From Macrostomum lignano (taxonomy: Eukaryota), in assembly GCA_002269645.1 (NCBI GenBank), contig NIVC01000514.1, positions 186,001 through 250,000 on the forward strand: a stretch of DNA of 64,000 nt, in the 5' to 3' direction. Of this stretch, positions 1 to 64,000 are shown in pieces. Position 1 is the first letter of the stretch. The number at the start of each line of letters is the position of its first letter. The translations under genes and the position numbers were made by a program. Below the pieces are notes generated by a model. The model saw only the letters and a list, made by a program, of their open reading frames with translations. It had not been told where the DNA came from and did no database searches.

Positions 1-784
1 TCCTCCTGAGCCCCGTATCAGCCGTATCGAGCTCACCGGCTTGAGGATGCTCAACAGTCGCTGACTCTCCCGAATCGTTGGTCGGCGCCTCCGATACGTT
101 GAGCTCCGGACGGCCTCCTTCGGCCTCCGACCCGGCCGCGGCCAGCAGTGGGCGAAGCTGGTCCCTGTGCGCCAGGACGGGCCGGTCCGACTCGGTCCGG
201 GTGACGATCGCCGTGTTGTGCCCGGCCTGCACGACGAACTCAGCAAGCTCGGGCTGTGCGCTTTGGCGAGCTTGGTAAACGACCGGGGCGTCCGTCTCGA
301 AGGTCAGCGTCAACGGGCTTCTCAGCTGCCGACCCATCAGCGCTGAGGGGCTGCCTCGGCCGTCACTACGTGGAGTCGCTCGGTAGTTCAGCAGGAGCTT
401 GGCCAGGTATGCGTCAAATGGTCCTTGATGAGCTGCAAACGCCTTGAGTCCTCGCTTGACAGTCTGCACCATCCGCTCGGCGCAGCCATTGGACTGCGGG
501 TGGTACGGCGGCGTGAAGAGCTGATTGCAGCCGATCCGCTCCAGCCAGCCTTGAAGCTCCTGATCGTGGAACTCTGGTGCGTTGTCAGACACCAGAGTGT
601 GCGGCACGCCTTGCCTCGCGAAGATGGCCCGTAGAACTCGAATCACCGTCCTCGCGCTCTTGTCTGCCACGTGCACGGCTTCCGGCCAGCCAGAGAAAGC
701 ATCAACCAGCACCAGAATCAGGCCGACTCCCGACACGTGAGCATGGTCCATGTGCACCCGCTTCCAAGGCGTCTCCTCGGTAGG
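1..784 (-). pseudogene. In-frame continuation of integrase (DDE core) after the TGA at 785-787
   Basis: Translation past the stop reads PTEETPWKRVHMDHAHV...LVLVDAFSGWPEA...LVSDNAPEF...PPYHPQSNGCAERMVQTVKRGL and stays open to the window edge. Confidence 0.9.
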
Positions 785-3748
785 TCACGTGTGCACCGTG
801 CGATTGGGCAGTGGTCGGATCCTCATACATGTCGCGCACTGCTTCACAAACCGCTCAACATCATTGCAGTGCCCCGGCCACCATGCTTCGCGTTTGAGTC
901 GATTTCGCGTCGCCAGCGCTCCGCTGTGGGTCACTCCGTGAGCCGCTTGCAGCATTTTACTACGGACCGCGGCAGGCGGGACCAGCAGGTCTCCGCAGCA
1001 TACGACGCCGTCTTCGATCGTCAACTGATAACGGACAGCCTTGAACGGACGCTCTGCAGCCGAGCAGTTGGACCAGACATTCTTCTGGATCCGGCGCTTG
1101 ATGCTCTTGAGCACTGGGTCGATGTCTGTTCCCTGGCGGATTTCCTCAAGCCTCAACAGGTCAGTCTCGGTCCAGTGGATGAAGCCACCATCGCCACTAG
1201 AATCGCCGTCATCGTTGCTCTCGAATGGCATCCGGGACATGGCATCCACGTGAGGGATGCTGTTGCCCTTGACGTAGGCGATGTCGAAGTCGAACGCGGC
1301 AAGCTGAATGGCCCACCGCATGATCCGCGCCGAAGTCACCTTGGGAAGCTCCCGACTGGGTCCGAAGATGAATTCCAGTGGCTGGTGGTCGCACTGAAGC
1401 AGGAATTTCTTGCCCAATAGAAAGTGCTTTGCTCGCTGAGTTGCCCAGACGACCGCCAGAGCCTCCCGCTCGATGTTGGAATAGTTGCGCTCGGCGGGTG
1501 AGAGGCGCCTTGACAGGTACAGCACCGGGTGGCCGTCTTGGCTGAGGATTCCCGATACTGCGGACTCGCTGGCATCTGTCGTCAGGGTGGTCAGCTTCCT
1601 GGGATCGAATATGCGGATAACCGGGTACACCGCCAAGGCTCGCTTGAGGTCTTCGAAAGCTTTTTGCTGCTCCAGGCCCCACACAAAGCTGGACTTCTGA
1701 CTCCTCAAAGCAGTCAAGGGCTCAATCTTCTCCGAGTAGGCCTGGATGTAGCGCGCATAATAGTTGGTGAGCCCCAGAAACGACTCCAGCTCCTTCCTCG
1801 TCGTGGGCGGCTTGACCTTCTGGATCTTCTCCACCAGCTTCTTGTCTGGCCGAACTCCATCCGCTGAGATGCGATACCCCAGGAAGCAGATCTCGGTGCT
1901 TCGAAAGACGCACTTCTCATGGTTAATCTCCATGCCAGCCTCTTTGAGGGTGCTCAGCAAGTGCTTCACTTTGGCATCCAGCTCACCTTCTGTCGGAGCG
2001 CCCACGCAAATGTCGTCTTGATAGATCACCATGTTCGACACCGCGTCGCCAATAGTGGCCTCCATGGCTGCCTGAAATTGGGCACTGGCTGTCTTGACAC
2101 CGTAGGGCATTCTCGTCCACCGCAGCAGGCCGATCGGCGTATTGATTGTGAGCACTTCCCTTGCGTTCTCATCCAGCTCGATCTGGTTGTAGGCATTTGT
2201 CAAGTCGACGGTGGCGAAGTGGGTCATCCCGGCCAGGGCGCAGAAGGCGGACTCAATGTTGGGCAGCGGGTAGGAGTCGGCGCAGATCTTGGGGTTGACT
2301 CCTATCTTGTAGTCCGAGCAGACTCGCAGATCATTGTTCGGTTTGCGCACGACCACAATTGGTGAGGCCCACCGGCTGCCTCCGGGTGGTACCGGCTCCA
2401 GAATCCCGCTCTGCACCATCTTCCGCAGCTTCTCGATGACCAGCGGCTTCATGTGGATTGGTACCTGACGGGCCTCGAAATAGCTTGGCTGCGCATTATC
2501 TTTCAAGACAATCCGAGCCCTGAAGCCCCGCAGCTTGCCTAGCGGGGGTGTCACCTCTGCGTGGTTGATGGCAACTCCGTCGAGCTTGAAGTCCAAAGCA
2601 TCGGTGCCCAGCAGTCCATGGTTCTTCTCGCACGCGGCCACAGTAACCTCGATGCAGGCAACTCTGTCGCTGAGCTCTACTACCGCTAAGAAGCAACCGA
2701 GGGTCTTGATGACAGACCCATCGAACTGGCGAAGCTGCCTGGGACACCGCTTGAGCCGAGGTTCACCCAAGGCTTTCCAAAAGTTCTTGGGGATGATGCT
2801 GGCGTCTGATCCAGAATCGAGCTGCATCGCCAGGAGCTTACCGTCCAGCTTCACATTCTTGATGCTGCTCGTCTTGCTCTTATTCGTGCTGCTGACGGTG
2901 AAGACTGGGTTGCGAGCTAGGTTGCCTTCCGGTTCCTCTGTCTCGATCTCGTGTGCCGACTTGTTCTGGGAGCTGCTTTTGCACACGGCTGCGAAGTGGT
3001 TGCGGCGTCCGCACTTCGCGCACGTCTTGCCCCAGGCTGGACATCGGCCGCTTGGGTGCTTTTGGCCACAGAACTTGCACGGCTTTCCGGCACTTCGGTT
3101 CTTGTCTACGCTGGCGATGGCTGCTGGGGCTGGCTGCTCAGCCGGGGTGCTGGAGCTGGTCGATGACTGCTTGACCTGATCGGAGCTGCTGTACTGCTGA
3201 ATGAGTTCCAGCTGTTGAACGTATTCAACGCAGGTATCCAACTTCACAGCTGCGGCAGCGCTCTGGATGAACTCGAGAGTCTTGGCTCGATGCTGCATGT
3301 TCTGCAGTCCGCTGATCAGCATCGTCTGAATGAGCTCATCCTCGGCAGTCTGATGGCAGCCCTCAGCGTTCAGCTTGCTGAATTCGCAGAACCTGGAGGC
3401 ATCCCTGAGGCGCTGTGCGAATTGTTGAGTCGATTCGCCGGTCTCTTGTCGAAGTGCCATGAATTTGGACCTCTCCGCAATGACCAGCCTCTTCTTGGGT
3501 GCCACCTTCTCCATGATCAGTTTGCGAATGTCTGCGAAGTCCATGTTCTCCAGTTCCTTGGGCTGCGCCATGACAGACACTCTGCGGACTGCCTCGACTC
3601 CCGCCTTGGACAGGAAGAGGTCAGTAATCTGGCGATCTTCATTGGAGTCCGTCAGCTTCTTGCTTCGACTGAGTGCGGCGAAACTCCTGAGCCATGCCTC
3701 AGTCATGGCTGGATCGTTTAGTGGCAGGTCACTTGCTTGCGACGCCAT
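785..3748 (-). CDS. Gag-Pol polyprotein (gag, CCHC knuckles, aspartic protease, RT, RNase H, integrase Zn finger), ended by a premature TGA
   Basis: CKFCGQKHPSGRCPAWGKTCAKCGRRNHFAAVC knuckles, LDSGS protease, YQDD RT motif, TDAS...ERNYSNIEREALA RNase H, H..H..C..C integrase Zn finger. Confidence 0.93.
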   Translation of the reverse strand: MASQASDLPLNDPAMTEAWLRSFAALSRSKKLTDSNEDRQITDLFLSKAGVEAVRRVSVMAQPKELENMDFADIRKLIMEKVAPKKRLVIAERSKFMALRQETGESTQQFAQRLRDASRFCEFSKLNAEGCHQTAEDELIQTMLISGLQNMQHRAKTLEFIQSAAAAVKLDTCVEYVQQLELIQQYSSSDQVKQSSTSSSTPAEQPAPAAIASVDKNRSAGKPCKFCGQKHPSGRCPAWGKTCAKCGRRNHFAAVCKSSSQNKSAHEIETEEPEGNLARNPVFTVSSTNKSKTSSIKNVKLDGKLLAMQLDSGSDASIIPKNFWKALGEPRLKRCPRQLRQFDGSVIKTLGCFLAVVELSDRVACIEVTVAACEKNHGLLGTDALDFKLDGVAINHAEVTPPLGKLRGFRARIVLKDNAQPSYFEARQVPIHMKPLVIEKLRKMVQSGILEPVPPGGSRWASPIVVVRKPNNDLRVCSDYKIGVNPKICADSYPLPNIESAFCALAGMTHFATVDLTNAYNQIELDENAREVLTINTPIGLLRWTRMPYGVKTASAQFQAAMEATIGDAVSNMVIYQDDICVGAPTEGELDAKVKHLLSTLKEAGMEINHEKCVFRSTEICFLGYRISADGVRPDKKLVEKIQKVKPPTTRKELESFLGLTNYYARYIQAYSEKIEPLTALRSQKSSFVWGLEQQKAFEDLKRALAVYPVIRIFDPRKLTTLTTDASESAVSGILSQDGHPVLYLSRRLSPAERNYSNIEREALAVVWATQRAKHFLLGKKFLLQCDHQPLEFIFGPSRELPKVTSARIMRWAIQLAAFDFDIAYVKGNSIPHVDAMSRMPFESNDDGDSSGDGGFIHWTETDLLRLEEIRQGTDIDPVLKSIKRRIQKNVWSNCSAAERPFKAVRYQLTIEDGVVCCGDLLVPPAAVRSKMLQAAHGVTHSGALATRNRLKREAWWPGHCNDVERFVKQCATCMRIRPLPNRTVHT

Positions 3749-3959
3749 TGTCGTGCCGTGAATTTGGCATAAAGAAACTCAAGGTTTATTTTAACTAGCA
3801 AGTAGCTTATTAAATAATGACACGAGCAAGGGCCGAGAGAACACCGAAATAAAGTCACGTGATGATAAATAACTACGTACAAGTACATGGCGGCTTAGGG
3901 GATGGCCAGTCAGAGCGAAGGGAGAGGAAAGAATGGTGTGCACGTACGATGCACGTACA
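3749..3959 (-). repeat. 5' LTR (~211 bp) of the left Gypsy element
   Basis: On the minus strand it begins TGTACG and ends CGACA, carries AATAAA (+ strand TTTATT at ~3785), and is followed by a TGGCG PBS-like sequence. The partner LTR is outside the window. Confidence 0.7.
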
Positions 3960-4049
3960 TAGCATAAGCTAGTTAGTTAGCCAGTGCCTAGAGCTCAGCG
4001 CTCCGGCACCACAACCTGCGCCTTGAACCCCCCTCCCAAATACTCGCAG

Positions 4050-7000
4050 TTCTTCGACTGGCTCGCCGATGACTGGAAGACCGCCGGCCTGGCGTCCAAG
4101 CAGTCCAAGCGGGCGGCCTTCTCCGTCTACTCGACCTTCCTGAACCGGGAGGGCTCGCTGTCCCTGGAGGCGGTGGCGCGTAGCCTGGACCCGGGCCTGG
4201 GGCTCGGCCGGCCGGCGCTGAACGAGCCGATCAAGACGCTGTCGCAGCTGTTCGCCAAGCGGCCGATGGACAGCCACATTGAGCGAATCGCCGCCGGCTT
4301 CAGTAGCGCCCAGGCCAGCCTGCGGCCAACGCTGGAGGCGCTGGTGGCCTCAGTCAGCGCGGAGATTCAGACCAAGCGGCGCGACGGCTTCGTGTCCGAC
4401 ATTCTGCCCGGCGTGGACGGGCTGCGGCCGGATTTGTCCGACGAGCGGCAGCAGCGGTTCATCGAGCAGTGCCGCGGTGTCATGCTGGCGCACGTGAACT
4501 ACATGATCGGCACGCCGTTCGGCGGTCACCTCGAGGCTGGCTGCCTGGCCTCGCTGCTCGAGCGGTTCTTCCGTCTGCGCCTGCCACCCGAGCTGCCGCC
4601 AGAGCTGCCGCAGTTTAACTTCCAGCGTCTGCGCGGCTCCGGCGGGCGAAGCTTCGGCGGCCTAAAAGAAATCGAGCGGCGGGGCACGCATCTGCTGAGG
4701 CCAGTGGAGCTGGACCGGATCCGGGCCTGCTCCGCGTGCGGCAAGCTGCTCTGCGGGCCCGGGCCTCAGGCCATGCGATGCAAGGGTGAGCTTCATGTGG
4801 TGCCTGGATGAGTGCTTCATGTGGTGCCTGGATGAGTGCTTCAACTGGTGCTTGGATGAGTGCTTCATGTGGTGGCTTGGATGAGTGCTTCATTTGGTGC
4901 TTGGATGAGTGCTTCAACTGGTGCCTGGATGAGTGCTTAAACTGGTGCCTGGATGAGTGCTTCAACTGGTGCCTGGATGAGTGCTTCATGTGGTGCCTGG
5001 ATGAGTGCTTTAACTGGTGCCTGGATGAGTGCTTCATGTGGTGCCTGGATGAGTGCTTCAACTGGTGCCTGGATGAGTGCTTCATGTGGTGCCTGGATGA
5101 GTGCTTCAACTGGTGCTTGGATGAGTGCTTTAACTGGTGCCTGGATGAGTGCTTCATGTGGTGCCTGGATGAGTGCTTCAACTGGTGCCTGGATGAGTGC
5201 TTTAACTGGTGCTTGGATGAGTGCTTCATGTGGTGCTTGGATGAGTGCTTCATGTGGTGCCTGGATGAGTGCTTTAACTGGTGCTTGGATGAGTGCTTCA
5301 TGTGGTGCTTGGATGAGTGCTTCATGTGGTGCCTGGATGAGTGCTTCATGTGGTGCCTGGATGAGTGCTTCAACTGCAAGTCGCAAGTCACATGCCCACC
5401 TCCCTCAGTCGGAGACTGCCAGGTGGTTTCGCACCGGGCCTGCATGGACCTGGTGAAGCCGATCAGCTGCAGCTCGGCGGCCGGGCTGCTCACTCGGAGC
5501 CACAGCAATGAGGGGCGCGACAGCTGTGAGTTCGAATCTGTTATCTGTTATCTCGGGGAGAGCGGTAAAATTGACAATAGAAATCAATCAATGTACAATT
5601 GACAATAGAAATCAATCAATGTACAATTGACAATAGAAATCAATCAATGTACAATTGAAAATAGATACTGCCACAACCCGGTGGCTAGTCAATGTACATT
5701 GCGGATTCCTTTCCAACCCCATCCTTGCGGCCTGGTTGGCTAGCCAATGAACATTGCGGATTCCTTTTCTACCACATCCTTGCGGCCTGGTTGGCTAGCC
5801 AATGTACATTGCGGATTCCTTTCCTACCCCATCCTTGCGGCCTGGTTGGCTAGCCAATGAACATTGCGGATTCCTTTTCTACCACATCCTTGTGGCCTGG
5901 TTGGCTAGCCAATGTACATTGCGGATTCCTTTCCTACCCCATCCTTGCGGCCTGATTGGCTAGCCAATGTACATTGCGGGTTCCTTTCCTACCCCATTCT
6001 TGCGGCCTGGTTGGCTAGCCAATGTACATTGCGGATTCCTTTCCTACCCCATCCTTGCGGCCTGGTTGGCTAGCCAATGTGCATCTGCATTCAATATGCC
6101 TTAAGCGATCCCTCGGCACTCCAGCTAGTGAGATGTACATTGCACTGAATTCCTCAACCCGTGGCCACTCTATAGAGCAGGTGGTAAGCGGGTGCATGCA
6201 GATTGTCCATTAGGCAGTTTCTATGTGCATTTAGCACAATGCAAGGGCTGATCCAGTTTCTACCAGCTGGTATTTATATTGGGCCAATATTTATTTCTCA
6301 GAAGTCCGTTTTTGATTGCCATTTAAATTTTCAGTTTGCTTAACATAACAAACGCATTTTATAAAAATTGACTTGCTCATTGAACTGCTGGTATTAATGA
6401 AAGGTCTAGTTAAAATTCGACGACTCAATTGCTTTGCAAATAATACTACTCAATAGTAGGGAGATGTAATTTTCGCTTGATCATTGAACTCTTCAATGTT
6501 TGTTTCTTTGAAATCTGCTCCCCTTCGCCTGTTGAAGCGCACGCCTGCGGGCCCAGCGCCCATCCGCAGCCCCAGGCCGGTGGACGCGGTAAGTATTGGC
6601 CGGGCCAGCTGCCCCGTAGGAACTGCCCTTGATTTCAATTCGGATCTCTGCTTGTGAAGGACGGTCTGATGTGTTTTCTATTTCTTGTTTAAACTGCTGC
6701 ACTCGTGTGATAGCCTACCGTGAGCATATTTCACGCTACATAAGCTGCACTCGTGTGATAGCCTACCGTGAGCATATTTCACGCTACATAAGCTGCACTC
6801 GTGTGATAGCCTACCGTGAGCATATTTCACGCTACATAAGCTGCACTCGTGTGATAGCCTACCGTGAGCATATTTCACACTACATAAGCTGCAAACTCAG
6901 AATAAATAATACGGTCTCCTCCAGTATATTGCAGTAGACAATTACAGCTAATTTTCTGTAGGCCAAGAAATTACTACATAATGAAACGCATTCCACTTTA

Positions 7001-10000
7001 CTTTAAAAAGTAAATTTAGCACTTACCACCTTTACACTATTTATAATTCAAGCTTCAAGATGCCTTTATTTTGCACATGGGTCTCTCTGTCTCAGTCCAC
7101 TTTCTCACCTTCTCAACTTTCGAAGAACAAATCTCAGTCTAGTAAGAGCTGCGTGCCTGGTTGTATGGGATTCAAAGGTGTATCGATTTAGATGAGTGCC
7201 AGTGCAGCTGGGTGCCAGTGCAGGTGAGTGCCAGTGCAGCTGGGTGCCAGTGCAGGTGAGTGCCAGTGCAGGTGAGTGGCAGTGCAGGTGAGTGCCAGTG
7301 CAGCTGAGTGCCAGTGCAGGTGGGTGCCAGTGCAAGTGAGTGCCAGTGCAGCTGGGTGCCAGTGCAGGTGAGTGGCAGTGCAGGTGAGTGGCAGTGCAGG
7401 TGAGTGGCAGTGCAGATGGATGCCAGTGCAGGTGAGTGCCAGTGCAGGTGAGTGGCAGTGCAGGTGAGTGGCAGTGCAGGTGAGTGGCAGTGCAGGTGAG
7501 TGGCAGTGCAGCTGAGTGCCAGTGCAGGTGGGTGCCAGTGCAAGTGAGTGCCAGTGCAGGTGGGTGCCAGTGCAGGTGAGTGCCAGTGCAGATGAGTGCC
7601 AGTGCAGGTGAGTGGCAGTGCAGCTGAGTGGCAGTGCAGGTGAGTGGCAGTGCAGCTGAGTGCCAGTGCAGCTGGGTGCCAGTGCAAGTGAGTGCCAGTG
7701 CAGGTGGGTGCCAGTGCAGGTGAGTGCCAGTGCAGATGAGTGCCAGTGCAGGTGAGTGGCAGTGCAGGTGAGTGGCAGTGCAGGTGAGTGGCAGTGCAGG
7801 TGAGTGGCAGTGCAGGTGAGTGGCAGTGCAGGTGAGTGGCAGTGCAGGTGAGTGGCAGTGCAGGTGAGTGGCAGTGCAGATGGATGCCAGTGCAGGTGAG
7901 TGGCAGTGCAGGTGAGTGGCAGTGCAGCTGAGTGCCAGTGCAGGTGGGTGCCAGTGCAAGTGAGTGCCAGTGCAGGTGGGTGCCAGTGCAGGTGAGTGCC
8001 AGTGCAGGTGGGTGCCAGTGCAGGTGAGTGCCAGTGCAGGTGAGTGCCAGTGCAGGTGAGTGCCAGTGCAGATGAAGCACGCCATCCGCTCCCCAATCTC
8101 TGCACTCACGCAGCCTTCTCAGTTTCTCACTCGCCAATCCTCACAGTGCCGCAGCTCACAGCAGCCGTGGCCAGGTGGCTCGGTGAGTTTTGACTTCGAG
8201 TTCGACCTTCAATTGTCTTCTTCTCTCATACTCGCCAGTTGGATTGGAAATAATCGCTAATCTTTACTCACAGATAAATCAATTGATTATTTTCTCACTG
8301 ATTGAGCTGGCGATCTGCCACTGCATGTGGGATTCAAATCCTATTATACTAAATTGCTTTGAAGGCCACAGCATCCCTACACGCATTCCCTGCCCGCCCC
8401 GCCTCAAACTCCGAAGCTGCTCCGAAGGCAGCCGCAAGGTCTTCCGCGGCCGATGCTGCCGCCACTGAGCCAGAGAGCCAGGCATCCACAGCTGCCGCTG
8501 CGGGGCCTCCCCTGCCGCATCCCGTGGCCTCCATGCCGCAGCTCGGCGCGGACTTCGGCGGGGACGGCGGCCGCAGCGGCCACCGAGGCAGCCTGGACTC
8601 GGGGCAGGACGCCATGGTGGGGGATTCAATGCTGCTGTCGCCCTGCGATATGGTGGTTGAACCGGTGAGAAACCGCTGCTGCTGCTAGTGCCATGGGGCT
8701 GGCCGGCTGCGAGAGTGACTGGCTGGCTGCGGGAGTGACTGGCTGGCTGCTGGAGTGACTGGCTGGCTGCGGGAGAGACTGGCTGGCTGCGGGAGTGACG
8801 GGCTGGCTGCGGGAGTGAGTGGCTGGCTGCGGGAGTGACTGGCTGGCTGCGGGAGTGACTGGCTGGCTGTGGGAGTGACTGGCTGGCTGCGGGAGTGACT
8901 GGCTGGCTGTGGGAGTGACTGACTGGCTGTGGAAGTGACTGGCTGGCTGTGGGAGTGACTGGCTGGATGCGCGAGCGACTACGGGCTGAATTCGGAGTGA
9001 TTGGCTGGCTGTGGGAGTTACTACTAACTGTGGAGTGACTGGCTGGCTGCGGGAGTGACTGGCTGGCTGCAGGAGTGATTGGCTGGCTGTGGGAGTTACT
9101 ACTAACTGTGGAGTGACTGGCTGGCTGCGGGAGTGACTGGCTGGCTGCGGGAGTGACTGGCTGGCTGCAGGAGTGAGTGGCTGGCTGCGGGAGTGACTGG
9201 CTGGCTGCGGGAGTGACTGGCTTGCTGCGATAGTGACTGGCTGGCTGTGGGAGTGACTGACTGGCTGTGGGAGTGATTGGCTGGCTGTGGGAGTTACTAC
9301 TAACTGTGGAGTGACTGGCTGGCTGCGGGAGTGACTGGCTGGCTGCGGGAGTGACTGGCTGGCTGCAGGAGTGATTGGCTGGCTGTGGTAGTTACTACTA
9401 ACTGTGGAGTGACTGGCTGGCTGCGGGAGTGACTGGCTGGCTGCGGGAGTGACTGGCTGGCTGCAGGAGTGAGTGGCTGGCTGCGGGAGTGACTGGCTGG
9501 CTGCAGGAGTGACTGGCTGGCTGCGGGAGTGACTGGCTGGCTGTGGGAGTGACTGACTGGCTGTGGGAGTGACTGGCTGGCTGTGGGAGTGACTGGCTGG
9601 CTGTGGAGTGACTGGCTGGCTGCGGGAGTGACTGGCTGGCTGCGGGAGTGACTGGCTGGCTGCAGGAGTGATTGGCTGGCTGTGGTAGTTACTACTAACT
9701 GTGGAGTGACTGGCTGGCTGCGGGAGTGACTGGCTGGCTGCGGGAGTGACTGGCTGGCTGCAGGAGTGAGTGGCTGGCTGCGGGAGTGACTGGCTGGCTG
9801 CAGGAGTGACTGGCTGGCTGCGGGAGTGACTGGCTGGCTGTGGGAGTGACTGACTGGCTGTGGGAGTGACTGGCTGGCTGTGGGAGTGACTGGCTGGCTG
9901 TGGGAGTGACTGGCTGGCTGCGGGAGTGACTGGCTGGCTGTGGGAGTGACTGACTGGCTGTGGAAGTGACTGGCTGGCTGTGGGAGTGACTGGCTGGATG

Positions 10001-12331
10001 CGCGAGCGACTACGGGCTGAATTCGGAGTGATTGGCTGGCTGTGGGAGTTACTACTAACTGTGGAGTGACTGGCTGGCTGCCGGAGTGACTGGCTGGCTG
10101 CGGGAGTGACTGGCTGGCTGTAAGAGTGAGTGGCTGGCTGCGGGAGTGACTGGCTGGCTGCGGGAGTGACTGGCTGGCTGCGGGAGTGACTGGCTGGCTG
10201 CGGGAGTGACTGGCTGGCTGCAGGAGTGATTGGCTGGCTGTGGTAGTTACTACTAACTGTGGAGTGACTGGCTGGCTGCGGGAGTGACTGGCTGGCTGCG
10301 GGAGTGACTGGCTGGCTGCAGGAGTGAGTGGCTGGCTGCGGGAGTGACTGGCTGGCTGCAGGAGTGACTGGCTGGCTGCGGGAGTGACTGGCTGGCTGTG
10401 GGAGTGACTGACTGGCTGTGGGAGTGACTGGCTGGCTGTGGGAGTGACTGGCTGGCTGTGGGAGTGACTGGCTGGATGCGCGAGCGACTACGGGCTGAAT
10501 TCGGAGTGATTGGCTGGCTGTGGGAGTTACTACTAACTGTGGAGTGACTGGCTGGCTGCGGGAGTGACTGGCTGGCTGCGGGAGTGACTGGCTGGCTGCG
10601 GGAGTGACTGGCTGGCTGCGGGAGTGACTGGCTGGCTGCGGGAGTGACTGGCTGGCTGTGGGAGTGAGTGGCTGGCTGCGGGAGTGACTGGCTGGCTGCG
10701 GGAGTGACTGGCTGGCTGCGGGAGTGACTGGCTGGCTGCGGGAGTGACTGGCTGGCTGCGGGAGTGACTGGCTGGCTGCAGGAGTGATTGGCTGGCTGTG
10801 GTAGTTACTACTAACTGTGGAGTGACTGGCTGGCTGCGAGAGTGACTGGCTGGCTGCGGGAGTGACTGGCTGGCTGCGGGAGTGACTGGCTGGCTGCGGG
10901 AGTGACTGGCTGGCTGTGGGAGAGACTGGCTGGCTGCGGGAGTGACGGGCTGGCTGCGGGAGTGAGTGGCTGGCTGCGGGAGTGACTGGCTGGCTGCGGG
11001 AGTGACTGGCTGGCTGTAGGAGTGAGTGGCCGGCTGCGGGAGTGACTGGCTGGCTGCGGCAGTGACTGGCTGGCTGCGGGAGTGACTGGCTGGCTGCGGG
11101 AGTGACTGGCTGGCTGCGGGAGTGACTGGCTGGCTGCAGGAGTGATTGGCTGGCTGTGGTAGTTACTACTAACTGTGGAGTGACTGGCTGGCTGCGGGAG
11201 TGACTGGCTGGCTGCGGGAGTGACTGGCTGGCTGCGGGAGTGACTGGCTGGCTGTGGGAGTGACTGGCTGGATGCGAGAGCGACTACGGACTGAATTCGG
11301 AGTGATTGGCTGGCTGTGGGAGTTACTACTAACTGTGGAGTGACTGGCTGGCTGCGGGAGTGACTGGCTGGCTGCGGGAGTGACTGGCTGGCTGCGGGAG
11401 TGACTGGCTGGCTGCGGGAGTGACTGGCTGGCTGCGGGAGTGACTGGCTGGCTGCGGGAGTGACTGGCTGGCTGCGGGAGTGACTGGCTGGCTGCAGGAG
11501 TGAGTGGCTGGCTGCGGGAGTGACTGGCTGGCTGCGGGAGTGACTGGCTGGCTTCGGGAGTGACTGGCTGGCTGCGGGAGTGACTGGCTGGCTGTGGGAG
11601 TGACTGGCTGGCTGCGGGAGTGACTGGCTGGCTGCGGGAGTGACTGGCTGGCTGCGGGAGTGACTGGCTGGCTGCGGGAGTGACTGGCTGGCTGCGGGAG
11701 AGACTGGCTGGCTGCGGGAGTGACTGGCTAACTGCGAGAGTGACTGGCTAACTGCGAGAGTGACTGGTTATATGCTCCTACCTTTTACCTGCATGCTGTC
11801 GTGCGATTCACACCCTGAGGGCCGAGGGCGTGCCTGCGTGCAGTATATTGGCGCGCTTGCATGCCCTCAGGAGTCCGTGGAATGGGCAGAGTAGCCTCAG
11901 CACTGGTTGTGAGACACCGCGCCTAAAACAATACGCCAGGGTGCTCACAGCGCTCTTGCGAGTATTAATAAGCTCCCTAAATTGAGGATAATTGTCCCAA
12001 CTCATTCCAGGCTCTTCGCCAGCTAACTTTCCCATTCGAGGTGCGGGTGGCTCGCGAGCGAAATCCCAACATATTTGACCCCAACCAGCTGCGCCTGGAG
12101 ACCGGCGACATCGTGGAGGTCCAGCAGCCTGACGAGCAGCAGCCGGAGATCTGGTTCGGCTTCAACCAGAGATCGAAGCGGCAGGGATATTTTCCCTTCA
12201 ACTATGTCTGCCCGCTCTCCGCGTCATCGAAGCGCCTGACCAGCCACAGCTTCTCCTCCATGTCAACGATGGTCACGCAGACCGCCAACAGCAGCGGCGA
12301 CCTCATCGACAAATTCGTCTCGCAGCATTGA
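4050..12331 (+). CDS. Multi-exon gene (5' end outside window or upstream): RhoGEF-type RGS-like domain + C1 zinc finger + SH3. Exons 4050-4785, 5409-5525, 6538-6588 (tentative), 8147-8182 (tentative), 8372-8664, 12011-12331
   Basis: AG/GT sites with consistent phases. KRAAFSVYSTFL...EIQTKRRDG resembles the rgRGS domain of RhoGEF2/PDZ-RhoGEF. HLLRPVELDRIRACSACGKLLCG..QAMRCK|VGDCQVVSHRAC..C is a C1 domain. LRLETGDIVEV...WFGFNQRSKRQGYFPFNYV is an SH3 domain. Confidence 0.8.
4786..5372. repeat. 24-bp intronic minisatellite (CTGGATGAGTGCTTCATGTGGTGC)
   Basis: Tandem units start at the donor GTGAGC; source of the spurious ORFs 4615-5602. Confidence 0.95.
5568..5660. repeat. 28-bp tandem repeat, ~3 copies
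   Basis: AATTGACAATAGAAATCAATCAATGTAC repeated. Confidence 0.85.
5682..6080. repeat. 55-bp minisatellite, ~7 copies
   Basis: TGGTTGGCTAGCCAATGTACATTGCGGATTCCTTTCCTACCCCATCCTTGCGGCC units. Confidence 0.9.
6695..6892. repeat. 48-bp tandem repeat, 4 copies
   Basis: CTGCACTCGTGTGATAGCCTACCGTGAGCATATTTCACGCTACATAAG units. Confidence 0.9.
7192..8071. repeat. 16-bp minisatellite (GCCAGTGCAGGTGAGT), ~55 copies
   Basis: Direct observation; source of ORFs 7105-8137. Confidence 0.95.
8700..11765. repeat. 20-bp minisatellite (GGGAGTGACTGGCTGGCTGC) with recurring variant blocks
   Basis: About 3 kb array filling an intron. Confidence 0.95.
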
Positions 12332-15100
12332 ATGAGTTTGGGCTGTTCTTGTGAACAAGTGAATAAATAGACCTTGTGAATGAGTTTGGGCTGTTCTTGT
12401 GAACAAGTGAATAGACCTTGTGAATGAGTTTGGGCTGTTCTTGTGAACAAGTGAATAGACCTTGTGAATGAGTTTGGGCTGTTCTTGTGAACAAGTGAAT
12501 AGACCTTGTGAATGAGTTTGGGCTGCTCTTGTGAACAAGTGAATAGACCTTGTGAATGAGTTTGGGCTGCTCTTCTGAAAAAGTAAATAGACGTTGTGAA
12601 TGGGTTTGGGCTGCTCTTGTGAACAAGTGAATAGACCTTGTGAATGGGTTTGAGCTGCTCTTGTGAACAAGTGAATAGTCCTTGTGAATGAGTTTGGGCT
12701 GCTCTTGTGAACAAGTGAATAGTCCTTGTGAATGGGTTTGAGCTGCTCTTGTGAACAAGTGAATAGTCCTTGTGAATGAGTTTGGGCTGCTCTTGTGAAC
12801 AAGTGAATAGACATTGTGAATGGGTTTGAGCTGTTCTTGTGAACAAGTGAATAGACCCTGTGAATGAGTTTGGGCTGCTCTTGTGAACAAGTGAATAGAC
12901 CTTGTGAATGGGTTTGAGCTGCTCTTGTGAACAAGTGAATAGACCTTGTGAATGGGTTTGAGCTGCTCTTGTGAACAAGTGAATAGTCCTTGTGAATGAG
13001 TTTGGGCTGCTCTTGTGAACAAGTGAATAGACATTGTGAATGAGTTTGGGCTGCTCTTGTGAACAAGTGAATAGTCCTTGTGAATGGGTTTGGGCTGCTC
13101 TTGTGAACAAGTGAATAGACCTTGTGAATGAGTTTGAGCTGCTCTTGTGAACAAGTGAATAGACCTTGTGAATGAGTTTGGGCTGTTCTTGTGAACAAGT
13201 GAATAGACCTTGTGAATGAGTTTGGGCTGCTCTTGTGAACAAGTGAATAGACCTTGTGAATGAGTTTGGGCTGCTCTCGTGAACAAGTGAATAGACCTTG
13301 TGAATGAGTTTGAGCTGCTCTTGTGAACATGTAAATAGACCTTGTGAATGAGTTTGGGCTGCTCTTGTGAACAAGTGAATAGACCTTGTGGATGAGTTTG
13401 GGCTGTTCTTGTGAACAAGTGAATAGACCTTGTGAATGAGTTTGAGCTGCTCTTGTGAACAAGTGAATAGACGTTGTGAATGAGTTTGGGCTGTTCTTGT
13501 GAACAAGTGAATAGACCTTGTGAATGAGTTTGAGCTGATCTTGTGAACAAGTGAATAGACCTTGTGAATGAGTTTGAGCTGCTCTTGTGAACATGTAAAT
13601 AGACCTTGTGAATGAGTTTGGGCTGTTCTTGTGAACAAGTGAATAGACCTTGTGAATGAGTTTGGGCTTATCTTGTGAACAAGTGAATAGACCTTGTGAA
13701 TGAGTTTGAGCTGCTCATGTGAACAAGTGAATAGACCTTGTGAATGAGTTTGAGCTGCTCTTGTGAACATGTAAATAGACCTTGTGAATGAGTTTGGGCT
13801 GTTCTTGTGAACAAGTGAATAGACCTTGTGAATGAGTTTGGGCTGTTCTTGTGAACAAGTGAATAGACCTTGTGAATGAGTTTGAGCTGATCTTATGAAC
13901 AAGTGAAAAGACTTTGTGAATGAGTTTGGGCTGCTCTTGTGAACAAGTGAATAGACCTTGTGAATGAGTTTGAGCTGCTCTTGTGAACATGTAAATAGAC
14001 CTTGTGAATGAGTTTGGGCTGTTCTTGTGAACAAGTGAATAGACCTTGTGGATGAGTTTGGGCTGTTCTTGTGAACAAGTGAATAGACCTTGTGAATAAG
14101 TTTGGGCTGATCTTGTGAACAAGTGAATAGACCTTGTGAATGAGTTTGGGCTGTTCTTGTGAACAAGTGAATAGACCTTGTGAATGAGTTTGAGCTGATC
14201 TTGTGAACAAGTGAATAGACCTTGTGAATGGGTTTGAGCTGATCTTGTGAACAAGTGAATAGAACTTGTGAATGAGTTTGGGTTGATCTTGTGAACAAGT
14301 GAATAGACCTTGTGAATGAGTTTGGGCTTATCTTGTGAACAAGTGAATAGACCTTGTGAATGAGTTTGAGCTGCTCTTGTGAACATGTAAATAGACCTTG
14401 TGAATGAGTTTGGGCTTATCTTGTGAACAAGTGAATAGACCTTGTGAATGAGTTTGAGCTGCTCTTGTGAACATGTAAATAGACCTTGTGAATGAGTTTG
14501 GGCTGTTCTTGTGAACAAGTGAATAGACCTTGTGAATGAGTTTGGGCTGTTCTTGTGAACAAGTGAATAGACCTTGTGAATGAGTTTGGGCTGATCTTGT
14601 GAACAAGTGAATAGACCTTGTGAATGAGTTTGGGCTGTTCTTGTGAACAAGTGAATAGACCTTGTGAATGAGTTTGAGCTGATCTTGTGAACATGTAAAT
14701 AGACCTTGTGAATGAGTTTGGGCTGTTCTTGTGAACAAGTGAATAGACCTTGTGGATGGGTTTGGGCTGATCTTGTGAACAAGTGAATAGACCTTGTGGA
14801 TGAGTTTGGGCTTATCTTTTGAACAAGTGAATAGACCTTGTGAATGAGTTTGAGCTGCTCTTGTGAACATGTAAATAGACCTTGTGAATGAGTTTGGGCT
14901 GTTCTTGTGAACAAGTGAATAGACCTTGTGAATGAGTTTGGGCTGTTCTTGTGAACAAGTGAATAGACCTTGTGAATGGGTTTGAGCTGATCTTGTGAAC
15001 AAGTGAATAGAACTTGTGAATGAGTTTGGGTTGATCTTGTGAACAAGTGAATAGACCTTGTGAATAAGTTTAGGCTGATCTTGTGAACAAGTGAATAGAC
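12329..15100. repeat. 44-bp minisatellite, ~63 copies
   Basis: GAATAGACCTTGTGAATGAGTTTGGGCTGCTCTTGTGAACAAGT units; source of the 44-aa-periodic minus-strand ORFs. Confidence 0.95.
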
Positions 15101-15635
15101 TCACCTTATTGAGTGAATTATATAAAAATTAATTTTTATGAATTGCTGGCAAAACTTGTCCATAGCACAGGCAAATAGTTGAGATTCCGCGATATCAAAA
15201 CAATTAATTAATGAGAGTTGAACTCCGCTGTCTAGTTTTTATTAATCCCATTGTGCTGCTTTACTCGCTCGCCTGCTCGCTCTGCTTAACGCATGCCTTG
15301 CTGTACACAAGCTGTAATTCCCTCATTATTTGTTTTATCTTTTTATACCGCCTGCGGATTTGTATGCACTTCCCACCCCACCGGTTCCGTGTGTCTTCCT
15401 AATTGGCGAAGCTCACCTGGAAACCGCAGCCCCCGCCTGCGCATCCGGAGGCCATGACACTCGCGACCAAATTTTAACCCAGCTTGGCACAAATTCTAAC
15501 TTTTATGAATTTTGAACTGGAAAATATACTTGCTATTCTATACATTCTGAGTGTTTTCACTGCTCAAATCGTAAACATTTATTGAAATTGCAGCGTCTTT
15601 GGCTCTTCTGCACCGCTCAACAAACCATGAGCTTA

Positions 15636-16270
15636 ATAATAGTCACGTGACTGCTAGCAGCCAATCTTAGTCAGCTTATTACAATAGAGTCACGTGACTG
15701 CTAGCAGCCAATCTTAGTCAGCTTATTACAATAGAGTCACGTGACTGCTAGCAGCCAATCTTAGTCAACTTATTACAATAGAGTCACGTGACTGCTAGCA
15801 GCCAATCTTAGTCAACTTATTACAATAGAGTCACGTGACTGCTAGCAGCCAATCTTAGTCAACTTATTACAATAGAGTCACGTGACTGCTAGCAGCCAAT
15901 CTTAGTCAACTTGCAATAGAGTCACGTGACTGCTAGCAGCTAATCTTAGTCAACTTGCAATAAAGTCACGTGACTTCTAGCAGCCAATCTTAGTCAACTT
16001 GCAATAAAGTCACGTGACTTCTAGCAGCCAATCTTAGTCAACTTAAAAATTTCCAATTCCAGTTTTGGCTGCTAGCAGTTGCGTGATCCCGATTTAACTG
16101 TGGACTGGCTTCTAGGAGTCACGTGAGTCTGATTTGACTCTGAACCGAGAGATAGCAGTCACGTGACTTTATTATAATAAGTCAACTAAGATTGAATGTT
16201 AGAAGTCACGTGACTTCATTGAAAGTTGACTAGTTTGGCTGCTAGTAGGCACGTGACTTTGTTGTAATAA
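15636..16270. repeat. 47-bp tandem array followed by inverted degenerate copies (foldback-like)
   Basis: ATAGAGTCACGTGACTGCTAGCAGCCAATCTTAGTCARCTTATTACA ~8 times, then reverse-oriented copies at 16060-16270. Confidence 0.85.
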
Positions 16271-16359
16271 TAAATTTTCCCATTTTTACTGCAAGTAGTT
16301 TGTTAGGCACAGGAATTTTTATTGTTGGTTTAATCGCCACCCGGCCCTCAGCCCGTAAG

Positions 16360-18511
16360 CTGGCCTCGCCTGCCGCATCAGCGCCAGCAGCGGCGGTTGC
16401 AGCTGCCGCTGTTTTCCGCGGCCTCCGCGACTCTCGCTGGCGCTTTGTTCGGCGAGTCAGCGGCCGGCCGCAGTCGGTGGAGGCCGAAGGCGAGGCCGCC
16501 TTTGAGAGCTTCGAAGCTTCCGCCAGTCGGTGGAGCTGTCTGACCTATCGGGAGTCCGGGCGGATGCGGTCGCTGACTGCTGGGGATGCCGCTGCTGACT
16601 GGCTGCCCGTGAGCGCCAGGTGGGTGAGGGCTGATAATCCAAGTTTATCTGACTCTGTGTGGCTTAATGAGTCCTGTGATTCTCTTAGGTTCTCTTAGGT
16701 CAGGTAGTCATCTTGTGTGTCCCTGAGTCATCTCTTAGGTCAGGTAGTCATCTTGTGTGTCCCTGAGTCATCTCTTAGGTCAGGTAGTCATCTTGTGTGT
16801 CCCTGAGTGATCTTTTAGGTCAGGTAGTCATCTTGTGTGTCCCTGAGTGATCCCTTAGGTCAGGTAGTCATCTTGTTTGTCCCTGAGTCATCTCTTAGGT
16901 CAGGTAGTCATCTTGTGTGTCCCTGAGTGATCCCTTAGGTCAGGTAGTCATCTTTTGTGTCCCTGAGTCATCTCTTAGGTCAGGTAGTCATATTGTGTGT
17001 CCCTGAGTCATCTCTTAGGTCAGGTAGTCATCTTGTGTGTCCCTGAGTCATCCCTTAGGTCAGGTAGTCATATTGTGTGTCCCTGAGTCATCCCTTAGGT
17101 CAGGTAGTCATCTTGTGTGTCCCTGAGTCATCCCTTAGGTCAGGTAGTCATCTTGTGTGTCCCTGAGTCATCCCTTAGGTCAGGTAGTCATCTTGTGTGT
17201 CCCTGAGTCATCTCTTAGGTCAGGTAGTCATCTTGTGTGTCTCTGAGTGATCCCTTAGGTCAGGTAGTCATCTTGTGTGTCCCTGAGTCATCTCTTAGGT
17301 CAGGTAGTCATATTGTGTGTCCCTGAGTCATCTCTTAGGTCAGGTAGTCATCTTGTTTGTTCCTGAGTCGTCTCTTAGGTCAGGTAGTCATCTTGTTTGT
17401 CCCTGAGTCATCTCTTAGGTCAGGTAGTCATCTTGTGTGTCCCTGAGTCCTCTTAGGTCAGGTAGTCATCTTTTGTGTCCCTGAGTCATCTCTTAGGTCA
17501 GGTAGTCATCTTGTGTGTCTCTGAGTGATCCCTTAGGTCAGGTAGTCATCTTGTGTGTCCCTGAGTCATCTCTTAGGTCAGGTAGTCATCTTGTTTGTTC
17601 CTGAGTCATCTCTTAGGTCAGGTAGTCATATTGTGTGTCCCTGAGTCATCTCTTAGGTCAGGTAGTCATATTGTGTGTCCCTGAGTCATCTCTTAGGTCA
17701 GGTAGTCATCTTGTTTGTTCCTGAGTCGTCTCTTAGGTCAGGTAGTCATCTTGTTTGTCCCTGAGTCATCTCTTAGGTCAGGTAGTCATCTTGTGTGTCC
17801 CTGAGTCCTCTTAGGTCAGGTAGTCATCTTTTGTGTCCCTGAGTGATCTCTTAGGTCAGGTAGTCATCTTGTGTGTCCCTGAGTCATCTTGTGTGTCCCT
17901 GAGTCATCTCTTAGGTCAGGTAGTCATCTAGGAGGTGAGTCTCGGTCAGAGGTCAGCGGTGAGGTCAGGAGATGAGGCTCAGTCAGCGGTGAGGTCAGGA
18001 GGTGAGGCTCAGTCAGCGGTGAGGTCAGGAGGTGAGGCTCAGTCAGCGGTGAGGTCAGGAGGTGAGGCTCAGTCAGCGGTGAGGTCAGAAGATGAGGCTC
18101 AGTCAGCGGTGAGGTCAGGAGGTGAGGCTCAGTCAGAGGTCAGCGGTGAGGTCAGGAGGTGAGGCTCAGTCAGCGCTCTGTCCCTGCAGGTACCGCTACG
18201 TGCTGGACGGCGGCGCAGGCGGCGGCCTGTCGGTGCATTTTGCCGACCCGGACTCGAGCGACGCGGACCCGCCGGACACCTGGCGGCTTTTCCACCGGGT
18301 GGAGTTCAGCGATGAGGCGGCGGCGGCGGCAGCTGCTGGCAGTCCGGTCGAGCTGACTGCCGGCGGGCGGCACCTGTGCTCGGCGGATTTCTACCTGGCC
18401 GACTACCGCTTCCGTTTCCATGGTGACCGGCTGACCGAATTTTCCATAGCCTATTCAGTCCGAGGCCCGGCCAAGGACTACGTATCCAGCACGAAGTTCC
18501 AGCCGGCCTGA
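16360..18511 (+). CDS. DUF6314-family protein, two exons (~16360-16619, 18190-18511); initiator not identified
   Basis: Spliced translation VFRGLRDSRWRFVRRV..EGEAAF..LTYRESGRM..VSAR|YRY..RLFHRVEF..HLCSADFYLADYRF..YSVRGPAKDYVSSTKF matches my recollection of the DUF6314 motifs (HxCxxDxY, V.GP.KDY). The phase-2 intron joins AG+G to give Arg. Confidence 0.75.
16682..17928. repeat. 40-bp intronic minisatellite
   Basis: TCTCTTAGGTCAGGTAGTCATCTTGTGTGTCCCTGAGTCA units. Confidence 0.95.
17932..18175. repeat. 30-bp minisatellite next to the acceptor
   Basis: GGTGAGGCTCAGTCAGCGGTGAGGTCAGGA units. Confidence 0.9.
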
Positions 18512-19944
18512 GTGCACTTTTGTTGTGACACCTAAAGTACATGTAGCCCTTTTAGCCCCACTGTGACAGACACACCTTTCAATGTGACTATCGCTTCTGT
18601 CTCTACAACCTAATTTCCTATGCAACCAACATAACAAAAATAGCCTGCGTACGTGTCCATAGACATGTGCATTCACCGCATGTGTCACCTGGTAACAGCT
18701 GCTGGTGTGCCTGTACATGTACATGTACTTTTTATCTCATCCCTGTTGCTATGCTTTGGTCCATCGACATACTGCAACATTTCATTGAAAACACTGGGAG
18801 CAGCTCAGCGTTTGTCCTGAGGCTGGTTGTGCAATTCTCAACCGTGAGGGCCAACCCCAAGGCACCACACAGAGTGTACATGTCTGACGATTAGAAAGTG
18901 CGGGCCGCTGTACATCCTGTGTGAGTTTCTATTTACGTAGAATGTCCGAAATGTACGAAATGTATGTAGAACATTTAGTAGCACAAGTAGAATGTATGTA
19001 ATCTACTTCCATGCATGTTGATCCTTTTGTGAAATTTTCTTGAAGTTTCAAGCAGGCCAGTTTCGGGAACTTCAAACAGATCTGCCTCAGAGGGGGGCTC
19101 GGTGAGTCCTGCAAACAGCAGCTGCGCCCGAGAGTCGCCGGGGGGGGGGGTTCAAACAGACGCGCCACGGACTCGGCAACTTCGAGTGGCCGCGCGCCAA
19201 ACAGCCGAGTGGCGCATCGGCGCCTCCTGTCATTGTTGAGTCCCTCCTGTTGAGTGGCTTCTCATTTCTTGAGCACTTTGGTTTGCCTATCAGCTCACTG
19301 CTCAGCTGAGCTGGGGGGCTCTTGAGCACCTCTCTGAGTATCGATTTGATCTCAATCCCCCGCTCACTGCTCACATCTCCGGCTCACCATGCCAGCCAGC
19401 CATTGTTCTCTTCGCTTTCTGGCCTGCATTGGCGGAGTCGCCTCTCGAGTGCTGGACGGCCTCAGAACATTTTTAACTTCCGCTTCGAGGCGACTCGGAG
19501 ATTTCGAAGAGAAATTCAATTCAGGCAGTGCAGTTTAAAATCGATATTGATAGGCCAATCATAAATGACAGCGTTCAAAGTTTAATTAGGCATCGGTGAC
19601 TTACACAGCAGTTGCAGGTGCAAGCAGTGGCGGCAGTGACTCAGTGAGAAGTTCAGGAAAATCACAAGCGGAATCAGAGAGGATTGCACGGTTGAGAATA
19701 AAGTTTTGCACTAAGCCGAATTCAGATAAGTTTTGCCTACGGGCAAGTGCGTCAATAACAGATGCAGTGCACTGACAAAGTTGGATTACAGAAACTGTGA
19801 TTTATGCATGCATGTAAGTTCTCTATAGCCAGAAAGTAAAAACAAATGTAAATTGGTCCGAGAAGCATACAGAAAGTGCAAGTTACAGTACGTCAATTAC
19901 GAATAGCATTGCATTTCACTTTTACGGAGTTGATGACGGAGTTG

Positions 19945-20295
19945 TGAATGTCGGGAAGTGGTGAAGCTTCATGGGGTGGTGGCGATGGCGGAGCTGTGAA
20001 TGTCGAGAAGTGGTGAAGCTTCATGATGGGGGGTGGTGGCGATGGCGGAGCTGTGAATGTCGAGAAGTGGTGAAGCTCATGGGGTGGTGGCGAAGGCGGA
20101 GCTGTGAATGTCGAGAAGTGGTGGAGCTTCATGGGATGGTGGCGAAGGCGGAGCTGTGAATGTCGAGAAGTGGTGGAGCTTCATGGGGTGGTGGCGAAGG
20201 CGGAGCTGTGAATGTCGAGAAGTGGTGAAGCTTCATGGGGTGGTGGCGAAGGCGGAGCTGTGAATGTCGAGAAGTGGTGGAGCTCATGGGTGGTG
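19945..20295. repeat. ~52-bp minisatellite downstream of the Fez stop codon
   Basis: GAAGTGGTGAAGCTTCATGGGGTGGTGGCGAAGGCGGAGCTGTGAATGTCGA units. Confidence 0.9.
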
Positions 20296-20347
20296 GCGTA
20301 ACTTTGAATGTAGAGGCCGTGGAGCTTCCGGGTGCCGAAGTCGGTTC

Positions 20348-24258
<3,911 letters not shown>

Positions 24259-24845
24259 TTCGCGCTGGAAAGGAAGATGCGGATGAATGGATGGACTTCC
24301 TATGGAAGCGCTGGCCAGAGAATTGGGTATTAAGCGTAGGACTAAAACTTTAGTCGGGAACCCTGGTTTCTCCCCGGTGAATCCGGTCTTCAAAAGCCAA
24401 ATGGAACAGTTAGAGACAAGTCTTACCTGCTACGAGTCTGCCAAGCAAGCCGAGTCAAAGTTCGAGTCAGAAAATGAGAAAATTTCGGACTTAAATTTTC
24501 TCCGCCTCCGGGCTCTCGGCGGCGGCAGCTGAAATACTCGAGCAGCTTCGGCCAGGTGATTGACAGGCCGGGGCAGCCCGCAGCGGCTGGGGCAGCGGGC
24601 CGAGCTCTCATTGGCTGCCGAGCGGTCCTGTCCGACCACACACAGGCAGCTGAGTCAGTGCGCCCGGGTCTCAATTAGCTCCCGCCATGGACTTCCACAT
24701 GCAGCGTCTGGACTGACAGAAACCCTTTGAAGACTTTTTTCGTCAGCGGAACTTGAAGCTGTCGGATAAATTTAAAAAGTCGATGATAAAATGATCTTTG
24801 ATGGCGCTGCCTGGAGAGCTTGACCGCAACTGTGAGAAGACATGG

Positions 24846-25340
24846 TTGGCGCCAGCTACAGAGAAGGCTACAGTGGGGCGCCAGCTACAGAAGGGGCGCC
24901 AGCTACAGAGGAGGCTACAGTGGGCGCCAGCTACAGAAGGGGCGCCAGCTACAGAAGGAGCGCCAGCTACAGAAGGAGCGCCAGCTACAGAAGGAGCACC
25001 AGCTACAGAAGGAGCACCAGCTACAGAAGGGGCGCCAGCTACAGAAGGGGCGCCAGCTGCAGAAGGGGCGCCAGCTGCAGAAGGGGCGCCAGCTACAGAA
25101 GGGGCGCCAGCTACAGAGGAGGCTACAGTGGGGCGCCAGCTACAGAAGGGGCGCCAGCTACAGAAGGAGCGCCAGCTACAGAAGGAGCGCCAGCTACAGA
25201 AGGAGCACCAGCTACAGAAGGAGCACCAGCTACAGAAGGGGCGCCAGCTACAGAAGGGGCGCCAGCTGCAGAAGGGGCGCCAGCTGCAGAAGGGGCGCCA
25301 GCTACAGAAGGGGCGCCAGCTGCAGAAGGGGCGCCAGCAG
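24846..25340. repeat. 18-bp minisatellite (GCTACAGAAGGGGCGCCA)
   Basis: Direct observation. Confidence 0.92.
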
Positions 25341-25804
25341 CTACTGCAGAGCACAGAGGTATGTGAACCCTGTTTAGGAGATTTAATCCTCTCATATTTT
25401 AAACATAAAGCGAACTATTAGCATGCTGGCTGGTTACTCTCCACTCCAGATCGCTTATTCTAGCAGTCCCTGGCGCCACCCCCGAAGGGTTTCTAACTTG
25501 ATCTCCGAGTCGCAGCCAACCCCACCGCAGTGGCAGCTGCAGAGGCTGTTAAGTGACTCGCCTCGGCGCGTCATCTGCATGTTTTCTTGGCCCGCCTTGT
25601 CTGCCTGGCCGCAATTATCGCTGCTGCAACAATTATGAGGCGAAAGTTTCTGCTTAAAGATGAAGATTACTTGTGTTTTTGAGTACAGAAAAGCTGCTAA
25701 GTGATGCTGCTTGACGCGACCACCTTGGAGGCCTCGAGCTGTGTGGCCCGGGTGAAGGCAGCGACTCCGGGCACAGAGCCAGCTGGTGGCTCCCGCTGGG
25801 TGCC

Positions 25805-27412
25805 TAAGTGAAGCCGGGAGTGACAGGGGAATCTGGGAGTGACAGGGGAATCTGGGAGTGACAGGGGAATCTGGGAGTGACAGGGTAATTTGGGAGTGAC
25901 AGGGGAATCTGGGAGTGACAGGGGAATCTGGGAGTGACAGGGGAATTTGGGAGTGACAGGGGAATCTGGGAGTGACAGGGGAATCTGGGAGTGACAGGGG
26001 AATCTGGGAGTGACAGGGGAATCTGGGAGTGACAGGGGAATCTGGGAGTGACAGGGGAATTTGGGAGTGACAGGGGAATTCGGGAGTGACAGGGGAATTT
26101 GGGAGTGACAGGAGAATCTAGAGGTGACAGGGGAATCTAGGAGTGACAGGGGAATTTGGGAGTGACAGGGGAATCTAGGAGTGACAGGGGAATCTGGGAG
26201 TGACAGAGGGATCTGGGAGTGACAGGGGAAATGGGGAGTGACAGGGGAATTTAGGAGTGACAGGGGAATCTGGAAGTGACAGAGGGATCTGGAAGTGACA
26301 GAGGGATCTGGGAGTGACAGGGGAAATGGGGAGTGACAGGGGAATCTGGGAGTGACAGGGGATCTAGGAGTGACAGGGGAATCTAGAAGTGACAGAGGGA
26401 TCCGGGCGTGACAGGGGAACTGGGGAGTGACAGGGCAGTCGGGAGTGACAGGGCAGTCCGGGAGTGACAGGGCAGTCGGGAGTGACAGGGCAGTCCGGGC
26501 GTGACAGGGGAACTGGGGAGTGACAGGGGAACTGGGGAGTGACAGGGCAGTCGAGAGTGACAGGGCAGTCGGGAGTGACAGGGCAGTTGAGAGTGACAGG
26601 GCAGTCGGGAGTGACAGGGCAGTCGGGAGTGACAGGGCAGTCCGGGAGTGACAGGGCAGTCGGGAGTGACAGGGCAGTCGGGAGTGACAGGGCAGTCGGG
26701 AGTGACAGGGCAGTCGGGAGTGACAGGGCAGTCCGGGAGTGACAGGGCAGTCGGGAGTGACAGGGCAGTCGGGAGTGATAAGGCAGTCCGGGAGTGACAG
26801 GGCAGTCCGGGAGTGACAGGGCAGTCGGGAGTGACAGGGCAGTCGGGAGTGACAGGGCAGTCCGGGAGTGACAGGGCAGTCCAGGAGTGACAGGGCAGTC
26901 CGGGAGTGACAGGGCAGTCCGGGAGTGACAGGGCAGTCGGGAGTGACAGGGCAGTCCGGGAGTGACAGGGCAGTCGGGAGTGACAGGGCAGTCCGGGAGT
27001 GACAGGGCAGTCGGGAGTGACAGGGCAGTCCGGGCGTGACAGGGGAACTGGGGAGTGACAGGGGAACTGGGGAGTGACAGGGCAGTCGAGAGTGACAGGG
27101 CAGTCGGGAGTGACAGGGCAGTCGGGAGTGACAGGGCAGTCGAGAGTGACAGGGCAGTTGAGAGTGACAGGGCAGTCGGGAGTGACAGGGCAGTCGGGAG
27201 TGACAGGGCAGTCGGGAGTGACAGGGCAGTCCGGGAGTGACAGGGCAGTCGGGAGTGACAGGGCAGTCGGGAGTGATAAGGCAGTCCGGGAGTGACAGGG
27301 CAGTCCGGGAGTGACAGGGCAGTCGGGAGTGACAGGGCAGTCCGGGAGTGACAGGGCAGTCCGGGAGTGACAGGGCAGTCCGGGAGTGACAGGGCAGTCC
27401 GGGAGTGACAGG
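25805..27412. repeat. 18/19-bp composite minisatellite (GGGAGTGACAGGGGAATCT changing to GGGAGTGACAGGGCAGTC[C])
   Basis: Two related unit types in adjacent blocks. Confidence 0.95.
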
Positions 27413-27567
27413 GAAAGCAGTGGGAAAGACAGAGGCTCGGGCCAAACTCAATTGGCGAACACCAGAGGGCTGAGAGGCCCGCAGCGGCCCTCGTGCTGGC
27501 TGACTTGCGTAGGCAACGCGTGGCTGCCTTGCCATGCAGTTGAATCGGGAAGCGAACCCGCGCATCC

Positions 27568-27581
27568 GTTGCCATAGAAAC
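27568..27581. promoter_or_regulatory. Candidate RFX X-box (GTTGCCATAGAAAC)
   Basis: Close match to the X-box consensus GTTGCCATGGCAAC, in unique GC-rich DNA between divergent genes. Confidence 0.5.
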
Positions 27582-28133
27582 GGATGGCTGATCCGGCGAG
27601 TTTGACTGACAGCTCCTCAGCCGTGCTTTGTTCATTTGCTGGCTTGCTTTTTTCTGCTTTTACGACACAGCACGCAGAGACCGGATCGGCTTCCGCAAGC
27701 AAAACTGCAAGGAAGCCGGACAATGCAGCTTTTCGTCTCGGCCGGCTGCTGCGCCATTGCGCGGCAACCGCTGTTCTTTGCATGGGTGGCTGAGCTGCTG
27801 TTTGAGGCTGAGCAGCAGCTCAACTCTGCACTCGCTACTTTATTATTCCCTATCCCAATTCGCAAGCAAAATTTGCTGATTTTGTCCTTTGTTATTTTGC
27901 ACTCGAAGCTCGGGGCTGCCCACCCCGGGGCCGCTGCGGGCCGGCCGTTTTCGCACGCGTCCCGGGCGGGCCGCCACCTGCCGGGCTCCCCGGCTCCAGG
28001 CCGCTTATCGGGCCGGCCTGGCCGCCAGCCCACTGCCTATTTCAGCCCCGCGCCCCGACCGCTCGGCAACCGGCAAGACCCTCTGCGCCAGACATTGTCT
28101 TCGATTCCCTGGCTAATCCGCTGCTAATCCGCC

Positions 28134-31100
28134 ATGCAGACGCTGCTGAGCCTCGCCATCGCCCTCCTCGGCTGTCTCGCCGCCGGCGCCGCGGCCCAGA
28201 ATCCCTGCTGCGGACCGCGCCAGTTCCAGGCGCTGCTGGCCATCCGATTCAGCCCGAATAGCACCTACAGAGAAGTGAGCGGCCGGGGACCGCTGGTAGT
28301 GCATGGACCGCTGGTAGTGCATGGACCGCTGGTAGTGCATGCACCGCTGGTAGTGCATGGACCGCTGGTAGTGCATGGACCGCTAGTACTGCATGGACCG
28401 CTGGTAGTGCATGCACCGCTGGTAGTGCATGGACCGCTGGTAGTGCATGGACCGCTGGTAGTGCATGCACCGCTGGTAGTGCATGGACCGCTGGTAGTGC
28501 ATGCACCGCTGGTAGTGCATGGACCGCTAGTAGTGCATGGATCCTTTTAGTCTAATCAGCCGGCCCTTGTTGTCCATGAAATGCTATAGTGGTGCAGGGA
28601 CTCCTAGTACGAGCGAGTACAGGGACCGCTAGTACTGCTATTTCACTAGTGCCGCTAGTGACTGCTAGTATTTCATGGACCTCTAAGAGTCCAGGGACCC
28701 CTAGTTTACACATACAGTTCTTACCAGTAAACCAACTCAACATTGCTACGCACGCTACTACTCATCTCACGGCTGCTCTGCTGCTCATTCCTCAGGCCTT
28801 CTCCAACCTGGCGTTCGACTTCACCCGCCAGATGGTGGCCAGCAACGAGACGCTGATTGGCGGCCGCCTGGTGACTAACCAGCGCGTGCTGGTTGACGGC
28901 CACAGGCGTACGATGTACATCGTGGACCACCGCAGCCGCGAATGCCGCATCGTCGCCCTGACGCGCGGAGTTGAGGCGCCCTGCGTGCCCAGTGAGACTT
29001 GGAAATCGAATGCACTGCTGATTTCAGACTACTATTAGTAGCTTCGAGCTATTTGGCCCTTTTGATTCCAAAAAAGAATCCCAATTTGCCTCGCCGATTC
29101 GCCTTTTTCAGACAATTTCCGCGGCGAGGGCACCCTTCACTTCGGGGCCGGCAGGGACCTCCTCAGCTTCAACAGCTTCCGCGGCCGAGTGGGCGAGTTC
29201 GAGGCTCAAGTGTCCGTCACCAAGGCCTCTTGCGTGCCCATCTCACAGTCCGTCTTCAACCACCGTGAGTCTGTCAGCAGTGTAGGGGAGTCTGTCAGCA
29301 GTGTGGGGGAGTCTGTCAGCAGTGTGGGGGAGTCTGTCAGCAGTGTAGGGGAGTCTGTCAGCAGTGTAGGGGAGTCTGTCAGCAGTGTGGGGAGTCTGTC
29401 AGCAGTGTGGGGAGTCTGTCAGCAGTGTAGGGGAGTCTGTCAGCAGGGTAGGGGAGTCTGTCAGCAGTGTAGGGGAGTCTGTCAGCAGTGTAGGGAGTCT
29501 GTCAGCAGTGTGTCGAGTCTGTCAGCAGTGTGGGGGAGTCTGTCAGCAGTGTGGGGAGTCTGTCAGCAGTGTGGGGGAGTCTGTCAGCAGTGTGGGGAGT
29601 CTGTCAGCAGTGTAGGGGAGTCTGTCAGCAGTGTGGGGAGTCTGTCAGCAGTGTGGGGGAGTCTGTCAGCAGTGTAGGGGAGTCTGTCAGCAGTGTGGGG
29701 AGTCTGTCAGCAGTGTAGGGGAGTCTGTCAGCAGTGTGTCGAGTCTGTCAGCAGTGTGGGGGAGTCTGTCAGCAGTGTAGGGGAGTCTGTCAGCAGTGTG
29801 GGGAGTCTGTCAGCAGTGTGGGGGAGTCTGTCAGCAGTGTGTCGAGTCTGTCAGCAGTGTGGGGGAGTCTGTCAGCAGTGTAGGGGAGTCTGTCAGCAGG
29901 GTAGGGGAGTCTGTCAGCAGTGTGGGGGAGTCTGTCAGCAGTGTAGGGAGTCTGTCAGCAGTGTGTCGAGTCTGTCAGCAGTGTGGGGGAGTCTGTCAGT
30001 AGCGTAGGGGAGTCTGTCAGCAGTGTGTCGAGTCCGTCAGCAGTGTAGGGGAGTCTGTCAGCAGTGTAGGGGAGTCTGTCAGCAGTGTTTTAAGTCTGTC
30101 AGCAGTGTTTTAAGTCTGTCAGCAGTGTTTTGAGTCTGTCAGCAGTGTTTTGAGTCTGTCAGCAGTGTTTTGAGTCTGTCAGCAGTGTGTTAAGTCTGTC
30201 AGCAGTGTGGGGAGTCTTGCAGTAGTGTAGGGGAGTCTGTCAGCAGTGTGTCGAGTCTGTCAGCAGTGTGGGGGAGTCTGTCAGCAGTGTAGGGGAGTCT
30301 GTCAGCAGGGTAGGGGAGTCTGTCAGCAGTGTGGGGGAGTCTGTCAGCAGTGTGGGGAGTCTGTCAGCAGTGTAGGGGAGTCTGTCAGCAGTGTGTCGAG
30401 TCTGTCAGCAGTGTGGGGGAGTCTGTCAGCAGTGTGTCGAGTCTGTCAGCAGTGTAGGGGAGTCTGTCAGCAGTGTAGGGGAGTCTGTCAGCAGTGTTTT
30501 AAGTCTGTCAGCAGTGTTTTAAGTCTGTCAGCAGTGTTTTGAGTCTGTCAGCAGTGTTTTGAGTCTGTCAGCAGTGTTTTGAGTCTGTCAGCAGTGTGTT
30601 AAGTCTGTCAGCAGTGTGGGGAGTCTTGCAGTAGTGTAGGGGAGTCTGTCAGCAGTGTGTCGAGTCTGTCAGCAGGGAAGGGGAGTCTGTCAGCAGTGTG
30701 TTGAGTCTGTCAGCAGGGAAGGGGAGTCTGTCAGCAGTGTGGGGAGTCTATCAGCAGTTTGTTAAGTCTGGCAGCAGTGTGTTGAGTCTGTCAGCAGTGT
30801 AGGGGAGTCTGTCAGCAGGGTAGGGGAGTCTGTCAGCAGTGTAGGGGAGTCTGTCAGCAGGGTAGGGGAGTCTGTCAGCAGGGTAGGGGAGTCTGTCAGC
30901 AGTGTGTTGAGTCTGTCAGCAGTGTGTTGAGTCTGTCAGCAGTGTGTTGAGTCTGTCAGCAGTGCAGGGGAGTCTGTCAGCAGTGTTTGGAGTCTGTCAG
31001 TAGTGTAGAGGAGTCTGTCAGCAGTGTGTTGAGTCTGTCAGCAGTGCAGGGGAGTCTGTCAGCAGTGTGTTGAGTCTGTCAGCAGTGTGTTGAGTCTGTC

Positions 31101-34100
31101 AGCAGTGTGTTGAGTCTGTCAGCAGTGTAGGGGAGTCTGTCAGCAGGGTAGGGGAGTCTGTCAGCAGTGTTTTGAGTCTGTCAGCAGTGTTTTGAGTCTG
31201 TCAGCAGTGTGGGGAGTCTGTCAGTAGTGTAGGGAGTCTGTCAGTAGTGTAGGGGAGTCTGTCAGCAGTGTGTTGAGTCTGTCAGCAGTGTGTTGAGTCT
31301 GTCAGCAGTGTGTTAAGTCTGTCAGCAGTGTGTTGAGTCTGTCAGCAGTGTGTTGAGTCTGTCAGCAGGGTAGGGGAGTCTGTCAGCAGTGTGTTGAGTC
31401 TGTCAGTAGATTATAAATAGGGTGCAGATGTTGGGCTGCGCCCTTCCAGTGTGTATGTACTCGTACTTTTGTTTTCAGTTTTCATGCCACCCCGCCCCGT
31501 CCCCCGTCTCGCGCCCGGGCCAGGGTTTGTGAGAGGCGTAAGTCTCAACCCTGGCCTAGCCCTTTGCACCCAGCCCCCGGCCCAATCTCTGTCCAATCTG
31601 GGTGCCCCCCCCCTCCCTCGTTGCCCGCCTCACCCTGGGGCTGCTCGTATTGGCTGGCTGGCTGATAAGCCGGCTGGGCCCCAGGGTTTGGCTCGCCGTC
31701 TCCAGTCTGCCCCACCCCTTCCCCCTTTTTTGTGTATTATTTAAATGCTAGCCCTGAGCGGGCTGCGCTCCACGTGGCTCTCTATTGGTGTCCGCTTCGT
31801 TCTTACTGTTTTTGCGTTCATCGGCGTACCTCTGCTTCGTGCCAATAAACGCTTCGTTAGTAACTCGATATATCAAGGAGAGGTGAGCTCGAGCTTTCGT
31901 TCTTCTGGGTTGCCGCGTGGGGCCGGGATCTGCAGGGACCTGGGGACGGTGAACTCTCGCCGATCCCAGGGTGTTCGGTCAGGCGAACTCTCGCCGAACC
32001 GAGCGAGACAGGGTAGGAATAGCCGGGGTGAGGGCTGGGACCGGGGTGTCTCAGGCGGGGAGGGCCCGAACCTTGACCCGTCCAGCGGCCATTAGGCCGA
32101 GACACAACAAGTGGTGCCGTGACCAGGATCAGCGGTCCTCTCCCCTGCTGTCCTGCCGTGTGTTTAGGGTTGTGTGTGTTGCCTAGTTTATTTGTGTGTT
32201 GTTTGCTTCGGTTGTCTCTGTGTTTTTGTAGCCATGGCCAATTTAGACGATCTGATTGACGCCCTGACGGCGCGTCTGCAAAACGAACTTAATGTGGCAC
32301 AGCGGGTGCCGAGGCCAAATAAGTACGTGCCCACACAGGACTTTGCCCTTTGGATGCAACAATTCACAGGGTATTGTGAGGCGGCTCATATTCTAGGGGA
32401 TCAGCGCAAGCAGGCGCTGCTCAGTCTGCTTGACTTTAATACTGCTTTTAAGGCTGTTGCGAATCTTGAGTTGGCCGATGATTTGCCGTATGATGAGTTT
32501 GTTGAGCAGCTAGAGGCTAGGTTTGATGAGAATAGGACTGCTCAAGATTACAAGACCGAGTTCCAGAGTAGGAATCAGAAAGATGGCGAGCCCATTGAAG
32601 AATATGCAGACGTGCTCAAGGAGCTTATGAGAAAATCGTACCCAATGCTGCCAGCGGCCCAGCGAGAAGAGTTGGTGAAAGACAGGTTTTTGAAGGGGAT
32701 TCGGGTGCCAGCCCGGGTGCTGGAGAGCGTGCTGCTGCAAGCGCCAGAGACGCTCCAGGACGCTATTAGGCGGGTGCGTCAAGTGAGGGCATCGTTGGCT
32801 CTGATGGAGCCCGAGGGCAAGCGAGCTGTGCACATGGTGGGGGTCAGGCCGCAGCGGCTGGCAACAGCCAGGAGTCCAGGGCAGCCGCCGAGATAGCAGC
32901 TCTGAAAGCGGAAGTGGCTCAGCTAAAAGCAAGTGCTGCAGCGCCCACTGCGCCGATGGCGACAGCAAGGTCTGAGCAGCCAAAAGTGAGCTTGCAGCAT
33001 CGAGCCCCTGAGCAGAGTCAGCAGCAGAGGCAGTGTGGTCGGTGCCTGCAGACAGGGCATACTACGGCTCGGTGCCGTAATGCAGTGGTCTGCCGGGAGT
33101 GTGGCCAGTCAGGGCACATGCGCAACCGCTGCTATCGTCGGTGGGACCAGTCGGGTTCGGGAAACGGATTGGGGGCTCGGCCGGGGCACCCGTCCGGGCC
33201 CCAGCGTCAGTGAATCCGGGTGCATCGGGGGCCGCGGCCTTGTCCCAGAGTGTGCTGAGTCGGCAGGGACTGGGCTATGTGGATGCACAGTTTAGGTTTG
33301 GGCCCCCGATTGCATGTCTGCTTGACAGCGGGGCCACCGTGTCGTTGTTAAGCAACCGTTTCCTGAAGTCTAAAAAAGCCGACATTGACTTATTGCCGAA
33401 TTTGCCGAATTTTTCCGTTTTCGCTGCCAATGGGGAACCGATTGCTGTACATGGAATGGTGACGATGAAGTTTTCTGTTGGGGACACCGAGTTTTTGCAC
33501 GAGTTCGCTGTGGTCGAGGAACTGGCTGTGGCATGTATTCTGGGCACTGACTTTTTCGTGAGACACGGGATGGCGATTGACTTTGCTAGGAATTGCTTGC
33601 AGACTGCATCCTGTGTGTATCCGTTTCGCTTATCAGCAGATAAGCCGCGTCTTTGCCGTCTGGTGCTGAGTCAGCCTGAGCAGTTCAATGCAGGTCAAGA
33701 GAAGGTGGTGCACGTCAGGTTGCAGAGAAGGGTTCCCTCTGGGGTTCAGTTCCTAGGCATTGTGGAGTCTGAGAGGAGAGTGAGTAACGAGCAGATGGTG
33801 GCCAGATCGGTACAGATGCCTGACGGGGACGGTCGCTTGGCTGTCAGGGTGTTGAACACGTCAGGATGCAGTCTGTCATTAAGGAAGGGAAGCCGAATTG
33901 GTTGGTTCTCCCCAGTGGCGGCCCAGCAGCCAGCTGGGTGGCAGGTGAACTCGGTGGAGAGTGTCCGAGACGACTGGAACCCCCTCAGCGATGTCAAGGA
34001 GTGGGGAGGATGTGGCCTGACGGGCGATGAGAAGCACGAGTTTGAGCGCCTGATGGCTCGGAATCGTGATGTCTTTGCCAGGGATAGCTCGGAGTTGGGA

Positions 34101-37100
34101 CAGTCACACTTGATGGCGCATGAGATTGACACCGGCAACGCCAAGCCAGTAAGTCAGCCCGCGCGTAGGATTCCACCGCGCTGGAAGGAGGAAATTGATA
34201 AGCAGGTTGATGAGTTGTTGCAGCAGGATCGCATCTATCCCTGCTACTCTCCGTGGGCGAGCCCGATCGTGCCGGTTAAAAAGGCCGACGGTAGCTTGAG
34301 GTTGTGTCTAGACTATCGGCGCCTTAACGAGGTCACAGTGCCAGATCCTTACCCACCGCCGCGGATGGACGAGACGCTTGATGCGCTAGGAGGGAACTGT
34401 GTTTTCTCGACGATGGATCTGGCCTCCGGCTATCATCAGTGCCCGATTGAGCCGAAGGACCAGTTGAAAACGGCGTTCGTGGTACCCAACAGGGGTCAGT
34501 TCGCCTGGAAGTGCATGAGTTTTGGCTTGCGCAATGCTCCCGCCACGTTCGCCAGGCTAATGTCTATGGCCCTGTCTGAGGTTAACTGGAAGGAGTGCCT
34601 GGTGTACTTTGACGATATAGTCGTGTTCGCCAAGTCGGTGGGTCAGCATCTCGAGCGATTGAAGCATGTTTTCCAGTGCCTGAGGGATGCCAATGTCAAG
34701 CTGAAGCCCGCCAAGTGTGTGTTCCTCGCAGAGCGGGTGAAGTTTCTGGGCCACATCGTCTCTCAGGAGGGGATCGCAACGGATCCGAGCAAGTGCGAGG
34801 AGATCCAGAATTGGCCGAGGCCATGTAGCGCCAAGAAGGTGCAGGCATTCCTGGGTACGTGCGCCTACTATCAGTCATTTATCCCGCAGTTTTCAGAGAT
34901 TGCAGCGCCGCTGTATAGGTTAACCGCAGACGGAGTGAAGTTTGAGTGGGGTAGTGAAGAGGAGAGCTCGTTTTGCAGGCTGAAAGACGCTTTGTGTTCA
35001 CCGAATGTGATGGCATTCCCGGATTTTTCGCCTGGTGCCGGGGAGTTCATCCTCGACACGGACGCCAGTTCGCGCGTCGGGCTGGGAGCCGTCCTGTCAC
35101 AGCGTCAAGCAGATGGCCGTGAGAAGGTGATCGCTTACGGGTCTAGGATGATTCATGCGGCGGAGAAAAATTATTGCACCACCAGGTTAGAGTTGCTTGC
35201 CGTCGTGCACTTCGTCAAAAAGTATAGGTACTATTTGTTAGGTAGAAAGTTCACTGTTCGTTCAGACCACAAAGCTTTGCAGTGGCTAGCCAGTCTGAAG
35301 GACGTAGAGGGTCAGTGCGCAAGGTGGCTTGAGTCGCTCCAGAACTTCGACTTTGAGATCATTCACAGGCCAGGCAAGGAGCACGGCAACGCTGATTCGC
35401 TGTCTCGCAAGTACCGAAAACACGCTGGCCATGAGAGCTGCCCTAGCTGCCAGTTTAGCGAGAATGTGCCAGTAGTGAACGCGGTGTTTGGCAGTGGGCT
35501 GTCTTCGAAGGAAGTCCAGCAGGCGCAAGTGGCCGAGAAGAAGCTTGCAGCTGTCCGCTCCTATGCCCTGGACCCGGGTTCGAACCCCAGTGCGCCTAGA
35601 GTGATGTCGTGGGAGGAGCGTGTGCTGTGGGCACAACGGCAGCTGATAAGAGTAGAGTCTGATCTGTTGTATTTTCAGAGTCCCGGGAGTGGGTGCCAGA
35701 AAAAGATCTTGCTGCCGCCGGCTTTGCTGCCGAAAGTGCTCAGTGAGCTTCATGATGGGGTTGCAGGAGGGCACCTTGGGGTTAGGAAGACACAAGAGAA
35801 AGTGAAGGCGAGATACTGGTGGCCGGGGCTGAGTCGTTCCGTGGAAGAGTATTGCCGGAGCTGTGTCCACTGTGCGAAGGCGAAGCCTGGGCGCAGCAAC
35901 CGGGCGCCTTTGCAGCCAATCTGCTCGGAAGGAGCTTTCCAGAGGATCATGAGTGACATTGTCGGGCCGTTGCCCAAGTCCAGAGGTGGCAATCGATTCG
36001 TGCTGACAATCCAGGATTCTTTTACTAAGTGGCCGGTGGCGGTGCCCTTGTCGAATCAGCGAGCCCCGACGGTGGCGCGAGCGATTTTTGATCACTGGAT
36101 TGCGCACTTTGGTTGTCCTGAATTTCTAGTCACCGATAAGGGCACCAATTTTGAGTCGGCTTTGATGAAGCAGTTGTGTCGGTTGCTTGCCGTTAAGAAA
36201 TGCAGAACGTCCTCCTATCACCCGATGGCTGATGGTCAGGCTGAGAGTTTCAATAAGACGTTGAAGTCAATGATCAAGTGCAGGATGAGTGAGTCGGTGG
36301 GCGAAGGAGACTGGGAGGATCTGATCCACCCGTCTCTCATGGCGTACCGTAGCAGCGTTCACAGAGGCACGGGGTACACCCCGTACTACATGCTGTACGC
36401 CAGGGAGATGCGGCTTCCAGTGGACATTGGAACCTTGCCTGAGTCCATTCCTGCCAGTGCTCCGGCGTATGTTCAGTCATTAGGTAATAGTCTGGCTGAG
36501 GCTCATTCGCAGGTGCGGACCAACCTGCAGCAGTACCAGAGGAAACAGAAAGTGCTGTACGACTCAAGGGTGCGAGGCCCGGCCATAGAAGTTGGGGATG
36601 CCGTCCTAGAATACTCGCCTGCGCTGCAGGCAGGGGAGGCAGCCAAGTTCCATTGCAATTGGAAGGGGCCGGCGAAGGTGTTAGAGAAGATATCCGATTT
36701 GAATTACCGGGTAAAGCACGCCAATAGGGGAAAGAGCAAAATAGTGCATTATAATAATTTGCGAAAAGTACCCGAGCGGCCTGAGCAGTTCAGGTTGATG
36801 AATAGGCATACGGCAGTGCAGCGCCGGTCGGCGCATCCGCCTGAGCCGGCAGGGTGCAGACAGGAGCCCGCGGGGCCGGCGACTAAGAGCCGGAACTTGA
36901 GGAGGAGGAGGAGTTTTACTCGTATGTGGTGCCACCAGTTGCCGTTGGGCCTCGGCATGGGATAGTAGGGCCGGGAACGCCAGTTGCGCCATGCGCACCG
37001 GTGGCTCCAGCGGCGCCAGCCGTGTCTCCGCGCAGACTGCGCGAGCGTCGGGGTGTGCCCCCAGCGTATTACGGGAATCCGGTATTGTATCGTTAATTCG

Positions 37101-40100
37101 CAGTGGGCTCACAAGGCGGTCGTCATAAATTGATTTTTAATATGCACTTGTATTAATGCCTCCACGCTGTTGTCTATGGTAGAAAGCCTAAAATAACCTA
37201 AAATGAAAAAAATGATACAACCCCAAAGCACAAAAAAATCATAAAATGGAACGCATGGAAAGCACGTAAAAAACATTAAATGTATTAAAATTACAAAGTA
37301 TGCTAGGCAAGAAGCGTTCTCAATCGTATTGTAAAATAAACATGTCATAGGATGGGTCAGGTCAGGGTCACAGTTGCTAGTCCGCAAGGCATAGGTAGTG
37401 ATTGGGTTTAAATGTCATCATTGCAGGAGGACCATGTCGTCGCCAACGACACCGACTGATTTGTATGGCGTGTTAGGCGTGGGTCGGACTGCTAACTCTG
37501 CGGAGATTGAGGCAGCGTGTAGTCGTCTGTACTCAAAGCGGCCCCGCGTCTGTCCTGCCGAGGTAGAGTCTCCGGAGTCTCAGCGAGACGTGATGGCGAT
37601 GTGCGTTTTATCTGACCCAGTGTTTCGGGAAGTATACGATCGGGTTGGAGAGGCAGCGTGTCAAGGGGTGTTAAAGTACGCCTACTTTTTCAATCCTCCC
37701 CCTGACGTTGAGTTGCCCGAGCAGGTCAGGTTAGCTTTGGCTAGTCTTAAGGGAAGCGCCGCAGGGGAAGCTCCAGTTCACGCGGAGATCCCAGCCGAGT
37801 TATTGGCTCCGGCTGCGCTTGCTGAGTGTAGGCGGCTGAGGGGTGCGCTGCTGGCGCGGTTGAGGGCTGGGGATAGTGAAGGAGCTTGCCTGGTGGTTCA
37901 GGAGGTGGCGAGGTTTCTTGATGGGGCTGGTGTGAGTGTGCCTGAGCAGTTGTCTAGATTCTTAGCAGTGTCTGTGTCGTTTCTGTGCAATCAGTATGGG
38001 CGGAAGAGAGGTTCTGGTGGTGGTTCCGGGAGGTGTCGGAGGGTCCCGCCTTCGGTGCTGCAGGCGGCGTTTGAGTGCGTGTTGTTGGCTGTGCGGGGTT
38101 TTGAGCTGTGTGAGTTGGGGGGTCCCTTGTTGGGGAGGCTCCGGGGTCTGTCTCTCTTAGTGGATCCTGGCCTCGCGCGGCGCCCGGAGGAGGGGAGTGA
38201 CGGGCCGCACCTTTCGCAGACTCCGCTGACGGCCCAGCGCGACTTGGCGACCGAAGAGTTAACGGGTGTCGACCCCGAGCAAGTACGACCGGCCGACACG
38301 GTCCAGGAGGTCTCCCCCCGTGACGACCCGAATCAGCGCAAGGTCAGCTCGGCTAAGCGTCTCGTCGATGCAAAGGCATACCTAACGAGGCTGGGCCGGT
38401 CGATTCAGCCCGAGGACCTTCGTGGCGTGCGTCGATGTCTAGCGGCTGTAAACTCGCCGTACTGCCTGCGTCTAGAATGTCCCGTTGTCCGACCACTGCT
38501 GCAAGACCGACGGATCGTGTTCGCCCTGGGCCTGAAGGCCAGTGCTGCACCGTGGTGGCCATCGCTGCGAGACGATGTACGACGATTTCTAGCGGGTAGC
38601 TGGCCGCGTGTCGTGGCGGTCGGCGAAGTCGAGCTCAATTGGGACGCTGAGAGGTCGCAGCGCCAGGACCAGTTAACGGCGGCGATGGAGCAGTTCTTGC
38701 TTGCCAAGGAGTTCGGCCTGCCGGTTTTGTTCCGAGTTGAAGGCGGCGAACCTGCCTGGGCGGTCGCCCTAGGATTCCTCCGGCAGCCGGAGTTTCAAGC
38801 GATGAGCGTCATGCTGGCCGAGGACCTGGACTTGCCGGAGGCCGTCGAGGCCGCGCTGGTGAGCAAGTGCCACGGGGTCTTCTTCGAGGTGTCCGCTCGG
38901 TGCCGAGGATCCCGCGAGCGGTCCAACGGGCTAAGCGTCTCCCGCGGCAGCGCCTGCTAGTGACATCGGCCGCACCGTTTGGTGGAGACCCCAAGGACCC
39001 GACAGCCATCAAGTTCGTGCCGGAAGCCCTAGCGGACAGTGAATGTGATCGCAGGTACTGGACTCGACTGTTTGCGACCAACTGTAGTAGATTTTTTGGC
39101 CGATTGTAGAGTAGAATTGCGTTCTTAAGCCCGTTTTCAATTTTTGCGTACGCAATAGTTCGTGTCCCGTTTTCATTTTTTCGTTTTTGTTTTTTGTAAT
39201 GCCGGCGATATCCACGCGTCGCGTCAAAGTTTTTCTGTTATTTTTCGGCCGTCGTTTTTTGAATTAACTTTTTTTCAGACTTGCTTGTTCATGCGTTGCT
39301 TTTTGCTTGACATCCCCTTTCTCCTCTTCTTTTTCGTGGAGGGGGAGGATGTTGGGCTGCGCCCTTCCAGTGTGTATGTACTCGTACTTTTGTTTTCAGT
39401 TTTCATGCCACCCCGCCCCGTCCCCCGTCTCGCGCCCGGGCCAGGGTTTGTGAGAGGCGTAAGTCTCAACCCTGGCCTAGCCCTTTGCACCCAGCCCCCG
39501 GCCCAATCTCTGTCCAATCTGGGTGCCCCCCCCCTCCCTCGTTGCCCGCCTCACCCTGGGGCTGCTCGTATTGGCTGGCTGGCTGATAAGCCGGCTGGGC
39601 CCCAGGGTTTGGCTCGCCGTCTCCAGTCTGCCCACCCCTTCCCCCTTTTTTGTGTATTATTTAAATGCTAGCCCTGAGCGGGCTGCGCTCCACGTGGCTC
39701 TCTATTGGTGTCCGCTTCGTTCTTACTGTTTTTGCGTTCATCGGCGTACCTCTGCTTCGTGCCAATAAACGCTTCGTTAGTAACTCGATATATCAAGGAG
39801 AGGTGAGCTCGAGCTTTCGTTCTTCTGGGTTGCCGCGTGGGGCCGGGATCTGCAGGGACCTGGGGACGGTGAACTCTCGCCGATCCCAGGGTGTTCGGTC
39901 AGGCGAACTCTCGCCGAACCGAGCGAGACAGGGTAGGAATAGCCGGGGTGAGGGCTGGGACCGGGGTGTCTCAGGCGGGGAGGGCCCGAACCTTGACCCG
40001 TCCAGCGGCCATTAGGCCGAGACACAACACAGACATTCAGTCTGTCAGTGCAGACAGTCAGTCTGTCAGTGCAGACAGTCAGTCAGGGATGCAGACAGTA

Positions 40101-40294
40101 AGCCACCGGTGTCCATCCCCACAGGCTTTCACGAGGTCGAGAGCTACCTGAACGTGACCCTCGGAGTCCGGGACCCCGCCGTGTTCCGCGTGCCACCGGA
40201 GTGCTCGCGGTCCGGCCTGGCGGTCAGCCAGCTGTCCCAGCAGCAGCTCCCCGCCAGCTCCGTGCTGATGAAGAGCTTCCTCCTTGGCTTCTAA
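28134..40294 (+). CDS. Ependymin-related secreted/lysosomal protein; exons 28134-28274, 28796-28991, 29112-29264, 40125-40294
   Basis: Signal peptide, PCCGPRQF, ECRIVAL...PCVP, SCVPIS and the C-terminal YLNVTLGVRDPAVFRVPPEC ependymin signature. Phases are consistent across the 10.9-kb intron. Confidence 0.88.
28286..28542. repeat. 18-bp intronic minisatellite (ACCGCTGGTAGTGCATGG)
   Basis: Direct observation. Confidence 0.92.
29265..31408. repeat. ~21-bp intronic minisatellite (GGGGAGTCTGTCAGCAGTGTA)
   Basis: The first unit starts at the donor GTGAGTCTGTCAGCAG. Confidence 0.95.
31429..32109 (+). repeat. 5' LTR (681 bp)
   Basis: TGTTGGG...CACAACA termini; AATAAA at 31844. Confidence 0.95.
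32112..32129 (+). other. Primer-binding site complementary to tRNA-His
   Basis: TGGTGCCGTGACCAGGAT is the complement of the invertebrate tRNA-His 3' end ATCCTGGTCACGGCACCA, as recalled. Confidence 0.85.
32234..33213 (+). CDS. Gag with two CCHC knuckles; one-base frameshift in the G run at 32839-32843
   Basis: Capsid-like N-terminal part, coiled coil AEIAALKAEVAQLKA, CGRCLQTGHTTARC and CRECGQSGHMRNRC. Adding one G makes the frame continuous. Confidence 0.88.
33159..33223 (+). promoter_or_regulatory. -1 programmed ribosomal frameshift signal (G GGA AAC plus H-type pseudoknot)
   Basis: The heptamer is in gag phase; stem 1 is 33172-33180/33194-33202 and stem 2 is 33186-33192/33217-33223. Confidence 0.8.
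33159..37096 (+). CDS. Pol (protease, RT, RNase H, integrase with GPY/F) in the -1 frame; tail restored by one base near 36885
   Basis: LLDSGAT, YFDD, TDAS..NYCTTRLELLAV, HHCC, DDE core, WKGP. The alternative-frame tail EEEEEF...RRLRERRGVPPAYYG ends at TAA 37096. Confidence 0.92.
37434..39109 (+). CDS. Retroelement ORF3: degenerate DnaJ J-domain + helical region + TatD-like barrel (one-base frameshift near 38918)
   Basis: DLYGVLGV.R.A..AEIEAA..RL...VLSDPVFREVYDRVG is J-domain-like. LVDAKAY, FALGL, VVAVGEVELN, QFLLAKEFGLPV and, after the shift, LPRQRLLVTSAAPF...NCSRFF follow the TatD motif order. Confidence 0.78.
39338..39349 (+). other. Polypurine tract
   Basis: GGAGGGGGAGGA directly before the 3' LTR. 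Confidence 0.9.
39350..40029 (+). repeat. 3' LTR (680 bp)
   Basis: Matches the 5' LTR; the only difference I saw is one C missing in a C run near 39631. Confidence 0.95.
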
Positions 40295-40439
40295 ATTTGT
40301 GGGCTTTGGCGGACAGTTGGTGTTGGTTTTCCATTTTCTAAATTAGCTTTACTTAAAGTAGTATGCTTTTAAATAAGCACAAAAAATGTTTAAGTGGCTT
40401 TTGAAAATGCCAACAACAATAGTATATTGTACCATGACC

Positions 40440-43405
40440 GGGTCTGTATAAAAGCTGGCACTGGCATCACTGGCATCAATGTAGTTAAACAAAAGTTCTA
40501 ATAAATTATAATTAACTAACAACTCGCTGTGTTTTTAGACACAATTTATGTCATTTTTTTACAAATTAATGCAGTAGCTGCTAAGAAAGTTATCCAAAAA
40601 ACTTAAGCTTTATTGATATCTAAAAGATTCAATATTCAACTCATAGCCACTAAATTTTATTATAGGTACACGTACTTATTATGTATGCCGCTGATGATTG
40701 CACGTTTGCATGTATATGAACGGAGCTTAAAGTGTATAAATCTGTGATTTTTACATACACTATACTAATAAATCTTGATTTTACTTAATAAGGTGATTTA
40801 ATTTCATCTGAAGTCATTCGATCAAATACTAAATATTGGAAGCTACATTCGTTCGTGGTTCGTTCAAGTAAAAACCAAGGATAATATAAAAATAACTAAA
40901 CTGAAAGTCAAGGATACAAATTTCGTGGACATAAAATAGCTGCATTGTTCAGGATTTGACTGAAAAATGTACACTCCCTCAATCATGTTTTTATCTGCAT
41001 ATATCAGCCTTGGTATAGTTTGTAGTATCCTTCTTGAAGTTTTGATTTGGCAGCCATATACTTTATAACTGAAAATTTAATGTGTGAAAACTCACACAAT
41101 ATTTGAACGAAAGCACTACGAAACTTACATGAAATAATTAAAATTGGTGATATAAACATTAATTGCAACCATTAAAAATAATTTTAAAAAAGAAATTCAT
41201 AATTTCCAAAAAACAAAAATACTGTTAAAATGAGTAAGAAGCAACATTAACTGCTAAATTGTTGTGTTGTCAAAGTCCCAGAAGAAGCGTTCTAGATGCT
41301 GAAATACACATTGATTTTTTTATTTTGATACAATACAAAAATATGTTAACAACAACCATGCAAACTCTTTCTAATGAAAAATGCAATAAAGGATCAAGGA
41401 ATAAAACTGTAAACATGACAAGAAAAAAACTATTAGTAAAACATAACATGAGATGACATGTAATTTTTTGTGAATTATGAATAGATTTCGTTGATAGTAA
41501 AAATTATTATTAAAAAGATAGCTATAGTATTTTCTCATTAAAAATTCACAAAATGAAGCTAAGTAGTTGCATTTCCATGCTGCTTTTTTACTTACTGAAT
41601 TACAAGGAGCTGGCAAAAGTATAGCCTGAGACTGCCTGCAACCAAAACCAGGTGCGTGTACATCCAGATGTTGTCGCCAGAAGGTCGCTTAAGGAAACAG
41701 AGTCGCAGTGCCCTACTAGTAGGTAACTTCGCATTTGCGTTTTGTTGCGACCTTGCAATTTTCATTCCGCACAATTGTAATTTTTTATTAACTGTGGTTT
41801 AGTCACCATAGTAAAATTTCTATACATGCATATTGTAAAAGGATCGAAGTGATGTGTTACTCTGTATTTATATGGAATTACCTTTTCATGCAATGCATTG
41901 TATGTGTGGCGTGTTGAAAATTATCTAGAACAATTAATTGACTTTGATACATCATTTACTGACGTAATAAGTGTACATAATTGCTTTGAATTGAAAAGAC
42001 GGCCTAATAAAAATAAAATTTAATATTGTGGCCGAGTTACAGCCTACAGTCATCCAGATGCCAGATGGGAGCTAAGACGGATATTCTCTGAGTTAATCAA
42101 CAAATCAGGGCAGATGTAACCGTCTGAGCTAAACAGAATTAAATGTATTTAAGTCATGCAAAGCTGTGTCACGTTATTTGATGTTGGCCGTGACCCTTAA
42201 AAGGGCCGTTTTAGTCCCAAAATAAGTTGAAGTCAACTTAGGCGAAGTGGATGGTGTAGCGGAGCACTTGGCAATAAGGGCAGGAAACTGCCGTAGTCGT
42301 TTTTATTATCAATGTAAATAGTAAGTTTGGTTGTTACTGGCAAATAACAAACTATTGCTTTCTGGGCACTGGCGGCTGCAACAATGGTTTCTTTTAAGGT
42401 AAATTGGATGTGAGTTCAAGCGACAGACGAGTGATATAATGGCGACGTAACGTGATGATCAATGGCAATGAGTACAGTGAAGGCAGTGAGACGTAGTAGG
42501 CAGGCGGATGAGCAGTGGCGAAGTTGGCGTCAGCCGTGGCGTGAGGTAAGGAGGCTCGAGGCAGCCAGACAGAGAGAAGGAAAACAAGGCTAGACAAGGC
42601 TAGGCAAGCCAGACGGGACGGAGGCAAGCCTAAGGAGAGAGAACACAGAACACAAGAACAGGGACGAGCAGGGAGGCGAGGAAGAGAGAAGCACAGATAA
42701 GGACGGCAGTGAGGAGTGCCCGCCGCCAGGCGGGGGTTTAATAAAGGAGCGCAGAGGGAGGGTAGCGCGAAGCACGAGTGATTTTCATTGGCTGGCGAGA
42801 GAACTTAAAATTATCGATCGTGCCAATTTTATACGGTCGCGAGAGAGGATAGCAAAATATACAGTGAATTAGAAATTGCCACAAATCGTTGGGCACTACT
42901 ACAAGTAAACGTCGCAATAAACAAATGGAAAAGTTTAGTTGAAACGGTGAAACTGAAGGGTTGAAACTATAGAGAAACAGCAGTCCGACGGCCCTTTTTG
43001 GGACCACCTTAAACTGGCAACGTCACAGCTGATATGAAAGAAATCAAAGGTGGATACATGCACTCAATGTGCCATAAAGCAGTATGTATACAGGTTACAT
43101 ATATACAGTTAAAGATGTGTAGCAATTTTTGTAATACTACTAGTAGTAAAAAGGAAAGTGGTTCAAGTAATTCAAGACACGCGCACTGTTCAACGATAAG
43201 AAAGAACTGTATTTTGTTTACTGGGAAATTGTAATTCATTTTATGATTTTACACAAATTTAAATTTTGTGCCGCATAGGAGCAAAGGCAGAGTGCAAAAA
43301 ACGGAGTTCATAGAGAGGCTCGAGAAAATGATAACGATAAAAATGTCATGAAAAATGTCACGATGCCAGTATGCCAGTGTCTGTTGCCAGCTTTTATACA
43401 GACCC
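40440..43405. mobile_element. Non-autonomous Mutator-like (MULE) TIR element, 2966 bp
   Basis: Perfect 21-bp TIR GGGTCTGTATAAAAGCTGGCA, 10-bp TSD TACCATGACC (40430-40439 and 43406-43415), subterminal ACTGGCAT repeats; no transposase ORF. Confidence 0.85.
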
Positions 43406-44303
43406 TACCATGACCTTTGTGCCCGCTGGGCACTTATTCTTGCCTTTTAATGCCATAGACTACATTTAAGCCCGCTTGCAGGAGTCAAACTTACTTTAAG
43501 TGTACTTACTTTGTCTCACTTTGTCAAGGACACAAATGTCTATGGCACAACGGCGCCCTTTGATTTCCCCATTAACACCCTTAAAGCATGGGTATTAATG
43601 TACTATTACAGAATTATGATAACATCATAGACATTTTTCCAACGCGCTCCCATTACATAAGTAAGCTCAGGGCGATTGGCTGTCAATAAATTCAATAAAT
43701 TCGTCAAACCAGTGGTCTTATATGGTATATATTTTAGCGCGAGGAGTCTATGGTCCAATGTGACGAAGTGATTCAAAGCTGACGCTATCACCATCACTGA
43801 TGCAGCAAATAACTTGAAAATGTACAAACATACAAGATTTTCATTTTTAGTATATGGATAGAGGCAACTACTCACTCTTAAATACCCAACACAGTCGTTT
43901 TTGTGAACGGCATCAAATCAACATTTCTCTATGGTTAATATTTACAATTTTAATATGTCCAAAGGGGTATAAATATATTAATAAATTAATTCTCTGATGA
44001 ATTTTGAGCTTTCATTCCAAATCTCTACCTATAAAAATCAAAACTCTGTGTGTCTGTCTGTGTGTGGACAATTTTGATCGCTATGGACTCCCAAACCGCT
44101 CAACCAAATGACACCAAACTTTACACCCACCCTAAACTTACTACGGAGAATGTCTTAGGCTACCTTTTAATTTCCTAAATTTGAGTCTTCCTACCTAAAA
44201 GTGCAAAAATCTGCTCAAAATGCGCAATTTTTTCACTAAATCCTCCATAGCGCCGCTCCACTTCTACCGATTCTCTTCAAATTTGACACAGATAATCTCT
44301 CTC

Positions 44304-47111
44304 TCCTAATACTAAAACCGACGCGATGTTTGTCTGTCTGTATGTCTGTCTGTCTGTATGTTGTAAGTGAACTCCTACAATTCTGCCAAGTCAGCGTCGA
44401 AACTTATATGGGAAAACTGCAAATTTTCCGGAGCAGGCTTTAGGCTATTTTAATTTTTAATTTTCCAATTTTAACATCCCTAAAAAAGCAGAAAACTGCT
44501 TTTTAAACCCCCAATAACCTTCTTTGGCCACTCTGCCTGGGGCTGCAGCCAGTTTGTAAAAATAGCCACCCCAACCTCCGCCCGCGGGCCGCTGTGTATT
44601 GAGGGGTGGTGGGTGCGCGTGTTCTGGGTTCAATGCAAATAAAACCCCCTGCGTGTTGGGGGGTTGAGTTTAATTTAATGCTTCCCCCAGAACGGGGGTT
44701 GGGCTTGGGCTGAGTGTACATAGCAGTTGTACAGTGTAAGGAGATAGCTAGGACTGTGTCGAGATTTAATTGGTTTTATTATCGGCGGCATTCAATAGGC
44801 AGCCATGTGTATTTGCTGGGCAGTAAAATTTAATGAATAAACTTGCGAGCCTCTTTAGCAGGCTGTGAACGTACACTCGATACTTTAATGCTTTAAATCA
44901 GGAAATTTCAAGCGCTAACTGTTCCTCGAGTTTTAAACTTTCAGAGGAGAGACTTATATTACTGGAAAGATCTTGCAATACTGAGTTCGGGGATATAAGT
45001 TGTTTGCTTTAAATGTGAAAACAAAAAGCACAGCATTTAAAAAACGATTTCCATACTTTTAACTTTCGGCAGTGTACTCATTTTGGAGTTCAATGGGGGT
45101 TCGACCAACCCCCCAACAGTTGGTGGGAGGGGGGGGGGTTCAACTTTTAATTGCCACTGCGTATTGGAAGGGGGTCAGTCGCTGTGTATTGGAGGGTTGA
45201 TTTAGTTTGCGCAATCTTTTTGTTAACTTTTACCGAGACTGATACTGACTGACTGTGAAATCGGTTGCGCATTCAATTAATTCAATTGGTTCAACATGCT
45301 GCTGCGTTGTAGCTCTAACCCTAACCCTAACCCTAACCCTAACCACGAAATCCTGAGAGTTGATTCTTTTTTATGGAGAAAATTTCGATTCAGTCCAGTT
45401 TCTGTTTCTGTTTCTGTTTCGATTTCTGTTTCGCGGAGACGATTTTGATGGATGTCAGTTTCACGGAGAGGATTTCCATGGAGTCCAGTTTCACGGAGAG
45501 GATTTCTATTTCTCGGAGGGGATTTTGATGAATGTCAGTTTCACGGAGAGGTGTTTGATGGAGTTCTCTTTTACGGAGAAGATTTCGATGATGTTCAGTT
45601 TCGCGGAGAGGAGTTGGATGATGGGATTCAGGGAATGGCATTTCAGGGAATGGAGTACCGGTGATGGGAATTCTTCCCCTTTCTCCTCCAGAGGAGGAAT
45701 TGGCCTCGTCCTAATACTAAAACCGACGCGATGTTTGTCTGTCTGTATGTCTGTCTGTCTGTATGTTGTAAGTGAACTCCTACAATTCTGCCAAGTCAGC
45801 GTCGAAACTTATATGGGAAAACTGCAAATTTTCCGGAGCAGGCTTTAGGCTATTTTAATTTTTAATTTTCCAATTTTAACATCCCTAAAAAAGCAGAAAA
45901 CTGCTTTTTAAACCCCCAATAACCTTCTTTGGCCACTCTGCCTGGGGCTGCAGCCAGTTTGTAAAAATAGCCACCCCAACCTCCGCCCGCGGGCCGCTGT
46001 GTATTGAGGGGTGGTGGGTGCGCGTGTTCTGGGTTCAATGCAAATAAACACCCCCGCGTGTTGGGGGTTGAGTTAAATTTAATGCTTCCCCCAGAACGGG
46101 GGTTGGGCTTGGGCTGAGTGTACATAGCAGTTGTACAGTGTAAGGAGATAGCTAGGACTGTGTCGAGATTTAATTGGTTTTATTATCGGCGGCATTCAAT
46201 AGGCAGCCATGTGTATTTGCTGGGCAGTAAAATTTAATGAATAAACTTGCGAGCCTCTTTAGCAGGCTGTGAACGTACACTCGATACTTTAATGCTTTAA
46301 ATCAGGAAATTTCAAGCGCTAACTGTTCCTCGAGTTTTAAACTTTCAGAGGAGAGACTTATATTACTGGAAAGATCTTGCAATACTGAGTTCGGGGATAT
46401 AAGTTGTTTGCTTTAAATGTGAAAACAAAAAGCACAGCATTTAAAAAACGATTTCCATACTTTTAACTTTCGGCAGTGTACTCATTTTGGAGTTCAATGG
46501 GGGTTCGACCAACCCCCAACAGTTGGTGGGAGGGGGGGGGGTTCAACTTTTAATTGCCACTGCGTATTGGAAGGGGGTCAGTCGCTGTGTATTGGAGGGT
46601 TGATTTAGTTTGCGCAATCTTTTTGTTAACTTTTACCGAGACTGATACTGACTGACTGTGAAATCGGTTGCGCATTCAATTAATTCAATTGGTTCAACAT
46701 GCTGCTGCGTTGTAGCTCTAACCCTAACCCTAACCCTAACCCTAACCACGAAATCCTGAGAGTTGATTCTTTTTTATGGAGAAAATTTCGATTCAGTCCA
46801 GTTTCTGTTTCTGTTTCTGTTTCGATTTCTGTTTCGCGGAGACGATTTTGATGGATGTCAGTTTCACGGAGAGGATTTCCATGGAGTCCAGTTTCACGGA
46901 GAGGATTTCTATTTCTCGGAGGGGATTTTGATGAATGTCAGTTTCACGGAGAGGTGTTTGATGGAGTTCTCTTTTACGGAGAAGATTTCGATGATGTTCA
47001 GTTTCGCGGAGAGGAGTTGGATGATGGGATTCAGGGAATGGCATTTCAGGGAATGGAGTACCGGTGATGGGAATTCTTCCCCTTTCTCCTCCAGAGGAGG
47101 AATTGGCCTCG
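44304..47111 (+). repeat. Two near-identical ~1.4-kb family B units (44304-45708, 45709-47111)
   Basis: Start TCCTAATACTAAAACCGACGCG and end with hairpin CTCCTC-CA-GAGGAG plus CTCG; duplicated ORFs are offset by 1403 bp. Confidence 0.9.
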
Positions 47112-56146
<9,035 letters not shown>

Positions 56147-57213
56147 TACCAATATAAAGAGGAACTATAATTCGCTACGAAAACATTCCTGGTGGAGAAA
56201 TATGCGGACTCTCTACGGGCGAGTTGGCTTTTGTCACCCAAGAGTTGAGTTTCGGTGCACTGAGATTTTGTTTTACTCAATTTGAGGCAGTAGGAAATCC
56301 GTACCTATGAGAAGATAAGCTCAATGAGCTGAGAGAGCTTAAACGAGAAGGAATTCCGAAGTCGTTGCTTGATAAAAAAGCGGTCTAAGGAGGCTACGCC
56401 ATAATTTTTTGCGAAATTCAATGGGATGTTTCAGAATTGCACGTTGAATCTATCTGGTTTGGTGAGCTGTTGTTTTTTAGATTGAAACTATCTTGTAGCA
56501 GTTCATTAGTTCAGCTAAACCACATTAAACGCTTTAAGTACCCAAACTTGGTGCATGGTTTGCAGGGTCAATGGCGATAAACTGCCGATTGGGGTGCCAT
56601 GAGTTCTCTGTTGCGCCTGTTGACAGAGCAGTCAGCTCGTATCTGGCGGAAGTCGGTCCTCGTGTTGACGTAGGACCGATTAGCCATCTAACTGAGCCGA
56701 AATTGTAGGCTCGCAAAGTTTCGACGGCTTCTGAGTTGTGTCAGAGCTTGCCAAATTATATTGAGCATTGAGCATTTGTGCCACCTCTGACGCGTTCTGA
56801 TGATGGCGTTTAAAAGCCGCAGATGCGGAAGCATCAATCAGTTGGATGTGGGAAATTCGCTAAGCCAGGGGATGCAGCAGAGCTTGCGAGCTGCGAGCCA
56901 AACAGCGGCAGTTTGTGTAACCAAACAGGCATGCAGTACTTTTTCTGACTGGTTCGGACTGGATTTTTGATTACCTCAGGGCTTGGTGGGAAAGGGCAGC
57001 CTGCATCGCCCGCCCAGGCCGGATGCCCGCATGCCAGCCTATGCGCTGGTCGAGGTAGGAAAGGGAAGCGCAGCTGGTGGCCAATGGTGATGAACTGCCA
57101 ACTGGGATAGCTGGAATGCTTTGTACAATGCTATTAAATGCCTCGCTGTGAAGCGTCGCTGAGGACTCACTGAGGCGTCACTTGGAGTTTCCAGAGCCGC
57201 AACTCCCGCCAAG

Positions 57214-59564
57214 ATGCCAAGTGCCGTCATGGACACCCTGGCCGAGAGCTCGGCCCACGGCATCAGTCGAGTGGCCACCTCCCGCAGCCGGGTGATGAAG
57301 GTGATGTGGTTTCTGCTGTTCCTGCTCTTCTTGGCACTGTTTGTGCGCAGCGCCGTGACGCTGGTGATCCGTCTGAGGGGAGGCGGCCTGACCAAGTCGT
57401 TCGAGCTGGACAAAGTGCCCTTCGTGTTCCCGGACCTGTACTTCTGCCCCAACAATCCGTACTCTGGCAGCTACCCGCACGACCTGAGCCAGGCGGACGC
57501 GGAGCTGATCAACACCGCAATCACGAATCTCAGCGCCGAGTTCGATTCCCGTCTCGGACCGACGAGGTCGATTGAACTGCGAGCCCGTCTGGTGCAGAGC
57601 TCGCTGCCGGTGCACCTGTCCTACCGGCTCTTGGCTCAGCGCAGAGCCCAGTCGGTGCTGCAGACGACGGCGACGCCCACCATGGGGCCACAGTCCAGCT
57701 TCCCCATCTTTCCCAGGGTGCTGCCGTTTAGCCACCCGGTGAGTCTGGTCTGTTTCCAGCTGAGACTCACCGACAATGACCGGCGGAAAATTGTCGCGGA
57801 AAACTGGCAGGTGAACCTCCGCCTGTCCACCGACCCCTTCTTTGCCGAGTTCAACTATTCGGGCCTGAGTGTGGATCCGATTCGCAGCCCGGCAACCGGA
57901 GAGGAGGTGCCGCTGCAGGACTGGAGCATAAGCGTCGGCCGGGAGCGGCTGCAGGAGGCGGGCTTCACCATGCTGATCGTGCCGGTCGGCAGCTACCCGT
58001 CGTTCGCGCACGAGGCCAAGTTTCAGCTGGCGCCCAGTAACTCGTACTCGGTGGCGCTGAGCATGGAGGAGACTGAGTACAGCGAGGAGCTGCGCGGCCA
58101 GCAGTGCCAGGGCGACAGTGAGGCGGTGGACTTCAGCGATCACCTCACGGGCAGAAAGCTGACCTTTGCCTACAGCCCAGCCGCCTGCTACTATGAAAAC
58201 CTGGTGCGACTGGTGACTCAGGCCTACGGCTGCATGGTATTCAGCTTCCCGCTCACGTGGAGCCTGAGGAACACAACCAGGTAGGGGTTCTGTCTGTACA
58301 ACAAACTGTGAGTGACAGCAACTGACTTTAAACCGCATTGCGCATCGGAGCAGGTGCTTCAACATGAGCGAGACCGGCCGCGACCAGTTCAACGTAGTTC
58401 AGACAACAAAGACGAACTGGTCGGACTTGGACAGGCAGGTGCGGGAGGCCTGCCGCTCCCGGCAGCCGTGCCGCTACCAGCGCTACTCGGCCGAGTTCTC
58501 TTTCAGCCGCTGGCCCAGCATCGGCAGCTCCGTCGTGGCCCACTTCGCCGAGATGGGCAGCTCACCATACAGCACGCCAGCCACCAGACGCCTCATCGAC
58601 ATGGCCAGGTCGCTCCGGACGAGTGAGTAACCTTTGAAGCAGACTCAAACCAGTTTTTACGCATAGGTATCCGCTAATGATGCCTTGAAATAAATTGTCT
58701 TAAATTTGAAGTGCTCTGTGTACTTCCATGAGTCTGTTTCCCCTAAAATTACATTACCGCGAGGCACCCTGACCCATGTTTCACATCCAGGAAGTTGTTG
58801 TGTCGTGACTAACTAAGAACTAATATATTTACCAGGTAAGTATAGAACAAATTTTCATGGTTTCTATTGCAAATGCATTTTTCTCTATATTTCTACCGTT
58901 GGTAGTATCAAAAAAACTTTTTAGAAGATGGAGAATAAAATCGAGGTATATATACGAGTAGATAGTATATAATATTTGCATTTTTTTATTTTACCCAGCC
59001 ACATCTCACACTGCAAGTGGAACATTTTATTAGCTGGTACGCAAGCCAATCCATAGGTGAGTCCATGCTCAGCGGTTTGGACCAGCCGCTGAGAAAAACC
59101 GAACTCAGAGAAACTGGTCCCGAGCACACCAGAAGCCAATACGGACTCTCCCTTGTTTCAAAGTCAGAGTTGCAGGCCATTGATGGCCTCATCAACTATC
59201 AGCATAAAACCAACTCCGTCGCCCCTGATTCGCAGGGAACCACTCCGCCCACACGGAGGCCCAATTTCGCGCCTACCTGTCCGAGTCGCTGATCAACGTT
59301 CGCATTGTGGCCCGAAGCACCACCTCGCCGCAGGTGGTGATCTCGCCAGCGTACTCGGTCACGGCCTTCCTGGCAGACACTGGCGGCCTGCTGGGGCTGT
59401 ACGTCGGCTGCAGCCTGCTCACCCTGTGTGAGTTCTTTGAGCTGTTCTACCGACTGCTTTCGGGGGCGCTGCTGAAGCATCGGGGCGGCGCCCGCCCGGC
59501 AGAGCCTGAGGCGCCGCAGGGAGACAGCCAGCCGGACGCCAAGAATGACACCTCTGAAGCCTGA
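57214..59564 (+). CDS. DEG/ENaC (ASIC-like) sodium channel; exons 57214-58280 (or -58307), 58354-58622, 59236-59564
   Basis: SSAHG motif, TM1, FPDLYFCPNNP, Cys-rich thumb, and TM2 LADTGGLLGLYVGCSLLTLCEF with a G-x-S selectivity belt. Confidence 0.92.
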
Positions 59565-61513
59565 CGGCTCTGACAATTTACTCGTTTTTTAGAGTCGGGA
59601 TAGAGTTCGAGATAGACTTGGAGCCACTGAACTTTTAAGCAGACCCAGGCCTTTGTTCAGTAGACGGTGAACGCGTCTGACTCTCACGCCACGACCCCTG
59701 GTTGCTTGGACATGAAAATTGGGCCAATCCCCCAAGGCACCGAGAGTGCACATGTCTGACGATTAAAATATCCCGGCAGCCCTCCTGCGAAAATTTGTTG
59801 ATTTCTTTTTCACTGTGCGCAAACGAATCCCAAGAGGCCTTGCGACATCCGAGGCCTTTTGAGCCCGAGTTTTTAAGCAGACTTGTGTCTGAAATTTATT
59901 GCGTAGCGAATGATTAGTTGCTATGCCGCCAGTTATTATTGTTATTTATAATTCTAATTTTTGACTCTGTTGTGTCAGCTTGAACTGAGCCATGGTTTTT
60001 GTCGGATTATCATGCCACTGTGAAATTATTCAGAGCGGGGCCCCTTGCCTTGTTAGAATGGGAAATGACGGTGTGCCTAGGGTTGTTGGCATGGCCTCCG
60101 CAGTCCCCTTCAGAGGCCCGGAGAACAGCAAAGGCACTTTAGCAGCCGGAGGGGTCCTTACAGAGCCTGGCCCTCAGGCGGGTGATCTGTGACCACGGGC
60201 CTGTGGCGTCGGCCAACTTCTATTCAGCCCCGCTGTCCATATCCAATCCACGAAGCCCTGAAACCTACTGTCCAATCTACGGGATGGAAAGGGCGGATGC
60301 AAGATTTTTATTATTGAGTATTAACTAATTAATATTGCTTAATAAAGTACTCGGAAGGCGCCTGGCATGGAACGGGGTCAAGGGTCCCTTAGTTTTAGAA
60401 TGGCTTGAAAATTCTACCGTGCTTCACCAGCTATGCGTTATTTGCTCGAAGAGCTGATCCGACGTGACTCTTGTTTATACGACTGTTGACGACATGTATT
60501 TGTACACAAATACACATGTACAGTGTGCTTACAAGAAATGTACACCCTTGTATACAGGCGAACCGGGGGATGGTCACATCGTGTCTTGTAGCGGTAAAAT
60601 TAATGTCTAGAGTAGCGCTAAAATGGTCAGTTGGTCAGTGTCTGTAGCTGCACGGCTTGCACCATAAAATTACATGTACAATTTAATTCTGCTTTAGCAT
60701 CACTGAGCTAGCAAACCATATATCATCCGCACCCATATACATTGCCATTGTAATTGCCCACACAGCCAGTGTCTGGAGGACAGCTGCGCGATCGATGCAC
60801 TGGAAAACTAAAAACAAATAAAGAGAAGAATAAATAGTTGTAAATTTTGCCTATCACCTGCTGGCTGACGCTGTCATCCAGACCTAAGTACATGTACACA
60901 CCCAGGCCGTGCTTCGTGAACTTTTCGAGCTACATGTTACTGTATGCCGTATGCACAATATGCAGTGATATATACAACTTGTCAAGCTAAATAAATTGTC
61001 AGTAACAAAAATCAGTCTTGTTTTTTATTTTTTCTAATACAGACAAAAACATTGGACCTGGACCTACTGTTTTTAAAAGGAATCGTTAACATAGGTTATA
61101 CTTTCTTAGAAAGAGTTAGTGCAGTATTTTAACTTGTCACTGATTGTTATTTTTGTGCAATGGGGGGCGCCGCGCATCGAAAGTCGTAAACTCAAGCCTG
61201 AAGCCTCAAGGTCAAGGAGCACCACGGCAATTATCTGCGGACGATTTAGAATTAGGATTTTGCTAGTGTTATGGAATTAGGGTGTAGGATAGGACTTAAG
61301 TTAGGTATAAATTAATTAGACCATAAGAGTAGCCCTATCTTTGAGAGTAATCATATCATATCACATATGTTGCAGTCATTGTTGGATTTGTTGGCATTGC
61401 CAGTTAATTAGATAGATTAGCATTTGTTTGACTGGCAGTCAAATGGCTGGCAGTCAATTTCTCAGCAGTTAATGTTTGTCACTCAAATCGCAGCAGTCAA
61501 TTTGTTTCAGACC

Positions 61514-61846
61514 CATACATGTGCAACCTCCAAAATTCGGTCAGCCGTGCGACTTAGTTTTAACAAAAATGTTTTAACAAATGTTTTAATGTTTTAACAA
61601 TTTAACAAAAATAGTTTTTGGCCAAAAATGCGACTTACATATAAAAAAACCCAAAAGCAAAATTAACGCAACTTTGGGTAAACGGCAGGAGTAACTATGA
61701 CTGTTTTATTAAGCTAAAATGCCTCGTCAGCTACTTAGTACTACTACTTCGGTTATTTTTTGGGTGGGCATTTTTGCGACTTCCTTGATTGGCCGCCAAA
61801 TCGGTCGGCCGGATCGGCCGACTCGGCCGACTGTTGCGCATGTATG
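61514..61846. mobile_element. 333-bp MITE (hAT- or P-like)
   Basis: TIR CATACATGYGCAAC; 8-bp TSD TTCAGACC (61506-61513 and 61847-61854). Confidence 0.8.
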
Positions 61847-62222
61847 TTCAGACCTTTAATAATGGCCTAAGCTTAATTTTTAAAAATGATTTTGTCTTTA
61901 ATAAGGGTCACTAGGATATTAAGGTCAAGGAGATAGATTACATAATGAAATTAGATTATTTAAATGAAAAACACTTCCCTGAAGTGCAGATACTAGGGCC
62001 TATTACCTGCTTAAGCAGTTAGCACAGAGTCAATTGTTTTTATATGATGAATAATTGGTTTCAAATCTATTAGTATTATGTCATAGACGACATAGAGTTT
62101 ATATAGACTCAATAGCTACAAGTTGCAAATTAATAGTAGAGAAACAGTCATATACCAATTTATCTAATAGAAATCTTAAATCTGATATCTATTTATTATA
62201 AAATAGCTCAGTTCTTAATTGC

Positions 62223-62635
62223 CCATATTGCGGAAGGTTTTCTGTGTACGCCAGACACATTTTTATTGAATTTTCAATTGTACACCAACAGATTTTAAAT
62301 GTACACCAACTTAAAAAATGGTAAAAAAATCAACAAATATTTAAATTTAAATTCAAACTACAAAAAATGATAACCACATGACGATTGTCGTGACAATTCC
62401 AATAATTAAAATGATTGGTAAATGAGAAAATAGTAGCAGAAAAAAAGGTTTTTGAAATAACTTAACACAGAAAAAGCACAAAAAAATATTTATATTAATT
62501 TCTATGCCAGTCGCCATATACCACACTGTACGCCACACTGTACACAGCCAAGAAATGTATGCTGGTATATGTACACCATAGAAATCAAGTGTACGCGGGA
62601 ATTTTCCGGCGTATACCCCACTATCCGCAAAATGG
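62223..62635. mobile_element. 413-bp MITE
   Basis: TIR CCATWTTGCGGA, 8-bp TSD TTAATTGC (62215-62222 and 62636-62643), internal TGTACRCCA motifs. Confidence 0.72.
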
Positions 62636-62920
62636 TTAATTGCTAATATATTATATAACGCACTATTATATCTAGGCCTATTATATATTTTTAAAGATTC
62701 CTTTTTATAATAAATGTTAAATTTCTAAATAGGCCCTAAATTGAACAAAAAATTTGATAATCATTTAGTTTGTTATATTACACTAAAGTAGGCCTAATAA
62801 GAATTTTAGAAACTTATTTAAAATATGTTTCTATCATATTTAATAAATATTTATAATTCTATGCTATTTACTAGTATACAACTATTTATTTTTGTTTAAT
62901 ACTATTTATATTGTGCCAAA

Positions 62921-63268
62921 TATATCAAGGGCCTATCAACTTAAGCTTATAAAGTGAAACCCAAATAACCTATGTACACAAATTATGTCATTATGTTTAC
63001 AATGATACTAGAAAGCTGGATTTGACAAAAAATTATAAAAAAGGACTTGTGATAGAAGAGAACAAGCAAGGGGATAATTAAGGACTTTTATGTAAGATGA
63101 AATCTCAATAATTGTCTTTGCTTGTTCTCTTCTATCCCAGGTCTAATTTTTGTAATTTTTTGCCAAATCCAGCTTCCTAGTGTCACTGTGAGCAGAATGA
63201 CATATCATTTGTGTGCATAGATTACTTGGGCTCCACTTTATGAGCTTCAATTGCTAGGCCATTTATAT
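62921..63268. repeat. Long imperfect inverted repeat (foldback/old MITE), arms ~150 bp
   Basis: The left arm ...CTAGAAAGCTGGATTTGACAAAAAATTA...GATAGAAGAGAACAAGCAA is mirrored in the right arm. Confidence 0.8.
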
Positions 63269-63425
63269 GCTAGCTTCTGAGCCTTTATTTAAGTCTACTA
63301 GAACTTCTAAAATATTTTTATTTCTTGACTGGCTAATTTAGTGTTGGTGAAAAGAGAAATCATGAAGCCAATGCTTCTATTAAATTGATTTTGTCTCATT
63401 TGTTATCAATGCTTTTTATCCCCAG

Positions 63426-63658
63426 CAGTGCTGCATTCGCCATCAAGCCAGGCCCCATGATAAGCAGTTGCCAGGCCCTGCTTAGTGGCAAATGGAAAAA
63501 GCGACGCCGCCTGCTGCAGGCCACCCTATGGCTGGGCATGCAGATTGCAGGCAGCAGCTGCATGCACTACACTGCTCTCAATGTGATGCAGTGGGATGCC
63601 AGCTTCCAGTGGGCTGGCGGGGCTGCTCAGGGACTCAGCTATGCTCTGGTTATCAGCG
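63426..63658 (+). CDS. Candidate internal exon of an unidentified, probably membrane, protein
   Basis: TTTTTATCCCCAG acceptor, GTGAGC donor, a single open frame with hydrophobic segments. Confidence 0.4.
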
Positions 63659-63756
63659 GTGAGCTTGTGCCAACTGAACTTGAATACCTGATGTGGCACC
63701 TCATGCCATTGATTGGCGTCTCAGATCTGTGGCTGGGATTCATTCTCAATGCATAG

Positions 63757-64000
63757 TGGCGTCTCTCAGCTCCACAATGGCGTCTCTCAGATCCATAATG
63801 GCGCCTCTCCAATCCATGATGGCGCCTCTCCAATCCATAATGGCGCCTCTCCAATCCATGATGGCGCCTCTCCAATCCATAATGGCGCCTCTCCAATCCA
63901 TGATGGCGCCTCTCCAATCCATGATGGCGCCTCTTTAATCCATGATGGCGCCTCTCCAATCCATAATGGCGCCTCTCCAATCCATGATGGCGCCTCTCCA
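63757..64000. repeat. 21-bp minisatellite (CTCTCCAATCCATGATGGCGC), runs off the window
   Basis: Direct observation. Confidence 0.92.

Follow-up and report, generated by a model that had tools for sequence, protein, structure and literature searches.

Gypsy-type retrotransposons are known to carry accessory frames that do not encode envelope proteins. Among the closest described systems are the Juno and Vesta elements of bdelloid rotifers, in which a modular, family-specific, non-env ORF3 lies between pol and the 3′ LTR (PMC5408684). These frames encode a DEDDy exonuclease (3′-5′ fold), a GDSL esterase and fused forms, such that non-env ORF3s with nuclease folds are already established for bdelloid Gypsy elements; that paper mentions neither DnaJ nor TatD (PMC5408684). 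CERV of the C. elegans element Cer1 (PMC10309623) and the product of an AlkB ORF that Gypsy elements of orchids carry (PMC9289625) are likewise non-envelope accessory proteins; their domains appear unrelated to those described here.

J-domains are already known as accessory modules of viruses, for example in polyomavirus T antigens (PMC11720896, PMC8567380). The J-domain of polyomavirus T antigens recruits Hsc70, and the protein is made from a spliced message. T antigens resemble the protein reported here in being mobile-element proteins in which an N-terminal J-domain is combined with targeting modules. However, polyomaviruses are DNA viruses, and the frames found here lack a helicase and the LxCxE motif (absent from all seven examined). 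The likeness is thus one of design only, with homology limited to the J-domain.

The protein in question is ORF3 of a Ty3/Gypsy element of Macrostomum lignano and consists of a J-domain, a helical bundle and a TatD-like domain. Unlike the Juno and Vesta proteins, whose catalytic residues are intact, it has a TatD domain that looks dead and a core composed of a J-domain and a bundle of no known family. The TatD domain resembles class II TatD nucleases (YcfH, YjjV, TATDN2, TATDN3; PF01026) in sequence profile and motif order, but five of six metal ligands are replaced in the family studied, a J-domain is fused to it, and it is borne by a retrotransposon.

The clade of elements with such J-helix(-TatD) ORF3s is apparently undescribed. 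The earlier note on this DNA knew of no J-TatD cargo in an LTR element, and our literature search, whose scope did not extend to Repbase, Dfam, GyDB or the earlier M. lignano LTR classification, likewise brought up no LTR element in which an ORF encodes a J-domain or TatD. A term search of the main text of a study on heat-induced M. lignano LTR families retrieves no DnaJ, Hsp40, TatD or ORF3, and its supplements, so far as they were searched, list no LTR element bearing a J-domain or TatD (PMC12801592). A passage search of PMC13524379 retrieves no DnaJ from the excerpts covered.

A young Gypsy element and its third frame

The window is a stretch of 64,000 nucleotides of M. lignano contig NIVC01000514.1, and all features are given in its coordinates on the forward (+) strand. 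It contains a complete and very young element (31429-40029). The 5′ LTR (681 bp; 31429-32109; AATAAA at 31844) and the 3′ LTR (680 bp; 39350-40029) differ in a pairwise alignment by a single 1-nt indel and no substitutions, and the 4-bp target-site duplication CAGA is present on the left (31425-31428) and on the right (40030-40033). The primer-binding site (32112-32129) is presumably tRNA-His-like and is nearly identical in the related elements L057, L059 and L063. It is followed by gag (32234-33213), which encodes capsid and zinc knuckles, by pol (33081-37097), which encodes protease, RT, RNase H and integrase, and, past ORF3, by a polypurine tract (39338-39349). In Pfam matches, gag and zinc knuckles are followed by protease, RT, RNase H and integrase, which is the order of Gypsy elements. 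With LTRs of the form TG...CA, the duplication, the order of gag and pol, the primer-binding site and the polypurine tract all present, the element is a member of Ty3/Gypsy. The gag of this copy occupies two frames, with a break near 32838, and pol is open from 33081 to 36965; a break near 36885 shifts its tail to a different frame.

Heat-induced LTR families of M. lignano share with this element their host, their superfamily and a link to the heat-shock system, but they use heat-shock elements in their LTRs (PMC12801592). Nine LTR stretches, the 5′ LTR of the window included, were scanned with at most one mismatch allowed and contain no canonical heat-shock element. On this ground, the window family is not equated with Mlig-id38.

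ORF3 (37434-39109) begins with an ATG at 37434, about 340 nt past the end of pol. In the window copy, 508 aa are read in one frame; a frameshift near 38910-38918 separates them from the remainder, which is read in a second frame and ends with the stop at 39109. The M. lignano genome contains 23 DNA matches to ORF3, 19 of which span the whole frame. Nine of these 19 copies read 558 codons unbroken, one has a 562-aa frame and nine are frameshifted at varied sites; the breaks are indels, many within base runs, and no copy of the 19 contains an in-frame stop. An LTR lies directly 3′ of ORF3 in all 19 (in one, the LTR is cut by the contig end), and the end of pol lies at most 1.5 kb upstream in 18. 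These counts are inflated, because the assembly is redundant and allotetraploid (PMC12801592). In contigs from four of four public sequencing runs, ORF3 reads through where the window copy is broken, and the sequence departs from that of the window at the gag and pol-tail breaks as well. Thus, all three breaks are either private to the window copy or assembly errors. M. lignano proteins in UniRef are 98-100% identical to ORF3 over the matched parts. The copies therefore bear out the earlier description of a young, complete Gypsy element in which a frame of about 560 codons, after repair of one base, lies between pol and the 3′ LTR, a position seen in 18 of the 19 full copies.

The splice signals predict that ORF3 is probably expressed through a subgenomic mRNA, in which a donor in the LTR would be spliced to an acceptor before the J-domain. 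The candidate donor of the window element (31880-31888) lies 3′ of AATAAA, such that the exon would end at 31882, and the candidate acceptor (37407-37426) lies 7 nt 5′ of the ORF3 ATG. GTRAG donors are found in the 3′ part of the LTRs, and in nine of ten families or subfamilies a motif resembling an acceptor is no more than 20 nt away from where ORF3 starts, in several directly before the ATG; the acceptor pattern was picked after the sequences had been viewed, and the associated P value is no fair test. In L054 and L056, a donor ...A/GT and an acceptor AG/TG (slashes mark the joint) would on joining create a start codon. The UniRef gene model P0006 joins the LTR to ORF3 at the very junction predicted for the window family. 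Contigs of four public runs contain no LTR-ORF3 joint, although such contigs drop minor forms and the kind of run is uncertain. Among the public runs listed as containing the sequence there is no RNA run, and neither result bears on expression.

Domains of the ORF3 protein

ORF3 encodes a J-like domain (aa 9-75; 37458-37658), a bundle of five helices that includes a basic Gly/Arg loop (37809-38165) and a predicted TatD-like barrel, putatively a pseudo-nuclease (38355-39106). When an unbroken copy of the window family is scanned with Pfam, DnaJ is matched at aa 9-69 (E = 0.0025) and TatD at aa 359-535 (E = 5.5×10−5), both below the Pfam cut-off. For comparison, DnaJ scores 48-65 bits in six of the seven J-bearing relative frames scanned (the seventh, a partial frame, scores 25 bits), and in the sister-family ORF3s both DnaJ (48-62 bits) and TatD (32-34 bits, in two of two scanned) exceed the cut-offs. 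The scores of these relatives remove the doubt over the two calls in the window family. Sequence matches of ORF3 in the PDB are J-domains and then TatD proteins, the best for the TatD part being YcfH and YjjV (E = 1.5-2.3×10−8), followed by TATDN1 and TATDN3. Atlas features assign aa 300-558 to TatD (0.93).

An AlphaFold model of aa 1-252, computed from a 25-row alignment (pLDDT 67 overall and 85-93 for aa 131-180), consists of a J-domain and the five-helix bundle. Structure searches return J-domains, DnaJ-named viral proteins among them, and the J-domain fold is present in the window ORF3. For the bundle, only generic helical bundles are returned (best Z 8.1), and such matches to a model would neither identify a known fold nor rule one out. 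This domain is conserved throughout the clade and matches no known family, with no PDB sequence match at E ≤ 0.001 and no usable Atlas match. A model of the full 558 aa that was folded from one sequence (pLDDT 39) shows only alternating strands and helices in the TatD part and was not used for fold search. The order of J-domain, helical middle and TatD that had been read from the letters alone is thus upheld by the Pfam matches, which are firmer in the sister families, and by the PDB matches, for the J-domain by structure matches as well, and for the helical middle by the AlphaFold model.

Both modules nonetheless look dead in the window family. The HPD motif of the J-domain is replaced by RPR (37539-37547). 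Of the TatD metal ligands HxH, Glu, His, His and Asp, a comparison set taken from PMC10085689, the window family keeps one of six (Glu398), with other residues at both His of HxH, at each of the following two His and at the Asp, and the sister families keep two (the first His and the central Glu). The central Glu is invariant in all five alignment rows, and a Glu or Asp follows near the lost second His. The earlier note had the TatD motifs in the correct order; profile match and order stand, but five of the six metal ligands do not.

The highest 19-residue hydropathy of ORF3 in the window family is 1.49, and no transmembrane-like hydrophobic segment is found in any of seven ORF3s examined. Features of an Errantivirus-type env are also wanting, as there is no env match in Pfam and a single N-glycosylation motif. 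These values agree with the initial observation that the frame has neither signal peptide nor transmembrane anchor. Basic clusters are present in five of the seven ORF3s, and the window family lacks the basic-cluster pattern that we defined.

Ratios of dN/dS were obtained by a Nei-Gojobori-type count (our own script, kappa 2, bootstrap intervals). Whole-ORF3 values within the window family are 0.39, 0.33 and 0.36 for three pairs, with intervals spanning 0.19-0.64 and all below 1. Between sister families, dN/dS is 0.14 for the J-domain, 0.12 for the helical domain and 0.18-0.25 for TatD, with synonymous sites near saturation (dS 1.1-1.5), and the TatD comparison of the window family with L056 gives 0.50. 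Values are 0.19-0.31 in TatD-free pairs and 0.03-0.19 in the RT controls. The TatD part alone yields 0.47 within the window family (interval 0.12-1.53), and the interval includes 1 in three short, close pairs (TatD of L002/L018, TatD of L054/L062, and L134/L133). As judged from these substitution patterns, all three domains of ORF3 are under purifying selection. The proposal that the frame has been kept as an accessory protein therefore gains from the comparison of copies, with nine of 19 unbroken and whole-ORF values of 0.33-0.39, and the decay that a ratio near 1 would have indicated is not seen. We consider it very likely that ORF3 is a selected accessory protein.

The ORF3-bearing clade and the origin of its modules

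Relatives were collected from the same genome by tBLASTn-type searches, in which identity was 33-40% for ORF3 and as low as 54% for RT. The window and 58 stretches of at most 10 kb were scanned with our own profiles; these stretches were picked by similarity matches, and so the sample is no measure of how frequent ORF3 is across the Gypsy families of this genome as a whole. In an RT tree of the 43 rows with long enough RT, all from this genome, 40 rows form an ORF3-bearing clade (support 95/94). Five branches of the clade encode an ORF3 of ∼240-330 aa made up of a J-domain, an acidic linker and the helical bundle, with HPD intact. One of these branches has a chromodomain between J-domain and bundle (Pfam Chromo, E = 1.9×10−12), a form found in two related families. 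Representatives of the five families without TatD have an intact HPD, as do L054, L056 and L057. Three TatD-free families have ∼20 near-identical matches each, counts that are lower bounds from a redundant assembly.

A subclade of 21 rows (support 99/99) carries TatD: ten rows encode J-helix-TatD, six contain TatD pieces only, and five (L103-L107) have none. The last two thirds of TatD are all that is retained in L062-L064, L108 and L109. L103-L107 constitute a sister family with 82% identical RT and young LTRs in which our profiles detect no J-domain, helical domain or TatD. The outgroup rows L119 and L120 lack all three domains, and the long-branch row L127 has a J-domain only. TatD-bearing rows also group together in quick trees of the J-domain (95 SH-aLRT) and the helical domain (85), and the J-domain of the window family has the longest branch (1.63).

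Because the J-domain and helical core are common to at least five TatD-free families, this core is the older part, to which TatD was appended once; the trees place the loss of HPD thereafter, in the window lineage. Close relatives without ORF3 imply that the gene is dispensable. Between L137 and L126, nucleotide identity is 92% in pol versus 69% in ORF3, a disparity that indicates exchange of ORF3 by recombination independently of pol.

Two elements of the original interpretation are not supported by this comparison. ORF3 was said to stand in place of env, but there is no sign of an ancestral env, and in relatives the place is taken by a J-helix ORF3 or by an unrelated frame, or is empty. It was also said to have arisen by capture and fusion of two host-type modules, but the J-helix core predates TatD, and TatD scores far better against the bacterial-type class II. 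The TatD profile scores 39-51 bits against bacterial-type class II TatD versus 6-12 bits against exons of two host TatD genes, a comparison made with partial exons only and without TATDN2. With scores this weak and only exons compared, descent from these two host genes is weakly indicated at best, and long branches leave the source of TatD uncertain.

Outside the assembly, the TatD-family profile matches 12 bacterial-type proteins and nothing in metagenome or viral contigs. One Logan contig encodes a dead TatD that is 51% identical and absent from the M. lignano assembly. A HMMER scan of 1.84 billion representatives gives 12 matches, namely three M. lignano gene models, one Logan fragment and otherwise generic TatD or J proteins. 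A word-index search with the whole ORF3 protein yields no match among 8000 candidates, and the helical-domain profile yields two, both from M. lignano, which is weak evidence given the word-limited candidate set. The range so far is one host species.

Possible functions of ORF3

The reading that we favor, at a probability of roughly 0.45, is that ORF3 is an adaptor that ancestrally brought Hsp70 to chromatin or nucleic-acid complexes, most plausibly a silencing complex. The clade-wide core of J-domain, acidic linker and helical bundle would act as a targeting adaptor, the J-domain bringing host Hsp70 to a complex bound by the bundle together with an added reader domain. The chromodomain would read methylated histones, and the dead TatD might bind single-stranded DNA, RNA ends or RNA:DNA hybrids. 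Hsp70 could then loosen or remodel the bound complex to the benefit of the element, much as modeled on the J-domain use of polyomavirus T antigens. The most likely target would be a complex that silences the element in the nucleus, at its loci or on its transcripts. An ancestral role in recruiting Hsp70 is the likely part of this scheme. A chromatin or anti-silencing target is more tentative, and that of the helical bundle is a guess, since the bundle matches nothing specific. Precedents for J-domain proteins that act on chromatin are SILENZIO (PMC8616336) and the PKL-JDPs (bioRxiv 10.64898/2026.09.14.751395).

The plant J-proteins among these precedents promote silencing rather than oppose it, which counts against an anti-silencing reading. 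The absence of HPD and of the basic-cluster pattern from the window family, and of ORF3 domains from the young elements L103-L107, count against the adaptor reading, as do the reduction of ORF3 to part of TatD in L062-L064, L108 and L109 and the lack of a splice joint in the contigs of four runs.

With both catalytic motifs lost, the window-family protein would sooner serve as an adaptor that binds than as a co-chaperone and nuclease. It probably does not stimulate Hsp70, given that HPD is gone and its J-domain sits on a long branch, and it would probably keep a binding or scaffold role or compete with its HPD-bearing relatives. A fuller scenario, in which a J protein with exchangeable readers, the chromodomain for repressive chromatin and the dead TatD for nucleic-acid structures, dismantles silencing complexes much as a T antigen does its targets, HPD-less forms are later decoys or competitors, and the cassette is swapped by recombination, strikes us as conceivable but doubtful.

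Alternatively, ORF3 might act in the cytoplasm and be dedicated to the particle of its own element, as a co-chaperone or scaffold that brings Hsp70 to Gag, RT or genomic RNA, with the dead TatD holding or protecting RNA or cDNA ends during reverse transcription. Some viral RTs depend on Hsp40 and Hsp70, and the conservation of ORF3 (nine of 19 copies unbroken, and the dN/dS values) is the same evidence under either reading. TatD enzymes act on single-stranded DNA (PMC10085689) and TATDN2 acts on RNA in R-loops (PMC10711561), substrates that are like reverse-transcription intermediates. However, close relatives that were recently active have lost ORF3, and the frame is swapped independently of pol. 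Both observations accord better with a role directed at the host than with one matched to Gag or Pol, and the chromodomain of one branch points to chromatin. On balance, we regard a role in the particle as somewhat unlikely.

It is improbable that ORF3 assists integration, with the chromodomain or dead TatD recognizing chromatin or DNA structure and the J-domain clearing the integration complex. Chromodomains do steer integration in chromoviruses, and both the window copy and L062 sit in tandem-repeat arrays. Nonetheless, the chromodomain is in a separate ORF and not on integrase, and tandem repeats are in any case abundant in the region.

Still less probable is that ORF3, once useful, is now a decaying passenger drifting in the window family. 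The loss of HPD and metal ligands, the frameshifts in nine of 19 full copies, a dN/dS of 0.33-0.39 compared with 0.08-0.14 for RT, and the interval that includes 1 for TatD alone within the family would all be expected of such a passenger. However, whole-ORF intervals exclude 1 in all three pairs, the breaks are indels rather than in-frame stops, gag and pol have the same kind of break, and the 51% identical dead TatD comes from a contig outside the M. lignano assembly. That TatD works as a nuclease through a rebuilt active site, as its invariant central Glu and the Glu or Asp near the lost second His might suggest, is very improbable with one of six ligands kept in the window family and two in the sister families (ligands per PMC10085689).

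Under the adaptor reading, a soluble and dispensable protein with a J-bundle core kept under selection and furnished with exchangeable add-ons suggests an undescribed use of host chaperones by a retrotransposon, in a field where counter-defence proteins encoded by animal transposons are little known. The clade comprises dozens of young copies that form a natural series, from J-helix through J-chromo-helix and J-helix-TatD to forms that have lost HPD or ORF3 itself. Its host is one for which transgenesis and RNA-seq resources exist (PMC12801592), which makes hijacking of Hsp70 by an animal retrotransposon directly testable. In addition, some M. lignano gene models annotated in UniRef and NCBI as “J domain-containing protein” are retrotransposon cargo.

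Exchange of ORF3 or RT segments between element families

Comparisons among M. lignano genome stretches of up to 10 kb that carry ORF3 or RT relatives (L-numbered loci) indicate that the element families are mosaics, in which recombination swaps ORF3 cassettes or RT segments. When L137 is aligned with L126, L057 and L059 with L063, and L135 with L129, parts of pol retain 89–97% nucleotide identity, and ORF3 or other parts only 66–70%. The synonymous distance in these same pairs is likewise far greater for ORF3 than for RT.

Altered, replaced and solitary forms of ORF3

The closest sister of the window family, represented by L103–L107, has an RT that is 82% identical. Between pol and the 3' LTR, L103 carries a 247-amino-acid frame that differs from ORF3 and has a hydrophobic tail (3313–4056, minus strand). 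The same kind of frame is present in L105–L107, and a Pfam scan of the frame of this family returned no match. In L062–L064, L108 and L109 an internal deletion has spared just the final two thirds of the dead TatD (the TatD-like barrel lacking most metal ligands), as a frame of ∼180 amino acids. These are young elements, with LTR pairs 99.3–99.9% identical in the four that have both LTRs. The J-chromo-helix ORF, a form with a chromodomain between the J-domain and the helical bundle, occurs as an inverted duplicate in a single copy (L116:5766–8001), and is single and in sense orientation in L135 of the same family.

ORF3 is also found with a 3' LTR at L054 (700–5000) and L055, where the 6.7 kb upstream of ORF3 contains no gag or pol match. 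These two loci possibly represent a non-autonomous or rearranged element with ORF3 as its sole cargo.

Start codon and reach of the TatD lineage

No in-frame ATG adjoining the J-domain was found in L054, L056, L057 or L059. Joining of the predicted LTR donor and acceptor sites in these copies would yield an ORF3 start codon. A similar device supplies the start codon of env in Drosophila gypsy.

A dead TatD 51% identical to that of the window family is encoded by P0005, a HMMER match on a 1208-bp Logan contig. No closer match to it was found in the M. lignano genome assembly itself, and therefore the lineage reaches beyond this assembly.

Neighboring features and a nested element

Immediately to the left of the element are long minisatellite arrays with 18–21-nt units (window 24700–31400), and related units carry on to the right of its 3' LTR. 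A domain scan revealed a second Gypsy-type pol, with protease, RT, RNase H and integrase zinc finger, at 785–3778 (minus strand). A DEG/ENaC gene, for an amiloride-sensitive sodium channel, has an exon at 57163–58284 on the plus strand (Pfam E = 1.3e-18). At L117, a Gypsy pol is interrupted by a Penelope-like element (1485–3773, minus strand), whose RT and GIY-YIG-like end were read by eye.

Follow-up and report, generated by a model that had tools for sequence, protein, structure and literature searches.

The window analysed here, a 64,000-nucleotide stretch of Macrostomum lignano contig NIVC01000514.1, contains a Ty3/gypsy LTR retrotransposon at 31429-40029, with paired LTRs, a target-site duplication, a primer site and a polypurine tract all present (Table 1). 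A Pfam scan identified gag followed by protease, RT, RNase H and integrase, which is the Ty3/gypsy gene order, and Pfam scans of the element and of ORF3 returned no env family. The 5' and 3' LTRs were alike in 680 of 681 columns (99.85%; no mismatches and one gap); judged from this likeness, the element is young. The tRNA of its primer-binding site is probably that for His. The window copy has a frame break in gag near 32840 and another in pol near 36885, and 8 sequencing runs differ there. The element and a 2-kb minisatellite share one intron of an ependymin-like gene (window 28138-40291; weak matches), and contigs from four runs connect 29267 to 40125. Elsewhere in the window, we observed a second, distant RT-bearing element (785-3778, minus strand; 32% over the RT) and more long minus-strand frames at 8279-15128.

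Table 1. Features of the retrotransposon and its third open reading frame (window positions)
Feature	Position	Strand	Remarks
Target-site duplication	31425-31428 and 40030-40033		CAGA
5' LTR	31429..32109	+	TG...CA ends
Primer-binding site	32112..32129	+	read from sequence
gag	32234..33210, end approximate	+	PF03732, E 1.5e-5
pol	33081..37097, end approximate	+	protease, RT, RNase H, integrase
Candidate splice acceptor	37419..37426	+	predicted; 7 bases 5' of ORF3 ATG
ORF3	37434..39109	+	558 aa in uninterrupted copies; window copy with frame break near 38905-38915
J-like domain without HPD	37458..37655	+	residues 9-74; PF00226, PDB sequences, model
Five-helix domain	37809..38168	+	residues 126-245, basic loop; in all J-ORF3 families
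TatD-like domain	38358..39094	+	residues about 309-553; Glu398 retained
Polypurine tract	39338..39349	+
3' LTR	39350..40029	+

ORF3 was present as a single 558-residue frame in 10 of 21 genomic loci of the family to which the window copy belongs (family A), and was broken or partial in the other 11. Most of these breaks are frame slips, in copies that are 99-100% alike. In the window copy, the frame opened by the ATG at 37434 runs into a stop at 38960; VTSAAP and the stop codon at 39107-39109 both belong to a different frame. This break was absent from all four sequencing runs covering the place, and is either a lesion confined to this copy or a slip of the assembly. A preliminary description of this DNA had quoted six strings as motifs of one ORF. 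All of them were found, namely YSKRPR (R36 at 37539), DAKAY (38367), GLKA (K at 38535), GEVELN (E at 38625), PVLFR (R at 38733) and VTSAAP (38960), but they do not share one ORF in the window copy, where the last lies out of frame. The substitutions they represent are not peculiar to that copy: the J loop was identical in 20 of 23 loci, and the TatD motifs were the same in 19 of 21, the 19 being those of the 21 genomic loci that cover the motifs. A length-limited word-index protein search returned no match for either the whole ORF3 or the TatD alignment.

In 8 of 8 families, a pyrimidine-AG precedes the J-domain or its ATG by 0-25 bases; in family C, the frame is open upstream and lacks an ATG. 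These features suggest that ORF3 may be translated from a spliced message. Contigs of 8 presumed-RNA runs span the element and ORF3 but also extend into the flanks, and in 4 of these runs they join exons of the host gene. No joint to the ORF3 acceptor was found in the contigs of the 8 runs.

The two outer parts of ORF3 resemble a J-domain and a TatD nuclease. In family A, the J part matched PF00226 with an E-value of 9e-5 and 22.9 bits, below the Pfam cut-off of 27.8, and the TatD part matched PF01026 with an E-value of 7e-6 and 26.1 bits (cut-off 27). Judged by these scores, both homologies are weak yet above chance; sister families exceed both cut-offs, with 35.3 and 31.9 bits for the TatD parts of families B and C. 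An Atlas match (score 0.93) backed the assignment. A predicted model of the J part matched J-domains (ERdj5: Z 8.2, rmsd 2.6, 71 aligned; Foldseek E above 0.001), and its top PDB sequence match was DNAJB13 (E 6e-5). Because sister families carry HPD, the DNAJB13 match is no proof of descent. The preliminary description was right that family A lacks HPD, as none occurs in any of the three frames and YSKRPR stands instead. Among 30 J columns common to at least 5 of the 7 HPD families, family A retains 20 and loses 10, the losses including the loop H, D and K and one helix-II Arg, while fold positions are retained. In the sections of PMC13254874 that are available, changes to HPD are described as abolishing Hsp70 stimulation.

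All eight TatD strand motifs are present in order, the family profile matched TatD at 96.6% probability, and PDB sequences agreed; a single-sequence model of the TatD part reached a pLDDT of 39 and gave no confident fold. The TatD metal ligands were earlier described as missing altogether. Five are indeed gone, but the bridging Glu398 of GEVELN is retained, at a position that is E in 65 of 65 TatD homologs and in E. coli TatD, YcfH and YjjV. Family A has K314, Y316, R434, a non-His residue in beta-6 and A513 in place of the other five. In an alignment with E. coli TatD, YcfH, YjjV and TATDN3-like homologs, it reads KAY for HxH, K for the strand-3 His, R434 for the strand-5 His, and T and A where strand 8 normally has E and D. 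The sixth ligand site, the beta-6 His, went unmentioned in the preliminary description; its register varies between alignments, and the His is absent from family A in either register. Families B and C share the degenerate pattern, with four ligands lost and the first His of HxH retained (HAF). Across A-C, Arg or Gln occupies the beta-5 His position (R434/R/Q) and Lys or Arg the strand-3 position (K368/R). In the available text of PMC10085689, the bridging Glu of TATDN1 is the only residue at which replacement by Ala reduced both activities, and the protein was little affected by the replacement of one His or Asp. Because five of six ligands were lost together, a canonical two-metal site is unlikely in family A.

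Other positions of the TatD part have become invariant. Families A, B and C share E398, E400, E463, E485 and R489, whereas the homologs have G in 65 of 65, S in 65 of 65 and S in 64 of 65 at the positions of E400, E485 and R489, respectively. The three new invariant Glu residues (E400, E463 and E485) sit at strand ends near the former site. Identity among A, B and C was 18/34 within two residues of the former ligands and 63/205 elsewhere (p 0.011), although strand ends are also conserved for the fold. From these comparisons, the pocket looks remodelled rather than eroded. Its domain has a net charge of +11 in A and of +4 and +6 in B and C, compared with -4 to -14 in three E. coli paralogs; some true TatD homologs are near neutral. 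As to the donor lineage, TATDN3-like homologs and YjjV scored alike. Host TATDN1-like and TATDN3-like genes (L074, L077 and L081) have introns and retain the canonical ligands.

A helical domain of about 115 residues, missed in the preliminary description, separates the J and TatD parts and is unrelated to either. It had no Atlas match and no natural PDB sequence match below E 0.3, the top rows being designed proteins, and its model matched known folds at the level of helical bundles only (best CarH, Z 8.1, rmsd 2.9, 80 aligned). The domain belongs to no known family, but weak fold matches do not make the fold new. A profile search of 1.84 billion representatives returned nine matches, eight of which were true relatives, none with a TatD part. 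The ninth, P0015, was rejected as a HEAT-repeat protein and false match.

Across families, ORF3 is built from a J-domain, an acidic linker and the helical domain, plus a chromodomain or a TatD-like part. The chromodomain was found in family G (E 1.4e-12) and again in P0014. The family G ORF3 at L132:2199-3182 (minus strand) combines a J-domain with HPD, a chromodomain and the helical domain, and has no SUMO-like motif. Family A lacks the acidic linker, with 12% D/E compared with 16-42% elsewhere. Many linkers of other families carry a hydrophobic stretch followed by acidic residues, and we take a hydrophobic core with an acidic tail to be the pattern of a SUMO-interacting motif. A relaxed form of this pattern, devised after the motif was seen and scored on related rows, matched 8 of the 13 linkers from outside family A (2.0 expected; 0 of 2000 shuffle sets), but a strict form was in no excess (3 of 13 against 1.7 expected; 438 of 2000 shuffle sets). 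Neither family A nor the two chromodomain proteins have the motif. For SUMO paired with the linker of family B, the predicted score was 0.26, compared with a mark of 0.34. Separately, an intronless SUMO-like ORF of 88 residues (PF11976, E 3e-22) occurs at L199:1471-1737 (minus strand) and at L200-L205. Its scores are identical at the 7 places, which lie on three contigs as inverted pairs spaced 7-22 kb apart, and it may be carried within an element's long inverted repeats.

In eight other families of this genome, searches identified relatives of ORF3 downstream of pol. HPD occurs in at least one copy of every sister family that has a J-domain, seven in all (B, C, E, F, G, H and I); in some decayed sister copies it is replaced by RPD or HLD, and the J part is missing from the family D copies. 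It also occurs in 5 of 5 outside representatives (P0009, P0011, P0013, P0014 and P0016), these being the ones that cover the J loop and are not copies of the seven families. The degenerate TatD part is common to families A-D and absent from E-I. None of the loci examined held a wholly uninterrupted copy with both HPD and TatD. In an RT tree with three outside rows, from which L063, L128, L135 and L137 were excluded as fragmented and in which L066 and L072 represented family B, the TatD-bearing elements formed one clade (99/96) inside the J-ORF3 families (100/99). A decayed J-ORF at L144 lies near an RT that falls outside the J-ORF3 clade. Two family B elements, with ORF3 at L066:3938-4480 (minus strand) and L072:6043-6584, have LTRs 99-100% alike and ORF3 deleted except for the second half of the TatD part. 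Metagenome scans for ORF3 returned nothing, or generic J-domains only (47 loci).

The preliminary description had proposed a coordinated loss of both catalytic sites, and families B and C, which pair HPD with the same degenerate TatD, contradict this. Because HPD is the usual condition and families B and C combine it with degenerate TatD, the losses are, on this family comparison, sequential: the remodelling of TatD preceded the loss of HPD, which is confined to family A. The acidic, SUMO-binding-like linker was lost along with HPD, again in family A only.

We estimated selection on ORF3 from pairwise Nei-Gojobori dN/dS. Within family A, whole ORF3 gave ratios of 0.34, 0.29 and 0.32 (p 9e-5, 1e-5 and 2e-6). 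By part, the p-values within A were 0.14, 0.077 and 0.021 for TatD and 0.0008 for the helical domain. The J domain of A had a dN/dS of 0.09 against L019 (p 0.001), and the comparison with L018 gave p 0.12. Taken domain by domain, selection within A thus often falls short of significance. Between B and C, the ratios were 0.15 for TatD, 0.09 for J and 0.09 for the helical part, with synonymous sites near saturation. By this measure, ORF3 has been under purifying selection both before and after the HPD and linker losses. The earlier suggestion that ORF3 is a retained non-catalytic binder thus survives in part, as the family-wide changes and purifying selection fit it, but the loss was neither coordinated nor complete.

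Both domains of family A are probably non-catalytic yet functional, as far as sequence can tell. We consider it evenly balanced whether family-A ORF3 is a binding adaptor descended from a protein that aimed Hsp70 at a target chosen by its modules. The ancestral ORF3 would have recruited host Hsp70 through HPD, with swappable modules picking the target, and Hsp70 would have dismantled the target complex, as SV40 T antigen does with Rb-E2F. Because of the chromodomain, the SUMO-binding-like motif and the basic loop, that target might have been the host silencing machinery on the chromatin or RNA of the element; this is the weakest step of the proposal. The available text of 10.1101/533091 describes piRNA silencing in Drosophila as requiring SUMO. 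The Hsp70 arm is likely disconnected in family A, where binding would go through the helical and TatD parts. The TatD part, probably unable to hold the canonical two metals, would likely bind a nucleic-acid end or phosphate through the Lys/Arg residues that replace His, and the J fold would serve as a structural or pairing surface, like that of Pam16 or DNAJB13. A more specific version is rather unlikely, albeit with a real chance: ORF3 would be a T-antigen-like anti-silencing machine, in which an HPD J-domain steered by the SUMO motif, the chromodomain or the dead TatD brings Hsp70 and strips SUMO-dependent and H3K9me-dependent silencing complexes from the element. Family A would then have dropped its Hsp70 and SUMO arms together and become a pure nucleic-acid-binding blocker, on the first pseudo-TatD known from a transposon.

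It may instead be that ORF3 is a shield, as the preliminary description also suggested: in the particle, the pseudo-TatD would cap cDNA or RNA:DNA hybrids at their 3' ends against host exonucleases, with the ancestral J-domain only aiding particle assembly. TatD enzymes are described as single-strand 3' exonucleases in the available sections of PMC10085689, and both the Lys/Arg on the phosphate side (K368/R, R434/R/Q) and the strongly positive family-A domain fit such a cap. Nevertheless, we judge it unlikely. The five families E-I do without a TatD part, although several of them are present in many copies with near-identical LTRs; the two young B-type elements retain only half of it; family G carries a chromodomain in the same protein; and the charge is modest in B and C and near neutral in some true homologs. 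An active TatD part, still a nuclease or another hydrolase with a carboxylate cluster replacing the histidines, is improbable. In its favour, five residues, four of them Glu, are identical in A, B and C, with E400, E485 and R489 departing from nearly all homologs, and the first His of HxH survives in B and C; moreover, TATDN1 tolerates single His or Asp loss in the portion of PMC10085689 available. The canonical ligands were, however, lost together, five of six in A and four in B and C, an Arg or Gln occupies the beta-5 His position, and the beta-6 register differs between alignments.

We regard as distinctly improbable that ORF3 began as a co-chaperone that helped the element's own proteins to fold and is now decaying in family A. 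The loss of HPD and the acidic linker and the 11 of 21 broken or partial copies would be expected of a relic, and we found no heat-shock element in nine LTR stretches (some of them partial) and no other link to a host target. Against decay, the A copies compared, none of which has HPD, show a dN/dS of about 0.3, the breaks are mostly frame slips in nearly identical copies, and the sequencing runs lack the window's break. The preliminary description had also suggested that ORF3 sequesters Hsp70, its HPD-less J-domain binding the chaperone and leaving it unstimulated. The J fold is retained, and ICP22 pulls down Hsc70 without HPD, so that HPD-less proteins can still engage Hsc70 (available sections of PMC13254874). 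But the residues lost in family A are those of the Hsp70-docking face, while the fold positions stayed, and Hsp70 is probably too abundant for a transposon protein to titrate. This reading is weak and highly improbable.

The binding adaptor that we favour has partial parallels. LTR retrotransposons of bdelloid rotifers carry ORF3s other than env, encoding a DEDDy exonuclease or a GDSL esterase (PMC5408684), and the flatworm ORF3 is likewise a captured host enzyme domain in a third, family-specific ORF at the env position with a likely spliced message. In the accessible part of that report, the bdelloid ORF3s have intact catalytic residues and show no departure from neutrality; in contrast, the flatworm ORF3 has a J-domain core and a degenerate nuclease fold, and selection on it is evident. 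The eight strand motifs and the bridging Glu, with the first His in B and C, resemble TatD group II proteins with HxH (YcfH, YjjV, TATDN2 and TATDN3), as these are presented in the available text of PMC10085689, but family A lacks five of six ligands and has three new invariant Glu and a J-domain fusion. SV40 T antigen and phage Rki also place a mobile element's J-domain beside targeting parts (PMC13254874, available sections) and offer a model for the HPD-bearing sisters, although they come from DNA viruses and have unrelated partner domains, and family A lacks HPD. The type IV pseudo-J proteins Pam16 and DNAJB13 retain the J fold with HPD replaced and are still functional, according to the same sections, but are host proteins. 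Inactive nuclease folds kept as binders occur in silencing in Maelstrom and EXD1 (PMC5408684, accessible part), an analogy to ORF3 only. We found no sequence or fold relation of Maelstrom, EXD1 or VANC to ORF3. VANC is a transposon anti-silencing protein, and makes element-encoded counter-silencing a parallel role.

In the literature searched, which left subscription journals outside, we found no J-domain or TatD ORF3. The main text of a 2025 survey of M. lignano LTR elements (PMC12801592) mentions neither, and across its available text and five supplements, TatD appears 0 times and DnaJ 13 times, in one expression table whose first row is a host gene. Accessory ORFs of LTR elements are already known, and the family-A ORF3 is a real and conserved form of the captured-ORF3 theme, apparently not yet published. 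One clade holds a natural series, from HPD with an acidic linker, HPD with a chromodomain and HPD with a pseudo-TatD to a pseudo-TatD lacking HPD, in a transgenic and RNAi-tractable animal. With this series one can ask by experiment whether retrotransposons of animals encode proteins that counter silencing, and what roles HPD-less J-domains and metal-less TatD barrels may have.
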